Part shown: one piece after another, positions 1-64,000 of the stretch | Layout of the letters: every line of letters begins with the position of its first letter | Position numbering within the stretch: the first letter of the stretch is position 1 | IMG/VR virus record: IMGVR_UViG_3300028888_000123 | Source: a virus | Strand: one strand, 5' to 3' | DNA length: 64,000 bases | Program-made: the position numbers and the translations under genes | Notes under the pieces: model-generated | The model's database searches: none | Seen by the model: the letters and a program-made list of their open reading frames with translations, nothing else | Told to the model about the DNA's origin: nothing

Positions 1-78
1 GCTTGAGGGATTTAAGGTGTAGGGCTATGGACTTCCCAGAGTCAATTTAAGTAGCTTGGGACTTGACCTTATAGAATA

Positions 79-105
79 GGCTGGGTTCGATTCCCAGGTA
101 TTTCA
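79..105 (+). tRNA. Degenerate or truncated tRNA 3' half (T-arm plus 3' acceptor strand); no matching 5' half found.
   Basis: CTGGG-TTCGATT-CCCAG T-arm at 81-97 followed by 7 nt and A. Upstream sequence does not fold into D or anticodon arms. Possible tRNA remnant at the window edge. Confidence 0.2.
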
Positions 106-109
106 TTGT

Positions 110-142
110 GAGGAGGGAAAACCCTTAAACAAACCCCTCCTC
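110..142 (+). other. Hairpin with a perfect 8-bp stem GAGGAGGG/CCCTCCTC and a 17-nt loop.
   Basis: Inverted repeat read directly; it lies between the tRNA remnant and the first small ORF. Confidence 0.4.
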
Positions 143-174
143 CTTAACGAGTTTTATATTGTACTTATATACTT

Positions 175-393
175 ATGGCACAATTAAATTTAAACGAAGA
201 GATTAAAAAACTTCGCAAGGATTTACAGCGTGCTAACCTTCTAAATGAAAAATTAGATTTAGAGATTAGGATTGCTAGAGCAGACAGAGGGATAGCAGAA
301 AAGGAGGCTGAGTTTAGGAGACTACAAGACCCAGACGAGCCAACTTGGCCAGACAGTCTTGAACGCTGTTGTAACCCTTGTGTGAATTATTAA
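175..393 (+). CDS. Hypothetical small coiled-coil protein (72 aa).
   Basis: ORF track entry; charged heptad-like sequence; followed by a UUCG-loop hairpin. Confidence 0.4.
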   Translation: MAQLNLNEEIKKLRKDLQRANLLNEKLDLEIRIARADRGIAEKEAEFRRLQDPDEPTWPDSLERCCNPCVNY

Positions 394-465
394 TCTTATG
401 GGAATGCTGGATGCCCAATTTATTTAAAGAACAGTCAATATGTGTGATTGTTTATTTTCATCCTT

Positions 466-482
466 GCTCCTTCGGGAGCTTT
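466..482 (+). terminator. Rho-independent terminator-like hairpin GCTCC-TTCG-GGAGC followed by TTT.
   Basis: 5-bp GC stem, UUCG tetraloop, T-run, immediately after ORF 175..393. Confidence 0.45.
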
Positions 483-487
483 GATGT

Positions 488-559
488 GGGAGAGTAGCTC
501 ACGGCTAGAGTGCTAGCTAGCGAAGGCTAGAGATGTAGGTTCGACTCCTACCTCTCCCA
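488..559 (+). tRNA. tRNA with a non-canonical 8-nt anticodon loop (TAGCGAAG); isotype undetermined.
   Basis: Acceptor GGGAGAG/CTCTCCC, D-stem GCTC/GAGT, T-arm GTAGG-TTCGACT-CCTAC. The anticodon stem CTAGC/GCTAG encloses 8 nt. Confidence 0.55.
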
Positions 560-638
560 ACAATGGTGACGGGACTAGCCAGAAGAAGTCCTATATAACA
601 AGGGGTACTTTGTAATAGCTGCTATCCCTTGTCTATAT

Positions 639-711
639 GCCGAGCGTGACAGAGTAGTAATGATTAACGGGTCGCACCCGTTGTTCGTAGGTGCAAATCC
701 TACCCTCGGCT
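639..711 (+). tRNA. tRNA-like element: acceptor, anticodon arm (loop GTCGCAC, anticodon CGC if canonical) and T-arm with atypical T-loop TGCAAAT; no recognisable D-arm. Possible pseudo-tRNA or structural variant.
   Basis: 6/7-bp acceptor GCCGAGC/CCTCGGC, AAACGG-loop-CCGTT arm, GTAGG-TGCAAAT-CCTAC. TGC replaces TTC in the T-loop. Confidence 0.35.
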
Positions 712-718
712 CCTTTAT

Positions 719-812
719 GGAGAGATGTCAGAGTGGATGAATGTGGCGGCTTGCTAAGCCGTTAACCGGATGAGAAGCCGGTTCGTAGGTTCGAATCCTA
801 CTCTCTCCGCCA
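719..812 (+). tRNA. tRNA-Ser (anticodon GCU), type II with long variable arm, CCA encoded.
   Basis: GGAGAGA...TCTCTCC acceptor, anticodon loop TTGCTAA, variable arm AACCGGATGAGAAGCCGGTT, T-arm GTAGG-TTCGAAT-CCTAC, then G and CCA. Confidence 0.8.
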
Positions 813-813
813 T

Positions 814-890
814 AGGAGATTAGCTCAGATGGTTAGAGCACTTGTCTGATATGCAAGGTGTCACTGGTTCGATTCCAGTATCTCCTACCA
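814..890 (+). tRNA. tRNA-Ile (anticodon GAU), CCA encoded.
   Basis: AGGAGAT/ATCTCCT acceptor, D-stem GCTC/GAGC, anticodon stem CTTGT/GCAAG with loop CTGATAT, T-arm ACTGG-TTCGATT-CCAGT, then A and CCA. Confidence 0.8.
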
Positions 891-893
891 AAT

Positions 894-967
894 GTCCCCA
901 TAGCTCAATTGGATAGAGCGATAGCCTTCTAAGCTATAGGTTCTAGGTTCGATTCCTAGTGGGGATA
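894..967 (+). tRNA. tRNA-Arg (anticodon UCU).
   Basis: GTCCCCA/TGGGGAT acceptor, D-stem GCTC/GAGC, anticodon stem ATAGC/GCTAT with loop CTTCTAA, T-arm CTAGG-TTCGATT-CCTAG. Confidence 0.8.
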
Positions 968-993
968 GGTTTTAGTTGAAAAATATAGAAAAG

Positions 994-3177
994 ATGAGAA
1001 CATTATTGTTATTTAGATGAGCACCTTGATGTGGAAAGTCTACCTTCATAAAGGAGAATTGACTAGAACCATACACTTTATGTGCAGATACTTTTAGAAT
1101 GCTGTATTCTTCTCCTACATTATATGTAAATGGAGAGGTACATATTCCACAGAATGTGAATGCAGTAGCTTGGGATAATCTATTCTCTACCCTAGAATAT
1201 AGAATGCAGAATGGAGAGTTCACAGTTATCGATGCTACAAACTCTAAAACTGTGGAGATGAATAAATATAAGAAACTAGCTGATGAATATAGATATAGAC
1301 TTTATATTGTTGATATGACAGACATCCCTATCGATGAAGTAAAGAGAAGAAATAAACTTAGACCAGAATGGAAATGGGTACCAGAAGAAGCTATAGATAA
1401 TATGTATGCTAGATTCACAACGCAAAAAGTTCCTAGCTGAATTAAGGTTATTAAACCAGAAGAGGTGGTTGACTTATTAAGATGGAGAGCTGTAGAAATT
1501 CCTGATACATATAAAGAGGTAGTACACATAGGAGATATTCATTGATGTTATGAAACATTAATGTCTGCTCTACCTAATGGTATTGAAGAAGATAAGTTCT
1601 ACATATTCCTATGAGATTACTACGAAAGAGGGCCAGAGAATGTAAAATGCCTAGACTTTATGGAAAGCATAATTGATTTACCTAATGTTGTATGTTTGGA
1701 GTGAAATCACGAAACTCATTTATGGACTTATGGTATAGGAAAAATCCCTAGAAGTAAACACTTTATGGGGTATACAGTGAATGAATTAATCGAATGAGGA
1801 TGGGATGCTAAAAGAATGAGAATCTTTATGAAGAAACTTTTGCAGTGCTACTACTATACCTTCAAAGGTAAAACTGTTCTATGTACTCACTGAGGAATAA
1901 GTAATTCTAATTTCGATGAACTATTCCCATTAGGATTAACTTGTATCGCTACAATGGATTTAATTCATTGAGTGGGTAGCTATAATGATACAGCTGAATG
2001 TGATACTAACTTTGCTAAAGGAAACATAATTCAGATACACTGACACAGGAATATAGAAGATAAACAAATAGAATGAATTGCTAACCTAGAATGATGAGTT
2101 GAATGGTGAAAGGAATTGAGAGTTGCTGTGTTGGGTGATGAATTAGAAGTAGTTAAGTATCCATACAAAGATAGAATACCTTCTAAGGAAGAATTCTTCT
2201 GAATAAAACAGGATGTAACCGTTAAACAATTCATTGAAAGCTTGAGAAAGAATAGATATATCAACGAAAAAAATGTGCAGTGAAACATAAGTAGCTTTAA
2301 CTTTACTAGATGAGCATTTAGTAGAAGTCACTGGGATAGAGAAACAGTTAAAGCAAGGGGGCTATTTATAAACACTAACACATATAAAATAGTTGCTAGA
2401 GCCTACAATAAGTTCTTTAATATAGACGAACAAAAGAGTACAATGTTATTTAGTATAGGACAAAATGCTCACTTCCCTATCGTTGGGTACAAGAAATATA
2501 ACGGATATCTATGAATAATAGGATACGATGAAGAAAGCGATGAGTTAGTATTCACAAGTAAATCTGAAGTGGGTTGACCTCACGCTCAACGACTTAAAGA
2601 AATAGTTATAGAGAAAGGTATCAACTTAGAAAAAGTAAAAGACTATTTAAAGGAGAACCTTTGCTCGTTAGTCTTTGAGGTTATAGACCCTGTAAATGAT
2701 GCACATATTATTAAGTATACTGAAAGAGATGTTATATTGTTAGACTGTGTAAAGAATACTATCAACTTTGAGAAACTAGACTACGATAGTTTATTAAAGC
2801 TATGAGAACTACTTTGATTCACAGTAAAAGAAAAGTTAGTAGAGTTAAAAGATATGGTGGAGTTGAGAGAATGTATTGACGAATTACTAAATCCTAATTC
2901 AGAGTACAATACTTGAACTCCTATTGAATGAATGGTGTTTGTTGACAAAGATGACTTTATGTTTAAACAGAAGTGAGAGTATTATCAGCAATGGAAGAAA
3001 CTTAGAGCTTTGATTTGAGTAGTAGCAAGATGACAAAACTTTGTTCATACTTGAATGTTAACAAACCCAGAGATGAATGAGTTCTATTGATGGTTAAAGG
3101 AACAGACTTTAACTTGAGAAGAAAACATTATAGAGCTTAGAGATAAGTTCTATGCTAACAAAGCTATGATTAGCTAA
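994..3177 (+). CDS. pnkp: Trifunctional RNA repair enzyme with kinase, phosphatase and ligase domains. The N-terminal domain is a P-loop polynucleotide kinase, the central domain a lambda-phosphatase-type metallophosphoesterase, and the C-terminal domain an Rnl-type RNA ligase. About 727 aa with TGA read as Gly.
   Basis: P-loop FRGAPGCGKST spans two TGA codons (1018-1050). GDIHGCY (lambda PPase GDLHGCY) and LEGNHE span further TGA codons. Ligase motifs KxNG (VGYKKYNGY), FEVID, EGMVFVD and FKQKG are present. Only TGA interrupts the frame, up to TAA at 3175. Confidence 0.75.
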
Positions 3178-3306
3178 CATAGGGAGTCGTCCACCTCGGC
3201 ACGGACGGATAATGTGGGGTATCACACTGTAAATATTAGCTTTAGTATTAGTAATGCGAAGTACAAACATTATGAGTAGTAAGGTTAATATGATATATCT
3301 CCCTTC

Positions 3307-3377
3307 GGCAGGGTAGCTCAGGGGCAGAGCAATGCCGTTTAGGGCATATGTCGTGGGTTCGAGTCCCACCCTTGTCG
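3307..3377 (+). tRNA. tRNA with a 6-nt anticodon loop (GTTTAG) between a perfect 5-bp stem ATGCC/GGCAT. The central TTT/TTA suggests a Lys(UUU) derivative or UUA; isotype undetermined.
   Basis: Acceptor GGCAGGG/CCTTGTC (two GU pairs), TA, D-arm GCTC-AGGGGCA-GAGC, T-arm GTGGG-TTCGAGT-CCCAC. Confidence 0.5.
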
Positions 3378-3384
3378 AGGGGAG

Positions 3385-3472
3385 TTTGAAAAATGTGTAA
3401 AATGGGTATCAAAATACCTTGAAAAATGTGTAAAATGTATACAAATTTATATTGAAAAATGTGAAACTAATG
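3385..3472 (+). repeat. Three tandem copies (period about 33 bp) of TTGAAAAATGTGTAAAATG; promoter-like (TTGAAA ... TAAAAT).
   Basis: Copies at 3385-3404, 3418-3437 and 3451-3472 (degenerate), directly upstream of the first early small gene. Confidence 0.6.
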
Positions 3473-3865
3473 GACAAGCTTATTAGATTTATAAATGAAT
3501 ATGGGCACACAAGTAGTTGTTGACCATTCGAAACTTATAGAATAGAGCCAGCGACAGACTGGATTTCTTCATATTTAGTATTGAGCCGAGATGATAATTG
3601 AGAGTGAGATTGGAAAGATTGGCATTTGCCAGTTCCAAGATTAATTAGTAAAGAATATGGTTTCATAAAACGACTTGTTGATAATGATAAGATAGACAAG
3701 AAAAAAATAGATACAAGGCTGGTTAAAAGCGTGGAAAGTCATTACGATGTAGACTGATGGTGGGTTGAAAATTCATACGAGGATTATTCAGATATAGATA
3801 CTTTGCTAATGCTACTATCAATATCAGATACACCTATTGATTTATTATGTAACCTGTTAAAATAA
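3470..3865 (+). CDS. Hypothetical small protein, family A; paralog of 6755..7102.
   Basis: Read through 4 TGA codons. Shares GFIKRLVDNDKIDK and LLMLLSISDTPIDLL motifs with the 6755 gene. Confidence 0.45.
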
Positions 3866-3866
3866 A

Positions 3867-4076
3867 ATGAGAGTGGCAACGTTAATTAAAAAGTTAGAAA
3901 ATTTTCCAAAAGAGTGGGAAGTATTCTATAAAGATGGAGAAGACTTAATAGAGATACTCTGATGTAATCAGGGTATTGAATATTATGAAGAGTGAGACGA
4001 AAGAAGAAAGCCAGTAATAGACGAAGAATGAAATAAGAGTTATCCATATTGAAGAAGGGTGGTTACTTTAAGTTAG
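3867..4076 (+). CDS. Hypothetical small protein (about 69 aa).
   Basis: ATG 1 nt after the previous stop; frame open with TGA as Gly. Confidence 0.35.
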
Positions 4077-4101
4077 TTTTATATCTTAAGTAAAAATCTG
4101 A

Positions 4102-4344
4102 ATGACTGATAAAGAAAAGAAAGAACTGCTTGATATAATTGAAACACAAAAAATATATCTAAAAGCAGATAAGGAATTTATTGAGGGACAAAGAAATTAT
4201 ATAAAATCATTAGAGCAGAAATTAGAGAAAGACAAATTTGGTTTGCGATATGCTACCTTTGTATATGGTGGGTTAATATGATGATGTATTTATATATTAG
4301 AGAAATCAATACAATGATGGATAGAAATTATTAGTTGGTTTTAA
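4102..4344 (+). CDS. Hypothetical small protein (80 aa), lysine-rich coiled-coil N-terminus.
   Basis: Frame verified codon by codon to TAA 4342-4344, which is the TAA of the first TAATCAG unit. Confidence 0.45.
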
Positions 4345-4373
4345 TCAGATTTATTTACTTAATTTAATAACCT

Positions 4374-4601
4374 ATGGAAACTATAAAGGAAGAAAGAGAA
4401 AGCTGAATGGAACGAAAAGCACATAATTATTCCTTAGAGTATAAGAATTGGAGATTTACGCTAACCGAAAGCGAGAGATGAGATTGTTTCTTTGTAAATA
4501 TATACTACAAAGATAATAGCTGTTCAATGTTTGTACATACAGGTACAAAAACAGCAGAAGAAGCTAAAGAGCGAGTTGAAGATTTTATCAAAACAGAATT
4601 A
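4374..4601 (+). CDS. Hypothetical small protein (75 aa).
   Basis: ATG lies in the conserved CCTATGG context after the intergenic unit; codons counted to TAA 4599-4601. Confidence 0.45.
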
Positions 4602-4634
4602 AAATAATCAGATTTATATTATTACTTTATACCT

Positions 4635-5021
4635 ATGGGAAACAAATTAGAACAGCTATTGAATAGCTTGATAGAGAAAGGGTATATACCATTTAATATA
4701 CCTTGTATTACAAATGTTAGTTTTTTAAGAAGATTATGGATAACATCACATCAGAATGACAGAGATTATAAATTTGATTTCTCTTTAAGGGACTTAGTAA
4801 GTAAAGAAAGCTGACTATGGCAATTCGTGTGTGAGAATGGATTATTGAATGTAAACAAAAAATATGAATGGGAATATTGGACACAAAGTTATAAACAAGA
4901 TTGAGAAGAATATACACACGAATTTAGTAGATGGTGTGAGAAATACCGACTAATAGAAAGTGCCTTATGTGATGAAGATAAGTTAGAGGAGTTTTTACTC
5001 AATTCAATTAAGTTAGACTAA
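4635..5021 (+). CDS. Hypothetical small protein (128 aa).
   Basis: CCTATGG start; three TGA codons read as Gly; stop TAA 5019-5021 lies inside the next TAATCAG unit. Confidence 0.45.
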
Positions 5022-5051
5022 TCAGACTTTTATATTATTTACCTAAAGGAA

Positions 5052-5252
5052 ATGGGAAAAGAAAAATCTGAATGAAAATATAGGATAATAGAAGTAATAG
5101 ATACTGCTATAAATCAGAGAGTATATATTCCACAAAAGAAGAATTGGCTTTGAATTTGGAGAGATATAAGCTATTGAAAATTTCTTTTAGAAAGTGCAGA
5201 AGATGATATTAGAAAAGATAAATGAGAGTTTAAGATAGTTAAATATATGTAA
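5052..5252 (+). CDS. Hypothetical small protein (66 aa).
   Basis: Start after the intergenic unit; stop TAA is part of TAATCAG. Confidence 0.4.
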
Positions 5253-5280
5253 TCAGACTTTTATATTTTATTTATAACCT

Positions 5281-5481
5281 ATGTATCGTATTCTTAAAAC
5301 ACCTAATTGAAAATATAAAGTACAGAAAAAAGATTGGCTTATAGTAAGTTATCGAAGAACTATTGAATATTATGACCCAGAAGCAGAAGCACGTTTAACT
5401 AGATTATTTGACACAAAGAAAGAAGCAGGGGAACGAATAGATAGAGATAGGGGATGAAAAATAATTAAAGAATATTACTAA
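5281..5481 (+). CDS. Hypothetical small protein (66 aa).
   Basis: CCTATG start; stop in TAATCAG. Confidence 0.4.
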
Positions 5482-5513
5482 TCAGACTTTTATATTTATA
5501 ATTTATTATAACT

Positions 5514-5768
5514 ATGGAGAAAAAACTATCAACTTCATCTGCGGAAATATATTGTTGAAAGCCTATGAAAGAATGGCTTGATGAGTGGGAATGACACTAT
5601 ATAACAGTGTGAGAACTTATAGATGAGCTATGAAAATTTGACAAAGACTTAAAAGTTTTAGTTAGGCGTACTTCTGAATTCACCGATGAAGCAGATGCTA
5701 ACCCATATATTGATTTGATGCGTTGAAGATTAAGAGGGACTAATGAAGATATCTTGCTTATCAATTAA
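5514..5768 (+). CDS. Hypothetical small protein (84 aa).
   Basis: Start after the intergenic unit; frame open with TGA as Gly. Confidence 0.4.
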
Positions 5769-5786
5769 TATTTTATATTATTAGCT

Positions 5787-5984
5787 ATGGAGATGTGAAA
5801 AATAGAAATCTATGAGGACTGTAAACAGATAAGTCAGTTTGAATATCTACGACCTATTATATTTGTCCTCATTATTATAATAACTTTAGTGATGTGATAT
5901 TTATGTAGTATAGCATATGAGCAACACGTTTGAGAGCCAACCAAAGATAGTTGTATAGAATACTTTACTAAATATTCAAAGTAA
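5787..5984 (+). CDS. Small membrane protein (65 aa, one TM segment).
   Basis: Hydrophobic stretch IIFVLIIIITLVM; stop in TAATCAG. Confidence 0.4.
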
Positions 5985-6007
5985 TCAGACTTTTATATTA
6001 TTTACCT

Positions 6008-6253
6008 ATGGAGAGAATGACATTTTATATACCACCTGTATTCTTATTTGGGAATAATGCTAATAGAGTTCCTCACGATGAAGAAAAGAAATCTGAATAT
6101 AAGACAGCAGCTGAAACTGAAATTAAAGTAGAGAATTGGATGGCAAAAAGAATAGCTGAATTAGAAGAAGAAAATAAAAAGCTGAAAGAAGAAAATGAGA
6201 AACTTAGAATTGATAGAGAGTTTGAAAAATGAAATACAATATTTGGTATGTAA
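6008..6253 (+). CDS. Hypothetical coiled-coil small protein (81 aa).
   Basis: ORF track 6008..6232 extended through one TGA to the TAA inside TAATCAG. Confidence 0.45.
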
Positions 6254-6283
6254 TCAGACTTTTATATTTTAATTTTATAACCT

Positions 6284-6475
6284 ATGATAGATACAAGTAG
6301 TTTAGATAAAGTATGAGAATATATAGAACAATTAGAAGAATGATGAAAGCAAGCTAGAGGAAGGGTAATAGAGCTTGTAGATAAACTTAATAAGATTAAA
6401 GACTTATTCAATAAACGAGATATGACTTGAAGGGATGAATTTTTAGATGAGTTAAGAGATTTGCTTAGAGATTAA
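6284..6475 (+). CDS. Hypothetical small protein (63 aa).
   Basis: CCTATG start; stop in TAATCAG. Confidence 0.4.
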
Positions 6476-6502
6476 TCAGACTTTTATATTTATTATTCAC
6501 AA

Positions 6503-6616
6503 ATGGAAACAATAATAAAAATCTGACTTATAATATGGTGTATTATAATATTGCCACCGATGATAATAGGCATAATTAAAGCGGTTATAGAATTCTATAA
6601 AGATTTATTGAAGTAA
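6503..6616 (+). CDS. Tiny membrane peptide (37 aa).
   Basis: Hydrophobic IIWCIIILPPMIIGII; bounded by two intergenic units. Confidence 0.3.
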
Positions 6617-6644
6617 TCAGATTTATCTATTAAACTTTTAAGTT

Positions 6645-6755
6645 ATGGACGACGATACAATTTGATGTATATGATGTATAGGTTGCTTATGGCTTCTCTG
6701 AATTATATCAGGAAATACAGCAATGATATTAGTTTTACTTGCTATTATATTATAA
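6645..6755 (+). CDS. Tiny Cys/Gly-rich membrane peptide (36 aa).
   Basis: Triple CIG repeat read through TGA; the stop overlaps the next start (TAATG). Confidence 0.3.
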
Positions 6756-7102
6756 TGGAAAAACTTATAGAGTTATTGAATGAGTATGAAAAGAAAGCAG
6801 TAGTACACTGGTATGAGTGGTATTGACAAGATGTTTTAATGTGCAGATATATAAAAGATGGTTTTGAATTTTATACTGATGAAGCAACTACGATAGCTAT
6901 TTCTAAATATTACTGATTTATTAAATGGTTAGTAGAGAATGATAAGATAGACAAAGATAAATTATACAAATCTGAATATAAGCCATACTTTTGGAATAGA
7001 ACAACAAATGCTTTTAGCTGATTTTGGGCAGAGAATATCTTACTAATGCTACTTGCTATATCAGATACACCTATTGAAGATTTAATTAGTTATTTAAGAT
7101 AA
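6755..7102 (+). CDS. Hypothetical protein, family A; paralog of 3470..3865.
   Basis: Shared motifs GFIKWLVENDKIDKDK and LLMLLAISDTPIEDL. Confidence 0.45.
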
Positions 7103-7132
7103 TCAGGCTTTTATATCGTTACTTAAATGAAA

Positions 7133-7363
7133 TGAAGAAAGTGTGGTATTGAACAATGGAGGAATATGAGAATATAAAAACTACATTTAGAGAAACACAA
7201 AAAAGCAAACCAAGATTTTATTACCGTTGAGATTTAAATACTGAATGAGAGCGGAAAGAATGGTCTACCCCTAGAAAAATTACTAACTCACGAGGAAAAC
7301 TACAAGAAGAATATGATACTTGGAATAAGAGTAGATATAGACACGACACAATATATTTTATAG
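7133..7363 (+). CDS. Hypothetical small basic protein (about 76 aa).
   Basis: First ATG after the intergenic unit; stop TAG 7361-7363. Confidence 0.35.
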
Positions 7364-7399
7364 TTTAATCAAACTTTTATATTATTTATCTTTAAAAAA

Positions 7400-7558
7400 A
7401 TGATACTTGTAATTATCTTTTTAATCCCATTAAGTTTACTCTTATGTGGTATGTTATTGTGAGTAGTAGATATGACATTATTTGATGGGGCTTTGTCTGA
7501 GTTCTTGAAGGCTTGGACACATCATTGGCTAGATAAATATAAGCCAAAGGAAAATTAG
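7400..7558 (+). CDS. Small membrane protein (52 aa).
   Basis: TM segment ILVIIFLIPLSLLLCGMLL; followed by the AATTAGTTTT motif. Confidence 0.35.
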
Positions 7559-7581
7559 TTTTATTTCTTGTTTATATTACT

Positions 7582-7743
7582 ATGAACGAAGTCTGGTGAA
7601 CTGGACCTATAATAGGACTTATAATTTGTTGACTGCTCTTCTTATTTGTTGTGATTGACCTTGCTACAGATGGTGAGCTAGGTGATTGGATAAGCGATTG
7701 GCTTAAAAGTTGGATAAGGAAATTACCTCATCCTAAATATTAG
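7582..7743 (+). CDS. Small membrane protein (53 aa); likely paralog of 7400..7558.
   Basis: TM segment IIGLIICGLLFLFVVI; same downstream motif. Confidence 0.35.
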
Positions 7744-7768
7744 TTTTTATTTTTTGCCTATTATAACT

Positions 7769-8215
7769 ATGAAACATAAATTTTATCAATTACAAGATTA
7801 CATTAAGAGGAAATGACTTAAAAATAAAAAGGTTACTCGGGACGAGGCATTTGATATGATGTGCTTTCTTGAAGGATATAATGACCATTTCGCTCCTGAT
7901 GAAGAATTCACTACCTTTTATATGAAAGATAAATTTGGGAATGATTTAGACAGTGATACTCGATTATCACATTCTGTAGACTGTATAGTCTATAAACAGT
8001 TAGATACAAAGGAACGGTTAGTTAAAGATGATTGTCTCAGATGGGGAATCTTAACATATAAGCAAAGTGATTGTATAGGTATATACCCAGACATAGAAAC
8101 AATCACCGAAGATGAAGCTATGGAAATAATGAGTAAAGTAGAAAAAAAGAAACCTTCTCGCGATAAAGAATGATTAAAAAAAGATATAAGTAATTTAATT
8201 GATAAATACTTATAG
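7769..8215 (+). CDS. Hypothetical protein (148 aa).
   Basis: ORF track 7856..8173 extended in both directions with TGA as Gly. Confidence 0.5.
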
Positions 8216-8250
8216 GAAAAATTAGTTTTTATTTTTTACCAATATATATT

Positions 8251-9045
8251 ATGAAAAACTTTATGGTTTGATGTTGGAGTATCATCGTTTTACTCCTAGT
8301 TATCTGCGGTTTTAACTCTTGGTTTGTGGTTGAACCTGGATACAACTGATTTACTGTTACACTAGGAAAGGTTAACAGTACGGTTTACACGGATGGGTTA
8401 CATTTTAAAACTCCATTCATTACTAAGTCTGTAAAATATAATATACAGACACAAAAAGCTGAATGAGTTACTGAAGCTAGCTCAAAAGATTTACAGACTG
8501 TTGATGCTACGATTGTAGTGAATTACAAATTCAAAGAAAGTGAGGTAGTTAACCTATACAAAAATGTAGGTAGGGAAGAAAAGGTACAAGAAAAAGTTCT
8601 AGAACCAGCTATCCAAGAAGTATTTAAATCTGTTGTAGCTAAATTTTCTGCCGAACAATTAATCACAGAAAGAAGTGCTGTATCTAAAGAAATTGAAGAT
8701 GCCTTAAACAAGAAGTTAGATGCTTATGGAATTCAAATCCAATCATTTAATATTGTAAACTTCAACTTCTCTAAATCATTCAACGATGCAATTGAAGCTA
8801 AGGTAACAGCTGAACAGAATGCACTAGCTGAAAAGAATAAACTAGAACAGGTGAAGTATGAAGCTGAGCAGAAAGTTGTTGCAGCTGAAGCACAAGCTAA
8901 GGCTATTGAAATTCAAGCTAAAGCTATTCAAAACCAATGAGGTGCTGAATATGTAAAGTTAAAATGGATTGAAAGATGGGATGGTAAATTACCTGTAACT
9001 ATGGCTTGAGAAGATAGCTCATTTATAATGATGATGGATAAATAA
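8251..9045 (+). CDS. SPFH/band-7 (prohibitin/HflC-like) membrane protein (264 aa).
   Basis: N-terminal TM segment followed by an SPFH-like domain and an Ala/Gln/Glu-rich coiled coil (AEQNALAEKNKLEQVKYEAEQKVVAAEAQAKAIEIQAKAIQNQ). Confidence 0.55.
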
Positions 9046-9071
9046 TTTTATAATTTAGCTGATTTAAAACA

Positions 9072-9467
9072 ATGGAAAAAGTTATTAACTTATTTAATAA
9101 ATTTATGGAGGAAGAAAAAAATCTTCCTGGTGAACGACAACTAATAACAGACATCTTTGAAGAAGATTTATGATGAGATGATTGAACTGTTTTGTGGGCC
9201 TTTATGCAAGAGCCAGATGTATGATATGCTCAATATAGTTATCCAGAGTGGGGAGGTAAGAAGTTCTGATTTATAGAATGGCTAGTTAAAAGGAGAGAAG
9301 AATTCTTGAAAGATTATGAAGCTATCACGAATGTAGATGAGTGAAAGAAAATATTAATTTGAGATGTGATGATTACAAATATTAATTGAAGTTTAACGGA
9401 TAGTATCGTCGGAGCATTAGCTACAGTAGATAATCCAATAGACTTTTTAGATAACATATTGTTATAA
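9072..9467 (+). CDS. Hypothetical acidic protein (131 aa).
   Basis: Frame open with 9 TGA codons to TAA 9465-9467. Confidence 0.4.
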
Positions 9468-9468
9468 T

Positions 9469-9861
9469 ATGAAACGATTTAAGCCATTCACACCTAGTAT
9501 AGATAAGAAATCTAAATGGTACGATTATCGAGAAAATAGAATGAGAACCTATGCAAAAATAAATTGAAAGTCTGTCTACTTAAAAGAGAAGTATGGTAGA
9601 GTAGATGCTTCTGTAGAAAATTGAGGAACTCATTTATTTATGGAGACTATGCTAGATTATGAAACTATGTCAGAGGGGCATTGTATGTATTGTAATGCTA
9701 ATGCAAAGCAATATTGGACACACGAAGACAGTTGGGTTATTCACCTCTGTCTTCCCTGTCTGATAGGGGATAAAATTACTATTTTACTTGAAAAGATTAT
9801 CACTCGATGGAGAAAGAGAAACGACAGAAGTGGTTGATATACCTCATTTACATCTGCATAG
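9469..9861 (+). CDS. Hypothetical protein with an HNH/zinc-ribbon-like motif (130 aa).
   Basis: CMYCNANAKQYWTHEDSWVIHLCLPC motif; ORF track 9640..9837 is in the same frame. Confidence 0.4.
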
Positions 9862-9991
9862 GAGAAATTATCCTATTCTTTGCGTGGGTATATCTAGAAA
9901 TAGAATATTGAAAAGGGGTGGCACAGTTACCCGACAATGTATATATTAGGTCTGAACTAATAAATACTTGAAACAGTATCAATAAATAAAA

Positions 9992-10013
9992 ATTGACCCT
10001 GAATTGACCCTGT
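9992..10013 (+). repeat. Direct repeat ATTGACCCTG x2 inside a 180-nt non-coding gap.
   Basis: AAATTGACCCTGAATTGACCCTGTT read directly; possible operator or middle promoter. Confidence 0.4.
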
Positions 10014-10038
10014 TTATATTTTTAACCAGTTAAGAACT

Positions 10039-10293
10039 ATGGCAAAATTACCAGAATGAGACCATATATGGATAATAGAAGACCCTATATGGTATGATGG
10101 CTTCTTCTGTTATGAAGACCAAAACACTTGACAGAGATATTCTAAAGTGGCACATTTACCTTTGGAGAAAGATGAGATGTGTAAGTATGGGAAAATTTAT
10201 AAAGTGGAGAAAATAAAGACTTGACCAAGAGAATATGATTATTACTACAAGATTCTATCTGAAAGACCTGATGAGGATGAATTAGCTTCCTAA
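10039..10293 (+). CDS. Hypothetical protein (84 aa).
   Basis: Open frame with TGA as Gly. Confidence 0.4.
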
Positions 10294-10333
10294 ACGAAGC
10301 GAATATAGTTTTATAAATTAATTATATATAGTT

Positions 10334-10642
10334 ATGAAAGTAGTAAAAAATGAAACTCCTAAAGAGGAGGTAAAGTTTATAGCCGAGGAAGTTGACAACT
10401 TAAAAGAAGATGTCACTTGATTAGCAGAAGACATTCTTGGTTTAACTGATGTCCTAGATTGTATTCATTCGGTAGAAAAAATAATGCTTGATATTATTAT
10501 TAAGCAAGATGAACAGATTAAAGTTCTAGATGATAAGATAGAGAATGTAGATAATGCCTGATTATATTTATTCTGGTTCTTGGTTATTTGGAATGTAGTC
10601 CTATCTGTTTTATTCACTTTATCGATTTACGATGTTCTCTAA
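10334..10642 (+). CDS. Hypothetical protein with a C-terminal TM segment (102 aa).
   Basis: Open frame; stop TAA 10640-10642 counted. Confidence 0.4.
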
Positions 10643-10655
10643 TAATCATATCAGT

Positions 10656-10853
10656 ATGGGCTTTGGTTGCTGCCATTGCCCATATTGTCGTCACGTCCAT
10701 AAGACTAAGTATGGATATTATAAGAAATATAAATCTTATTGGTGAGGGCTACGTCCTTATCAATATAGAAAGATTATAAAGAAACTCCGTCAGCACAAGC
10801 ACGACGAAGAGTTACCTAATAGACTTTTTAACTTAATGAGATATACAGACTAA
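10656..10853 (+). CDS. Small basic Cys-rich zinc-ribbon-like protein (65 aa).
   Basis: GFGCCHCPYCRH motif. Confidence 0.35.
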
Positions 10854-11026
10854 TGAACAAGTACGAATTAGAAAAAACTGCTCAAGAATTAAATGATATA
10901 GCAGGAATCCCTTGAAATGAAGAAAGAGCTATGGAATTAGCTAGAGCTTTGATTGCTCATTATAAATGAGAAGATAAGCCTAAAGAAGATAAAACCCAGT
11001 TAGAAATACCTTTTAAGGAAGAGTAG
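10853..11026 (+). CDS. Hypothetical small protein (57 aa).
   Basis: Start overlaps the preceding stop (TAATG). Confidence 0.3.
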
Positions 11027-11057
11027 GTTATTAAAAATCATTTCAAAAATATAATCT

Positions 11058-11072
11058 ATATATAGGGATTTT
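11058..11072 (+). promoter_or_regulatory. TCTATATATAGG motif shared with the late promoter-like element; it lies about 25 nt upstream of the ATG at 11093.
   Basis: Same 11-mer as at 47445, 62196 and (variant) 26372. Confidence 0.35.
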
Positions 11073-11092
11073 ATTTCTTTACAATATAGAAT

Positions 11093-11278
11093 ATGTCGAA
11101 ATGAGAAGAAATTATTAAAGAGCATTTCTACAACAAAGAAGGCGTAGAGACTCCTAAAAAGAATGTATGTAAAATGGGTATAGAAATTTCGAGCTGTAGG
11201 CAATGTATATTCGAGGCTCTATGCAGATATCAGGATATGTGTGAGAGAAATAAAGTCCGAAGAGGCGGAACTCTCTAG
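11093..11278 (+). CDS. Small Cys-rich protein (61 aa).
   Basis: Open frame after the TCTATATATAGG motif. Confidence 0.3.
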
Positions 11279-11363
11279 CCGTAAAAAAAGAGGAGGAAGA
11301 GGTATGGTCTGCATCCTCTCTATAGAAATATAGGAGGAGAAGATTTAACTTTTAAACCAAAGT

Positions 11364-11948
11364 ATGGCAACTAAACGATTAAAAATCCTTATTGCTGTTA
11401 TGTCTATTATCCTAATATTTATGTTAGGATTTAACGCTTGACACGGTGAGGATATTATAACTGAGATGCAAGTGAAACCTGTCGTTGAGACAGGTAGTGT
11501 AGCTTCTTGAGATGTGAAGGAGGTTGAAACTGTAATTTACACTTGGGAAGATACAAAAGTTAATCTTGCTAATAAAGTAAATGCTTTAATAGGGGACTAC
11601 AGTATCAGTTATGCTATAGTCAATGAATGCACTACACAAGTATATGATGACTATAGACACTGTATTGAAAGTATCGTAGGCATTGCTAACGCCGAAAGTA
11701 CTTTATTTACTAAATGAATGAAACCTAGTAATAATTGACTAGGGCTTATGTATAAGTGAACAAAGAGAAAGTTCTCAAGCGTTGAAGAATCAATTCAAGT
11801 TTGGGTTTCGCTTTACAAAAAAAATTGATGGGGAAAGAGAATTACTTGAGCAGACTGGCTCAAAGGTAAATCAGCTTATTGTCAATCGGCTTGCACGAAT
11901 TGGGCAAAAGCATATAATTCAGTAATAAAAAAACTAGAGCTAGACTAG
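11364..11948 (+). CDS. Membrane-anchored protein with a lytic-transglycosylase (SLT)-like motif (194 aa).
   Basis: N-terminal TM segment. GIANAES...GLGLM resembles the SLT catalytic E-S and GLMQ motifs. ORF track 11514..11717 extended through TGA. Confidence 0.4.
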
Positions 11949-11951
11949 CTC
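11937..11951 (+). other. 15-bp palindrome GAGCTAGACTAGCTC overlapping the stop codon.
   Basis: Perfect inverted repeat around a central A; it shares an AGCTAG core with the palindrome at 47301. Confidence 0.4.
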
Positions 11952-12056
11952 ACGTAATCGACTATACCTCTTTATAAAAAAAAGACTTGAAATTTATTTT
12001 GATAACATTATGAAATAATTGTTGTAATTATTTAGCCAACAAAAACAAAAACAAAA

Positions 12057-12320
12057 ATGAGAGTTTACCCCAGTATTCTCCTACAGGTAGGAGACTTGGT
12101 AGAGAGCCCTAACGAGCAAATGTTATGGTACGTAGCAGATATCATAGAGTGAATACCTATGTTATGTGATGGTACCAATATATTTTGTCCTCGTTGGGGC
12201 TTTTATTTTCAAACAGATTATTGAAGTTTTATCCCTATAGTGGATGATTCTTCAGCTTCAAAAATCAATGAAGCTTATTTGAATTTTGACTACGAAAGTA
12301 CCTGGGGTTTCTCTGAATAA
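12057..12320 (+). CDS. Hypothetical protein (87 aa).
   Basis: AAACAAAAATG leader; open frame. Confidence 0.4.
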
Positions 12321-12338
12321 AATTTATTAAAAACAAAA

Positions 12339-12527
12339 ATGTGAGCATTAGCCCACACGTTGTTCTTTGTATTTACCCCAAGATACAAAGAGAGACTATC
12401 TGTCAACCGAGAATGTGTTAGTTGTAATAGAAATTTAGATAAGTCAACTAGCTTTTTATTGACAGCGGAGTCTATATTAATCATTTATAACTCTATGTCA
12501 AGAGAATTTATAAAAAAAGTTATGTAG
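12339..12527 (+). CDS. Hypothetical small protein (62 aa).
   Basis: AAACAAAAATG leader. Confidence 0.3.
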
Positions 12528-12812
12528 ATGAAAAATACGTTATCTAACAAGCGAAAAGCTATGCCTTTCTATGAAGCTAGAAGGGTTATAAAAAGAGAAG
12601 CTGAAGAAGCTTGACTAAAATGGACGGAAGAAATAGATGACCAATTTACCAGTGAAATTGAATTTCTTTTAGGTCTGAAGGGCCGATGGCTCCTTTGCCA
12701 TATGGGGAAAAATATACCCTACACATTAAGATTCAGACTAATATGAGAAAAGGATTACACTAGGTGTCAGCCGTGGAACTTTGTCAAGCTAGCAAAACAA
12801 AAACTTTTACAT
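12528..12812 (+). CDS. Hypothetical basic protein (94 aa).
   Basis: Open frame with TGA as Gly. Confidence 0.35.
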
Positions 12813-12828
12813 TAAAACAAAATTAACT

Positions 12829-13113
12829 ATGGGAATAAATCCATATAAATCAGTGAATGGTTACACCGTAGTTTATAACCACTGAACCATTAAGATTATA
12901 ACCAAAGACAAATTAGATGTAATGGAATGAGTAGTCTACCTACCAAAATCTCTCATTCAATTTATCCTAGAATTTGATTTAACCTCACCATTAAAAGCGA
13001 CTGTGTTATCACTTAATGAAGAGGTGGGATGTTTAATTGACGCTATTTGTTATTCGCCCGATGAGAAAACTGGGTTCTTAACTCTTAAAAATATGTATTA
13101 CATAACAAGATAA
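12829..13113 (+). CDS. Hypothetical protein (94 aa).
   Basis: Open frame. Confidence 0.4.
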
Positions 13114-13121
13114 AAAATCTC

Positions 13122-13149
13122 TTGACACGGGAAATGAAATCCTTATAAA
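13122..13149 (+). promoter_or_regulatory. Sigma-70-type promoter TTGACA-N16-TATAAA.
   Basis: Consensus -35 and -10 hexamers read directly, 50 nt upstream of the ATG at 13199. Confidence 0.45.
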
Positions 13150-13198
13150 AGGGTTACCTTATTAAGAAGGTCCTTTATATTTATTACTAATTTATAAG

Positions 13199-13870
13199 AT
13201 GCCAATCTATTGACAACAAACAACTAGCGTGGATACGCCACGCCATCCATCTTTATCTTGGGCTAACTTTAAAAACTGAAAGTTTATTGCCTGGAATAGA
13301 GAAAAACAAGTAGAGGAAGAAATTAAACTACCAGAGAGTTTTATTCTTGTCGCAGAGTGATGGAGTATCAAATGACGACTAGAAAATAAAGGCTCTGTGT
13401 GGTCGAACGAAATCTACTCTTTCAGTAAAGACCCACTTACAGTAAGAAGTTGAAACGGTGAAATATTATATGAATGAATGTATTCAGAATTAAAAGATAA
13501 ATTACGTGCAGTAGGTTTGAAGCCAGTCAAAAACTGCCATTATGTAGACCCAGAGAAACCTGATGAGTTAAGAACTTTCTGTATCAAAGGAGCTGCATTA
13601 AAAGAATGGATGAACCTTTTCTCAGATGATAATAGATTCGCGGCAGGTAACCATTTAATCTGCTTCAATAAAATTGAAAAAGGAAAGACTTGAGCTGTGA
13701 CTTATACATTTCCTACGTTTACTATCTGTGATGAGCTAACTCAGGAACAAAAGAATATACAAGCAGACTGGTGAGCTAAATTAGCCGCATATCAGGAAAG
13801 GGTTAATGCCACAGCGGACGAAATTCAGAACGAAAAAGCAGTTCAAGAAGAAGATACTTTACCTTTCTAA
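13199..13870 (+). CDS. Hypothetical protein (223 aa).
   Basis: ORF track 13478..13693 extended through 9 TGA codons. Confidence 0.45.
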
Positions 13871-13881
13871 ATTAATTAATT

Positions 13882-14454
13882 ATGCCACGGTGCCCTTGAT
13901 GTCAAAAGAATAAAGACATAGACTCTTTTTATAAAGATAATAGTAAGAATAGAGGATTCAGATTTCCCTGTAAAGATTGTTTTAAATTAAAACGAGAGGA
14001 CCAAAAAAAGAATAAAACCTGACGTTTTAGTGCAGAAGCAAAAGCAAAAAAGAGCGCTTACAATAAAATGCGATACCAAGAGAATATTGAATCTGAAAAA
14101 GAGCGTTGTCGTATTAGGGCAAATAGGGTTTATAACGAAACTAAATATACTATAAAAACAAGATTAAAAGTAGTATATAATGATGCGAAACGTAGGTGTA
14201 CAAACCCAAAGGATAAAGCATATGTTCGCTATTGATGACGTGGCATAAAATTTTTACGAGATTCTTTCGATGAATTTTATGCAGATATGAGCGAAGGATA
14301 TATCCAACATATTAATGAATATGGAATGGGGACTAAATATACCCAGCTAGATAGGATAGATAATGATTGAAATTATTGTAAAGAAAACTGTAGGCGAATT
14401 ACTGCGAAAGAAAACAATCACCGGAATCGTAAAAAACAATTTTATCACAAATAA
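13882..14454 (+). CDS. HNH homing-type endonuclease (HNH_3 family) with an N-terminal zinc ribbon (190 aa).
   Basis: QLDRIDNDGNYCKENCRRITAKENNHRN matches the HNH_3 signature (DRIDNdgnY..NCRw.T...N..N). N-terminal CPGC...CKDC. Confidence 0.6.
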
Positions 14455-14465
14455 TTACCAAATAG

Positions 14466-15215
14466 ATGCTCTACAAACAATTTGCGCCTCTTAAGGAAGA
14501 TTATAAAACTATCATAGTTTCTGTAACGGAGATAGAAAAAGCTCTCGTCCCTACTCCAAGTTTCGTTTGAGAACTTGAGCCTAAGAAGAAAGCTAATACG
14601 TATTGGGTATGAAACTTAGTAGAAAATATCGTCTTTGCTAGAATTAATCAATGAGTTGAAGCAGCCCAACATCAAATTGAGATTGCTAGATGAATGATGA
14701 ATCCAGAAAGAATGAGATATTATTCTGCTAGTTGAGTAGAAGACAAGCAATTTTCACGATTGTACGATTGATTAGACCAGCTCATTCCTCTATCTGAACA
14801 GTATGAAGCTATAGGTATGTATGATATAAGAAACCTTAGGAGTGCAGTTGAAGTAGACTTCAGTTGATATAAGGTAATTTTGACCGGGGAAATTGATTGG
14901 GGTATGGACTGAACTATGCTCTTCGATTGTAAGACAGCTAAGAAAAAATGGAATGAAAATGAGAAATGGGAATTAGGGTGCTATCAATGAAGATTTTACC
15001 CTTGGTTTCAATTCTTACAACATCCAGACATAGACGCTATATCATTTAGTTATCTCGTGTTTACAAAGCAAAAAACTATTCAGCATCAAAATATCACTCA
15101 CATCGTCAAAAGGCAAGAGGCTGAAGACTTTGTAAAAGATAAGTTATATCAATACTTATTAGGGGTACATAAATGAGAAATAGAAACTACCGAATGAAGT
15201 CTTGATAGAATGTAA
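14466..15215 (+). CDS. PD-(D/E)xK-type nuclease-like protein (252 aa).
   Basis: GEIDWGMDGTMLFDCKTAKKKW resembles the D...(D/E)xK core of RecB/YqaJ-type exonucleases. Confidence 0.35.
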
Positions 15216-15261
15216 AATATTTATACCGCTAAGCGGCATTTACTTTAAACAAAAATAAAAA

Positions 15262-15723
15262 ATGAATAAAGATAGTCAACGTTGAGTTGCTACTGAACTT
15301 ATTGAACTCATAGCTAATCTAATCGCTAGTTATTCACATCATAATGAGCTATACAATTCTATACAGTCTGACTTGCTTCACCCAGAATTATTTACTGAGG
15401 AACAAGTAAAGCAGATGCAAGAGGATAGTATATGGCATTATAATAAAATGACTAGCCTCTTAGAAGAGAGAAGATTAGCTATGAGAAAATTAAAAGAGAA
15501 AGCTATAGAATGTGACGAGCATATGCGATGCCTTGTCAAACATTCTATAGCTTCTTTTCAATTTAGCCAAGAAGTTCTAAATACAAATATGGATGATTTA
15601 GATTATATCCACTTGGCTGAAACTGCTTACCAATATATGTATGAATGTGTAAGTAAATTCCTATGAGTTACATTGGTTACCTGTGCTAGGTGCTTGGAGG
15701 ATGAACTCAATTTACAAAAATAA
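15262..15723 (+). CDS. Hypothetical protein (153 aa).
   Basis: ORF track 15373..15666 extended; AAACAAAAATAAAAAATG leader. Confidence 0.45.
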
Positions 15724-15732
15724 AAAAAGAAA

Positions 15733-16293
15733 ATGCAAGAGAACCCTTATGAAAAGGCATTAAACTTATATAAGGAGAACCTCGACGAGTGACGTATATT
15801 CCTTTACGAGAATATGAAAATACTTATGAGGAAAAATCCTCTCCTTCGCCATAAGAATTATACCTTTACAAAAGACGACATCCTTTCAGAGGCGTTCCTT
15901 ATCTGAGATGAAATCCTTTTGAGAAAGGATATACCAGACGAAAAGAAAATCTCTAAACTATGGTATCTATTCAATAGATGAGGCTGAGCCCTATATAATA
16001 AATTAAATCAATATGGAGCTGAAAGCTATACTATAGATGATATTAGAGATAGTGATAGCCGAAGTTATGATATGGATGTCGATATGTTACAGTATGTATT
16101 AGTAGTAAATAATATAATTTCTCCATTGGAGGCAAAGGTACTTCAATATGTATGAGAATGAAGAGGGAAATATGAAATCGCAAGACTTATGAAAACTACA
16201 TACTATAATGTGAGAGATATTGTGGATACAATCTGATTAAAGATAAAAAGGTTTTTAGAAGAAAACGATTTAGAAGATGCAACTAACAGCTAA
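15733..16293 (+). CDS. Sigma-factor-like transcription regulator (186 aa).
   Basis: C-terminal helix-turn-helix KYEIARLMKTTYYNVRDIVDTIGLKIKRFLEE resembles sigma-70 region 4; the size suits a phage or ECF sigma factor. Confidence 0.4.
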
Positions 16294-16411
16294 TGCAGAG
16301 CAAAAAGTTATTTCTCAGTATATAACGGTGTATCAATCTATAATTTCTTTCTCTGTAGAAAAGTTATGATTAGAAGTTATATTAAAATATAACAAATCAG
16401 ACACCGATAAT

Positions 16412-16852
16412 ATGCTAGACGACTGTAATGCTCATTTAATAGAGGTGTGCGAAGACTACCTAAAAGAGCATAAACTTAATTTAGATAAGTTTCAGCTCGC
16501 AACGATAGTGGCTCAGTTATGGAGCCAGACAATCTCTGAACTAGACGAACCATTCCGTGTAACAATTAAGGAGTCAAAGCATCTAATTCAAGATTACCTA
16601 GAAAAGAATAAATCCAAGAGGGAGACCCTAGAAAGAATTAAGAAAGAGAATGAAAGTCTTGATAAAGAGGTGGCCCTTAGGAAAAAGGAGCAACAGGAGA
16701 AAAAAGTCATTCTTAGACCAGAACCCGAAATGCCGAGCGAAAATTTGGAAACCGGGGGCCTGGGGACCGAACCCCTCCCCTCTAAGCCTAAGAAACCTAG
16801 AGCTAGATGAACCGACGCTCTTGCAGTTGACAACTTTAGATTACCAATTTAA
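16412..16852 (+). CDS. Hypothetical protein with a GC-rich Gly/Pro/Lys tail (146 aa).
   Basis: ORF track 16412..16810 extended through TGA to TAA 16850. Confidence 0.4.
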
Positions 16853-17304
16853 TGGGGATGCAGAAACTTGATTTTATTAGACGTGCTCCTTGAATTACTG
16901 ATTTCAATATGCTCGTAGAAAAAATAAATGAAATCATAATCAAGCTGGATACTAAAATAGAAATAGAAGATGTGTCTATCGATAGACAAATAAAGGACTT
17001 TACCTTCTTCAAATGAGAAGAAACTAAACTACCATACCACCAAGAATTCACCATTACCTCTAATGAAGAAGCTACGAAAGTCTTTGAAATGTATAACCTT
17101 ACCTACAAAGAAATAAAGCAAATAAATGATATTATCATTAAATGAAACATTGTTGCTTTAACTATAGATGTAGTTGAGGAAGTGACAGAGAAAGATAAGA
17201 AACAAGAAACTTTCTTTGGCTATGTAAAAACTGTAGACTTAGATGCTCCAGTAAAAGAGAAACCAAAAAAGAAAAGAGCAAAGAAGAAAAACTCTTGGAA
17301 ATAA
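16852..17304 (+). CDS. Hypothetical protein with a lysine-rich C-terminus (150 aa).
   Basis: Start overlaps the preceding stop; open frame. Confidence 0.4.
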
Positions 17305-17329
17305 AAACTTTTATAAACAAAAATAAAAT

Positions 17330-17788
17330 ATGTCATTTGTATCTGACCTTGCAATATGAGAAGCTTGCCAAATAGAATTTGCTAAACTATTACTTAGTAC
17401 AGAGAAAGTAGTTAAGCTTGAAATCGCTCAATGAAAATTTAAGCTACGAGATATAAAAATTACTACCCCAGAATGAGAGAAGACTTATGAAATAAAGAAG
17501 GACCTTAAAGCACAAGACACCTGAAACTATGTAATTGAAACTCGTTGTAATTGAAAAGTCTCAGGTATCTACACTTCTACTGCAGATTATATAGTCTATA
17601 ATGTGAAGTGAGAACGACGAATTCAAGAGAGGGGCGAACTAATCCTTAGACTTATGGACGTAGAGAAACGTATAACTAAATGAGGAGATTGACGAAGAGC
17701 TGAAATGTTTGTATTAAAATGTGATACCTTACCTGTTTTATTTAATAAGATAGAAACAAATGGACAAACTTGAGAAGAAAATAGCTAA
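17330..17788 (+). CDS. Hypothetical protein, possible PD-(D/E)xK-like fold (152 aa).
   Basis: YEIKKDLKAQDTGNYVIETR motif. Boundaries are uncertain and the 3' end overlaps the next gene. Confidence 0.3.
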
Positions 17789-18044
17789 GCAAGAAGAAGC
17801 TATAGCTGAAACTTTGAGAGAGTTTCTAAAGCATTTTAATAAAGCTTGGTATTCTATTGAGGAACCTGTAAGAGAGTTGGAAAAATTCTTTGACTTAACT
17901 ACAGATTGAGATTGAATAGTCTATATATTTGTAAAAACTAAAGAATGAGATTTCTCTATGGGCTATACTACAGATATAGATTTAGCAGACTTACAGAATG
18001 TTATAAACTATCTTAAATTCAAGGCAGATATTTACCTTAGATAA
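17760..18044 (+). CDS. Hypothetical protein (94 aa).
   Basis: Open frame; overlaps the previous gene by about 29 nt. Confidence 0.35.
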
Positions 18045-18051
18045 AAATAAA

Positions 18052-18558
18052 ATGGCAAAAACAAAAAAGAAATTTGAATGATGGAAGCGAGAAAGTATAA
18101 ATGCTGAAGTCATTGAAAACTCTGATAAGGCTATAGAAATTATTCTTTACGGATTTATCCCTAGTAAAAAGAATAACCGTAGAAACTTTTGACATATCTC
18201 TCTGCCTAGTGAAACTTATACAGAATGGCATAAGAGAATAGTAAGTGTGTTATCTTGAATAGAATGGAAATTTAAAAGTTTCCCCTGTAAGATAACTATA
18301 GCGTCTGTAGCTTGAGACAGGGTTAAATCTGATATAGATAATCAGGCCCAATCTATATTTGATACATTTACAGATTTATGAATTATTCCTGACGATAATA
18401 GATTTGTAGTACAGGAATTACATATTACAAATATGGGCTATGTAAAAAATGCCTATATGACCAAAGTATTAATTGAGTGAGATTATACTCTTCGCTACAA
18501 TGACGACTGAGACCATAAAGGCTTTGACTTAAAGCAATATACTTATCATTTAAGTTAG
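18052..18558 (+). CDS. rusA: RusA-family Holliday-junction resolvase (168 aa).
   Basis: IPSKKNNRR and VAGDRVKSDIDNQAQSIFDTFTDLGIIPDDNRFV match the RusA signature (KKNS..., DxDN, I.DD). Confidence 0.6.
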
Positions 18559-18583
18559 TTTTATTATTTACAAAAAATAAAAA

Positions 18584-19096
18584 ATGAAATGAGTTAATGT
18601 AAAAGAATGCCGTTTAATAGACCAATGGCTTCATTCATCAATTGCTTCAGTAACTTGGAGAGACTTAATCAACTTCTTCGGACAAGATATGTCTACAATC
18701 GCTAAGGCAGTAGCAGAATTAGACAAATCTGAATTATACAAAACTGTAGGAGGAGACATAGAAAAGAAAGCTGAAGAAATAGTCGAAGCAAAATGTAAAC
18801 CTGAATGGAATAGAATCTCTGAAGAGATGAAACCTTTAGGAGAAGAAAGAAATAAATTAGCAAAAGAAAAAGCTGGAATACCAGAGGATTGAGTTTGGGA
18901 AACCGAGAAAGAAGAAAGATTAAATGAAATAGACAAGAAAATGTCTGACCTATCAGCCGAATATCAAAAGGTAACAGATGACGCAAATAAAGAATTAAAT
19001 GAATTTAAAGAAAAAAGAATCAACGAAGAGCAAGGGGCAGCCTTCTTGTTAGATGACGCTGAATATGACTTGGTTGGTTGATACTGTTGATTTTAA
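18584..19096 (+). CDS. Hypothetical acidic protein (170 aa).
   Basis: ORF track 18689..18892 extended; stop counted at 19094. Confidence 0.4.
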
Positions 19097-19119
19097 TTTA
19101 CTACTAAACAAAAATAAAA

Positions 19120-19818
19120 ATGACCATCATCGCTGCAAAACAATTTTGAAAAACAAAAGAAGATAAAAAATGGACTTTATTTACAGACGATTGCATAACT
19201 GTAGGGCAGGCTCAAGTAAGTGCTGCTAGAAAATATCGTCCTAAATTAAGAGAAATTAACTGAAAAAACTGTGATTTAGTTATAGCTTCTTGCGGGGGAA
19301 CTAGAGAAATTGATTTAACTTTAAATTTACTTGAAGCTAAGCTTGAAATTACAAAGGTAAAAAATACAATGGATTTAGGCGTAGTAATACAGACAGCATT
19401 AGTAGATGCTCGAAGAACAGTATCAGAACTGTCAAAAGACCCAGCTGTCTGATTGTTAATCTTAGAAACCAACACTAATACTCTATGGCACGTGGATGAT
19501 TATAGTATGTTCCAAGTACCAGATGAATGAGAAATCGTCGCTGGTAGTTGAGAACAAGCTTTCTTCTCTGCTAATAAATATGAGAATTTCCTATGAAGTC
19601 TTCGTTTAGCAGTAAAGACAGACGAATATTGTGAGTTCCCTATTTATGCTTATAGAGATTGAGAAATGTATAACTTCTATGCTCATCAAGACCCATATGA
19701 AATGGAACAAACTTTACTTGGTAATCCACCTAGTTATGAATGCACTCCAGTCCTCTGTAACGAAGAATACAGAGAACCAAAATGAATGAGCGAAAACATC
19801 GCTGCAAAACTTTGATAG
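19120..19818 (+). CDS. HslV/proteasome-beta-like N-terminal-nucleophile peptidase (231 aa).
   Basis: Begins M-T-I-I-A-A (Thr-1 nucleophile position); TDDCITVGQAQVS and VAGSGEQAFFSA resemble HslV GDGQVT and IGSGG motifs. Confidence 0.4.
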
Positions 19819-19864
19819 AATAATAGAAACTCTAATTAAAAAAAATTCCTCTTTAGAAAAGAGG

Positions 19865-19951
19865 ATGAAAGAAATGGAGATGAACTTTACTATATTATGT
19901 ATAACATTGATAGTAAGTTTATCTGTAGTCTTCGTTATGTTCTATTTATAA
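19865..19951 (+). CDS. Tiny TM peptide (28 aa).
   Basis: MKEMEMNFTILCITLIVSLSVVFVMFYL; last gene before the strand switch. Confidence 0.3.
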   Translation: MKEMEMNFTILCITLIVSLSVVFVMFYL

Positions 19952-19977
19952 AAAAGCCCCTCTTTTGAGGGGTTTTT
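19951..19977. terminator. Bidirectional rho-independent terminator at the point where the two arms converge.
   Basis: AAAAAGCCCCTC-TTTT-GAGGGGTTTTT with A- and T-runs on both sides. Confidence 0.7.
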
Positions 19978-19978
19978 A

Positions 19979-21348
19979 TTATTTAATTGTTTCAACTATT
20001 TCACTAGTAACATCAGCTTGGAACAATGTAGGAGTTATAAGCTGAACTCACAAACAAGTTCCTCAGAAAAGAGATTTAAATTCTGTAGAACTATCATTTG
20101 CTCAAACTATTCTAAAATTTGTTGTATGTCAATTTGCTGCTTCTGGGATGTTTGATTGACAACGATATCATAATGTTATTTCATCTCATTCACGTAAGTC
20201 AACAAAAACTCAGATATTATATGTCATCCAAGGTCAATCATATCAAAGAGTTGGTTGAATTCAGCTTCATTGATTAAAGTTTACATTCCAAGTTCATCAT
20301 CATTCAGAAGTAGATACGGTAGCTCAAGTAACAGATATAGTTCAGTCTTGTGCTATACTAATTCAATTACCTCATTTAAATACTGTCTGCGTTCAATATG
20401 CTCAATGCTTTGCTGTACATAAAGAGGCAAATAATCATCATATCCATTCTCTTTCTCATTTTATTCTTAATAATCATCTACCTAAGTTAGTATATCTAGG
20501 AGCATCTTTCCAGTTGTTTGCTACAGTCAGCTGTCAATATAACCAATAATATCAACTTTGTTTTATTTTAATTCAGTTTTTAGTTGCTAACTTTCTATTT
20601 CAAGTTAATAAATCCCATCATCATCATTGGTCAGCTGTTTCTATCCAAGTAACTCTTTCAGCATTCCCATCAGAGTTGAATCAAACTGTGTAGTCTTTGT
20701 TAGTCAGAAATCAAATCATTACAGTATTATCAAATATGCTTTGACTTGATTTGTCAGTTATAGTTACAACGTGTCTATGGTCTCAACTTTGAGTGACGTT
20801 GATAAATTGGCTTTGATTATTAATAACTAAATCAGGGATATCAGGGCATTCAGGAATAACTCAGTCTTTTATTCATATTCTTAAATATGCATCACCTCAT
20901 CAACAATTTATTTCATCTATTACTATTCAATTACCTGCATCAAGCTTCTCATTTAAGTATCCTGGAGTAGTGTCTCCTCCACAAGCTTTTACTGTTTCAT
21001 CTGTAGAGGAAATCTCCCATCAACCTTTTACGCTGCAATCTCATCAGTCTATATAACAATCACTGGGAGGAGTTACATCCCTTACTGTTATGTTATTTCA
21101 AGCTTTTACATATGTTGGTTTAGGACATTCTGCTGTAAGTTTAATTACTCAGCACTCGCTTGTATCAACTACGAGACAATCGTTAGTGGATTGAATATTT
21201 ATTCAACAGTTATCGCTACAAGTTTTTCAGCAACAATTTGTATTACAATCCTCTGGGTCTAATACTGTGCTCTCAATTATTTCTCCATCATCTGGGCAAT
21301 TATTACTACAAGGTCCACAAGGTTGTTTACATTTACAATCGCTCATAG
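19979..21348 (-). CDS. Hypothetical Cys-rich, probably structural, protein (about 455 aa).
   Basis: ATG (CAT on +) at 21346-21348 is preceded by the stem-loop element. Frame open with many TGA (TCA on +) to TAA 19979-19981. Confidence 0.35.
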
Positions 21349-21375
21349 GTTATTCATTTTTATATATAAATAAAT

Positions 21376-21402
21376 GCTGGATGGACAATTATGCCACCCA
21401 GC
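21376..21402 (-). promoter_or_regulatory. Conserved stem-loop element (copy c): GCTGGATGG-ACAATTAT-GCCACCCAGC.
   Basis: Shares GGATGG..AATT..CCACCCA with the elements at 28300 and 49971. Confidence 0.5.
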
Positions 21403-21416
21403 ATATCAACATTGTC

Positions 21417-21899
21417 TTATTTTAATTTTGAAGACGGTAGTAACTGGTATTACTCATCATTTTCATTCCCTATATACATAGGGCATTCTTCTTTTCCACA
21501 ATATTTTCTAATACAGTTACAATAAACACAACGGTCCCAGGCTGAAGAGCCAGGGAACTTATGATGAGTATCTGGGTTCTTCGTAGGTTTAAAGTTAGCC
21601 ACTTCGCTTTCTTTCTTTTTAGGAACGTATGGCTTAAGGTAACTTTTATAATTAGCTACCGCTTCATTAAATTTCTCTTCATCAATTTCCCCCGAAATAA
21701 ATTCATATAATGTGTATGAATCTATTTTATCTAAATATCAATTAATTTTATTTAGATTTTCTTTGAGTATTTCTTTACTAAGTCAAAACTTCATTAGGTC
21801 ATTATGTAGGGAAATCTGTTTATTACTGGCTCAACATATTTTACAACCTCATCCTTTACAAGAACATTTGGTTGTACCTCAATCTAGTTCGTGTCTCAT
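21417..21899 (-). CDS. Small Cys-rich protein (about 160 aa).
   Basis: CSCKGGGCKICG and CVYCNCIRKYCGKEECPMY motifs. Confidence 0.3.
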
Positions 21900-21900
21900 A

Positions 21901-22158
21901 TTATTCTAATACTCAATTTAAAGCGTTTTGTTTTTTAGCTAGTTGATTTTGTCTAGCTCTATTTTTTCTAATCACAGCTCTCTTTTCAGAGAAGAGATTA
22001 GAATATGTTTTTCATTCCTCAGTTAATTGGTAAGTTCAAGGAATAAGATGTCAATTCCTAACTTGAGTTTTATAGGCCAAGCGTTTTGCATAGTCTAATG
22101 GCAGTCACCTTTCATTTGTAAGTTTTCGCACCATCCTACTAAAAATATTACGTGCCAT
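21901..22158 (-). CDS. Hypothetical small basic protein (about 85 aa).
   Basis: ATG at 22156-22158; stop 1 nt before the next ATG. Confidence 0.3.
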
Positions 22159-22173
22159 AATATATTTATTAAG

Positions 22174-23220
22174 TTATAAATAATTTTCTCATCAGTCATA
22201 AATTTTAGCATATCAGTTCGTCTTCATTTCTTCTTCGCTATAATTATCTCAGACCAAATGTTCTTTAGTTTTTATATTAAACCAATGTGTCACTATTTCT
22301 GACTGACTAACTTTTTTATTTTCTTTTATTAACACTAAGGCATCTTCCAAAGTCATCCAAGGCCAAACCATAATACAATTATATCAATTATCTATAGCGA
22401 ATTTTAGTTTGTTATAATGATATTCTTTGTCTTTTAATTTATAATCTGACTTGACTTGTATGTTGGAATTATGAAAAGCTCGTGGATTTATTTCTATCAA
22501 TGTGTTTCATATTTTAAAGTCATATCGATAGTCTCATAAATTAAACTCACTGAAAATTTCATATCAATATTTTTCAAATTCTTTCTTTCGTTTCGAATTA
22601 ACCTTAGAATTTTTTGTATAAAATTTTCTAGCATAAGCAGAAGCTCAAGGCCTTTCAAATGTCCGTGCATATCATTTTTCTTTTTTCCTTTTCCCGGCAT
22701 TTACCTTAAGTGTTCTATGTGCTTTTTCTTGTACACTGTCTCGCTGTTCTTTAGTAAGTCCATCTCTTCGCTTTTTAAATATCTCTCAATGTTTCTTTTT
22801 TCTTTTTTCTTTTTCCTCCTCCGACTGAGCATCAAACTGCTGCTGCTGTATAGCTCTAGCCATCAGGGCCTGCTGTCTTCTTTTCTCTTTTATTTCTTCG
22901 GGAGTATTTTCTCGTGTTAGCCTAGGAATTTTCTTTTTACAATCTCCACAATATCTCTGCTGCTCAGTTCACATAAAATCACATCAGCATAATTTGCATT
23001 TCTTTAGCCTAAGTTTCGCAGCATTCAACCTTTTAGCCTCAGTTGTACATTTTTTAGAACAATACTTATTAGTTGTAGAATATCATATAAACTCATTTCA
23101 ACATATAACACAGTTTAATTTATGCTCGCGGCGCTGACTACATTTTAGCGAACAAAAAACTTGTGCTTTGTGGCTTGGGTTAAATCTTTTTCAGCAAAAT
23201 TTACAAACTTTTTCTTCCAT
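22174..23220 (-). CDS. Zinc-ribbon-repeat lysine-rich protein (about 348 aa).
   Basis: Repeated CxxC (CKFCGKRF, CSLKC, CVICG, CKLCGC, CGDCKKK). ORF track 22497..22700 is an internal piece. Confidence 0.35.
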
Positions 23221-23262
23221 AATACAAACCAATAATATAAATATGTGTATATATATTAGTTA

Positions 23263-24516
23263 TTATTTATTATTTTTCAAGTCTTTCTTTTTGCTACTTC
23301 TAATGGGGAACCTCTCTACTGCCCATAGTTATCTAATTATTATTTAAATATACTACCAATACGTTCGCCCAACCAACTAGCTCAACGTCCTGTTAAATAT
23401 GCTGGATTTGTATATAACATAGCCTGAACTACATCTCATAATCATACACTTTGACTAGGAGTTTTTTTATTTCAACCTGTTTTTTGTCTAGCAGTTTCAT
23501 TAACTTCTATATTATTTCACTTATCTGTATCTGCAGAAGCAGCAAAATATCATTCTTTTACTAACTGAGCCTTTGCTTGTTCATCAGTTAATCAAGAGCC
23601 TTTTAATTGATTCCACCTGTTTAGTAATTCAGTCGTTGTAGAAGTTCAGCTTCCACTACCTCATCCTGAAGTAGGAGTAGCTAAAGCCTTGTTATAATTA
23701 TCAATGTCTGAAGCTGTATTTTGAGCTATAGTATTATATAAATCATTAGCTCTTCTATATAAATCTATGACATATTGATTTGTTGTATCTCAATATTCTT
23801 TTCTCAGATTAGACATAAAGTTAATTAGATTTGTAGCTATATTTAATTTAGCATTAATCTGTTGTTCTTTAGCTTGAATATATCTTCAGAAACTTTGATT
23901 ATAGGCCTCATTTTGCTGAGCTCTGATACTTCATAAACTAGCTCAGGAATGTACTCATTGAGCAGCAATAGCCGCTGCTTGTCTTCAAGCATCGCTAGCT
24001 AAATAATTTCATAAATCATCATAATATGAATTAACTTCTTTAGTAAGACTTCACTCTGGTCAGAATGTGTTATTTATATAATCTCTTTGGTTTTGTAAAT
24101 CTGATAAGATTGTATTATATGCTCATCTAGCTGCTCATTGTAATCAAGCTTCGTTCTGCTTTACATAGTTTAATAATGCATCAGCTGCATTCAATGAATT
24201 ATTTGCGAATGTTGAATACCTTCATAAGTTATTAGCAATTCATCCATAAGCATTTGCCATAGCATTATCTCATTGATTAGCATAGCCTTGTGCTTGTAGG
24301 TTATACACATCATAATTAGAGAATGTATTTGAAGGAGCTACAGATTGTATAGGGTCAACTGTAGAAGTAGTGCTATTTTCCCAACTAGGATGAAACTCAG
24401 TTTCGTTTCAATGTATGTAGTCATACATCTCTTGAGCTGGGTTTGCATATTCTTCTACAATATTTCCATTAGCATCCATAAATCCTCATACAACTCTTCA
24501 TCTGTTTGTTGCCATA
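23263..24516 (-). CDS. Hypothetical Asn/Gln-rich protein (about 417 aa), probably a virion protein.
   Basis: Frame open with TGA as Gly from ATG 24514-24516. Confidence 0.35.
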
Positions 24517-24718
24517 AGTTAAATGTTATTTATTTAAATTAATATGTTCTGTATGACTCTCAATTTCTATAAGCTCTTTGTCAGATGACATTATATCAAT
24601 AATTATTTTCTAAGTTTTTTAATCATTGTAAATAATCATTTCATCTTAAATTCCTAACATTCTGTATTTCATAAGGAACTGTAGGAGCTGGAGAGATTGT
24701 AGCCTGTTGAGTATTAAC

Positions 24719-25150
24719 TCAATTTATTCTCAACATATTTTGATTTGGAATATAATTAGAATTAGTTACTCTTTGAATAGGAGCGACATATGTAGTATTA
24801 TTTTGTGTCGTAGTTGGAACTACTGTTTGAGTAGGAGTTATTGTCCTTCTTTGTACACGCTGGACCTGAGTTTGAGCTGGTTGATTAATTATAGAATTGT
24901 AATTATTCACTCTATTTTGAGCCTGCTGAATTCTATCCTCAGCAGTATACATATTTAACCTTATTTGATTATATTCATCTATTGCCTGTCTCATAACTCC
25001 AGCAGCTCTTGCTTGTTGTTCAGGTGTAGCATTTGCATATGTCTCAAACAATCTTTTATATTTATTATATCTATCTGCAAGCTGTGCATAGTTATCATTA
25101 GCTATATCTAATTCAACCTGAGCAGCATTTAATTCTTCTTGTGTTGGCAT
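24719..25150 (-). CDS. Coiled-coil Gln/Thr-rich protein (143 aa).
   Basis: ORF track entry; contains no TGA. Confidence 0.5.
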   Translation of the reverse strand: MPTQEELNAAQVELDIANDNYAQLADRYNKYKRLFETYANATPEQQARAAGVMRQAIDEYNQIRLNMYTAEDRIQQAQNRVNNYNSIINQPAQTQVQRVQRRTITPTQTVVPTTTQNNTTYVAPIQRVTNSNYIPNQNMLRIN

Positions 25151-25172
25151 TAATATAAAGTTAATTATTTAA

Positions 25173-25634
25173 ATTATTTTGCGTTAGCTGACATATTATA
25201 TTTACGCCAGAAAATTCCGTCCTTAAAAGAATAATCTATACTTCAATCTTCATTCTTTTTTGCCCCACGTATATTATTATATATTTCATAATTATTTCAC
25301 TCTGCTTCAAATGGGTCATATTCTAGTCGCGTATAATTGCCATCAGGGCTTTGAACTCGTTCTCTAGCAAAGAATGATGGGGTTCATTTATCATCTTTTC
25401 AATATCTAATTGAAATTATTTTTCAATTTTTATCTGTAAAGTTTTCCCATTTTTCACTAGGTAAGTTAGATGTATCAGGTATAGCTTGTCTTGGCTTTCA
25501 ACGTTTAATTGTTCATCTATTCTTTGCATTATTTTTTAATTCATATATTCTCATCAATCTAGTATCTAGATTTGGGAACTGATATGTTGAATTGTTCACT
25601 CCTCATAATACTAACGCCTGCTTTCTTCCAGCCA
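25173..25634 (-). CDS. Hypothetical protein (about 153 aa).
   Basis: ATG at 25632-25634; open frame. Confidence 0.35.
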
Positions 25635-25781
25635 TAGTTATTTATTTAATTCATTTAAATCTAATACTTCTACCTTTTCTTTAGACTCTTCTTTTTTCTT
25701 AGATTTTTTCTTTACTCATATCTTTTTCTTTAGAAAGTCTATGTAACTTTCTTTACCTGGTTTATAATTAAATTTCATTTT

Positions 25782-26269
25782 AGTCTGCATTTATAGTATC
25801 TAAATAATCTGCTATAACTGTAGCATTAATTAAGTTTCCGCTATCTAATCATAAATATTTACAATCGATAGCTCCCATAGCAGAAACATATAATATGAAT
25901 GCGGCATCTGTATTAGCTAATTCATCATCACAAGTTCCTGTCTCATCTACAGTTAATCCTTTATCAGTAACATATTTTTCAAAAGTATTACCTGCTTTAA
26001 CAGCATTATAGAAAGGGCGTAATTCTTCTCAAGCTCAATCTATAATTGTTTCTGCGTTAGCTTGAACTGTGTCTGGGTCTGTTACATTTTGCATAAGTTC
26101 AGAAGTAGCAAACCAATTCTCTGCATAACTTCTCATATCTCAAATTGTTGCGTCTCCACAATTACAGAATTCATCATTCTCACGCCAGCACTTAAGCGTT
26201 AAACATTCGCAAGGACCACATCATAACATTTGTGCTTTACGTGCTCTAAGCATAGTTTTTAATTGTCTC
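25782..26269 (-). CDS. Hypothetical protein with a Cys-rich N-terminus (about 162 aa).
   Basis: CGPCECLTLKCW...CNCGD motif. Confidence 0.35.
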
Positions 26270-26316
26270 ATTACAATTAAATTAATTATTAAAAATTTCC
26301 CCCTATAAAAAGGAAA

Positions 26317-26372
26317 CCTCTATAGGAATGCGGGGGACATTTCTATAGAGGCTATAAGAAGACTAAGTCTTC
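26317..26372 (-). terminator. Two adjacent hairpins (CCTCTATAG...CTATAGAGG 9-bp stem; GAAGACT-A-AGTCTTC).
   Basis: Inverted repeats read directly; they lie between the late promoter-like element and the next ATG, so they could be a leader structure rather than a terminator. Confidence 0.4.
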
Positions 26373-26420
26373 CTATATTTAGATTATATTTTTTTAAGGT
26401 TTTGTTATAACTTTTACGAG
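26372..26420 (-). promoter_or_regulatory. Late promoter-like element, copy 3.
   Basis: CCTATATTTAGATTATATTTTTTTAAGGTTTTGTTATAACTTTTACGAG aligns over about 45 of 50 nt with 47445-47493 and 62196-62244. Read on the minus strand it gives a -10-like TATAAT followed by CTAAATATAGG. Confidence 0.55.
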
Positions 26421-26469
26421 TAAAATGTATTTATAATTTTGTTTCTCCGTTTACTATAAATCTTTTTTA

Positions 26470-26845
26470 TAAAAATGGCTTCTTTCGTCAGAGAATAGCT
26501 CTTTGTCTTCATATTTTTTCTTTACTATTCCTGGCTGGTAGAAAGCTCATCTAGGCAAGGAGAGAATAGCATATAATTCTTCTCTCACTACATCGCTTAA
26601 CACAGGCTCCCATAATTTTACCATATCTCTTAATTGCTCGTGTGGGCTTTGTGATTGCCCATAAAATCTATTGAGAGCTTGGTGCTTTCTGTCTGCGATT
26701 AACACTTTATTAATAGCCTCGTTAGTGTTGTATTGTAATCTATTACAACGTCAAACTATATGGTGCTCTGATTTAGCATCAGCTGGAATACATTTGTTAA
26801 GATGGTATTCTTCTCAATTAATGGTTATCCTGTGTGGTTTGCTCA
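26470..26845 (-). CDS. Hypothetical protein (about 125 aa).
   Basis: ATG at 26843-26845. Confidence 0.35.
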
Positions 26846-27324
26846 TCTTCTTTAATATTTTCTAAATTTTCGTCTTTTTTAGGTAACTTCTGTTTAAATA
26901 AGTTAGCTATAAATTCTATAAGCAAAGAGAAGGCGTCAATTTCTGATAGGTGAGAACCTGTATTTATTGAATATATGTGTCAGATAATAGAGTATCACTC
27001 TGTTATGATTAATATACTCATTACACTTGTCACTAACATAGATATATCTTCTGCGCCAACCCCCTTTAGAACGAAGATAAAAACTAAAGGAAGAATTAAC
27101 TTAGAGAATTTCTTAAAGATTCATCTCCAAGCATTTGTTGAAGTTACACTTTGTTTATCTTCGAAATAAGCATCAGCTATTCAGAAGACAAAATCTAAGA
27201 AGAGAAGTCCTGCAAAGATAGCATAGACTTCTCCACTTAATTGTAGATATTCTAGTACAGAAGCAAGTGTTATCCCCCCTGCCACACTAGCAACGGCACC
27301 AGCTGCACTGAATTCTCAAGTCAT
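26810..27324 (-). CDS. Holin-like multi-TM membrane protein (about 158 aa).
   Basis: Three predicted TM segments (AAGAVASVAGGITLASVL; IFAGLLFLDFVFGIA; LILPLVFIFVL). It sits immediately upstream of the peptidase gene. The 3' end overlaps the next gene and is approximate. Confidence 0.4.
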
Positions 27325-27346
27325 TATTTATTATTTAAAATTAAAT

Positions 27347-28273
27347 TTATAACGGTAGCTCTTGATTAATCTCTGGATATAACTTTCTAGCTACTTGAGA
27401 GAAATTAACTATAGCTTGTTGCATTTCTTTAGGCTCATTATTATATTGCTTCTTTAATACTTCAATAACTACCTTCATAACATTCTTTCTCTTTAAATAT
27501 TCTGGGCTTTTAGCAGCATCTTCTTTAATGTATAATACCCAATATCTATAGTTAAATCTACTTCCAAAATCTTTCATAGTTTTGAAAGAAATGTAGAATC
27601 TAGATTTAAGTTTTTTACCATCGTTAGCACTCCAGCTATTAACAAACCAGAATCAGTTAGCGTCCCAACCGACAAGTGCTATACAATGTCATCCCGTAGG
27701 AGTTGTAGGAACAGTCTTAACTTCTCATTTAGTCATCTCATTCCAAGTAGTTTTATCTCATCTTACACACCATACGATAGGGCAACCTTGATAAAGATAT
27801 CTCTTCATTAAATCAATAGCTTTATCTGTCTCATCCCACGCTCAAGTTGCATAAGCATCGAATCTAGCTAGCTGTCAATTTTCTTCTATAAGAATTCACT
27901 CCTTTAATGCAGTTGCTACAGCTTTCTCTACAAAATCTCAACCATCATATTTAGTTGTTGAATGTCCCATCTTACTCCATAGGTCTTTCCATTGTGGAGT
28001 AATTATATTCCTATCTGTCGGCTCTACTCAATTCTTTTTTACCTGTAAGATTTGTACTCAATGTGTAGTTCACATAGCAGTGCAGCTTCAAAGAGCTCAT
28101 TGATTAGAGGTTTTATAAATCCATTTTCATAGAGAGAAAAACTCTGGGAGCTTGACATTATAATCAACTTTAATCGCTTCTGTCGCTTCGAAGTCTGTAG
28201 CTTCGGCCATATCTTCTGGAAGGGTTAGAGCTCATTCAAAAATCTTTATCTCTTCTTCTGTTAAATTTTCCAT
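27347..28273 (-). CDS. Papain-like (C1 family) cysteine peptidase, putative endolysin (about 308 aa).
   Basis: GALGSCTAMG (catalytic Cys context) and GGHCIALVGWDANGFWFVNSWS (GGHAV...VGY...W.VKNSWG signature). ORF track 27347..27577 is the C-terminal piece. Confidence 0.5.
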
Positions 28274-28299
28274 AATATATAAATTAAGGAATAAATTTT

Positions 28300-28366
28300 C
28301 TTGGATGGGTAATTGTCCCACCCAAGAAATTAATGTGTCTTATTTTCATTTTGGTAACGGTACTAC
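28300..28366 (-). promoter_or_regulatory. Conserved stem-loop element (copy a).
   Basis: CTTGGATGGGTAATTGTCCCACCCAAG hairpin plus AAATTAATGTGTCTTATTTTCATTTTGGTAACGGTACTA. About 60 of 67 nt identical to 49971-50037. Confidence 0.55.
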
Positions 28367-28384
28367 CTAGGTTTTCTATTTATT

Positions 28385-28600
28385 TTATTGGGTAATTTTT
28401 TGTAAAGTTTCTTCATATGAAATATGTTTCCCATTCCAAATAATTATTGGTAGCATAGTTTCTCCTTCAATATCTTCTGGGTTAGCTTCATTAATGTTTA
28501 CTTCCTCAAATGTAAGTCCATTATTTTCAGCATAACTCTTTAATAAAGGAGCTATCATATGGCAACGGGAACAGAAGTCCCCCGAAATAAGTCTAATCAT
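28385..28600 (-). CDS. Glutaredoxin/NrdH-like thioredoxin-fold protein (71 aa).
   Basis: ORF track entry; CSRC (CxxC) motif near the N-terminus; size typical of the family. Confidence 0.5.
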   Translation of the reverse strand: MIRLISGDFCSRCHMIAPLLKSYAENNGLTFEEVNINEANPEDIEGETMLPIIIWNGKHISYEETLQKITQ

Positions 28601-29088
28601 TTTTAGTTCAAAATTTTCTGATAAAATCTGAATTGTCTATTTTTGACTGTTCAAAGACAGTTCTCCCGTAAAATTCGCTCTTCTTACCTTCGTTATATCA
28701 ACTCACTGGTCTAATGTATCACCAATATGTTACCGATAAAGCATTTAACTTTATCTTCTATATGTTACCATATAGTTCGGACTATATCTTCAAATAACTT
28801 TCGTTAAGTGTTGGGCACTCGTGTTGCTTTCATTACTGGTCTAGTAGTATAGCATTAGTCTCTGCACGTTCTCCCTATCCCTAAGGAGCTTCGCTCAGTA
28901 TTGTCCTTATAGGAGTTCCACTGAATTCACCCAATGTTTAAAGAGAGACATAATACTTAGTCTATCACTCTCGTATACACTTCACAAGGCACTCTTTTAT
29001 AAATCTTTCAATCACTTCACATAACTTCAACTGTCTCAATGGTTTTTGGCATAATGGTAATTATAGTAAAATATAAAAAACATATAAT
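28601..29088. ncRNA. 480-nt non-coding island: candidate structured RNA or replication origin with iteron-like repeats.
   Basis: Stops in all six frames even with TGA as Gly. Internal repeats TATGTTACC(G/A)ATA x2 and CTGGTCTA(A/G)T x2. Everything around it is densely coding. Confidence 0.35.
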
Positions 29089-29111
29089 CCCCTAAGGCAA
29101 AGCCCTAGGGG
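29089..29111. terminator. Hairpin CCCCTAAGG-CAAAG-CCCTAGGGG.
   Basis: 9-bp imperfect GC-rich stem; similar to the CCCTAG hairpin at 38551. Confidence 0.45.
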
Positions 29112-29112
29112 A

Positions 29113-29253
29113 AATGAATTAAAGATAATTTAATATTGCCACTAAAGCTATAATGCTTATAGCAACAATCACTCTAAATAGAAATAAATCTATCTTAATG
29201 ATTCCTATCACAAATAGGATTAAGAATATAAGAAGGAGAAATAATTTTAGCAT
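29113..29253 (-). CDS. Small hydrophobic membrane protein (about 46 aa).
   Basis: MLKLFLLLIFLILFVIGIIKIDLFLFRVIVAISIIALVAILNYL. Confidence 0.3.
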
Positions 29254-29286
29254 ATTGGATTAAAGGAAAGGATAAAAGGCTGATAT

Positions 29287-30432
29287 TATATATAAGCTAA
29301 GCGCGCCCCGAAAGTCCAATACGTACTCGTAGCAGAATAATACACAAACAAAAAGAAAGCACCAGCACTCGAAGCACTTCTCTCATCACCACCAGCAAGC
29401 GCCACAGCAGAAGCATCCACATAACCGAGGTCACAGTAGTAAGTTGTATAATTATCTCAAGAGTAAGCTGATGGGAAGAACATACCTTTATCGTTTCAAA
29501 CTATTGATGTGATATTTCAATCTATTGAAGTAGCACTTCATAAACTCTCCCATCAATAACTTGTATTTCATAGTTCTTTTAATTTTGAAGGGTTGTTTGT
29601 CATATTCACATAATTTCAATATATTCAATCTACCCATTCGGAGATGTTTCACCACCAGTCTTCAAGTCAGAACAATCTAACTCTTCAAGTAGATGAAGTA
29701 TTAGTAGCTCAAGTTGCTAAGTTTCAGCTTATTCAAGTTACTGTAGTTCATAATACTTGCACAGCACTTCAATTAGTGTAACCTTGTCCAATCACAGACT
29801 GACTATTAGGATTACCATATTTCATCATATATAACGCATTTACATAGTTTCTTATAGGTAATGTAATTAGTGAATAATGTGATGAACTTCAGTATCAAGT
29901 TATAACATCTGTATTTCTAAAGTCTGTAATAGAACGGTCTACTGTCGGATTGGCATTAGTTGCCCAACTTCTTAATTTACTAGAATTAGATGTTCATTTA
30001 AAGGCTCATACATACATTTGATTTTGGATACTTCCATCTCTATTAAATGCATAATATGTATATCCAGGTTTATTAGGGTCTGCTGTGATGCTTAATGTAA
30101 CTTGGCTTCCACTCTTAGACATTTTAATTCATCTTCTAGGGAATTTTATCATCACATTATTAGCCCCAGTAAGAGTTCATAGTTGAGATAGGTTTAATAC
30201 TCAAGGAGTAGTCTGTTTTACCTCTGCTGTTTCGTTTCAATTTGCATCTAATAACACTGCTGAATATCAAAAAAATTCATCAAAAGCTGTATCTCAAGCA
30301 GTTAGTCAAGCTGCATCATCTGAATAAGTCCATCCACTAGACATATTGCTTTTCTCTGTTCGTGAGATAGTGAATGTTCTATAAGTAGGTCGCACTTTAT
30401 TCTCTCATAGATAAACTGCTTTGATTTCTTTT
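29287..30432 (-). CDS. Tail-fibre/receptor-binding-like protein (about 381 aa) with a GC-rich 3' end.
   Basis: Ser/Thr/Gly/Asn-rich; the C-terminus YYCDLGYVDASAVALAGG...YYSATSTYWTFGARLAYI is encoded by an unusually GC-rich stretch (29290-29450). Confidence 0.4.
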
Positions 30433-30474
30433 TGTACTAACATTTATTTAATAAATTATATAAATCTAAATTAA

Positions 30475-31226
30475 TTTAATTTTGTCCATCACTCTCGTGG
30501 TTGTACGGATTCGTTCTTGAATGGTCTTAGAGAACATCAATGTCATCTATCCATATAACTTCATGGAATTATAGAAGTATCAAATGCTAATGCACGACTC
30601 TGTGTAGAATTATATGGAACAGATGTAAAATAATATCATGCCACTCAAGAATTGTATGCCGTAGCATTTGATATATCACGGTATCAAGCCAATGGAATTT
30701 TTATACACTTTATAAAGTTTGTAACTCAACTTAATCACAGTGCTGTATAAGTGTTATATAATGTATTATATTCTGTGTATGTAGGCACATGGAATCATGA
30801 TTCACAAGGTCATTGTCTAGCAGCTAATGTATCAGTAGTATTTCATCGGAGATTGTCATTCTGGCTTGTAGACCAGTCTCATCAATAACTTACCTTAATA
30901 AAAGAACTTCAAGAGTAATAGTTTCAAGGTCAGTAATTGGAAGCATTTACTTTTGTAGTAGTTGATGATATAGTTCAACTCCAAGAAAATCAGTAGTTAT
31001 TTCATCGCTGATAGAATTTACCACAATTAGACTCACTTAATGTATCCCCACTATTATACACAGTAGTGGCTCATAAGTTCTTATCAGCAATAGTTATCCA
31101 ATTAATACCATCAGATGATAAAGAAATAAGTCATAAGTCTGAATTATGATATATTCAAGCAACAGTAATAGGTTGCACTTCTACCCACATATATATTTTC
31201 TTAGGCTCTGTTTGTACTAAGGTCAT
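30475..31226 (-). CDS. FISUMP-like (Fibrobacter succinogenes major paralogous domain) stand-alone protein (about 250 aa).
   Basis: NCGKFYQRGNNYGFSW ... AGYRDISNATAYNSGVAGYYFTSVPYNS...GHGCSLRPFKNE parallels the domain signature (CxxxYQWGN...GyR...G..gYYWSS...gfSVRCv.D). Confidence 0.45.
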
Positions 31227-31256
31227 AATTGTTAAAAGAAAAAATAAATCAGAATT

Positions 31257-31968
31257 AAACTACTGTATTACTTGTGTAGTAGGTTGTGTTTATTGCTACT
31301 CAAGTAACTGTTCCCCCTGTTGATATAAACATAGATTTAACACTCTGTGTACCCTCTGTACCAGTTCATTCAGTTGGTATCCTATATGGAGTTTGATAAT
31401 CTCACGTTTGTGTTGATGATAGTTTTATATTAGAACATCATTGAAACATTCACTGATAACAACTATTTGGGAGTGTAGCCGCTGGAAGCTCAGGCAATGT
31501 ACTAAGTTGAGTACATAATCTAAACATATCCAGATAACATGAAACTGAAAGTGTAGTGGCAGGCAACTTAGGACTGCTTGTTAAATAAGCATTACCATAA
31601 AACAAGCGATAGAAACATCGAGTGGATGGTGTCTCTAATGATAGAGTGCTATTCTTACATAATAAGTAGTTTACATCTCCACTAGCACCTACCAGTCCAG
31701 TAATTACAAATCTATAAAAAGCACTACTACTTGTGCTAAATCTAGTAACAGTTTCAGATTTATTCCTCCAATATACTTTATCTCCTATGTTAGTAAGAGT
31801 TATAAGTGTACCAAAAGTATAATCAGACCAAGTTTGTCAATCTGTGCTTGTTTCTAGGCTTACTAATGCTGGACTTCAGCTTTTATTTAATGTTATAGTA
31901 GAATTAGTTTGTTCTGCTGTAAAACATAATTCTGATGGGTTATATTCTCTCATCATATAAATAGCCAT
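31257..31968 (-). CDS. Repeat protein with tandem LP-x-TTL/CY-x-x-MF-x-x-C units (about 237 aa); probably a virion or adhesin-like protein.
   Basis: LPATTLSVSCYLDMFRLCTQLSTLPELPAATLPNSCYQGMFQGCSNI. Confidence 0.35.
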
Positions 31969-31974
31969 CTCTTA

Positions 31975-32394
31975 TTAGAATACGTGATAAATAGTTGTTG
32001 CATCTTTACTAGAAAGAGCATTAAATTCTGCCTCACTTCAAGCCCATATCTTCGTTACTGTACTTGTTGTTCCTGTTGTATCGTTTTCTATTCATCATCA
32101 TCCAAATTTATACTCAGTTCAGTCAAGATAGAAACCTGTGACTGTTTCTGCTTGTGGAGTTACATCATAAAATATCCACTCTCCTCAGACACGAGCTCAA
32201 CTATTAGCGATTATTGTATTATTTGGTAATGGTGTTCATCATATTGATATAGCTAATGCAGTTACTGCTCATCAAGAGTTCCAAGATAATCACAATATAT
32301 CTCATATTGTATTACTTGTGTTAACTCAACTTACATATAAAGTGGTACTATCATTATAGTTACGTATAGTTATAATATCTCAACCTCCTGCCAT
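31975..32394 (-). CDS. Hypothetical Gly-rich protein (about 139 aa).
   Basis: Its start follows the stop of the giant fibre by 2 nt. Confidence 0.35.
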
Positions 32395-32396
32395 TT

Positions 32397-35300
32397 TTAA
32401 CTTTGTTTAATAAAATAAATTTTTCCAGCAACAGGATTACTTACTTGTGAGTATTCCGATGCTGTCATTACCGTAGCAGTAGTCACATCTCCAGTCTGTC
32501 CATTCACACTAAGTACTCCTGTGTTTGTTATTGTATTTCAATCTCATCATATCCAAGTTCATTGAGTTTCTCATCACCGGAGATTATCATTATGAACACT
32601 ACTCCAATCGTATGGGGTACTATTCCCAATTATGAATGTATCGCTTTCATAATATCAATTAGCTGTGTTTGGTCAATAATTTGAAGCATCTACTTGTGTA
32701 CTAGAAGTTGTAATACTTCAAGTCCAAGCGAATCAATAATTATTACCCCATTGATAATATTTACCACAATTAGCTTCGCTTAATGTATCTCAATTATTAT
32801 ATACTGTAGTTGCTCATAAGTTTTTATCCATAATAGTATATCCTGTCGTTCAGTCTGTAATAGAAATTAATCATTCAGTTTGATTCCAGAATATTCAAGC
32901 ACTTCATAATGTTCCATTTATTACAGCCCAAGAAGATGTAGGTAGCTCAAATGAATCCTTGAAACAACGAACGGAGAACCCGAAAACACGGAAGTGGTTA
33001 TTATCCACGAATACGCTGGACGAATCCAGGTAGATGTGACGGGCGTTAATCGTGCTGCCAGACACATAAGGAGAAGACGACCAATAGCGACCGATGGAAC
33101 CCTGGTCGTTGGGGCTAGCAGAGTTGTAACGACGGCCACCAGCGAACGGCATATGCAAATTTATTCTCCAGTCATCTCAAGAAGTAGTTAAACCTAATCA
33201 ATCCATTATAGTTTTAAGTCATTGCCATTCTGTTGTTAAAGGTACGTGAAATCCATCTGGTGCAGGTCACTGCATATCTGAATGTGTAGCTCATATAGTT
33301 ATTCATTCTCAAGCGTTATATTCTTTTCAAGCAACTACTACATCTCCATACTGTCAGTTTACACTTGTGACAGGTATGTTTGCTTCTACTCCATTCTTTA
33401 TGGTTTTAGTAATGTAATTTGTCATTATACTGTTTTGTAAATAATATAAAGGTTTCAATCTGAACTAGCTCACGATATGTTGTTATATTCAGTTTGAGTT
33501 ACTAATTTTCACGTTTCTAAATTCACTGTACTAGCACTACTCTGATTAGCTGTAAATGTTCATTTGCTAGTTCATCATTGATTTATTGTCAGAGTTCAGT
33601 TATTTACTGTTGGAATAGTTAATGTGACAGCTCAAGTCTGCCCATTTACACTACTAACAGGAGCGTGCGTTTTTATTGCTCACTTTAATACTGATGCAGA
33701 TATACTCCTTGCTGATGTAGATGTTCAAGTTGTAGCTTCACTTGCACTCATTGCTGAGTATGTTGTATTACTATCTGTAAATAGATGTAATGCTCATCAG
33801 CTTTCATATTTAGTAGTATATTGGAATTGCCTTGTATTAGCCTTAGTAAAATATGAGTGTCCTGCTAATGCAGTGGTAGTTCACATTACAGGGATATAAG
33901 CTCAATTTCAGATTTTTACTCTTACATTTCTATTTGCACTTGCCACTACCATTTCTGTATCTACTACAAATGTATAGATAGCTCATTCTCTCCATTCTAT
34001 TCCTGCGCTAGCACTAATGTCTATGTTAGTATATCCATAAGAAGTATTATAAGGTGCTACTCATTTAGTATCATCTGTACTTACTGTTACATCTGCCTCA
34101 GTAATGATAAATACATTATTAGCACTTATTACATTACTAGAGATTTTGATATTTTCTCCAGCTATTAGAGTATCTTGTTTAGTACTATCGTGATAAGCAT
34201 TTGTAATATATCAAGCATCATTATTTAAAGTAGAAACATTATCTCAAGGTTGTACTGCTGTAGCACCTGCACTTGCTCCACTTCTTATCGTAGCTAAGTC
34301 TGATATAGTATCCTGCTTTCAAGCTATAGTCGTATCCATAGCAGCAATTTTATCATAGACTGCATTTTTGGAAGGGGCTATTGTTGTTACTCAGTTCCAA
34401 GAAGAAGCATATGCTATATCTGAGATTTGACTTGGATAAGTAACATCTACCTCTGTAATTCAAGTTACCTGTCATAATGAGTTCGTTGTTATCTGTGGAA
34501 CCTTTGTTGCACTTCACTTACTTGTATAAGCTGTTTGTGTTGCTAAGGCATTTTGTTTTCAATTCCAAGTAGATTTCTCAGAAGAGGTTACAAATAAGTT
34601 TGTACTTCATTGAGTAATATTATCTGAAGTATTTGTTGTTTTATTAAAGTAATTTGTTAAGTCTACTGAAGTGTCTCATATTTTTACCCAAGTCGAATTA
34701 GCGTAAACATATTCTTCATATTTATCTGCCCCGCTTCAAGTAGGTCAAAGCAAATAAATTACATTTGTTTTTATATCAGTTGTAGGTAATGTTGCTACAA
34801 TTTCAAATCATTGAAAATTTTGTACTAAAGCATTTACTTCTGCTTGTGTATATGTCTCAGTCTTTTTATAGTAATTAGTTAGATTATTTACTGCGTTCGT
34901 GATAAATCAGCTATCATTCGTTAAGTCTGAAACCTTTGTAGGAATTGCTGAACTATCAGCTTTGCTTGCTATAGTTGTATCCATAGCAGATATCTTATCA
35001 TACATAGCATTCTTTGAAGGAGCAATACCTGTCACACCATTCCAACTTGCAGCATAAGCTTCATCACTTACAGCTCAACTTGTAGCAGCAGAGATATTAT
35101 CATCTACATATTTCTTTGTAGCAGGATGATAACTTCAAGTAGGAGTAAACTCTATTGTATTTGTTTTAGTTAATACTTCTGTTTTATCAGCTTTTCAACT
35201 TATATCTGGCTGTTGAATAGTTACCTCTGTAATTCAAGTTACCTGTCATAAACTGTTAGTTGTAATTTGTGGGACTTTAGTTGCACTTCATTTAGATGTA

Positions 35301-38300
35301 TAAGCTGTTTGTGTAGCTAAAGTATCTTGTTTTGTGCTATCGTGATATGAACTTGTAACGTATCCACTATCATTTGTTAATTCTGAAATCTTTGTAGGTA
35401 TCGCTGAGCTATCTGCTTTACCTGCAATAGTTGTATCCATAGCAGATATTTTATCATATACCGCATTCTTAGAAGGAGCATTATCTGTAACTCAGTTCCA
35501 ACTACTACCATATGCACTATCTGAAACTTGATTAGTATCTATATTTCAGCTTCAAAGTATTGAAGTAGAATTAATTGTTTTAATAGTTGTACCACTTACT
35601 AAAGCATCCTGTTTTCAGCTCCAAGTATTACGTAAACTTGTGCTATCAGACAAATCTTTAATATCAAAGTCACTTGCTACATAAGTTGTATCTGTTGCAC
35701 TAATAGTTCAATCGTTAGCTATTTGGATATTACTTCAAGCAGTTAATGCTTTTTGTTTATTATTAAATGTATTCCAATCTGTTGAAGTAAGATATCCACT
35801 AGCAGAAGATGATGCAGCTCAAAGCTTGCTCTGGATTGTAGCTTTAGTTTCATCCCCAGAGTTAGTTCCACTTGTATTACTTAACTTAGTACGTTCTGCA
35901 CTTGTTAAGAATAAATGTGTACTTCACTCCGTGATAACATCACTTGTGTCGGAGTTCTTATTAAAGTAAGGAGACAAATCTATAGATGTATCTCATATCT
36001 TAATCCAAGTATTATTTGAATAGATATATTCTTCATATTTATCTGCTCAAGTTCCAACAGGTCAAAGCAAGTAGATTACAGTAGTCTTAATATCTGTAGT
36101 AGGCAACGTAGCTACAACATCAAATCAAGAGAAATTAGCAACATAATCAGCTACTTCAGCTTTTGTATAAACTTCACTCTTAGTATAGTAATTTGTTAAA
36201 TCACTTACTGCTTTAGTAATGAAGCCAGCATCATTTGTAAGAGTTGATACATTATCTCAAGGCTGAACGGCTGTTGCTCATTTACTAGCTCAACTACGTA
36301 TAGTGGACAAGTCACTAATCGTGGCTTGTTTACCAGCTATAGTTGTATCCATAGCATTAAGCTTATCATACACAGCATTCTTTGAAGGAGCTATTCCTGT
36401 AACTCAATCCCAAGAGCTTCAATATGCAGTATCACTTACAGCTCAAGCTGTCGCCTCTTGTACTTGTGTATCTACATAGGATTTAATTACTTTATTCTGT
36501 ACCCCTTTAGTAGATGTGCTAGACATAGCTGTATCTAATGTAGGAATATCTGCACTTGTGATATAACCAGCATCATTTGTTAATTCACTAACATTATCAT
36601 TAGGTTGAATAGCTGTAGAGGCGTTACTTCTAATTGTAGCTAAATCTGAAATAGCATTCTGTTTAGCATCCCAAGAAGCTCTCTTTCCTGTAGAGTCTGC
36701 TAAGTCTTTAATATCAAAGTCTGAAGCTGTATATTTAGTATCTGTTGCACTAATCGTGTCACCTGATATTTGGATATTAGCCCCAGCTGTAAGAGTATTT
36801 TGTTTATCACCTAAAGCTGACTGTAAGTCTGTTTGGTCTGTAATATCTCATTGGATATTTCACCATTCAGCTGATGTCTGTGTATTACTTATAACTCAGT
36901 TAGTAATATCTATTCAAGTACCTGCTGTATAAGTTGTATCTGTAGCAGAGATTGTTCCATCTTGAGCAATCTGTATATTTGCTCAAGCCGTGAGAGCGTC
37001 TTGTTTATTATCTAAAGCCGACTGTAAATCTGTTTGATTACTTAAAGTTCATTCAATACTTCACCAAGTTGCTTTATTATCGTTAGCAGAGATAACATTA
37101 TTAGCAGATATACTAATACCAGGTCAAGCAGAATAGGTTGTGTCTGTTGCAGAGATAGTCTTTCAATCTGCAGCGATTTGGATATTATTTCAAGCAATTA
37201 ATTTCTCTTGCTTGTCATCACCTATATCAGATATCTCTCATTGGATAGTTGATATGTCTCATTGGATAGATGTCACATCTCATTGGAGATTCGTTATATT
37301 AGTTTCTGCTGTAGAGACACGTGTACCTAGAGAAGATATATTACCTGCATTAGTAGAAATGTCTGTTTGAGCCTGAGCTACATCTCCTTGTAAAGATGTA
37401 ATATCTGCTTTAGCTGTAGCCATATCAGACTGTAAATCTGTTACATCTTCTACTACAGAAGCAGGAGCATATTCACTTGCATTATGTGTAACTATGTCTC
37501 CATAGGTAGCAATCTCATCAGAAGCATCCTTTCAAGCTTGAGCATTACTTCTAATTGTTTCCAAATCAGAAATAGCTGGTTGCTTATCATTAAACTTATT
37601 CCAATCACTAGCTGTGAGATACCCATTCGTAGTTGAAGAAGCTGCTCAGAGTTTAGACATAATAGAAGCATTTGTCTCATCTCAAGTATTCGTTCACGAA
37701 GTCATAGATAACTTCGTTCTCTCACTCGCATTTAAAAATAAATGCGATTCTCATTCGGTAATATCATCGCTCGTTCCAGTTAGGTCATCTAAACTATCTG
37801 GGATATCTGGAATGTTGTCTAAGTCATTAAAGTCATTTGTTTTACCAACAACGGATATATCTGCATCGTTAGCTTTTAGATTTAATGCTGCTGTAACAAC
37901 TCTATTCTCTACTGGATTTGTGCTAGTAGTAGATAAACTTTCATCAATAGGAATTTGTCTATCTGTATTGAGTAACAATTCCCAAGTGGCTCAGTTGAAG
38001 AAATAGAAATCTCATACCTTTACTTCCTCAGTCTCTAAATCTGTAGAAGGAATTCATCTATATGAAGCTCATTCTGGACGATAATTTGTAGCTCATACTT
38101 TACCTACAATATAATAATCTCAGCTATGATACTCATAAGGAAGAGTTGTAGGATTGGATGTAGGCATTCAAGTAGTGGAGTCCCAATTAGAAAGGAACTT
38201 ACCTAATCCCTCAAGGTTCTTAATTCTATTATAAAGTACCCTACCTTGCTTAGCAGATAGAGCATTAGTGGATGAAATACTATCGAGATTATCTTCCACC

Positions 38301-38506
38301 TCAGGGATAGCTAGACTAACAACTCTATATTGGTCAGGCTCAACCACTTGTCAGTTTACTTTAATTCCCTGAATGGCATTTTTCTCAGCACTTGGTTCTA
38401 TGCTATCAAGCTTTTCTATCACTTCTTGTGTAAGAGAAAACTCAGTAGCCTTCTTGTCTACATAATCTCAATCAGCTAGGTATCTTATACGTGCTGCTTT
38501 TGACAT
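32397..38506 (-). CDS. Giant tail fibre (about 2035 aa) with an N-terminal anchor domain, at least five internal repeats of about 150 aa, and a C-terminal FISUMP-like domain followed by a second partial copy.
   Basis: ATG (CAT) at 38504-38506. Repeat core APSKNAVYDKISAMDTTIAGKADS recurs at about 34300, 34990, 35440 and 36350 on the + strand. GGRRYNSASPNDQGSIGRYWSSSPYVSGST...FGFSVRCFKDS (ORF track 32904..33158) sits in a GC-rich island. Stop TAA 32397-32399. Confidence 0.5.
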
Positions 38507-38550
38507 AATTATATTGTTTTTAAATTAAAAGTTTAAATGACAAAATAAAC

Positions 38551-38583
38551 CCCTAGATATATTTTTAAGAAATACATCTAGGG
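38551..38583. terminator. Hairpin CCCTAGAT-(17 nt)-ATCTAGGG.
   Basis: 8-bp stem read directly; lies between two fibre genes. Confidence 0.45.
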
Positions 38584-39752
38584 ATACTATATCATTACTA
38601 AACTACTTCCTTAGTAATTACATATGTAGTATTAGGGTCTTTAGTTTGTAGTTGATTATATGCTGTTTCAGATATTACAGTTGTAGCTTCTAACTCTACA
38701 GTAGTAGCTCAACTTTGATTTAATGTGAAGGCTCACTTATTAAATCATCATTGCTTAATTGCTACCTGTCAATCTCAAATTGCAGCGCTTGTAATAAAAC
38801 CTGCATCATTATTTAAGTCAGAAGCATTTCAGCTTGTAGCTACTGTGCTTAAACTTGAAGCATCAACCTTTCAAGCAAGAGCTGTATTTATATCAGTGAT
38901 GTCATCTTTTATATCGGCAACATCATCTTTTAAGTCAGCTACATCTTGAGAAGTGCTTCACCCACTTTGCTGTAAATCAGCTATGGCTTGTCACTGTGTA
39001 GCAACTGTACCTTCTACGGTAGTAACACGTCCAGCTAATGTATTTAAGTCAGATGTATTAGCCTTTCAAGCAATAGCACTAGCCACATCTCAAGCTGTTT
39101 GAAACCCTATATTATTAGTAAGTTCACTAATATTATCTCAAGGTTGAATAGCTGTAGCTCAAGCAGCAGCACCAGCTCTAATTGTAGCTAAATCACTTAT
39201 TGTATTTTGTTTTGTATTTAATGCTGTAGTAACTACTCTATTCTCTACTGCATTAGTAGAAGTTGTAGAGAGTTCACTATCAATAACTACAGTAACCTGA
39301 CTTTGGCTTTGTAATATCCAATGAGTTCCATCGTAAAGATACCAATCATTTATCTTTACAGTTTCTGTTTCAACAGCTGTTGAAGCCTGTCAATGGATAT
39401 ATGTAGCTCACATAGGCCTATAGTTTGTACCTTGCGATACAGCACTAACAATATAATAATCCCCAATTCTATAATCATATGGGTTGTCTAATGGGTCTGT
39501 AGTTGGAAGTCCATTTACACAGTCCCAAGTAGAAAGAAACCTTCACATACTCTTTAACTCATTTATTTGGTCTTGTAATACCTTACCCATTCTAGCAGAT
39601 AAAGCATCTGTAGAAGAAATGGATGTGGCATCATCAACCACTCCAGGGATATTATCTATTTTGACTTCTACCTCTGGAGTAAGTTTATGAATACGTTTCT
39701 GTTTCTCTGTATAGACATTATCCCCATCAAATATTAATCTTCCTTTTGGCAT
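38570..39752 (-). CDS. Tail-fibre paralog (about 394 aa) sharing the N-terminal anchor domain with the giant fibre.
   Basis: ORF track 39543..39752 gives the N-terminus. Shared motifs ISSTDALSARMGKVL, FLSTWD, GDYYIV, NYRP.G, ETE.VK with the 32397..38506 product. Confidence 0.5.
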
Positions 39753-39811
39753 TAATTAAATTTGGTTAAGGGATAAAAATTAACTTAATGGGTTAATAAC
39801 TATATATTTAT

Positions 39812-41399
39812 AACTTCAAGTTTCTTGCTGATTACTTACTACTGTAAGCTGTCATACATTAATTACTTCATTCAAGTCACCAATTATATCTTGATAGTTT
39901 GTAATAAGTACAGCACTCTCGCTAGTAATATCAGCATCAACTACAACTGAAGTATCTGAATTATTAAATACTCCATTACCTACTTTCACTACAGCAGTCG
40001 TGAAAACTTGAGGTAAATATGAGCTGTCAATCTGTCATTGTGCATTTAAAGTAGGAATTCCATTAGGTTGGTTCTTCTCAGATTGAAGAACAAATTGATT
40101 AGCCTGTGCATCAGGTCCTAATACTAAGTTACCATTAACTGTAGCATTCTCTGCAACAATACTTCCTGTAACCATTGTATCACTCTCAACTTGTCCTGTA
40201 ACATCAATTCCATTTCAAGCAGTAATGGCACCATCAACTCTAAGAGTTCACCCTATAGTAGAACTTCCTGTAGTCTCCAAGTTTTTCAAACTTGTCGACC
40301 CATTTACATTAAGGTCATCTGTAATAGTTGCATCACCACTTACATTTAGATTTCTTCCAACTGTAACATCGTTAGAGAAGATTCCATCTCAAGTAACTGT
40401 AGAGTTTCAAGTAACTGTTTCATTTCAAGCTACACTTAAGTTTCAAGCTACTGAAGTGTTTCATCCTAATGTAGAAGCTCCTGCAACTGTTAAGCTAGAA
40501 TTTAATGTAGTAGCTCAGTTTGTTGTAAGAGTTCCAGTGATAGTTTCATTACCTGCAACATTTAAGTTATTCAATGAAGCATCTCCTGAAGCAACTATAT
40601 CTCCTGCAGAGAGTTGCCCTGTAAGAGTAGTTGAACCTGTAACAGATAAGTTTCAAGAAGCATTTACATCTGTTGCACTTACTTCACTAAGTGTACTTGC
40701 ACCTACTACTGAAAGAGTTCCATTAGAAGCTATTCTTGTCTCAGCTGTTATTGTATCAGCTGTTATATCTGTTGAAGTTAAGTTAGTTATGTTTCAGTTT
40801 GTAGCTGTTATTGAAGCTGTTGTAGTTGCTCAAGTAACAGATAAATCTGAACCTGCAGTCACGTTTCAAGCTACAGATAACGTGCTATCTAGTGTTGTAG
40901 CTCCAACTACTTCTAAGTTTCATCCTACTGTAGCATCTCAAGAAGTTTGTAATGTTACTGTAGTTACAGCATTAGTATCAACTGTAGTAGCTGTTACATC
41001 ACCTGCTGTCAAAGTGGTAATGTTACCAGTAGTAGCATTAACAGTATCAGCAGTAATAGTTTGTCAAGTGAATGTTCCATCTGCGGAAATATTACCTGTA
41101 AAAGTTACATCCCCGTTAATTGTCTCTAATGTTACATTAGATAAATCTAAATTCATTCCTTCTATAACATTCTCTAATGCTGTAGGGTCAAGAGAAATTC
41201 TATAAACATTTTCTCATTCAATAGTTACAACAATAGGAGAAGTTCAAGTGACTTCGAAGTTTCTTACATCACAATCTCTTCTATTTCAAGTAGGAATTCT
41301 ATACACAGCTTGTGTAGTAGTGGAACCAGTGGTTGTATTGGCAACCCTTCAAGTTCCAAGTCTTTGTCCACCATTTTGTGGTTTTCTTTGTCTAGGCAT
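39812..41399 (-). CDS. Tail fibre with Thr/Gly/Asn beta-helix-like repeats and a QIDSSYLP motif (about 529 aa).
   Basis: Repeats of the NLSV(T/A)G type. NAQGQIDSSYLPQVF resembles the conserved tail-fibre DSSGKIP..QLP motif. The + strand ORF 40225..41205 is its antisense artefact. Confidence 0.45.
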
Positions 41400-41734
41400 T
41401 GTTGTCTTGATTTAATAAATTAAATTGTTCTGCCATCCAGATAATTAAGTTAGCAAATTCTTCTTTAGGAAGTCATTGTAACATAGGCTGAATGTCAATT
41501 TTTAGCTCTTCGATATCGTAAGCTGGCATTTCTTGTGGAAGCTCTCCCTCTGTAGGAACTTCTTCTATAGTTTCTTCTATAGCAAGTTCTCATCCTGGAG
41601 CAAACATAGCTTCGTCTTCTGGACTAAGCATAGCTTGTTCATCATACATAGGGGCCTGTGCTTGTGCCTCTGGAGACACATCAATACCTAGAGCGGCCAT
41701 CTGTTGTTGTATGGCGTCTAATTCGTTAGGCATA
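41391..41734 (-). CDS. Small acidic protein (about 113 aa), possible fibre-assembly chaperone.
   Basis: Strongly acidic; overlaps the start of the downstream fibre gene. Confidence 0.3.
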
Positions 41735-41778
41735 TGTTTTTAAACATAGGATAAAATCCAGACGTGGGCCAATAAATA

Positions 41779-42391
41779 TTAATCACAATCTGTATTAGGT
41801 TGTAATTGATATTCTCAGTCTGGTCATTTCATAAATAATGAAGCAATGAATAGTTCTGCTAGCCATCAGCCAAAGCAGATAATATCTCATTGTCATCATA
41901 TTAATTCTATTTTTATTTGTGTTGAATATTGCTGATTTTCTCCAAACTCTGTCGTAAGTGGCATAGTAGGAGCTAATTCATATATCTTGTCATTTATACA
42001 AACTCAATGACTTTCTGTAATTAATTCCTCATAACTATCACACCAAGGTTTTGATTGTCTCATATATTGTCTCAATACTTTACCATCTGGGCAATTAGGT
42101 TGGTATTGTTTTTGGCTATCTTGTAATACAGAAAGCATACATTCTATTTTCTCTTCATCTTCTTCAGATAAATCTTCATTAAGATAATAACTTGTCATAA
42201 GTCATATCCAATCATTTCAGTCTCAACTAATTGGGAATTCGTAAGTGTATCCTATTCATTTAGAATAAGAAGTTATTCTTATCTTACTCGTATCACTATA
42301 TACTCAAGGTCAAAGTGTTGTGATTAATTTATTCAGCTTTACTAACTGAAATAATAATGGATGATTGTCTAGTCAATTATTTTCATTCTCT
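41779..42391 (-). CDS. Hypothetical protein (about 204 aa).
   Basis: ORF track 42004..42198 extended through TGA in both directions. Confidence 0.35.
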
Positions 42392-42399
42392 ATCATAAA

Positions 42400-44085
42400 T
42401 GCATTAATCTTTGTTTCTACAGGTACTCTTCTTCAGGTTGTACTAAATACTGTAGCAGAGACATCTTCATACTCATCATCTCATATATACCATCATCTAC
42501 GATATATTCAGTATTGTCAGAAATATATTCAGAACTTAACGCCTCGTAATAAGAAATGCGGGATATGGTCTTCTGTCCAAACTCTAAATAATGTATCGAA
42601 TTTATATATATGAGTTAATGTATTATTCACATCATTAATTACTACATCGCCTCAAGAAGTTTTATATGGGTTGTTTTTTGTATTTACAAACACTCTTAAA
42701 TCATTTTTATCATTTCAGATATATACTTCGTCTCATTCCACTAATGTAGATAATTTTGAATTAATTCTATCTATTCAAGGCCTATCACTTACAAACTCAA
42801 GTCAATATCTTCAAATTCCAGCTACTTTTAAAGTTAGTAACCTTTTATCATTTGAGACAAAAATTAAATCTCAATCATACTCTGCAAAAGAATATCTACT
42901 CCACAATCATATCGTTGTAGATTGATTATACATTGTCCAAAATCTATTTTGTTCATCTGGAATTCATACAGCGATATGTTTTCTTCAGAAAGCTAATACT
43001 ATATCTTTATATGCCGTCACTGCTATCTTGTCGATTCAGGCGAACATATCATCATTAATAAAGAATTTATTATATCAACCAGTGTCATTATTATAATGAA
43101 TATATCAGTTATCTGTTAATATAAATATCTTATCATTAGCACTTGCTGTTCATATTATATTAGTATTAGTAGAGTATCAATTGTTCTCCCATTCGTATGG
43201 AGTGGTTACTACATCGTTCTCATAATCTGTAATAAGTTGTATTTTTTTACCATCAGTAAATCAAACAACTTCTCACCATTCAGAGAAAAATTTATAACTT
43301 ACATCTCATCATTTTGCAGGGTTATCTTCAGTAGGGACTTTAAATCCTAACCAAGGACTATCTAATTCAATAGTTCTACCGTCGTCAGAAATGGCAGTTA
43401 CCATCCTTACCTGTCAAGCAAATCAACTATTTTCTTTATTTTCTGATTTATAAACTAATAGATATGTTCAAGGTGTGACTTTATTTTTATTCCATACAGC
43501 GTATCAAGCTACTGTATTTTCATCTTGGAACTGTCCTACTGTAGTTCATCAAGTAACTTTATTTATTTGGATTCAAGTTCATCCTCCAGGGATTTCTTCT
43601 TCACTAGTAAATGTTAGTGCATCTTCCATTCAAAAATCTTTACCTCTAACATAATCCGTAACTAAGAATTTCCAATCTCAACATCACGTAACTGTAGTTT
43701 CGAATGAATGATAATTAGGATTGCTAAATTGTCAAACACATCCATCTTCTATAGGAGCTGTAAACAATTTTCTTTTCCATTTTCATCAATCTTGTTTTCT
43801 ACCTAATAAGTAAAGCTTTCAATTTTGCTCCGAACATTTTTCATCCCAAACTATATGTACATCAGTAATATCCCAATCTGTTTTTACTAATCATAACATC
43901 ATAGCTTCCCAATTTTTTTCAGGTTGATACCCTAATCTGGTTTTTAAGAAGAAACTTGAATTTCTATGGGACGTACTATATGGCACACGAGTGACATCTA
44001 CATTTATCAAATCATAGTAAATATTATTTACAGCACCACTGAGCGCCCCATTCCAATACCAATCTGTCTTATCTTGTTGTGCCAT
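42400..44085 (-). CDS. Large hypothetical Trp/Gly-rich structural protein (about 560 aa).
   Basis: ORF track 43891..44085 gives the N-terminus. Reading continues with TGA as Gly; the 3' end was not resolved. Confidence 0.3.
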
Positions 44086-44089
44086 ATTT

Positions 44090-44717
44090 ATTATTGGTTA
44101 GCAGCATTTAAAGCTCAAGGTACGATATATTTAATATTATTATCAAACATTTCTTTATACCTCTTTAATTTAGTTTGGAATAAACTTCTATAGTTGGCTG
44201 ACATATTTATATCATTACTATCTTCTAAAGCATATTCCGCTTTCATATATAATCTCAATAATGAGAGTGTATATCTATCTATATCAATATCATCATTTAA
44301 AGAAGTTACTGTAGGGAAAGCTTTTGAATAAACTACGAATGCATCGTTAGTTCAGGCTGGAAGGATTAAACTTATTTCATTAGTTTCATAGTTAATTGAA
44401 TAACTATTCTGGTCTAAATTGTTTCAGTACAACTCTTCTATTAAAAGCCTTTTATATCAAGCACAGCAATCTTTTGGGTCAAGGCTACATTGTACTTGAC
44501 ATCCTTTTCAAAAGAAACCCCATACTTTAGCTATAGGATATGTAGGAGTAAATTTCATCTTACAGTCAGCTACAGCAAATCTCTCTATGACCTTCCTAGG
44601 ATAAAAGTCATAAATTTCTACCGCAAAGCTGGACAAAATATCGTTAAACCTGGATATCTTCGAATCACACCCAGAATCTGTTATATTGGTTCAGCTATAT
44701 ATATCTTTAACTTTCAT
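44090..44717 (-). CDS. Hypothetical protein (about 205 aa), downstream of the capsid gene.
   Basis: ATG (CAT) at 44715-44717. Confidence 0.3.
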
Positions 44718-44744
44718 TCAGCTTTACTATTTTAAATAAAGAAA

Positions 44745-44772
44745 ATGGGAAGGCTACTTAAAGCCCTCCCAT
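44745..44772. terminator. Terminator-like hairpin ATGGGAAGG-CTACTTAAAG-CCCTCCCAT after the capsid gene.
   Basis: GC-rich stem followed by CTTT. Confidence 0.45.
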
Positions 44773-44949
44773 CTTTGAAGACTATAATTAGTCTAGGATA
44801 TCAACATCATCTAATTGACATACTTCACAAGCATTCAATACACAAGAACCAAAGTTCTTAATAAATCTGTAAGCTCCTTTGTCTACTCACATCCATACGA
44901 TTGCGAATTTAACATCTCCAACAATCTTATTACAATCTCCAAGCTGAGC

Positions 44950-46281
44950 TCAGATGTTGTAAGGATTATCTGGGATATATCTTAACATAGGAGTTCCTTT
45001 AGAAATATATCCATTAATTTTAGCATTAGCTACAACTCTTCCGTTAGTATCAACTACTGTATATTTAGGCTGGAATACTCCAACTTTATCTTCAGGGATT
45101 GTCAACATTACAGAGAAGTCAAAGTCGTTAAGAATTGGAAGATATTTGAAAGTAATAGTTACTCCAGCATATCTAATTCTTGGTAATCCAACATCGATAT
45201 CGTATTGGCTTCCATCTAAGAATCCAACATTTCCATAATCTTGGAAATATCCTTGCATCATATGTAATCCTTCCATAGCTTTCTTGTTCATAGCTACAGT
45301 TACATTGTTTTTATACATTCCAGAAATCATAGCTTTATTAATAACTATGTCTAAGAATGATTGAATCTGATGTCTAGCATTTGTACATTCAGAAGCTGCA
45401 TCATCGCAACATCCAGACAAATCGAAAGCAATCTTCAATCCGTTCTCCTGAGCTTTTGCAAGAGCAGGGAATAATCACATTGTCTCCCATTTATGTTCAG
45501 AAACCTGGATATTTCTATCATAGAAAGCAGCGTGCAAGAATTCTTTAATAGCTTCAATGTCTCCTTTTCTGAACATAGCATCTACGATAGCTTGGATTCC
45601 TCCAGAGATAAGGTAGTCTTTGTTCAATTGGCACCATTCAAATTCGTGAGAAATAGAGATAGTTCTGAAGAAAGCAGAATAGTAATCCATTCCTCCAAGT
45701 TCTACTGGATTGTCGATTGTAGTATCACAACTTCTGTCTCTTAAATAAGCTCCTCTTCTAACTTTGTCTCCAGCTTTAAGGTTTGTAGTTAAGTTGTCAG
45801 CAAGAGTAATTTGGTTATTAGCAGAATCAATAGAAGCAATGTACAATCCATTAACTGGATTACCACCTTGTTTCATAACTAGAACTGTAGAACCAGCTTT
45901 AACTCCTCCTAATGGAGCAAGACTTTCAACAGTAAGAACATTAGTTCCTGCGTTAGCATCTGCAGTTAAAACAGTTTCATCTCCACAAATTCTTGGTTCA
46001 TACCAACCAACTTTACATTGGTCATCTACTAGAGTTAATTCACTAGAAGCAGCTAAACCGTCTTTAAATTTATAAGTTACATATACTTCTCCTGTTGTAG
46101 GGTCTTTCTGAGGTACTACATCGAAGAAAATTGTCTCATATCTTAGGAAGTCTTCATACTGTCCCCAAGTTTCGAGAACTCTACCCTCTGCATAAAGTGG
46201 GTTTAAAATGTCTTGAAAACGAACTGATTTTTCAGCTAAACCAGTAGCGTCACAAGGATTACAACTTGTTGTTCCTGGCAT
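44950..46281 (-). CDS. Putative major capsid protein (about 443 aa).
   Basis: ORF track 45475..46281 and 44950..45438 join through a single TGA at about 45474. It lies immediately downstream of the scaffold-like gene and the late promoter-like element, and a terminator follows. Confidence 0.5.
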
Positions 46282-46454
46282 TTAAATTCACCATTAAAAA
46301 TAAAAAGAAAAAGCTCACATCATTCCAGATGTGGCTCAATAGGTTAAAGAATAAAACCTAACTAGAACATTCCTCTTTTAGATAAAGGAATTCATCTAGG
46401 AGTTTGAGTAGGTTGCTTTACTTCAGCTACAGGAGCAGACGTAGGCGCACCTTC

Positions 46455-47267
46455 TCACATAGTGTTTGATTTTAGTGGAGCATTTGTAAAAATGTCCATA
46501 ATCTTGTTGGCGTTTACTGAAGGATTCATTACCGCCAACTTTGCTACATAGTAGCGAGTTAAATTCTTCTTGCTTGAATCTGACTTGTCTTTTTTATAAG
46601 CCTGTTCAAGTCTTCGAAGAGTGTAAAACTCATCATCGAGTTTCGTTACTCTAGGGTCATTATCCGTAGTGGTAACTTGCTCATTAAGTTTCTTAACCAT
46701 TCCTTTAAGAACATCGATAGTATTTTTGTTCTGTTCATTATCGAACTGATGCATACTACGTTCCTTCTGGAAAGCTAAGTAAACCTTTTTAGCCATATCC
46801 TCTGCAGACTTCTTATCCTTTATGTCTTCCAGTCATTGCTTGAGCTCTTCGTCAAGCTTATCTGTTTCCTCGGTAGAAGAAGTAGCTTCAGCTTTTACAT
46901 CTGCATTGCTATCAGATGGAAGGTCTTTAGTTGTTTCTTTTATGATATCATTAAGAGCGTCTTCATTCTCTTTCTGATTTCTGTCTACTTCAGATTCCTG
47001 TGCTACTGTCTCTAATGTCTTATTCTCGTTGAGTATTGCATCAACTTGATTAAGAATTTCATCAGTAGAAGTTTCTGGAGTAGTTTGAGTTGTTTGTTCA
47101 ACATCTCAACTTGAAGTTCAAGTTCAGTCGTTATTAGCAACTGTAGTTTGCTCAGGTTGTGCAGGCTGAGCTGGCTGTTCTGCAACTGGTGCAGTTTCTG
47201 TTGGATTGGAGATATTTTGCTGACTCTCAGCAACTGCTCCTAAAGTTGTGGTTTCTTCCCCGTTCAT
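46455..47267 (-). CDS. Putative scaffolding protein (about 270 aa, acidic, Glu/Thr/Gln-rich).
   Basis: ORF track 46455..46796 is the C-terminus. The N-terminal extension MNGEETTTLGAVAESQQN... sits just before the capsid gene. Confidence 0.4.
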
Positions 47268-47300
47268 AATTTTTAGTTTATGAAATTAAAATACGAATAT

Positions 47301-47314
47301 CATAGCTAGCTATG
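47301..47314. other. Perfect 14-bp palindrome CATAGCTAGCTATG in the 178-nt leader of the scaffold-capsid operon.
   Basis: Read directly; operator-like. Confidence 0.5.
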
Positions 47315-47444
47315 TTTAGATTAAATCGCTTCCTTCGCCTACCAACTCGAAGTACTATCCCATAACTAGCTAATCCATTCAACCACCATCACCATTTTAT
47401 GCGATTTACGCATCACTTATGAAAAGGCTCCAATTATTACCTTT

Positions 47445-47493
47445 TCTATATATAGATTATAAAATTTAGGATTTTTACTATAACTTTTTAAAG
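47445..47493 (-). promoter_or_regulatory. Late promoter-like element, copy 1.
   Basis: TCTATATATAGATTATAAAATTTAGGATTTTTACTATAACTTTTTAAAG. On the minus strand it reads TTATAG-N16-TATAAT-CTATATATAGA. Confidence 0.6.
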
Positions 47494-47537
47494 TAAAAAG
47501 AAAAATCTGAGTTTAGAACCCAGATTTTCTTTCCATA

Positions 47538-49574
47538 TTATTGTGGCAATATAAAGTCAAGTTGGCTTTCATCTACCTGTTGTGTAGGATAGCTTGAATT
47601 GGTGTATGGTAGTTGGTCTGGATTAGTTCATTGTGCTTGTTGCATCATCATAGCTAGCTCTTCATCAGATGGCTGTCAATTGGTAGGTTGTGCCATTTGT
47701 TCTTGTTGAGGCTGAGCTTGTTGTGCTTGTTGCTGTGCTTCCATTTCTTTTTGCTGAATATAATCTTTGATTTGGTAGGACTCATCGATATATTGTTTCT
47801 GCTCATCTACGGTCATAGCCTTAAATCATTTCAAACCTGCATAATCTGTAATACTCTCTAAGAAAGCTCTGTTATCTATATCAGGTAATCAAGTGATTGG
47901 GTTAGTAGCAAATCAAGCAGTATTCTGCATTAATGTTAGAAGTCATTGTGTTTTAGAAGCTTTAGTTTCTTCTACTCAAATATCAGCAGAACAAACTATC
48001 TTCATTCTATGGTCTAATTCTGAAAGATTAATTACATATTCTTCATCCTCATTTTGAACATATGCTACACTAGCTCAGCTCTGTTTTGAAAGTCAAAGCC
48101 AATGGTAGAACAATTTAGAATAGAACCTACCTATAGATTTAATCATAGGACTTAGTCTTGCTTTAGAAGCGGCAACTCTTTGTTCTGCTCAGTAACGGCT
48201 TCTTTCTACTTTTCATTCTCATCACAATACATATGAGTTAACCCCACAAATCGTGTAGGCATCAGCTTTGATATTCTCAAACTGATTCATAGCAAGAGAT
48301 AGAATATTGTAATCAGTAAAGTCAATCTTCGTAATAGCATTATTCATTCAAGCATAACTTGGATTGATAGAATATACTTTTCATTCATCGTAACCAATTG
48401 TTGTAGGCGAATTACCTGTAGTAGGGTCAGTAATTGCACCTTGAACCGCAGCCAAGACAGGATTTAAATGTCTATAAACCGCATCGGCAATAGAATTAAA
48501 TAATGCGTTACATTGCTTCTGATGTCACATTACCTTCTTTCAAATTCAACTTGGAATACATCCTACTCCTTTTTCATAAGTCAGCTCAATAAAAGGTCAT
48601 TCTCTACCAGATATAGCAAAATCTTCTCAATATTTAAATGGGCTATCTCAGTTATAAACAAAGTAACCATTAACCATTACCATAAGTTTATCTCCTATGT
48701 AAAGGTCAACTACTTCACAATAGCTTGAACTGTCAAGAATATTAAATGTGTCATCGTATATCATTCACGTAGGAACTCAATCTCATAGGTATCATAGGTA
48801 TGTAGCAGAATAAGCATCGATATCATATATCTTTGTAAAGTCAGCTTTACTTAAAGGCATAGGAGCTTCTAATATCGCTGATTTTTTCTTTTCCAATTGT
48901 TCTGCCATTCAATCTTTTCACTCCCATATAGGATAGAATGCGTCTTTTAATCAGTCAAAGGGGATAAATCTTCTTCTGAATTTTTCTGGGGCTTTATAGA
49001 AATCTGTAGCTCATACACTATAAAACATTTCGAAAGCTGATACAGGGAATAATGCTGGGATAAATGTCGTCACATTTTCTCCGTCTTCATTCTTCATTAT
49101 GCTTGTAGTATAACCTGGCATTCAGTAAGAAGCTCAGATTAATGAAGCTTCATTTCTAATGATTTCATTAGTCTGCTCTGTCTCTGAAATTTCTGTACCC
49201 CATTGAAAGAATAATTGAGTATCATCAACTATCTGTGGGTCAACTTCTTCCATAGGAAATACTTTAGGGCGAAGGTCATTATCATATAATGAGGCCATAA
49301 ATGTATCGTGTATAGAAGTTATCAAAGGATAAATCTTCGCAGACTTATATTTCATATTATGTTTCTTAAGTCAAGCTTCATATTCTTTAGAATAAAGCTT
49401 ATCCATTTTAATAACCTCAAACCATTCTGGGAATATATTATCCCTAAAATGGATTAATATTTTTTTAAGTTTATCGTAAACTGTACGTTCGGCATCAGTG
49501 GAATTATCTTGGTAGATTTGAGCTTTCTTTTCTTTCTCTTGTTGCTCTATTTGTTTAGTAATTGTCTCTGCCAT
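47538..49574 (-). CDS. Large virion protein (678 aa) with a Gln-rich C-terminus; portal or prohead-processing candidate by position.
   Basis: ORF track pieces 49371..49574 and 49134..49355 join through TGA. It lies between the two giant ORFs and the scaffold gene. Confidence 0.3.
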
Positions 49575-49894
49575 TAGTTTAGTTTAGTGTTATTAAAAAT
49601 ATCTGCTGAAGACTTTAAAGCAGTCTGAACAACAACGTCTCTCTTATCTTTTGAGAATCCGCAAATGTTGTCAATCTCTTTATAGTATTTTAAAAGTTTT
49701 TCTTCATAACCCTTTTCTTGAGTATCCTGTAAACGTTTAATTTCTTGTACAAGCCCTCTAAGATAAAGCTCTTGAGCAGACATTCATAGCTCTTCTTGGA
49801 CAATTCTGTCTAGCATTTCTTTAGCTTTCTCATTTTCTGGAGCAACGTGTTGTTTTACAATATCACTGTCCATTTGATTTACATCTATCGACAT
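49571..49894 (-). CDS. Hypothetical small protein (about 108 aa).
   Basis: ORF track 49574..49783 extended upstream through one TGA to ATG 49892-49894. Confidence 0.35.
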
Positions 49895-49970
49895 AATTTA
49901 TTAGCATAAAAATATAAAAGAAATATTAGGTACTTTCGTTATGAAAATAATTTTAAGACACATACAATCT

Positions 49971-50037
49971 CTTGAGTGGATAATTGTTCCACCCAAGAAA
50001 TTAATATGTCTTATTTTATTTTTGATAACGGTACTAA
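49971..50037 (-). promoter_or_regulatory. Conserved stem-loop element (copy b).
   Basis: CTTGAGTGGATAATTGTTCCACCCAAG plus AAATTAATATGTCTTATTTTATTTTTGATAACGGTACTA. Confidence 0.55.
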
Positions 50038-53000
50038 CTAGCTTTCTGCTTCAATAGCTTTAGTTGCCTTTTCTTCAAGCTTACTTAATTGTTTTTTGTT
50101 ACTAACCTCTTGAGATTTTGTAGTCTTAACTTTTCTGTTAATATCTTTCTTTAAACTCAGGTCTAACGTAGGTTTGAATGAATCAAAGCTAAGTTTAACT
50201 ACATTAGGAGAGTATCATTTAACTCACAACTCTTTTACTAAGCTTGCTCATTTTATTTGCATAGGAGCAAATTGTTTGTAGCTAGAACTTGTTCATCAAT
50301 TTCATCTACTATAATTACTTCATCAAACCTTTAAAGCTGTCTCTTTAAATGCAGAAGACAATGCTTTTCAAGTTTTACCAGAACCAGAATTAGCAGACTT
50401 TCAAGACGAAACTAAACTCTCTAACGTAGAAATAGTCTCACCGTCCCATTGGTATATTATTCAATTCATATAATCAGCTATTACATCATAATCATCTCAC
50501 ATAGTTTCTCTAAGCTTTTCTGAATTTCTTTCTATGAAATCTTTATTATGGTGGAATAAAGCAGCCATAGCTTCGAGTTTTAATTCAGGAGAAAGAGAAT
50601 CTGTATTATATACCCTTTGATAAATTGAATCTATTAATGAAGTTGTCACTAATCCTGATGGGTCATCTTGCATAAACTGATTTGCAATAGATGAAGACTC
50701 CGCAATAAACCTATCTATATTTCAATCTTCCAAAGCTCTAGCCATAGAACCAAATTGAGTTAATATAGACTTATATGAATTTTTCATTGTAGTAATCTTT
50801 GTTCAATCTTCTTGTTCTTTAGTTTCAAAGAATTTATCTAATACATCTCTATCTTCTGCATTAGTTGTCTCCTCTTTAATTATAGTTAACGCTGCCTGAA
50901 TTGAGGCATCCTGGTCTAATACTTGAAGCTTATCAAATAATGTTACATCTTCTCAAGGTAATAGACTATTTCAAAGGTTTAGCAACATTTTGTAATATCA
51001 TTCACTAGCCTGCTCAAACTCCGTTTCTGTCCACTTCTTATCTCAAGTTCATTTCTTTCAAATGTTAAGAGTCTTAATAGCTTCATCTTCTGCGTTTTCT
51101 ATTAAGTTTGTAGCGTATCATTGTCATAGAAGTTTAACATATAGCTGATAATGTGGGTCGCTAGTATGCTGGTTTAACCATTCCTTAGCATAATTATATA
51201 TTGTATCAGTTACATAAGTCTGATTATAATAATGTGCATTTAAATCCTGAAGCAACAATGTCCATCAATTGTCTATTTTATCTGGAGAAATAATATCTCA
51301 TCTAGCGTTCGTTGGATGTTTCATATGGTCTAACCAGAATTCCATTTCAGCATCAGCTTCATTTCATTTTTCTTTTCAATTCATATGTCCATACTTCTCA
51401 AAGTTCATTAATGACTTATTGAAACTAGAACTTCAAGGACGATATTTTCAATTCTCTAATATTGTATTAAAGAATATCTCAGCTTGCTTTTCTGTGGCTG
51501 GAGTTACATATCATTTATCATAAAATTCTTTTCAAGCTCAAGTATTCTGTATTACTTCAGATAAATCTTTCGCTGTATAATAACTAGGTGCGCTTCTAGT
51601 TAACGCTCTTGTGACATTCTTAGGGACGGAGAATAGTTGAGACGAGTTCACCACGGTTTTCCAAAGATTACCTGCGTATGTCCATTTATCATCTCGTGCT
51701 ACATCTCAATCAAATAGCGCCTTCATAGTCTCCCAAGTTTCATTATCGTTCAAATTATAATTAAACTCTTTGTCACTTCCACGCTGGGCTTCTCACATTA
51801 ATATACCTGGAATTCATCAAACTTCTCAAGTTATCTCATTAGTGTAGCCATAAGAGTTCATATCTTCATCCATCATATATCTGAGACTTCAGAATGAGAG
51901 TTTCCAGAATTCATTTTGAATATATGCCCAAGCTCAACCCCATCAATCTGTAGTCCAAGCTCAAACAGCTTTAGCAGCCCAGTTCCAAGGTTTCCACTGT
52001 CTTCAAGCGTTAGTTCATAACGCATTAAAGAATGCTCATATTCCTCGTGTGTCTTTATAAACTGTAGGGTTTTGCATAGCTCTAGATGCACTTTCTATTT
52101 GCTGTATAAATGGCCTAGCAGGTCAGAACGACTCTATTCATTGTCTCCATTGAGAAGTCATCTTTAGATTTTCTGTTATGTAGTCGATATAATCTAGCAC
52201 TGTATGTTCATCATCTTCTGGCCATCTACCATTATCTTGGAATCTTGCTAATCTAAACGCTCGCAATGTATCATTCATTAAAGCTGTTATAAAGTTTAAG
52301 AATTCTGGTTGTGTCGCCATATATCTAGCTAAAGCGTCTTTTCATTCTGCAGATAAATCACCACTCTTTACTATCTTCATTCAAGTCATTAAGAACTCTC
52401 AGGTTTGCTTGAATATATTTTGTCACCAAGCTCACCTAAAGTTAAATAACTGCATTAGTCATACCATAATGTTTCAGAATGTACTTCAAGCAATAGGTCT
52501 ATCTATTCATCAGAATCAAAGTCATAATATATTCCTAAAGTTTCTAGCTGAATAAACATTTATTCTATCCATAAGTCTGTCTTTTATCTCACGACTTACT
52601 GCTGGATTACTCATAAAATCATCAAAGGCTTGAGCTGAAGCAAACTGCATAAAGTCATTCTCTTTTATGGCTTTTACAAATGATAAGTTTTTAAAGTTTC
52701 TCGCAAATAAACCATCGATAATATTGTTCGCGTTATCTTTATATGGGTCAAATTGTCTTACTATTTGATTAGTTGCTCATATACTGCTAGCTCAGAATTT
52801 ATCTATTTTACTATACATACTAAGATAATCGTCTGTACTATCTATAGCAGTATTAGCATAAACAGTATTCACATCAGGTATTCAATATCTGTTATAGAAA
52901 CTATTTGGATTTAAATCATCTGGGTTGACAGAATATCTATTATTTAATGGCAATTCGTTATATGCTCAGTCTAAGACAGAATATTTCATTCTGATATTAT

Positions 53001-56000
53001 CTGCAGCAGAAAGACTTTCGGCTCAAAGTTTTCTTTCTAGTCAAGTCTGCTTTAAGAAATAAGCTACTCACTGTTGTGGAATCGTGAAGAGCTGTCAAGG
53101 ATATGACATTGCGATTCTGAATAAGGTATTTGAGCCATTAGCAAATGATAATATTGTATTAGCCCGTCTTCACCATCAATCATTTGTCAATGTAAATCAA
53201 GTTAACCCTTGTAGTATTTTCTTGAAATCTTCATCATTATATGCGCTTCCAAATATAATATTAAACTGTTCTCTGCTAATTCAACTCAATTTAGTGACAT
53301 AATCTCTATATCAAGTCAACCATCAAGAAGTTCTATCTTCTGAAGTACGTACAAATTCTCTTACATAATATTTACTTCTTGGGTTACCGAATTTAAAGAA
53401 CTTAAATATTTGATTTTGTTCTATACCAGATAATATTCAATAAATTCATTTAATATCCTGTATGTCATTTACTACCTCTCATAAATTAAAAAAAGCTCTA
53501 TTTATATCTTCTCTAGTCGTACATCACAAAGCTCAATCTGCGCTACCTAAATGATGCTCAAGAGTTTTAAAATATCTTGCCATATTTTTAGCTAAGTCTT
53601 CAGCTCTAGTAGTAGGCTTAACAGCTATAATCTGTGGTAAAGACATAGGGTAATATCTACTATAAGCTTCTTTAACTTTAGCCCATCTATCCATTATTTC
53701 TTGTGGTCTCCACATTCACGCTGTCACTCTACCTTTTAATCATATCAAGTAATCTTTAATTCATCTTCCAATCTCTTCATTCAGTCAATAAGTAGCATCA
53801 GCTGCATCGCTTAACATATTTGTTAATGAGTATCTTCTAAGCTTTTGTCTTACATCCATTAAAATTGAGGACATAAGAGCTCTTTCTCATTCTGTGATTA
53901 ATTGAACTCAATCCATCATAGCTTGTAGAGTTCAGTTATAACTATTGATTATATTCTCTCTATATTGTTTGTTTTGTAATTCTAGATTTCTTTCTTCTTT
54001 TTCTGTCAGCTTTTTAGTTGGGTCTGGTAAAGAAAGTCAAACTTTATCAGCTTCCTCTACAAAAATATTCTCTTCATTAAATATAGTTTCTTTCCAAGAG
54101 TCAATAGACTCATCTCATAGCTGTCTTAAGCTCTTCTCGTCTCAGTTCTCTAATTGGATTATAATTCTATCCTGTAAAACATCCATATCTGGAATATCTA
54201 GGTTTCTTATGTCTATTTGAGTTTGTTGATATTTTTGTTTTAATAATGTTTCAACTTTTTTCTTTACATTAGGCATTTCTATGCCTCACTCTACTAATAC
54301 TCATCAAGTTGGCAAGTCTCTTAAATATGTATATGGGGTGAAGGCGTTTATATATGTAGCCCTCATAAAATTAGTAATAGCTTTCTTGTCTTTAGATTTA
54401 GTCACTCATACTTTCTCGAATCTTTCAATAGCTTTTGTGTCTTTAATCCATTTATCTACTAATCACTCTAGCTCTCACTTAGTGATATATCCTTGTCAAC
54501 CTTCTCTGAAAAAAGATTTAATACTTCAGAAAATTCATTCTTTGATTTCTTTATCTATATTAGATGTGTTATCGAAGTTTTTTAATATCTTAACATCCTT
54601 TAAAGCATTCCCATACAAAGCTCTAGGTAATCAATTCTCGGCTATTCTAAAATTCTCAAAGAAATTATATTTAGCCAATATAGGAGATTGCTTATACATT
54701 AAGTTCGTTACTATGTTTGCATTAGTATTTAGTGCTTTAGCTGATTCTATGTAAGACAATAAGGCATAAACTTGTTTATTAGATAGACTATTTATACCTT
54801 CTGTTCATAAAGCTTTTACCGATTCTAATCATTTAATATTACTTGGAAGAGTTTGTAGATTACTTATTAATTCTTGCCTTGCATCCACTACTACATAATC
54901 TTCTCAAACCTTTTTAATAGTAGCTCAGTTATCAACTAATTTTTGTTTCCTAGCATTTATTTTTGCTTCTTTTATTTCATCTTCTCATTTAAGTCATTTC
55001 CCTATATCTTTATCAATATCGTTCTCTTTAGCTATTCTTTTTAATGATTTTTTATAATTATCCAATATTCTATTCTTTATTCATTTCATTTCTTCCATTG
55101 CCTTACTTGCACTCATAGAATCAACATATATAGGTAATGCATATTTGCTACCTAATAATGATTGTCTATCTGCTGGAGTAAGTAATCTTCAGTATTTAGA
55201 TAATACTATTTCCTGCTCAAACATATCAAGGGCATAAGAAGCTTGAAGTTTTATTTGTTGTGCTTTTTGAAATGTTAACGTTCAGTCTTGAAATCATTTT
55301 CTGAATTCCTCAATATATCTATCTAATATATCTGATAATATTTTATTTTCTTGTCCTGAAGGTATCATTCATTTCTTTGCTCAATCAATAGCGACTAAAG
55401 CTGAATATGTATCAGGTAAGAATACATTCTCCGTTTCTCTATATACCGCACGTTCTGCATTGTTTATGCTGTACTGCCTTCATTTATAAAGAGCGTCCTC
55501 ATAATTAAATTTAATATCCTGAGGTAATAAATTATCTATTATAGAATGTATATTATCTGTAGTGAATGGAATATTATTTTTGTAAAATAACGATTGAATA
55601 AATGGAGTGTTTAATAACTCTATGGTATTATTTCAATCAGCTCATCAAGTCAGATAAATATAGATAAAGTCTCTTACATTAGCTAATGGCAGAGAGTATC
55701 AAGCATTCACTAAGTTATTAGCAAACGCAACTGAGATTGTATTAAATAAGTCGTCATTGATAAGCTTACAAAATTCATTCAATTCTTTATCAGTTATTGT
55801 TTGATTAGGAAAGAACATATCCTTATATACCGTAGCAAATGTTCTATTTTGAAACATAGATTGAATGTCGGTCATTCTCATAGTTTCAGCACTTCATCAA
55901 CTAGACAATGAAATTAATTTTCATTTTGCCTGTAAATAATCTATCTCATTTTCTGCTGTTCTGAAATCTATATAAGCATCTCTAATCTCTGAAAGGTTAT

Positions 56001-58855
56001 TAGAATTCTTTATTGCATCTTCACTTACAACTCCTCAAATGCTTTTATTTACTTCTGAGGCTAATACATCATCTGATAAATCTGCTATTCTATCAATCTC
56101 ATTTTGAACATTAATCATTTGTTTCTCGAATTTTCCAGAAACAACCATAGACAATGAAATTCTTTCATCTACCATTTGCCATAAATTTCATCTGTCTGAC
56201 ATATTCTGAATTACTTTCACAGGTATTCAAGTTTTTTCTGATATAACATTATTAATTCTATCTAATGTATTCTTATCAATAGTTGTAACAACTTTTCAAT
56301 CTACTACTTTCTTTTCGATTATTCACAATAACTCTCAATAATATTTACGAGCTGCATCGTCTATGTCGTTGTTGTAGTCTATTAACGCCTGGGCTTCATC
56401 TCACGCTTCCTTTTCTCATTTTGACAATGGAGATAATTGACTTTCCTTTAGGGCAATATATACTGTATCACCTTTAGCTCACACATTATTAATTACAACT
56501 CAATCATACTTATCTCATCATTTTAGCTGTTTATTTAATTCTTTGACATAGTTCGAAAAGTCATCTGCAGACATTTTCTTTCACTCATAGAAAATACTAT
56601 TTATCGTACTCTTTTTAGCACTAACTTCAAATGGGTGCTTAATTATTAGATATGTTCATTCTTCTCAATCTACCTTTTCAGAAGAATAGGTTAAGCTTTC
56701 TGTAGTTCAATTTTTATTAGATTTATATACAACAAGAGGAGTTCAACCAGATGTAGAAACGACAGTATCTATCTCAGTTCATTCACCAGTAGTTATTTCA
56801 TACATTTCTTTTCTCATCCTCTCTGTTGGAATACTTTCTCAAAGAGATTTAATTGAAGCTGTTCAAGCTATTTCGTCAAACATATCATCATTCTCTGTCT
56901 TGAATATTAAACTTCTTCACTCCATATCAAATCTTCAAGACATTGCTCAGCGAGGATATATTACTGTAATTTTGTCTTCGTCTTTCCGTCATTCAGTTTC
57001 ATTCACTTTCTTTAATATATTGTCGAGCTCTTTATTATCTCTCCATCTCGAATCAGAAACTATTAAATATCAACCTTTGTATTTTTCTCTAAGAGTTCAT
57101 ATCAAATCTTCTGAGTCAGTTAAGTCTTCTATCTCTGTACTAACAGTCATCTTATTTCTATTAGCACGCAAATCCATTAAATCAGCTTTAGCTCTAGTAT
57201 TCTCATCTTGAATATATAGTCATTTCCTAAAGTTAAAGAATGCTTTAGGTCTATCTGCTAATGTTTGCCCGGTAATTGTATCTAAAGCGATTTCCTCTGG
57301 TTTAGATATATTTGCATTTAATTTTGCCTTTTTATAAAGAGCTATAATCTTATTCGCTGCAGCTTTATTATTTCATAGTAGATATTGGGTAGCGATGTTC
57401 AATACAGTACCGCTGTCATATTCTCATCTCTCTAAAAGTTTTATAATATTTCTATCTCAAGTAGCAGTATAAATTAATTGGATAACGTCAGTTGGTAGCA
57501 TCTTTACTCAAGCAATTTCAATTACGTCAGGTAATTCTCAATCTCAAATTGCCTGTGCAAAGTCTTTTAATCAATTATATAATTCTTTTCAATTGGTTCA
57601 AGATACATTCAATCATAACCTTCTAGCCCTATTATATAACGACGAAGCTATAACAACATTAGAGAATGTAGCTCACTGTTCTACAAACTGCATAGTTCTA
57701 ATTAATGACCCAAGTTTCTCTATATCATTATAATTTAATTTCTTTCTGCTGGCTAAGTAGTTTAGTTTTTTTGCGTAAGCATCTCTTAATAATTCAGCAT
57801 CGCTTCAAAACATAAGCTGCTTTGTGTTAGTGAATGCCTTAGAAAGTAAGATACTTAAATCATCTATCTTCTCTATCTGGTCTAAAGTTAATGGTCAAGT
57901 ATAATCTTTTAAATTTTTAGCTGTTCCTGAATCACGAAAAAATTTTATTATTTTATCCTCAGTAGTTCTGTTAGTTCAATCTGCTCAAGCGGCGATTATT
58001 TCTCTAGCCATAACATACTGAACCCAAGTATCCATAGCATCTTGCCCATCATTCTCTGCTATTTTTACAATAGTTTGCCATTCATTATCAATAGCAGAAT
58101 ATCAAGATGGAGCTTTTAATTCATTCTTTACCATTTCAGCATTGCTCCATTCTCACGTTACTTTATCTGTTTGTTGCCATCAATGTTTTTTATCCTTGGC
58201 TCAAAGTTTTCTTTTCTTTTTAGCCTCTTTTGCAGCATCTCTGTCTTTTGCTTTTTGTACATTATCTAAGGCTTTATTATAAAGCTTTTTATATTCTTTC
58301 ATAAACTCATCTTGAGTTATTTCTTTATTAATATATTGCTTTTTTAAAGCCTGCACAGCAGACGTTTGTCACAAATCTGTATATTGTTTAAGGCTATAAT
58401 TAGTGGCCATAAATGTATCTAATTTTTGTTTTATTTCTTTTACCACATCTGCAGGAGAGCCTGATGTACTTCACCAAGCTCTTGCGATATCTTCATAGTC
58501 TACTGGATTAGCGTTTTTTACTTTATTCAATAAAGTCATTCACTCTGCTAAGCCCCCACCCATTTTAGTTATTTGTCTAGCTAATTCGTCGTATGCTTCG
58601 GCTCCAAATCTTCCTCATAATATCTGAGCTTGCACTATTCATCTAATCATAATATCTGCAGACTCAGCCTTTAATTCTAACTTGTGTGCATCCATTCAAG
58701 TTAAAGCGTCTACTCATTCGCCGGTTCTCCTTGAGCGCTCAAGCATACTATTTCTTAACCTAGATAATTCTGCTAATTCTTTTGCTAAGTCATCATCTCA
58801 TCAGATTATTCACGTAGCGATAATATTAGCTAATTTATTACAGTCTATCTTTGCC
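50038..58855 (-). CDS. Giant ORF (about 2939 aa if continuous) of unknown function; possibly an internal virion or ejection-type protein.
   Basis: With TGA as Gly I found no TAA or TAG from ATG 58853-58855 to TAG 50038-50040. ORF track pieces 53533..53715, 52138..52320, 55699..55881, 49... fit this frame. Continuity over 8.8 kb is not fully verified. Confidence 0.35.
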
Positions 58856-58879
58856 ATAATGTATAATTGCTAAAATAAA

Positions 58880-61861
58880 TTAACATACGATTTCTTTTAC
58901 TTTATTAACTACATTCCCGTATGCTCAAGAGTCCACTACTGCGTCAACAGTAGCATCTTTAATTTTTTTATTTGGAGTGGTGATTTCTTTTAATTTACTT
59001 AAAGCATTTCTTGCGTCTTCAGCCTCAGATATTTGAATTCACAAAGAAAATAAATCTATATTCTCTGCTTTCATTCATAGCTTTTCAAGTCATTTCTCAG
59101 TTAGATGCTTCTTTCAATTTTCATCTGCTACTGTAAAATATTCTCATTTTGCATCGTCAGCCACATCAGAAAATCATTCAATCTTCTTTAAATTAGCTAT
59201 ATCGTCTGGGCTAAATCATTGTTCAACTTTAGCAGCAATACCTCAGTCTATTGTATTTAATTGTTTTTTAATGTTGTCGCTTCAAGTCTCCCAAACAACA
59301 GTAGCATCCGTTCAATTCTTTAATTTAATCTTAGATACATAAGGTCAGAACGAAACTTGTCAAGGTATCCTTCATAAATATTTTATAATATCAGCTGGAT
59401 TAGTTAATTCGTTTTGAATTAATACATTCATCCTCCTGGCAATATCTGAATCTTGTCTGTAGAATTCATTAATATATTGTTGCAATAATTTCTTTGTCCA
59501 TTCAGATGCGTCTTGTTTTTTATCTTGAGGGAGTTCATTATAGGCACGTTTAGCCACTTCTTGAATTTTACTAAAGTTATTACTTAGCTCTTTTAAGTCT
59601 CTAACACTAATATTTGAATCAGCCTTCTGTAATAGTCTAACTACATTGTCCCTAGCTTCCTTAGAAGAACCCATATAGTCTAATACATCCCACACTCATC
59701 AATTTCACATCGCACCTTTATTAGCTAATTTTCTAATTCACTGCACAATCTGAGCATCTGTAAATAAAGGTAATATAGCATTAAATCATAATGTTCATAA
59801 CGCAGACAATACAAACGATTGTGTTGAATATGCTTCAGTATCGAATGCACTCCATTGTGCATCCATTGCCTGGTCTATCACAGATTGAGTTACAGTCCAA
59901 TCAACTAATTCTCAAATTGCTTTTCGTGTTGGATTAATTTTACTTGTAGCTTTAGATGCAGCTAATAATCAATCTATTCATTTAACCACACCTCAAGTTC
60001 AATACTTAACTGCTTGATTAAGTCTTTGAAACATAGACATTCACTCAGCAGCCTTTAAAGCCTGATATGCTCTTTTAGTTTTTGTTAATGCTCATACAGC
60101 TCAAACTCATCAAGTAGCAACTCATAATAAATAATCTCGTCCAAGATTTCAAGCAATCTCTGGGACATATTCTACTCACTTAAGCCAGTATTTTTGTATT
60201 GTCCTAGACGAACTAGATTTGTCTGTTTCTATTAGCCTTCATATAGTGAAGTCTTGGTCTAAATACGCAGACGTAGACCAAGCAGATTTATTTCAAGATA
60301 TTTCATCTTGAAACTCTCATCGATTTCGTGGAGTCATAGCGTGATATGTTAGTGTACCTAAATCTCAAACTAACATAGCAGCTTGTTGTCAGATTTCTCA
60401 TAGCCTATATCAGAATCATTCTCACCGATGCTGTGCCCATTCCCAAGCGTTTCATATTGCTGAACCCCTTTCTTTTTCGTACGCATATAACGTGTTATTG
60501 GCCATTTGTTGAAATACATCTATAGTAGAATCTCATTTCCACCATCATCATTCTCAACTAAGTTTTTTTACTTCTGAAGATAAAACATCTCATAAAGTTT
60601 GTCATCATTCAAAAGAGTCAAGAGTTTCAGAAATTTCTCAATTTTCGTCTACGTTTTTAGCAGATTGTTTTAAATAATTATTAATTCATTTAGCAGCAGC
60701 AACTTCCATTTGTCTAAACCTCTCAGCGGTATCGATAACTAACGCTTCTCAAGAAGTCCATTCGGTTTTCGGTTTTGAACGAACAACTTTTTCAAGAGCA
60801 TATATAGGAGCGGCAATTGTATATATTCTTGTAGCTTGGTCACGAGCAGAATCCCATCAGCTAGACATAAAATCTGCCTGTACTCTTCAATCTTTTATAT
60901 ATTCCTCAGAAATATTATTTACATCCTTTAATGCTTCATTCATAAAACGAGAAACATATTCGCTCTGCATTGAAGAAGATAAATCAATAGTAGGTTCTTC
61001 TTGGTCAAGTCAATATGATTGATAAATTTGCTGTGCATTATTTTGATTTTCTCATTGTGCATTTACATATGTAAGCCACTCGTCTAATGTAGGTTCATAA
61101 TTTCATTTCTTTGTATTATTCTGAGCAAGCCTATCTAACTGTTCTTGTGTATATTGGTCTTTTCTTCTATGGACATTTCATAAAAATCAATCAGTATAAT
61201 AGTCGTCACTATTTAATCTAAACATTCACCTCGTATTCATATAGAAGTTTAGCAATGCTTGATTTATATCTTGCTGAGTCGAATTAGGGTCACTCGCTAC
61301 ATTATTATATTTTTGCCATTCATTTTGGAACATTAAACCTTCTCATCATCTATCTCCTAATTCAAGGAATAGCATATTATGATTATCTGGGTTATATCAT
61401 AATGCTACGTGTTTTTCTGCCTCCTGTGCTTCAGCATCTGCTTTATATGAATCTACTATCTTATTCGCAAATTTACTAATATTATCGCTCCATCTATTTA
61501 ATGTATCAAAGAAATTCTCATTCTCTTTTTCTTTTTCTTTTTCTATAGCTTTTTCTGTGCCTCAAGAAAGTTCAGTTTCATTAGGGTTTAAAAATCATCA
61601 TTGTGGGATGTCTGGGGCATAATCTTGTGCATTTTCTCTATTAATTTGACTTGCCACGTCTGATAAACTTTTATTAGCAAAACTACTCGTAAGTGTATTA
61701 TTACGAGTAGCAGTGTTAATGTTAGTATTATTTATAGTTCAAGTCTGTATTTGCTCATTTAATGTTTGAGGTTTTGCTTCTGTATCATCATCACTAAACC
61801 AACCACTTACGGTGTTTTTCACTCCGTGCCAAATATTTTTTAAACTATCTAGTAATGCCAT
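58880..61861 (-). CDS. Large protein (about 993 aa); portal candidate by position (second gene after TerL).
   Basis: ATG (CAT) at 61859-61861. ORF track 59372..59695 is internal. Confidence 0.3.
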
Positions 61862-61893
61862 AAAAATTTAGTTCCTGAAATAAATACTATGTT

Positions 61894-62192
61894 TATTCAA
61901 CGTCGTAATTATCTTCTCTTTGTGCTTCAATTTTCTCCTTCTCATATTCTAATTCTTCTTGGTTTTGTCTGAGAATTCTCCCATCGATTACTGGCACAAA
62001 TGCAATTCAGGCTGCCTTGTCTAACAAAGCCTCTGCGTCTGATTTGGTAAGATTACAATGTTCCAAATAATAAACATAATATCATTCATTATCTCTCCCG
62101 AGTATTGTCAACAATTCTCAATCGTCATCTCTAATTAAAGCATATTTTTTTGTTAATGCTTTTAAGATTTCTTGTTTTTTTTCTATCAACAT
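61894..62192 (-). CDS. Hypothetical small protein (99 aa), first gene of the late transcription unit.
   Basis: The ATG lies 3 nt downstream of the late promoter-like element. Confidence 0.4.
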
Positions 62193-62195
62193 TTT

Positions 62196-62244
62196 CCTAT
62201 ATATAGATTATAAAATTTAAGGATTTTTTTATAACTTTTTAAAA
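62196..62244 (-). promoter_or_regulatory. Late promoter-like element, copy 2.
   Basis: CCTATATATAGATTATAAAATTTAAGGATTTTTTTATAACTTTTTAAAA, nearly identical to 47445-47493. Confidence 0.6.
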
Positions 62245-63999
62245 CAATCAACTTTTTAAATTATTTAAGAAGTCTTCAGTTGTGTCTTCTTGCTTCTGAT
62301 ATCTCTCTGCCCAAAATTCTTCAGCTAATTGTTGATTTGATTTTTGTGGCCCCATTTTTATTACGTCCTTTGTAGCAAGCTGGTCGTGAAACCAAGCAAA
62401 GTAAAGCACAAGCATCATTCCGGAAACCTGGTCATCGTGAAGTTTTTTCTCTCACCTAGCTGATGCTTTCCATTTCTTGAAGTGAGAAAGTTCCTCTACA
62501 AGTCATCATTCTCCATAACAATTTGGGTCGATATAGATTAAGTTAGAATCAAAGAAGCTACTCTTAATCATTTCGATACACCATTGCTTACCTACATTAT
62601 GTCTAGCTCAAGGCTGATATGTAATATTACCTGTCCATTTAATAAGCATATCACAAGGCATTCAAAGCATTCATAACTCTCTAGCAGCCGCCCATCATCT
62701 CGAAGCATCAAGGACTAAATAAACAGGTTTTGTTGTGTTCTTCAAGTCCTGAATTACTTGTTTCATTTTAGCGAACCTTTCATTACTTTCTTTTGCTAGG
62801 TTATATGTCTCTTTGATATAGTATTTTCAGTCTTTAGCTCATAATATACAAAGTCAAGGGTTATCGTACGTATCAGCTTCATCATATCCAACTACCCAAT
62901 AATCGCAGTCGCTAGGACATTGAAGCTGTACTCAGTCAATATTAAATACTGTCTGGTCTGTAGAATATTCTCCATAATATTCAGCAAGCATATAATCATA
63001 ACCTCTAGCATTTAATACTCTAGTTACCTGAGCTTGCTTCTGCTCCTCCGTAAGAAACTCTACATCATCCATTGTGAAGTGTAAAGCTACTTCTGGCCTA
63101 CGTTGAATAAACTCAGCTCTCATTTTTTCGAAGTCTCAATTCTTTATTTTTCTTTCATAATCTTTTCTACTCTTACAAATATCTAGTCAATATTTAATCC
63201 ATATATCGTGAATCAATACATCAATAGGCTCATAGTCTCTTTGTGTCTTATATGCATTAAGCCGTCATTGATAGAAATGTCAAGCTTGTGTATTAGGTCA
63301 AATTGTTGAAATAAGAGTGACTAATGAGTCTGCTGTTGACATAGCTGTACCTACATAGTCCCAGTCAAGATAGTCGGCCTCATCTCAAACGAACTTTCTT
63401 GTACGTCTTGACCTAGTAGGGTCATTCTGATTAGTTGTAACATATTCAAGTTTTCTCTGTTTATCTCCGTCGAGGATGTATAAACCTGTATTATCAGGCA
63501 ACTTGTTACAAAAACTCGGCAAATCAATAAGATTATTAAGCATCTGTTGAGAGTAAACCATATATGGTGCGTTCTGTTTTTGCGATAGTCCCATATAGAG
63601 AACTGAAAATTCTTGAATACGTTCATTACTGTCTGTTATCTCTTTAAGTAAATATCCCGCACTATCTCAGTTGATATATAATGATTTACCTCATCATCTT
63701 GGACCAATTACGTAGGTCACTCATCAACTAAGTAGCCATACCATCATCTGCCAATGCTGTAGACAGAAGCCATTAAATGTCCTTCAGGTATCAGCAAGCA
63801 TAGCTTCAAAGAGTTTAGGTTTATACACTCAAAATAAGTTTGTTCTATATTTCTGTCATTGAACTTCATAGTCAATTGAGAAATCCTCTCATATATCCCA
63901 GTCGATATATTCCATCCTTTGTAAGTCTTTTTTATTTCTTCATTTAGGAATTTTAATTGGGGTAACTCTAAACTGTCATAAGATTATATCTTTCATCAT
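62239..63999 (-). CDS. terL: Terminase large subunit (about 586 aa).
   Basis: Walker A VIGPRGGGKS, Walker B LYILDGD ... VGDEADY, and a C-terminal nuclease region LIYIDP...KLHDD. ORF tracks 62932..63123 and 63385..63594 are internal. The ATG lies at 63997-63999, so the gene may begin just beyond the window. Confidence 0.6.
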
Positions 64000-64000
64000 A

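What the first reader, a model, noticed from the sequence alone, without database searches (positions are those of the whole stretch)
28601..29088. 480-nt non-coding island inside the densely packed late arm
Stops are frequent in all six frames even under table 25, whereas every neighbouring interval is coding. The island carries internal direct repeats (TATGTTACCGATAAAG and TATGTTACCATATAG; CACTGGTCTAATGTATCAC and TACTGGTCTAGTAGTATAGC). It is bounded by the conserved stem-loop element on one side and a CCCCTAAGG...CCTTAGGGG hairpin on the other. Candidates are a structured ncRNA, an ORF-less self-splicing intron, or an origin or packaging region with iterons.
Basis: seen in the sequence. Interest (0 to 1): 0.6.

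Follow-up and report, generated by a model that had tools for sequence, protein, structure and literature searches.

The report
Self-splicing intron splitting a phage gene

Summary
The island is real but only half non-coding. On the minus strand it holds 36 nt of intergenic DNA, an 89-nt exon 1 (29052-28964), a 241-nt ORF-less group I intron (28963-28723) and most of exon 2 (28722-28593). Rfam scores the ribozyme at 81 bits (gathering score 50). An explicit P3-P9 structure is 87% paired across 13 related introns, against 31-43% in slid controls.

Removing the intron joins AGAGUGAU|GUGAUAC and gives a 72-aa protein that aligns without gaps to intron-less homologues (…TRVMGYIRPV…). The 5' exon ends in a U.G wobble, the intron ends in G, and a 7-bp P10 fits exon 2.

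The product is the glycyl-radical tail of anaerobic ribonucleotide reductase NrdD (Pfam positions 532-562 of 562). The radical glycine is encoded by TGA. In bacteria, including code-25 Patescibacteria, the same small protein is encoded separately after an NrdD that lacks this tail.

The intron is 98-100% identical in four carriers whose exons are only 71-83% identical, so it spread recently.

Verdict: new member of a known kind, with an interesting host gene.

The parts
29088..29112 (-). Terminator-like hairpin that ends the upstream unit (the 44-aa hydrophobic ORF 29119-29253). It marks the upstream edge of the two-gene cassette.
   Evidence: 11-bp stem with 7 G-C pairs plus a T-run; inverted repeat I15. 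Function is inferred.
28964..29052 (-). Exon 1 of the nrdD-tail gene: ATG at 29052-29050, encoding MPKTIETVEVMGSDGKIYKRVPCEVYTRV plus the first two bases (AU) of the Met30 codon. The last base, U28964, is the 5' splice site.
   Evidence: Aligns to the N-terminal half of the intron-less genes L001/L004/L005/L006. The family profile hits ORF fragment 28960-29091 at E = 1.2e-11.
28723..28963 (-). Group I intron, 241 nt, with no ORF and no P2. Unspliced read-through stops at TAA 28959-28957. The terminal G (omega-G) is 28723.
   Evidence: Rfam RF00028, 81.4 bits, E = 3.8e-19. The Rfam coordinates 29010-28758 are shifted because the model's P1/P2 part was forced onto exon 1. The boundaries come from the homologue alignment. 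The same 241-nt element is in L010, L034 and L035.
28941..28956 (-). Internal guide sequence GUAUUAU|GUCUCUCUU. Bases 28949-28941 pair with the last 9 nt of exon 1 (P1), with U28964.G28949 at the splice site. Bases 28956-28950 pair with the first 7 nt of exon 2 (P10).
   Evidence: Read directly from the sequence. P1 has 8 pairs and one U.U mismatch. P10 has 7 of 7 pairs. The exon -9 change G>A in L010/L034 turns G.U into A-U.
28779..28934 (-). Catalytic core: P3 (28934-28928 with 28817-28811), P4 (28924-28919 with 28900-28895), P5 (28914-28911 with 28907-28904), P6/P6a (28894-28866), P7 (28862-28856 with 28784-28779, bulged A28861; the guanosine site), P7.1 insert (28854-28825), P8 (28806-28795) and J8/7.
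   Evidence: Pair counts on alignment A2: P3 94.5%, P4 100%, P5 88-100%, P6 100%, P7 100% and P7.1 96% paired, with compensatory changes in P3, P4, P5, P6 and P7.1.
28724..28775 (-). 3' peripheral domain: P9 (28775-28758, 7 bp with a GUAA loop), P9.1 (28755-28735, 7 bp) and the tail GGUAACAUAUU before omega-G. A possible 2-bp P9.0 joins 28778-28777 with 28725-28724.
   Evidence: P9 is 100% paired but invariant. Its loop changes GUAA to GCAA in L010, still a GNRA loop. The outer P9.1 pairs covary; the inner ones are misaligned. The tail motif UAACA..AUU is conserved across the family.
28593..28722 (-). Exon 2: G (third base of Met30), then TGA (28721-28719, the radical Gly31), then YIRPVSGYNEGKKSEFYGRTVFEQSKIDNSDFIRKFGTKND and stop TAG at 28595-28593. 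It overlaps the next gene's ATG by 8 nt.
   Evidence: Gapless alignment to intron-less homologues. Profile hit on fragment 28596-28757 at E = 1.9e-24. Pfam NRDD 28.3 bits (cut-off 26.2), profile positions 532-562 of 562.
28385..28600 (-). Thioredoxin-like gene (71 aa, CSRC motif). It is the downstream partner in the cassette and is not the gene that is split.
   Evidence: ORF from the ORF listing. Weak Pfam Thioredoxin match, E = 0.007, below the cut-off. It follows the nrdD-tail gene in all related loci.
28297..28329 (-). Terminator-like hairpin that closes the two-gene cassette.
   Evidence: 13-bp stem plus a T-run. Together with 29112-29088 it is the strongest such site on this strand in 20 kb. 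Function is inferred.

Best explanation
The region is a split protein-coding gene on the minus strand. A 241-nt ORF-less group I intron (28963-28723) interrupts a 72-codon gene between the second and third base of the Met30 codon, one base before the TGA codon for the radical glycine (motif R-V-M-G-Y).

Mechanism (inferred from the sequence and from established group I chemistry):
1. The pre-mRNA folds into P3-P9.
2. The guide sequence pairs with the end of exon 1 to form P1, with a U.G wobble at the cleavage site.
3. Free guanosine bound in P7 attacks after U28964.
4. The terminal G28723 then occupies the same site.
5. P10 (7 bp) aligns exon 2, and the exons are ligated to ...AGA GUG AUG UGA UAC....

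Without splicing, translation stops two codons into the intron and gives a 31-aa peptide with no radical motif.

The spliced mRNA encodes a stand-alone copy of the C-terminal glycyl-radical segment of anaerobic (class III) ribonucleotide reductase. In bacteria, including the likely code-25 host lineage, this segment is a separate small gene following an NrdD that lacks it. I infer that the phage supplies this oxygen-sensitive, consumable piece together with a thioredoxin-like protein.

The intron itself is a selfish mobile element that spread recently among related phages. It probably moved by DNA-level homing or recombination, helped by endonucleases encoded elsewhere; a free-standing HNH gene sits beside it in one relative.
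For: Shown:
- Rfam RF00028 matches at 81.4 bits against a gathering score of 50, E = 3.8e-19, and it is the only non-tRNA hit in 64 kb.
- The explicit structure is 86.7% paired across 13 related introns, against 31-43% with slid partners. 26 pairs show double-sided changes and 0 of 500 shuffles reach the observed score.
- Excising 28963-28723 gives an ORF that aligns without gaps to four intron-less genes. L005/L006 have the identical junction GTGAT.GTGATAC.
- The family profile finds exactly the two exon fragments, in different frames, and nothing else in the window.
- The 5' exon ends in U opposite G, the intron ends in G, and P10 is 7 of 7 paired.
- Pfam NRDD is above its cut-off at the extreme C-terminus. 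The only PDB profile hits are the Thermotoga NrdD C-terminus, with RIVGY aligned to RVMGY.
- The same 241-nt intron sits at the same site in L010, L034 and L035. Intron identity is 98.3-100% against exon identity of 71-83% (Fisher p from 7e-9 to 1e-19). All carriers keep intact, in-frame exons.
- Against intron-less L001/L004, identity around the insertion site is only 58-73%, next to flanks that are 97-100% identical.
- Bacteria have a split NrdD: large ORF profile 1-531/534, small ORF 531-562, then a radical-SAM activase.
Against: - There is no transcript or biochemical evidence of splicing.
- P1 contains one U.U mismatch.
- The P7.1/P7.2 region forms one extended hairpin rather than the two helices typical of subgroup IA2.
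- The 5' part of the Rfam alignment was forced onto exon sequence.
- P6a and P9.1 are poorly supported in the MAFFT alignment because of indels.
- The comparison set was gathered with a 24-mer from J8/7-P7'-P9, so invariance there follows from how the set was built. The structure was also derived from the window sequence, which favours it over the slid controls.
- No endonuclease is encoded in or next to the intron in this window, so the route of mobility is unproven.
- The proposed role of the 72-aa product rests on homology and synteny only. No full-length or large NrdD was found in the 64-kb window.
Confidence: 0.9

Rival explanations
1. Dead intron or pseudogene: the ribozyme no longer splices, and the nrdD-tail gene is an inactivated relic.
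For: There is no experimental evidence of splicing. P1 has an internal mismatch, and the phage lacks the large NrdD subunit in this window.
Against: All core helices and the U.G, omega-G and P10 features are intact. Four carriers with exons diverged to 71-83% all keep open, in-frame exons and the invariant RVMGYIRP motif, so the exons are under purifying selection. That selection requires splicing. The few intron substitutions preserve structure: U.G to U-A in P6a, and the GUAA loop to GCAA.
Confidence: 0.05
2. Regulatory ribozyme: splicing is conditional, for example on timing, a metabolite or translation, and gates production of the radical subunit and of the downstream thioredoxin-like gene, which may be translationally coupled through the 8-nt overlap.
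For: An in-frame stop lies two codons after the 5' splice site. The downstream gene's ATG overlaps the exon 2 stop. The 3' tail nearly duplicates P9 and could form an alternative pairing that sequesters omega-G (read from the sequence).
Against: No aptamer or other Rfam family is present. Intron-less relatives keep the same gene arrangement without the intron, so it is dispensable. The repeat is not above chance.
Confidence: 0.04
3. Replication origin or packaging site with iterons, or a different structured non-coding RNA.
For: Short direct repeats are present and the region is flanked by hairpins.
Against: The repeats are no better than in 46 of 200 shuffles and are explained as intron helices and coding sequence. 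The cumulative GC skew turns at about 20 kb where the coding strand switches, and there is no inflection at 28.6-29.1 kb. The region is fully accounted for by two exons and a group I intron.
Confidence: 0.01

Closest known systems
Phage T4 nrdD (sunY) group I intron carrying I-TevII
   Same: [quoted passage not shown] RNR genes, and nrdD in particular, are the phage genes most often split by introns (PMC3653736).
   Different: The T4 intron is 1033 nt, encodes a GIY-YIG endonuclease and sits near codon 170-180 of a 605-codon gene, about 400 codons before Gly580. Here the intron is 241 nt with no ORF, lies one base before the radical-glycine codon, and the host gene is only the 72-codon tail.
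Introns of Gram-positive phages: Bacillus SPO1-like (Bastille and relatives), Staphylococcus Twort/K-like, Clostridium perfringens phages
   Same: These are the best nucleotide matches among sequenced phages, about 77-88% identity over P3'-P8-J8/7-P7'-P9. Like them, this intron has an extra element between P7 and P3', a subgroup IA feature.
   Different: Only 20-31% of the intron aligns. The host genes and insertion sites differ. This intron has no P2, and it has a single P7.1 hairpin rather than separate P7.1 and P7.2.
LAGLIDADG-carrying relatives in uncultivated phage contigs (L012-L031)
   Same: They share the same core, an exact 24-mer and a conserved 3' tail. These are the sequences that support the covariation test.
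   Different: They interrupt other genes, including a uracil-DNA glycosylase family gene and a ThiF family gene, and they encode LAGLIDADG endonucleases. The window intron is ORF-less.
Collaborative homing: an ORF-less intron plus a free-standing endonuclease, as in cyanophage S-PM2 psbA with F-CphI
   Same: An ORF-less intron sits in a conserved motif. In relative L010 a free-standing HNH endonuclease gene lies directly downstream of the intron-bearing gene. The concept is described in PMC3984707.
   Different: The endonuclease is absent from this window. Homologous HNH genes also accompany intron-less alleles (L036, L037). Its cleavage site is unknown.
GrcA/YfiD, the autonomous glycyl-radical 'spare part' for pyruvate formate-lyase
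   Same: It is a small stand-alone protein that carries only the glycyl-radical segment of a large radical enzyme.
   Different: The protein here is NrdD-type, not PFL-type. In bacteria it appears to be the enzyme's only radical segment rather than a back-up. A 2026 review states that spare-part proteins are known only for formate lyases (PMC13450708).

Membership tests
Group I intron (Rfam RF00028) | Covariance-model score above the curated gathering score | tested here: met
   81.4 bits against 50, E = 3.8e-19, full-length model.
Group I intron (Rfam RF00028) | Conserved core helices P3-P9, including the P3/P7 pseudoknot, supported by covariation | tested here: met
   86.7% of cells are paired against 31-43% in slid controls, and 26 pairs show double-sided changes. 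P3, P4, P6 and P7 are 94-100% paired. P6a and P9.1 are inconclusive because of indels.
Group I intron (Rfam RF00028) | 5' splice site after a U that forms a U.G wobble in P1 with an internal guide sequence | tested here: met
   U28964.G28949 plus seven further pairs, with one U.U mismatch. The exon -9 substitution in L010/L034 keeps the pairing.
Group I intron (Rfam RF00028) | Terminal guanosine (omega-G) and P10 pairing with the 3' exon | tested here: met
   The intron ends ...UAUUG at 28723. GUAUUAU (28956-28950) pairs 7 of 7 with GUGAUAC (28722-28716).
Group I intron (Rfam RF00028) | Excision restores an uninterrupted, conserved reading frame | tested here: met
   Gapless alignment of the 72-aa product to intron-less homologues. 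Exon fragments are detected independently.
Group I intron (Rfam RF00028) | Guanosine-dependent self-splicing | not testable with these tools
   Needs in-vitro transcription with GTP labelling, or RNA-seq junction reads.
Subgroup IA2 (phage-type group I introns) | Two extra helices, P7.1 and P7.2, between P7 and P3', together with P2 | tested here: inconclusive
   A 36-nt insert lies at the right place and its closing stem covaries (96% paired), but it folds as one hairpin. P2 is absent, with only 6 nt between P1 and P3. The nearest sequences are introns of SPO1-like, Twort-like and Clostridium phages.
Mobile group I intron with a homing endonuclease | Endonuclease ORF inside the intron | tested here: not met
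   The intron is 241 nt with stops in every frame.
Mobile group I intron with a homing endonuclease | Presence/absence polymorphism at one site, with the intron far more conserved than its exons | tested here: met
   Intron-plus: window, L002, L003, L010, L034, L035. Intron-minus: L001, L004-L009, L036, L037. Intron identity is 98-100% against exon identity of 71-83%, p <= 7e-9. There is a mosaic boundary about 90 nt downstream of the site.
NrdD glycyl-radical domain (host gene product) | Match to the NrdD C-terminus with the R-x-x-G-Y radical motif | tested here: met
   Pfam PF13597 at 28.3 bits, above the 26.2 cut-off, profile positions 532-562 of 562. RVMGYIRP is invariant in 30 family members. 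The only PDB profile hits are the T. maritima NrdD C-terminus, although E is about 0.1.
NrdD glycyl-radical domain (host gene product) | Four-cysteine zinc ribbon preceding the radical loop | tested here: not met
   Only one cysteine (C23) is conserved in the small protein. In the split bacterial enzymes a CxxC remains at the end of the large ORF.
NrdD glycyl-radical domain (host gene product) | Genomic association with the NrdD catalytic subunit and the NrdG activase | tested here: inconclusive
   Met for the bacterial homologues, which follow nrdD-large; in L043/L044 a radical-SAM activase follows. Not met in the phage window, which has no other NrdD-type segment.
Replication origin or packaging site with iterons | Repeats above chance and a compositional-skew inflection | tested here: not met
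   46 of 200 shuffles match the best repeat. The skew turns at about 20 kb.

The most novel reading that the evidence does not exclude
The interrupted gene encodes a trans-acting glycyl-radical subunit of a naturally two-piece class III ribonucleotide reductase. In Absconditabacterales/Patescibacteria MAGs, gut Alphaproteobacteria and Francisellaceae, NrdD ends at Pfam position about 531-534, and the radical loop is a separate protein of about 60-75 aa.

The phage carries only this oxygen-labile, consumable piece plus a thioredoxin-like protein, to sustain or re-arm the host enzyme during infection. That would make it the first 'spare-part'-like radical protein outside the formate lyases. Its production would depend on an intron placed one base before the radical-glycine codon, which is itself a recoded UGA.
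Probability: 0.35. Interest if true: 0.7.

Novelty: new member of a known kind. Interest (0 to 1): 0.45.

Why it matters
For annotation: gene callers miss this gene entirely. Public protein sets hold only intron-less versions, and the neighbouring thioredoxin-like gene is often called too short. The case shows that 'non-coding islands' in recoded phage genomes can be split genes.

For intron biology: it extends group I introns to phages that read TGA as glycine and probably infect Patescibacteria. It also gives a clear natural example of an ORF-less intron that is far better conserved than its exons, sitting beside free-standing HNH genes.

For enzymology: following the host gene led to a widespread arrangement in which the glycyl-radical loop of the anaerobic reductase is a separate small protein. 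If that holds up, it bears on how radical enzymes cope with oxygen damage, and it can be tested directly with recombinant proteins.

Tried and rejected
1. My first idea was that the intron splits the thioredoxin-like gene, joining MPKTIETV to TIQILSEN... with a 5' splice site at 29029 and a 3' splice site at 28637. I rejected it when intron-less relatives showed a separate 72-75-aa gene upstream of the thioredoxin-like gene.
2. The Rfam hit coordinates (29010-28758) are not the intron boundaries. The model's P1/P2 part was aligned to exon 1 with non-canonical pairs, and the 3' 35 nt lie outside the model (one search compared).
3. The search for related loci with the thioredoxin-like protein in viral contigs found nothing.
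4. The exact 19-mer from the intron start found only L011, which is a chance match in unrelated coding sequence.
5. The intron-specific 22-mer has no match in IMG/VR. The metagenome scan gave two further carriers.
6. tblastn of the 72-aa protein against GenBank phages gave only two weak hits.
7. tblastn of T4 NrdD and NrdG against the window found nothing, but this probe is insensitive.
8. A single-sequence PDB search was dominated by spurious designed-repeat 'Cake' proteins. The profile search was cleaner.
9. The whole-region minimum-free-energy fold is uninformative (z = -1.7), as expected for a pseudoknotted ribozyme.
10. A Pfam call on window coordinates failed because the tool translates with table 11.
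11. The similarity between the intron's P7.1 loop and exon 2 is not exon-derived, because related introns in other genes keep a similar GAGACC-type loop.

Full report
**Observation**

The window is a phage-like genome in which TGA is a sense codon. Standard-code ORFs are all short, while recoding TGA restores long ORFs. All 57 predicted genes, on both arms, contain in-frame TGA: 886 TGA codons against 498 GGN. TGA falls on conserved glycines, for example the papain-like NQGxxGSC motif in the neighbouring lysis enzyme.

Within 28601-29088 every frame does have 6-11 stops, and the flanking hairpin at 29088-29112 is real. The quoted direct repeats are at the stated positions, but they are not unusual: 46 of 200 dinucleotide-preserving shuffles contain an equally good direct repeat.

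**What it is**

A scan of the whole window against Rfam gives one non-tRNA match. It is a full-length group I intron on the minus strand at 29010-28758, scoring 81.4 bits against a gathering score of 50, with E = 3.8e-19.

I first assumed the intron split the downstream thioredoxin-like gene. The genomic contexts of that gene's homologues showed otherwise. Some relatives (L002, L003) have the same ~730-nt gap. Others (L001, L004, L005, L006) have a compact 72-75-codon gene there, with a precomputed Pfam NRDD hit.

Translating those genes and the window under table 25 gives the following.
- Intron-less genes read ...CEVWSRVMGYIRPVSGYN....
- The window reads ...CEVYTRV, then two more codons and a stop.
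- About 240 nt later, in another frame, the window reads GYIRPVSGYNEGKK...ND*.

The only junction that restores the conserved Met is exon 1 ...AGAGUGAU (ending at 28964) joined to exon 2 GUGAUAC... (starting at 28722). This leaves a 241-nt intron, 28963-28723, that follows a U and ends in G.

The spliced 219-nt ORF aligns without gaps to the intron-less genes, and L005/L006 carry the identical junction sequence. As an independent check, a profile built from 30 family members hits only two ORF fragments in the window. They are 28960-29091 (E = 1.2e-11) and 28596-28757 (E = 1.9e-24), in different frames on either side of the ribozyme.

The 488-nt 'island' is therefore 36 nt intergenic, 89 nt exon 1, 241 nt intron and 122 nt of exon 2.

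**Ribozyme anatomy**

The following is read from the sequence.
- The guide sequence is GUAUUAU|GUCUCUCUU (28956-28941).
- Its 3' part pairs with the last nine bases of exon 1 (P1: eight pairs and one U.U mismatch), with U28964.G28949 at the cleavage site.
- Its 5' part pairs 7 of 7 with the first seven bases of exon 2 (P10).
- There is no P2.
- P3, P4, P5, P6/P6a, P7 (with a bulged A), a 36-nt P7.1 insert, P8 (GAAA loop), P9 (GUAA loop) and P9.1 follow. A tail, GGUAACAUAUU, precedes the terminal G.

To test this structure I gathered related introns. An exact 24-mer spanning J8/7-P7'-P9 occurs in 21 IMG/VR contigs, and Rfam confirms group I introns there. On a 13-sequence MAFFT alignment, results for my structure were as follows.
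- 86.7% of cells are paired, against 31-43% when partners are slid by 1-3 columns.
- 26 pairs show double-sided changes, and 0 of 500 shuffles reach the observed covariation score.
- P3, P4, P6 and P7 are 94-100% paired, and all four pairs closing P7.1 covary.

Caveats apply. The set was gathered with a P9-region 24-mer, so invariance there is built in. The structure came from the window sequence. P6a and P9.1 fall in indel-rich, misaligned columns.

- CUAUAUGGUAACAUAUAG is the P9 hairpin, and CUUUAUCGGUAACAUAUUG is the 3' strand of P9.1 plus the tail. The UAACA..AUU tail is conserved across the family.
- GUGAUACAUUAGACCAGUG is exon 2 coding sequence (GYIRPV). Its look-alike is the P7.1 loop, which has GAGACC-type counterparts in introns that sit in unrelated genes.

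**Mobility**

The same 241-nt intron lies at the same site in L010, L034 and L035. Intron identity among carriers is 98.3-100%, while 180 nt of flanking exon are 71-83% identical (Fisher p from 7e-9 to 1e-19). The exception is the near-clonal pair of the window and L035. All carriers keep open, in-frame exons, which argues that the gene is functional and hence that the intron splices.

Compared with intron-less L001/L004, the window is 97-100% identical across the end of the gene and the whole thioredoxin-like gene. It is only 58-73% identical in the ~180 nt around the insertion site. That pattern is expected if the intron arrived with a tract of flanking exon.

All carriers begin exon 2 with GTGATAC, the P10 partner. 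Several intron-less alleles use GGG or GGT for the glycine.

The intron has no ORF. In L010 a free-standing HNH endonuclease (PHROG 374, E = 1e-46) lies directly downstream. Homologous HNH genes occupy the same slot next to intron-less alleles in L036 and L037. This resembles the 'collaborative homing' arrangement reviewed in PMC3984707, but the cleavage site is unknown and the window has no such gene.

More distant members of the intron family carry LAGLIDADG ORFs and interrupt a uracil-DNA-glycosylase-family gene and a ThiF-family gene.

**The host gene**

The spliced product matches Pfam NRDD above its cut-off at profile positions 532-562 of 562. Homologues form a family of at least 72 clusters of 56-89-aa proteins with an invariant R-V-M-G-Y-I-R-P core. 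A family profile hits only the Thermotoga NrdD C-terminus in the PDB, with RIVGY aligned to RVMGY, although E is about 0.1. In the window the radical glycine is encoded by TGA (28721-28719).

A scan of bacterial genomes found 31 loci, and in the ten I examined the homologue is also a small separate ORF. It directly follows a large NrdD that stops at profile position 531-534. In Alphaproteobacteria and Francisellaceae it precedes a radical-SAM activase.

A code-25 MAG (L040) has the same arrangement: NrdD-large covers profile 1-531 with an ATP-cone, and a 71-aa ORF covers 531-562. The closest group of hits also includes MAGs labelled Patescibacteria and Absconditabacterales. The L040 large subunit has an MCCR double-cysteine finger loop. 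A preprint (10.1101/2022.04.23.489257) associates that motif with a distinct active-site reduction mechanism, and it cites work showing thioredoxin as reductant.

The phage cassette is bracketed by the two best terminator-like hairpins on that strand. It therefore pairs the radical-bearing piece with a thioredoxin-like protein. That the phage supplies consumable parts to the host's two-piece reductase is my inference.

A 2026 review says spare-part proteins are known only for formate lyases (PMC13450708). I found no description of a split NrdD of this kind in the searched literature, but that search is not exhaustive.

**Comparison with known elements**

Group I introns in phage RNR genes are classic, and nrdD is the RNR gene most often found split in sequenced phages (PMC3653736).

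The T4 nrdD intron differs in several ways. It is 1033 nt, encodes I-TevII, and sits near codon 170-180, about 400 codons from Gly580.

The nearest nucleotide matches among sequenced phages are introns of SPO1-like Bacillus phages, Twort/K-like Staphylococcus phages and Clostridium phages. They match only over the 3' core, at 20-31% coverage and about 77-88% identity. The insert between P7 and P3' points to subgroup IA. Strict IA2 membership is unresolved.

**Verdict**

With high confidence, this is an ORF-less, recently mobile group I intron inside a previously unannotated split gene, so it is a new member of a known kind. Neither an origin or packaging site nor another RNA class is supported.

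The more novel lead is the host gene, a stand-alone NrdD radical piece mirrored by split reductases in bacteria. It deserves separate follow-up.

Noticed in passing
L038-L068 (bacterial genome contigs); e.g. L043:868-3920, L044:1157-3854, L040:704-3198: Naturally split class III ribonucleotide reductase. The large NrdD ORF ends at Pfam NRDD position 531-534 of 562, and a separate 60-75-aa ORF carries the glycyl-radical loop (positions 531-562). In Alphaproteobacteria and Francisellaceae a radical-SAM activase follows. It is seen in Absconditabacterales/Patescibacteria MAGs, gut Alphaproteobacteria and Francisellaceae. I found no description of it in the literature searched.
   Followed up: partly
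L010:2226-3011; L036:3317-4213; L037:2526-3230: Free-standing HNH endonuclease genes (PHROG 374, E = 1e-46; about 43% identical to each other) are inserted between the nrdD-tail gene and the thioredoxin-like gene. They occur next to both intron-containing and intron-less alleles. Alleles with this insertion have a different C-terminus (...AKYMTAKTLEK).
   Followed up: partly
L012-L032 (IMG/VR contigs); e.g. L029 around 1225-1477, L016:9529-9791 and 12053-12292, L024, L026: A family of related group I introns shares an exact 24-mer. Several carry LAGLIDADG endonuclease ORFs and interrupt other genes (uracil-DNA glycosylase family, ThiF family). Some contigs hold two or three introns.
   Followed up: partly
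window 487-561 and 3306-3378 (+): Two tRNA genes have non-standard anticodon loops according to ARAGORN: an 8-nt loop (UAGCGAAG) and a 6-nt loop (GUUUAG, possibly a UUA-type anticodon). Both score as tRNA in Rfam. No UCA-anticodon tRNA was seen in the window.
   Followed up: no
window 976-3177 (+): A 727-aa protein with AAA_33 kinase-like, calcineurin-like phosphoesterase and T4 RNA ligase 1 domains, which looks like an RNA-repair (Pnkp/Rnl-like) enzyme. It lies directly after a cluster of tRNA genes (719-968).
   Followed up: partly
window 26818-28275 (-) compared with L001/L004: The lysis region is mosaic. The holin (Pfam Phage_holin_4_1) is 95-100% identical to L001/L004, but the papain-like lysis enzyme between it and the thioredoxin-like gene is only 30-50% identical, so the gene has been replaced between near-identical flanks.
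   Followed up: partly
window 29119-29253 (-): A 44-aa strongly hydrophobic ORF (MLKLFLLLIFLILFVIGIIKIDLFLF...) lies between the tail-fibre-like gene and the terminator-like hairpin. It has no family match in Pfam or PHROGs.
   Followed up: no
window 28385-28600 (-) and public protein sets: Gene callers often start the thioredoxin-like gene at an internal Met (57 aa, missing the CSRC motif). They never call the split nrdD-tail gene, so public protein collections lack the intron-containing alleles.
   Followed up: partly

What the first reader, a model, noticed from the sequence alone, without database searches (positions are those of the whole stretch)
29287..41399. Arsenal of six or more tail-fibre-like genes with FISUMP-type distal domains encoded in GC-rich islands
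About 12 kb is devoted to fibre-like proteins: 29287..30432, 30475..31226, 31257..31968, the 2035-aa giant fibre, 38570..39752 and 39812..41399. Two of them carry a domain matching the Fibrobacter succinogenes major paralogous domain signature (NCG..YQWGN, GYR, G.YYWSS, GFSVRC..D). One copy is the C-terminus of the giant fibre (32904-33170) and the other is the stand-alone protein at 30475..31226. The coding sequence of these distal domains, and the 3' end of 29287..30432 (29290-29450), is conspicuously GC-rich against an AT-rich genome. This suggests recent horizontal acquisition or selection on a conserved receptor-binding module. Multiple alternative fibres point to a broad or switchable host range.
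Basis: partly seen in the sequence, partly recalled or inferred. Interest (0 to 1): 0.7.

Follow-up and report, generated by a model that had tools for sequence, protein, structure and literature searches.

The report
DGR variable regions without a DGR
The "GC-rich islands" in two tail proteins of this TGA=glycine (code 25) phage are adenine-free target sites of a diversity-generating retroelement, which rewrites receptor-binding residues, yet this phage carries no such retroelement itself.

Summary
The window is a phage that reads TGA as glycine (code 25), so table-11 ORF calling fails. About 12 kb on the minus strand encodes eight tail or fibre-type proteins. The "2035-aa giant fibre" is really two genes of 1693 and 342 aa.

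Two compositional islands are real: 32955-33149 and 29289-29423. The third claimed island, 30475-31226, is not GC-rich. The islands are better described as adenine-avoiding than as GC-rich. Coding-strand A is 17-18% against 37%. Island 33 has no TGA-Gly codons. They are the top two windows in the 64 kb for A-free synonymous codons (z=6.9 and 4.2).

In more than 200 homologs the same segments alternate invariant scaffold residues with hypervariable N/Y/S/D columns. I found matching template repeats with Avd and reverse transcriptase in other code-25 contigs. Every AAY codon of those templates falls on a hypervariable column (p=1.5e-7 and 9e-6). So both islands are DGR variable regions in C-type-lectin-like receptor-binding domains. 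One is the FISUMP/CLec2 class and one the Mtd-like CLec1 class.

The roughly 82-kb genome type of this phage has no RT and no template. The CLec1 site looks like a relic. The CLec2 site is intact, and is either a recent relic or diversified in trans. Recent import from a GC-rich donor is not supported.

The parts
29286..30443 (-). 385-aa tail protein with a C-terminal Mtd/FGE-sulfatase-like (CLec1-type) domain. It carries the motif LFGLEDWWGN..EW.
   Evidence: Code-25 ORF. phrog_5302 'tail protein' E=5.8e-32, residues 96-385. 353 homologs. In the phage contigs L155 and L156, homologs of this protein are the target gene of a cis DGR.
29289..29423 (-). CLec1-type DGR variable region (residues 341-385, YVDAS...FGARLAYI). 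It is probably a decaying relic.
   Evidence: 48% GC peak. Coding-strand A is 18%. 23 of 28 informative codons are A-free against 13.0 expected, z=4.2. Family columns alternate scaffold and >3-bit Y/S/N/D columns, and Gly is GGN in about 90%. Adenine codons of the L155/L156 TR coincide with the hypervariable columns, p=8.9e-6. Relic signs: conserved W354 is replaced by E, 5 A-containing synonymous codons, no downstream hairpin or cassette.
30471..31226 (-). 251-aa FISUMP-like protein in canonical domain order, with no VR signature. It serves as an internal control.
   Evidence: TIGR02145 15.7 bits and PF09603 15.3 bits, both sub-threshold. GC is 30-34%, A is 31%, and TGA is used at scaffold glycines. 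Its N-half is paralogous to 32671-32837 (78% nt identity, family D5).
31255..31968 (-). 237-aa protein of unknown function within the fibre block.
   Evidence: Code-25 ORF. No Pfam, NCBIfam or PHROG hit.
31975..32394 (-). 139-aa protein with a phage tail tip domain.
   Evidence: PF24243 Phage_tail_C 47.2 bits, cut-off 23.7.
32397..33425 (-). 342-aa receptor-binding protein. It is a FISUMP-like (CLec2-type) domain with the C-half (residues 54-157) placed before the N-half (about 190-300), an apparent circular permutation.
   Evidence: TIGR02145 26.5 bits, matching only model positions 61-176. When the halves are rejoined in canonical order, PF09603 aligns over model 9-187 at 26.1 bits. 429 homologs, many of them tandem doublets of the same module. 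It is a separate gene from the 1693-aa fibre.
32955..33149 (-). CLec2-type DGR variable region (PFAGGRRY...GFSVRCFKD), intact.
   Evidence: 55% GC, GC3 0.62, no TGA, A 16.6%. 32 of 36 informative codons are A-free against 13.4 expected, z=6.9. All 19 AAY codons of the L141 TR coincide with family columns of >=3.0 bits, p=1.5e-7. Against the L141 TR, mismatches are 23/47 at A and 19/142 at non-A, p=2.6e-6.
32949..32981 (-). 3' end of the VR (GGGTTCTCCGTTCGTTGTTTCAAGGATTCATTT), a candidate IMH-like homing boundary.
   Evidence: 32 of 33 nt are identical to the 3' end of the L141 TR, after which homology stops. No GRNA hairpin was found downstream.
33425..38506 (-). 1693-aa repetitive tail fibre.
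   Evidence: Code-25 ORF with 82 TGA codons. PF22337 Phage_fiber_rpt 31.3 bits at the N-terminus. Internal repeats D1, D2, D7 and D13. Called as a 1693-aa gene in public contigs.
38598..39752 (-). 384-aa tail fibre.
   Evidence: PF22337 27.4 bits and PF24243 23.5 bits. Its N-terminus is paralogous to that of the 1693-aa fibre.
39780..41399 (-). 539-aa beta-helix-type tail or baseplate protein.
   Evidence: Bactofilin-like repeats at 27.3 bits. PHROG hits to baseplate wedge and tail fibre families.

Best explanation
Both islands are variable regions (VRs) of diversity-generating retroelements. They sit in the ligand-binding face of C-type-lectin-like receptor-binding domains of two tail proteins.

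How a DGR works (established knowledge): its reverse transcriptase copies a template repeat (TR) and randomises only the adenines, and the cDNA then replaces the VR. For this to be safe, every residue that must stay constant has to be encoded without adenine.

In an AT-rich genome that reads TGA as Gly, adenine avoidance forces GGY instead of TGA or GGA, CGT instead of AGA, and TCB, GCB and CTB instead of the A-containing synonyms. That produces a sharp, TGA-free, A-poor and therefore relatively GC-rich island.

Shown here:
- the adenine-avoidance statistic;
- family-wide hypervariability restricted to these segments;
- coincidence of the variable columns with the adenine codons of real TRs found next to Avd and RT in other code-25 contigs.

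Also shown: this phage genome type has no RT, Avd or TR.

Inferred:
- The CLec1-type VR at 29289-29423 is a relic of a cis cassette that relatives (L155, L156) still carry directly downstream of the homologous gene.
- The CLec2-type VR at 32955-33149 is intact. I put about 35% on it still being rewritten in trans by a DGR resident in the host cell (L141-like cassette or host chromosome), and about 45% on it being a recent relic.
For: Genetic code:
- TGA is a sense codon and aligns with Gly.
- It also falls at the invariant Gly of the RT motif LPI-G-NLTSQ in L141.

Islands in the window:
- GC, GC3 and A content are extreme.
- A-free synonymous codons: 32/36 against 13.4 expected (z=6.9), and 23/28 against 13.0 (z=4.2). 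These are the two top windows of the 64 kb.
- Paralog control: the 251-aa protein uses A and TGA at the same scaffold sites.

Family level:
- In 141 modules the scaffold Gly is GGN in 75-93% inside the island, and TGA in 80-95% outside it. There are 22 island columns of >=2.9 bits, dominated by Y/N/S/D.
- The same pattern holds in 100 homologs of the 385-aa protein.
- The near-identical phages P0053 and P0071 have 30 of their 79 nt differences inside the 198-nt island. 24 of the 30 are at codon positions 1-2, and the scaffold codons are identical.
- Close homologs of the 385-aa protein are 81-87% identical overall but 55-60% in the VR.

Real DGRs with the same nucleotide scaffold:
- L141 has TR, Avd, RT and a resolvase.
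- L153 is a bacterial chromosome whose TR/VR pair has 23 of 27 mismatches at A.
- L155 and L156 are phage contigs with VR, Avd-sized ORF, TR and RT downstream of a homolog of the 385-aa protein.
- TR adenine codons against column entropy: all 19 AAY codons at >=3.0 bits, Mann-Whitney p=1.5e-7, rho=0.72. For the CLec1 type, p=8.9e-6.

Literature: Fib_succ_major/DUF1566 and Mtd/FGE-sulfatase are the two recognised C-lectin VR classes (PMC5758913).
Against: - No cognate TR was found for either window VR. The nearest TRs differ at 13% (CLec2) and roughly 23% (CLec1) of non-adenine positions.
- There is no RT, Avd or TR in the window. Checks were A-tolerant scans, a YxDD search and Pfam.
- There is none in the rest of the genome type either, tiled through L019, L005, L023 and L025.
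- Three assemblies of this phage carry an identical VR33, so no ongoing variation was observed in this strain.
- No GRNA hairpin follows either VR.
- The C-lectin fold is inferred from sequence only. AlphaFold models were poor because the tool forces Trp at TGA, and PDB sequence searches were empty.
- 7.8% of residues at hypervariable columns are K/Q/E/M, which NNY codons cannot encode.
Confidence: 0.82

Rival explanations
1. Trans-diversification. The phage lineage has dispensed with its own DGR, and its intact CLec2-type VR is rewritten during infection or lysogeny by a DGR encoded by the code-25 host, or by a co-resident element such as L141.
For: - The genome type has no RT or TR.
- No RT lies within +/-10 kb of eight other phage copies of the module.
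- Even so, the modules are hypervariable exactly at the TR adenine codons.
- Near-identical phages differ almost only in the VR.
- The L144/L149 phage VR keeps a nearly unmutated TR-like run, NVNANNNN-R.
- The VR33 3' end is 32/33 identical to the L141 TR end.
- The RT clade sits on bacterial chromosomes (L153, and Ca. Gracilibacteria MAG contigs of 192-379 kb).
- Host-type giant surface proteins carry VRs with the same nucleotide scaffold (L140).
- Avd, TR and RT are known to work in trans, and IMH plus hairpin suffice to make a target (PMC5758913, PMC3240598).
Against: - No TR was found with zero non-A mismatches to any phage VR. The best is L147 at 9/142.
- The host of this phage is not identified.
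- It is unknown whether L141 is cellular or phage-borne.
- No hairpin was found.
- The same VR occurs in three assemblies.
- Wu et al. argue that remote targets are not expected for phages.
Confidence: 0.3
2. Pure relics. Both VRs are fossils of cis DGR cassettes that this lineage lost. The diversity seen among relatives was made earlier, or in DGR-bearing relatives, and was spread by recombination.
For: - Relatives L155 and L156 carry the cassette immediately downstream of the homologous 385-aa gene. The window has unrelated DNA there.
- The window's CLec1 VR has non-A substitutions at scaffold sites (W354E) and A-containing synonymous codons.
- It lacks the GC-rich inverted repeat that follows the stop codon in L155 and L156.
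- VR33 is identical in three assemblies.
- VR33 has 13% non-A mismatches to the nearest TR.
Against: - VR33 is still 32/36 A-free in a genome with 22% GC3, so mutational decay has hardly begun.
- Its scaffold codons are conserved at the nucleotide level across phages that are only about 60% identical in protein.
- None of about ten phage copies of the CLec2 module has an adjacent cassette from which alleles could be imported.
Confidence: 0.4
3. One reading: recent horizontal acquisition of the distal domain from a GC-richer organism using the standard code.
For: The composition step has sharp edges, and island 33 reads as a TGA-free table-11 ORF (32904-33158).
Against: - The same signature is present in all homologs across divergent phages.
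- The depletion is specific to adenine, with T at 33-38%.
- The matching DNA (TRs and VRs) occurs only in 27-34% GC code-25 contigs.
- The segment is hypervariable, not conserved.
Confidence: 0.03
4. A cis DGR exists on this phage but was missed, either in unsampled DNA or as a very divergent RT.
For: - The bridging of the genome gap relies on relatives (L023, L025) rather than the same strain.
- Most proteins of the phage have no Pfam hit.
Against: - A TR must match the VR at the nucleotide level. None exists in 64 kb plus 6.8 kb plus 2.6 kb of the same strain.
- There is no RVT hit and no YxDD ORF in any tiled locus.
Confidence: 0.05

Closest known systems
Bordetella phage BPP-1 DGR (Mtd target, Avd, TR, Brt). 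This is the CLec1 class of VRs in phage tail-fibre tips.
   Same: - The VR is at the extreme C-terminus of a tail protein.
- The scaffold is of the type AGGxW..G..AGAF...IGARL.
- Variable sites are encoded by AAY in the template.
- Relatives L155 and L156 have the canonical order: target/VR, Avd-sized ORF, TR, RT, with an inverted repeat after the VR.
   Different: - The window phage lacks Avd, TR, RT and the hairpin.
- Its VR shows scaffold decay.
- There is no Pfam or PDB sequence match to Mtd or FGE-sulfatase.
- The genome uses code 25.
CLec2 class of DGR targets (DUF1566/DUF823/Fib_succ_major; Legionella LdtA type; Wu et al. 2018, PMC5758913).
   Same: - The VR covers the C-terminal ...G.YWSS...A......R..GFSVRC... 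part of a FISUMP-like domain.
- Matches to the FISUMP model are weak and mixed, as that paper describes.
- The host-type proteins L140 and L153 are surface proteins with this domain.
   Different: - In the phage proteins the domain halves are swapped, C-half before N-half, so the VR is internal to the gene rather than at its 3' end.
- The protein is a phage tail component, not a lipoprotein.
- No cognate DGR lies in cis.
DGRs of Candidate Phyla Radiation bacteria (Paul et al. 2017, cited in PMC10221324), and DGRs with remote targets (Treponema denticola).
   Same: - The RT clade of L141 and L153 is found on Gracilibacteria-type chromosomes.
- DGRs can act on non-adjacent targets, and the components work in trans.
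   Different: A target that sits on a separate replicon, a phage lacking any DGR, has not been described in the papers I read. Wu et al. explicitly expect remote targets not to occur for phage-associated DGRs.
FISUMP domain, TIGR02145 / PF09603 (Fibrobacter succinogenes major paralogous domain).
   Same: The cellular L140 domain passes both cut-offs.
   Different: Both window proteins score below the curated cut-offs. One of them is circularly permuted.

Membership tests
DGR target gene / variable region | A cognate template repeat that differs from the VR (almost) only at template adenines. | tested here: not met
   There is no TR in the window or in the tiled genome type. The nearest TRs elsewhere are L141 (A mismatches 23/47, non-A 19/142) and L155/L156 (A 39/59, non-A 43/136 including flanks). 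They are of the same lineage but not cognate.
DGR target gene / variable region | A DGR-clade reverse transcriptase, usually with Avd, in the same genome. | tested here: not met
   No YxDD ORF and no RVT_1 hit in the window or in L019, L005, L023 and L025. Such genes are present in L141, L153, L155 and L156.
DGR target gene / variable region | Variation confined to positions that are adenines in the template, with invariant positions encoded without adenine. | tested here: met
   A-free codon z-scores are 6.9 and 4.2. All 19 AAY codons of the L141 TR lie on columns of >=3.0 bits, p=1.5e-7. For the CLec1 type p=8.9e-6. The P0053/P0071 pair agrees.
DGR target gene / variable region | IMH at the VR 3' end plus a nearby GC-rich hairpin or cruciform (PMC3240598). 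| tested here: inconclusive
   The VR33 3' end is 32/33 identical to the L141 TR end, after which homology stops. No significant hairpin follows either window VR, but none follows the bona fide L153 VR either. L155 and L156 have an 8-bp inverted repeat after the VR that the window lacks.
DGR target gene / variable region | The VR lies in a C-type-lectin (or Ig) fold. | tested here: inconclusive
   There are sequence motifs only. The AF2 models have pLDDT 46 and 59 and gave no Foldseek match. PDB sequence and profile searches were empty.
FISUMP domain (TIGR02145 / PF09603) | Score at or above the curated cut-off (41.65 and 33.9 bits) over the whole model. | tested here: not met
   342-aa protein: 26.5 and 21.1 bits, matching only the C-terminal two-thirds of the model. 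251-aa protein: 15.7 and 15.3 bits. Rejoined permutant: 30.6 and 26.1 bits, with Pfam model positions 9-187 covered.
Phage tail fibre / tail proteins | Match to curated phage tail or fibre families. | tested here: met
   PF24243 at 47.2 bits (139-aa). PF22337 at 27.4 bits (384-aa) and 31.3 bits (1693-aa N-terminus). phrog_5302 at E=5.8e-32 (385-aa). The 251-, 237- and 342-aa proteins have no phage-family hit.
Genetic code 25 (TGA = Gly) | In-frame TGA at positions that are Gly in homologs. | tested here: met
   There are 834 in-frame TGA codons, 65% of all Gly codons. Conserved Gly columns mix GGN and TGA. Internal repeats show LTAgANIQI against LTAGANIQI. In the L141 RT, TGA sits at the invariant Gly of LPIGNLTSQ. 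No tRNA(UCA) was found in the window.

The most novel reading that the evidence does not exclude
A whole lineage of DGR-less code-25 phages keeps an intact, adenine-free VR in a permuted FISUMP tail protein. It has that VR rewritten in trans by the DGR of the CPR host cell, or of a co-resident mobile element such as L141. In effect the phage borrows the host's own surface-protein diversification machinery to retarget its receptor-binding protein.
Probability: 0.3. Interest if true: 0.85.

Novelty: new variant of a known kind. Interest (0 to 1): 0.6.

Why it matters
- **A sequence-only signature for DGR targets.** In recoded, AT-rich genomes a DGR target shows up as a short island that is TGA-free, adenine-poor and readable in the standard code. 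This is easily mistaken for horizontal transfer.
- **First look at DGR-targeted tail proteins in phages of code-25 CPR bacteria.** The code-25 phage survey I checked (PMC10746230) does not mention DGRs.
- **Orphan variable regions.** An entire ~82-kb phage genome type carries two VRs of different classes but no RT or TR. Relatives or cellular genomes carry the machinery with the same nucleotide scaffold.
- **A directly testable question.** Can DGR targets on one replicon (a phage) be serviced by a DGR on another (the host)? If so, host range in these phages would depend on the host's own hypermutation system.

Tried and rejected
- **Table-11 ORF calling** is useless here because TGA is a sense codon.
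- **TR search in the window.** I used the repeat finder, relaxed blastn and an adenine-tolerant sliding comparison. Only chance A-rich matches appeared.
- **Other GC peaks as TR candidates** (16401-16920, 41461-41800, 3081-3460). They show no similarity to the islands.
- **A fully degenerate {b,A} template pattern** matched poly(A) runs. It is an artefact, and loci L026-L139 are meaningless.
- **A window-specific template pattern on JGI metagenomes** found nothing, not even the VR known to be in L002. The collection does not cover that record, so this negative is uninformative.
- **IMG/VR scans** for the island, the CLec2 scaffold and the TR signature gave zero hits.
- **Neighbourhoods of homologs** L009-L018 contain no RT or TR. 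The apparent pair in L009 and the 48-nt pair in L012 are paralogous modules.
- **Structure prediction.** The tool refuses TGA-to-Gly sequences. Models built from Trp-substituted database sequences were poor and Foldseek gave nothing.
- **PDB sequence and profile searches** were empty.
- **PF24243 on the C-termini of the 1693-aa and 342-aa proteins** gave no hit. Their similarity to the tip motif is by eye only.
- **Alignment of the 950 bp downstream of the 385-aa gene** to the L155/L156 cassette showed no remnant.
- **A programmed frameshift fusing 1693 and 342 aa** was rejected, because stand-alone homologs of about 340 aa share the same N-terminus.

Full report
**1. Genetic code and gene map.**
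Under table 11, the 17 kb around the finding contain only seven ORFs of at least 80 aa. Treating TGA as a sense codon raises the window's ORF coverage from 12.7 kb to 75 kb and gives ORFs of up to 2943 aa.

TGA stands for glycine.
- In the internal repeats of the long fibre, TGA alternates with GGN at the same positions.
- In family alignments, conserved Gly columns mix GGN and TGA.
- In the RT of locus L141, TGA sits at the invariant Gly of LPI-G-NLTSQ.
- TGA supplies 834 of 1289 Gly codons.

This is code 25, the code of Absconditabacteria and Gracilibacteria and of many of their phages (PMC10746230).

On the minus strand the block holds eight genes:

| Coordinates | Protein length |
|---|---|
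| 29286-30443 | 385 aa |
| 30471-31226 | 251 aa |
| 31255-31968 | 237 aa |
| 31975-32394 | 139 aa |
| 32397-33425 | 342 aa |
| 33425-38506 | 1693 aa |
| 38598-39752 | 384 aa |
| 39780-41399 | 539 aa |

These are two genes in different frames with a TAATG overlap. Public contigs call them separately, and the 342-aa protein has stand-alone homologs.

Tail or fibre identity is supported for five of the eight: the 139-, 384-, 1693-, 385- and 539-aa proteins (PF24243, PF22337, phrog_5302 and PHROG tail families).

**2. The compositional observation.**
Two islands are real.
- 32871-33280 reaches 55% GC in 150-nt windows. That is the highest coding value in a window averaging 32.9% (sd 4.5%).
- 29251-29520 reaches 48%.
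- The stand-alone FISUMP-like gene 30471-31226 is not GC-rich (30-34%).

In island 33, GC3 is 0.62 against 0.22 +/- 0.07, the top of 2,907 windows. It has no TGA among its Gly codons.

The anomaly is specific to adenine. Coding-strand A is 16.6% and 18.3% in the islands, against 36.9% in the fibre gene, while T stays high.

I then looked only at residues that have both A-containing and A-free synonymous codons.
- Island 33 uses A-free codons 32 times out of 36 (13.4 expected, z=6.9).
- Island 29 uses them 23 times out of 28 (13.0 expected, z=4.2).

These are the two highest-scoring windows in the 64 kb. The paralogous 251-aa protein uses TGA and other A-containing codons at the equivalent scaffold positions. 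So the fold itself does not demand A-free codons.

**3. Domain assignments.**
- The 342-aa protein matches TIGR02145 (FISUMP) at 26.5 bits, below the 41.65 cut-off. Only model positions 61-176 match, at residues 54-157.
- The 251-aa protein scores 15.7 bits. Pfam gives the same picture.
- In the 342-aa family, the segment homologous to the N-terminal part of FISUMP (TIMDKNLGAT...CGKYYQWGNNYGF) follows the C-terminal part. Many homologs are tandem doublets of this permuted module.
- When the two halves are rejoined in canonical order, the Pfam model aligns over positions 9-187. It is still sub-threshold.
- The N-half is paralogous to that of the 251-aa gene (78% nt identity).
- The 385-aa protein has no Pfam domain. 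It carries the LFGLEDWWGN..EW and AGG.W..G..AGAF...IGARL motifs, which from my own knowledge resemble Mtd/FGE-sulfatase-type C-lectin domains.

Structural confirmation failed. The prediction tool refuses TGA-to-Gly sequences. Models from Trp-substituted database sequences were poor (pLDDT 46 and 59) and gave no fold match. PDB sequence searches were empty.

**4. Family-level behaviour.**
The 342-aa protein has 429 homologs. P0001 is the same protein translated with code 4.

Across 141 modules:
- Conserved Gly columns are GGN in 75-93% inside the island, but TGA in 80-95% outside it.
- The island alternates near-invariant residues (R49, G60, G63, Y65-W66-S-S, A79, R97, G100, S-V-R-C-F-K) with 22 columns of >=2.9 bits. 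Those columns are dominated by Y, N, S and D.

P0053 and P0071 are near-identical phage genes. 30 of their 79 nt differences fall in the 198-nt island. 24 of the 30 are at codon positions 1-2. The scaffold codons are identical, including their third positions.

The 385-aa protein has 353 homologs, and residues 339-378 show the same alternation. Close homologs are 81-87% identical overall but 55-60% in that segment.

Scaffold codons are conserved at the nucleotide level across phages whose proteins are only about 60% identical.

**5. Searching for the retroelement in this phage.**
- No template repeat exists in the window.
- No RT exists in the window either (YxDD search; Pfam).
- I walked off both ends. 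L019 adds 6.8 kb on the right: terminase, then a replication module. L005 adds 2.6 kb on the left.
- The remaining gap is bridged by close relatives L023 (an 82-kb scaffold) and L025, which overlap at a ThiF-like gene.
- None of this DNA contains an RT, a TR-like sequence or a GC island.
- The +/-10 kb around other phage copies of the CLec2 module is also empty.

**6. Finding the retroelements elsewhere.**
A scaffold pattern, with scaffold codons exact and variable codons as N, hit three kinds of locus.

(a) *L140*, a contig of a code-25 MAG. It encodes a protein of at least 2,666 aa with two canonical FISUMP domains that pass the curated cut-offs. Their C-terminal parts are TGA-free and differ from each other only at discrete codons.

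(b) *L141*, a 3-kb code-25 contig.
- The same scaffold lies in non-coding DNA, with Asn codons at every variable site: FAGNRNYSSAALNNQGSNGNYWSSSPYGSDNPNNARNLNLNSSNVNANNNNNRANGFSVRCFK.
- It is followed by an Avd-like ORF (DivGenRetAVD, E=3.5e-9), a 405-aa RT (RVT_1, with LPIGNLTSQ and YVDD motifs) and a serine recombinase.

(c) *Eleven further VR-bearing loci*, L142-L152. Most carry the permuted phage-type module. L145, L148 and L150 instead carry L140-like canonical-order FISUMP domains.

Mismatches between the L141 TR and the VRs are concentrated at TR adenines. For the window they are 23/47 at A against 19/142 at non-A (p=2.6e-6). The best case, L147, is 23/47 against 9/142.

The decisive test uses the per-column entropy of the 141 phage modules against the L141 TR codons.
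- All 19 AAY codons lie on columns of >=3.0 bits.
- A-free codons average 1.65 bits.
- Mann-Whitney p=1.5e-7 and Spearman rho=0.72.

The L141 RT clade occurs on large contigs, some labelled Ca. Gracilibacteria. L153 is a 159-kb bacterial scaffold carrying AlaRS, DnaK, Fmt, Pth, PriA and RNase Y. Its DGR has 23 of 27 TR/VR mismatches at adenines, and its target is a FISUMP plus Flg_new surface protein.

For the second island, a scaffold pattern found two IMG/VR phage contigs, L155 and L156 (code 25, 33-34% GC).
- They carry a complete cis DGR directly downstream of a homolog of the 385-aa protein.
- The order is VR at the 3' end, an Avd-sized ORF, a TR (CDNANVNASRLANAGGNWNNGSNAGAFHLNVNQSASNTNTNIGARLN) and a 423-aa RT.
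- TR adenine codons again coincide with the family's variable columns (p=8.9e-6).

**7. State of the two window VRs.**

*VR29 (29289-29423).* The evidence points to a relic.
- Relatives have the cassette and a GC-rich inverted repeat right after the stop codon.
- The window has about 950 bp of unrelated DNA there and no hairpin.
- The conserved scaffold Trp354 is Glu, and five A-containing synonymous codons have appeared.

*VR33 (32955-33149).* This VR is intact.
- 32 of 36 informative codons are A-free.
- The scaffold is identical to the TR lineage.
- The last 33 nt are 32/33 identical to the L141 TR end, where homology stops.
- However, no cognate TR was found; 13% of non-A positions differ from L141.
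- Three assemblies of this phage carry the same VR.

**8. Interpretation.**
- *Shown:* the islands are DGR-type variable regions, and their composition is the footprint of adenine avoidance, which in code 25 includes avoiding TGA-Gly.
- *Shown:* this phage genome type lacks a DGR.
- *Inferred:* VR29 is a fossil of a lost cis cassette.
- *Inferred:* VR33 is either a recent fossil (about 45%) or is still serviced in trans by a DGR resident in the host cell (about 30-35%).

The trans option is compatible with experiments showing that Avd, TR and RT act in trans, and that IMH plus a hairpin suffice to define a target (PMC5758913, PMC3240598). It would nevertheless be unprecedented for a phage-borne target.

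**9. Comparison with known systems.**
The two VRs correspond to the recognised CLec1 class (Mtd/FGE-sulfatase) and CLec2 class (DUF1566/DUF823/Fib_succ_major) of Wu et al. 2018.

Formal membership as a DGR target fails on two defining features for this genome: a cognate TR and an RT in the same genome. It is met on the mutational-pattern feature. I therefore file the islands as orphan DGR variable regions.

Aspects that are new relative to what I could read:
- the code-25 phage context;
- the internal VR in a permuted FISUMP module;
- the coexistence of two VR classes in a phage without any DGR.

Noticed in passing
window 1-64000: The whole window uses genetic code 25 (TGA=Gly; 834 in-frame TGA codons). 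ARAGORN finds no tRNA with anticodon UCA in the window, so TGA decoding presumably relies on the host tRNA.
   Followed up: partly
window 487-968 and 3306-3378: There is a tRNA cluster (Ser-GCT, Ile-GAT, Arg-TCT) plus two odd tRNA-like genes. ARAGORN reports them with a 4-base (gcga) and a 2-base (tt) anticodon. The surrounding region is GC-rich.
   Followed up: no
window 28291-28374 and 49962-50045; also 12271, 21413: An 84-nt element is repeated at 85% identity just upstream of two minus-strand genes (the peptidase gene and the gene after the 2943-aa ORF). Its 51-nt core (TGTCTTATTTT.ATTTTG..AACGGTACTA.CTAG) occurs four times. It could be a promoter or a regulatory leader.
   Followed up: no
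window 47442-47492, 62193-62243, 26369-26419: A 51-nt AT-rich repeat (TTTCTATATATAGATTATAAAATTT..., 88% identity between two copies) lies in intergenic positions of the structural module. It looks like a late promoter.
   Followed up: no
window 5954-7118: There are four copies of a 47-nt motif ending in AGTAATCAGACTTTTATAT, spaced 270-490 nt apart between small plus-strand genes. A fifth, weaker copy (66% identity) lies at 62217-62263.
   Followed up: no
window 28556-29285: About 730 nt downstream of the 385-aa gene has no called gene, which is unusual for this dense genome. Relatives L155 and L156 carry the Avd-TR-RT cassette at this position. No homology to that cassette remains.
   Followed up: yes
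window 15724-16852: Two plus-strand genes have unusually high GC3 (0.48-0.52) and A-free codon z-scores of 3.7-4.1. They are third and fourth after the two VRs. They show no similarity to the VRs, and the cause is unknown.
   Followed up: partly
window 50038-58869: A 2943-aa ORF lies in the structural module and has no Pfam annotation in public gene calls. Most proteins of this phage have no Pfam hit at all.
   Followed up: no
L153 13519-13710 (bacterial chromosome): The host-type DGR target carries an in-frame TAG inside its VR (..YYAYY*YFNSS..). That splits the gene call into 297- and 544-aa pieces. It may be a mutagenesis-generated stop or a minority allele captured by assembly.
   Followed up: no
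L012 (gene at position 25 of the locus), L013 (gene about 1 kb from the contig end): Two long phage contigs end at or next to the VR-bearing gene. That is what would be expected if population-level hypervariation breaks assemblies there.
   Followed up: no
L141 2509-3075: The CLec2-type DGR cassette (TR, Avd, RT) is followed by a serine recombinase. This suggests the cassette sits on an integrative mobile element or prophage rather than being a fixed chromosomal locus.
   Followed up: partly
window 34100-37600: The 1693-aa fibre gene is built from large internal duplications (300-nt, 224-nt, 154-nt and 112-nt repeats at 71-86% identity). This indicates growth by segmental duplication.
   Followed up: no
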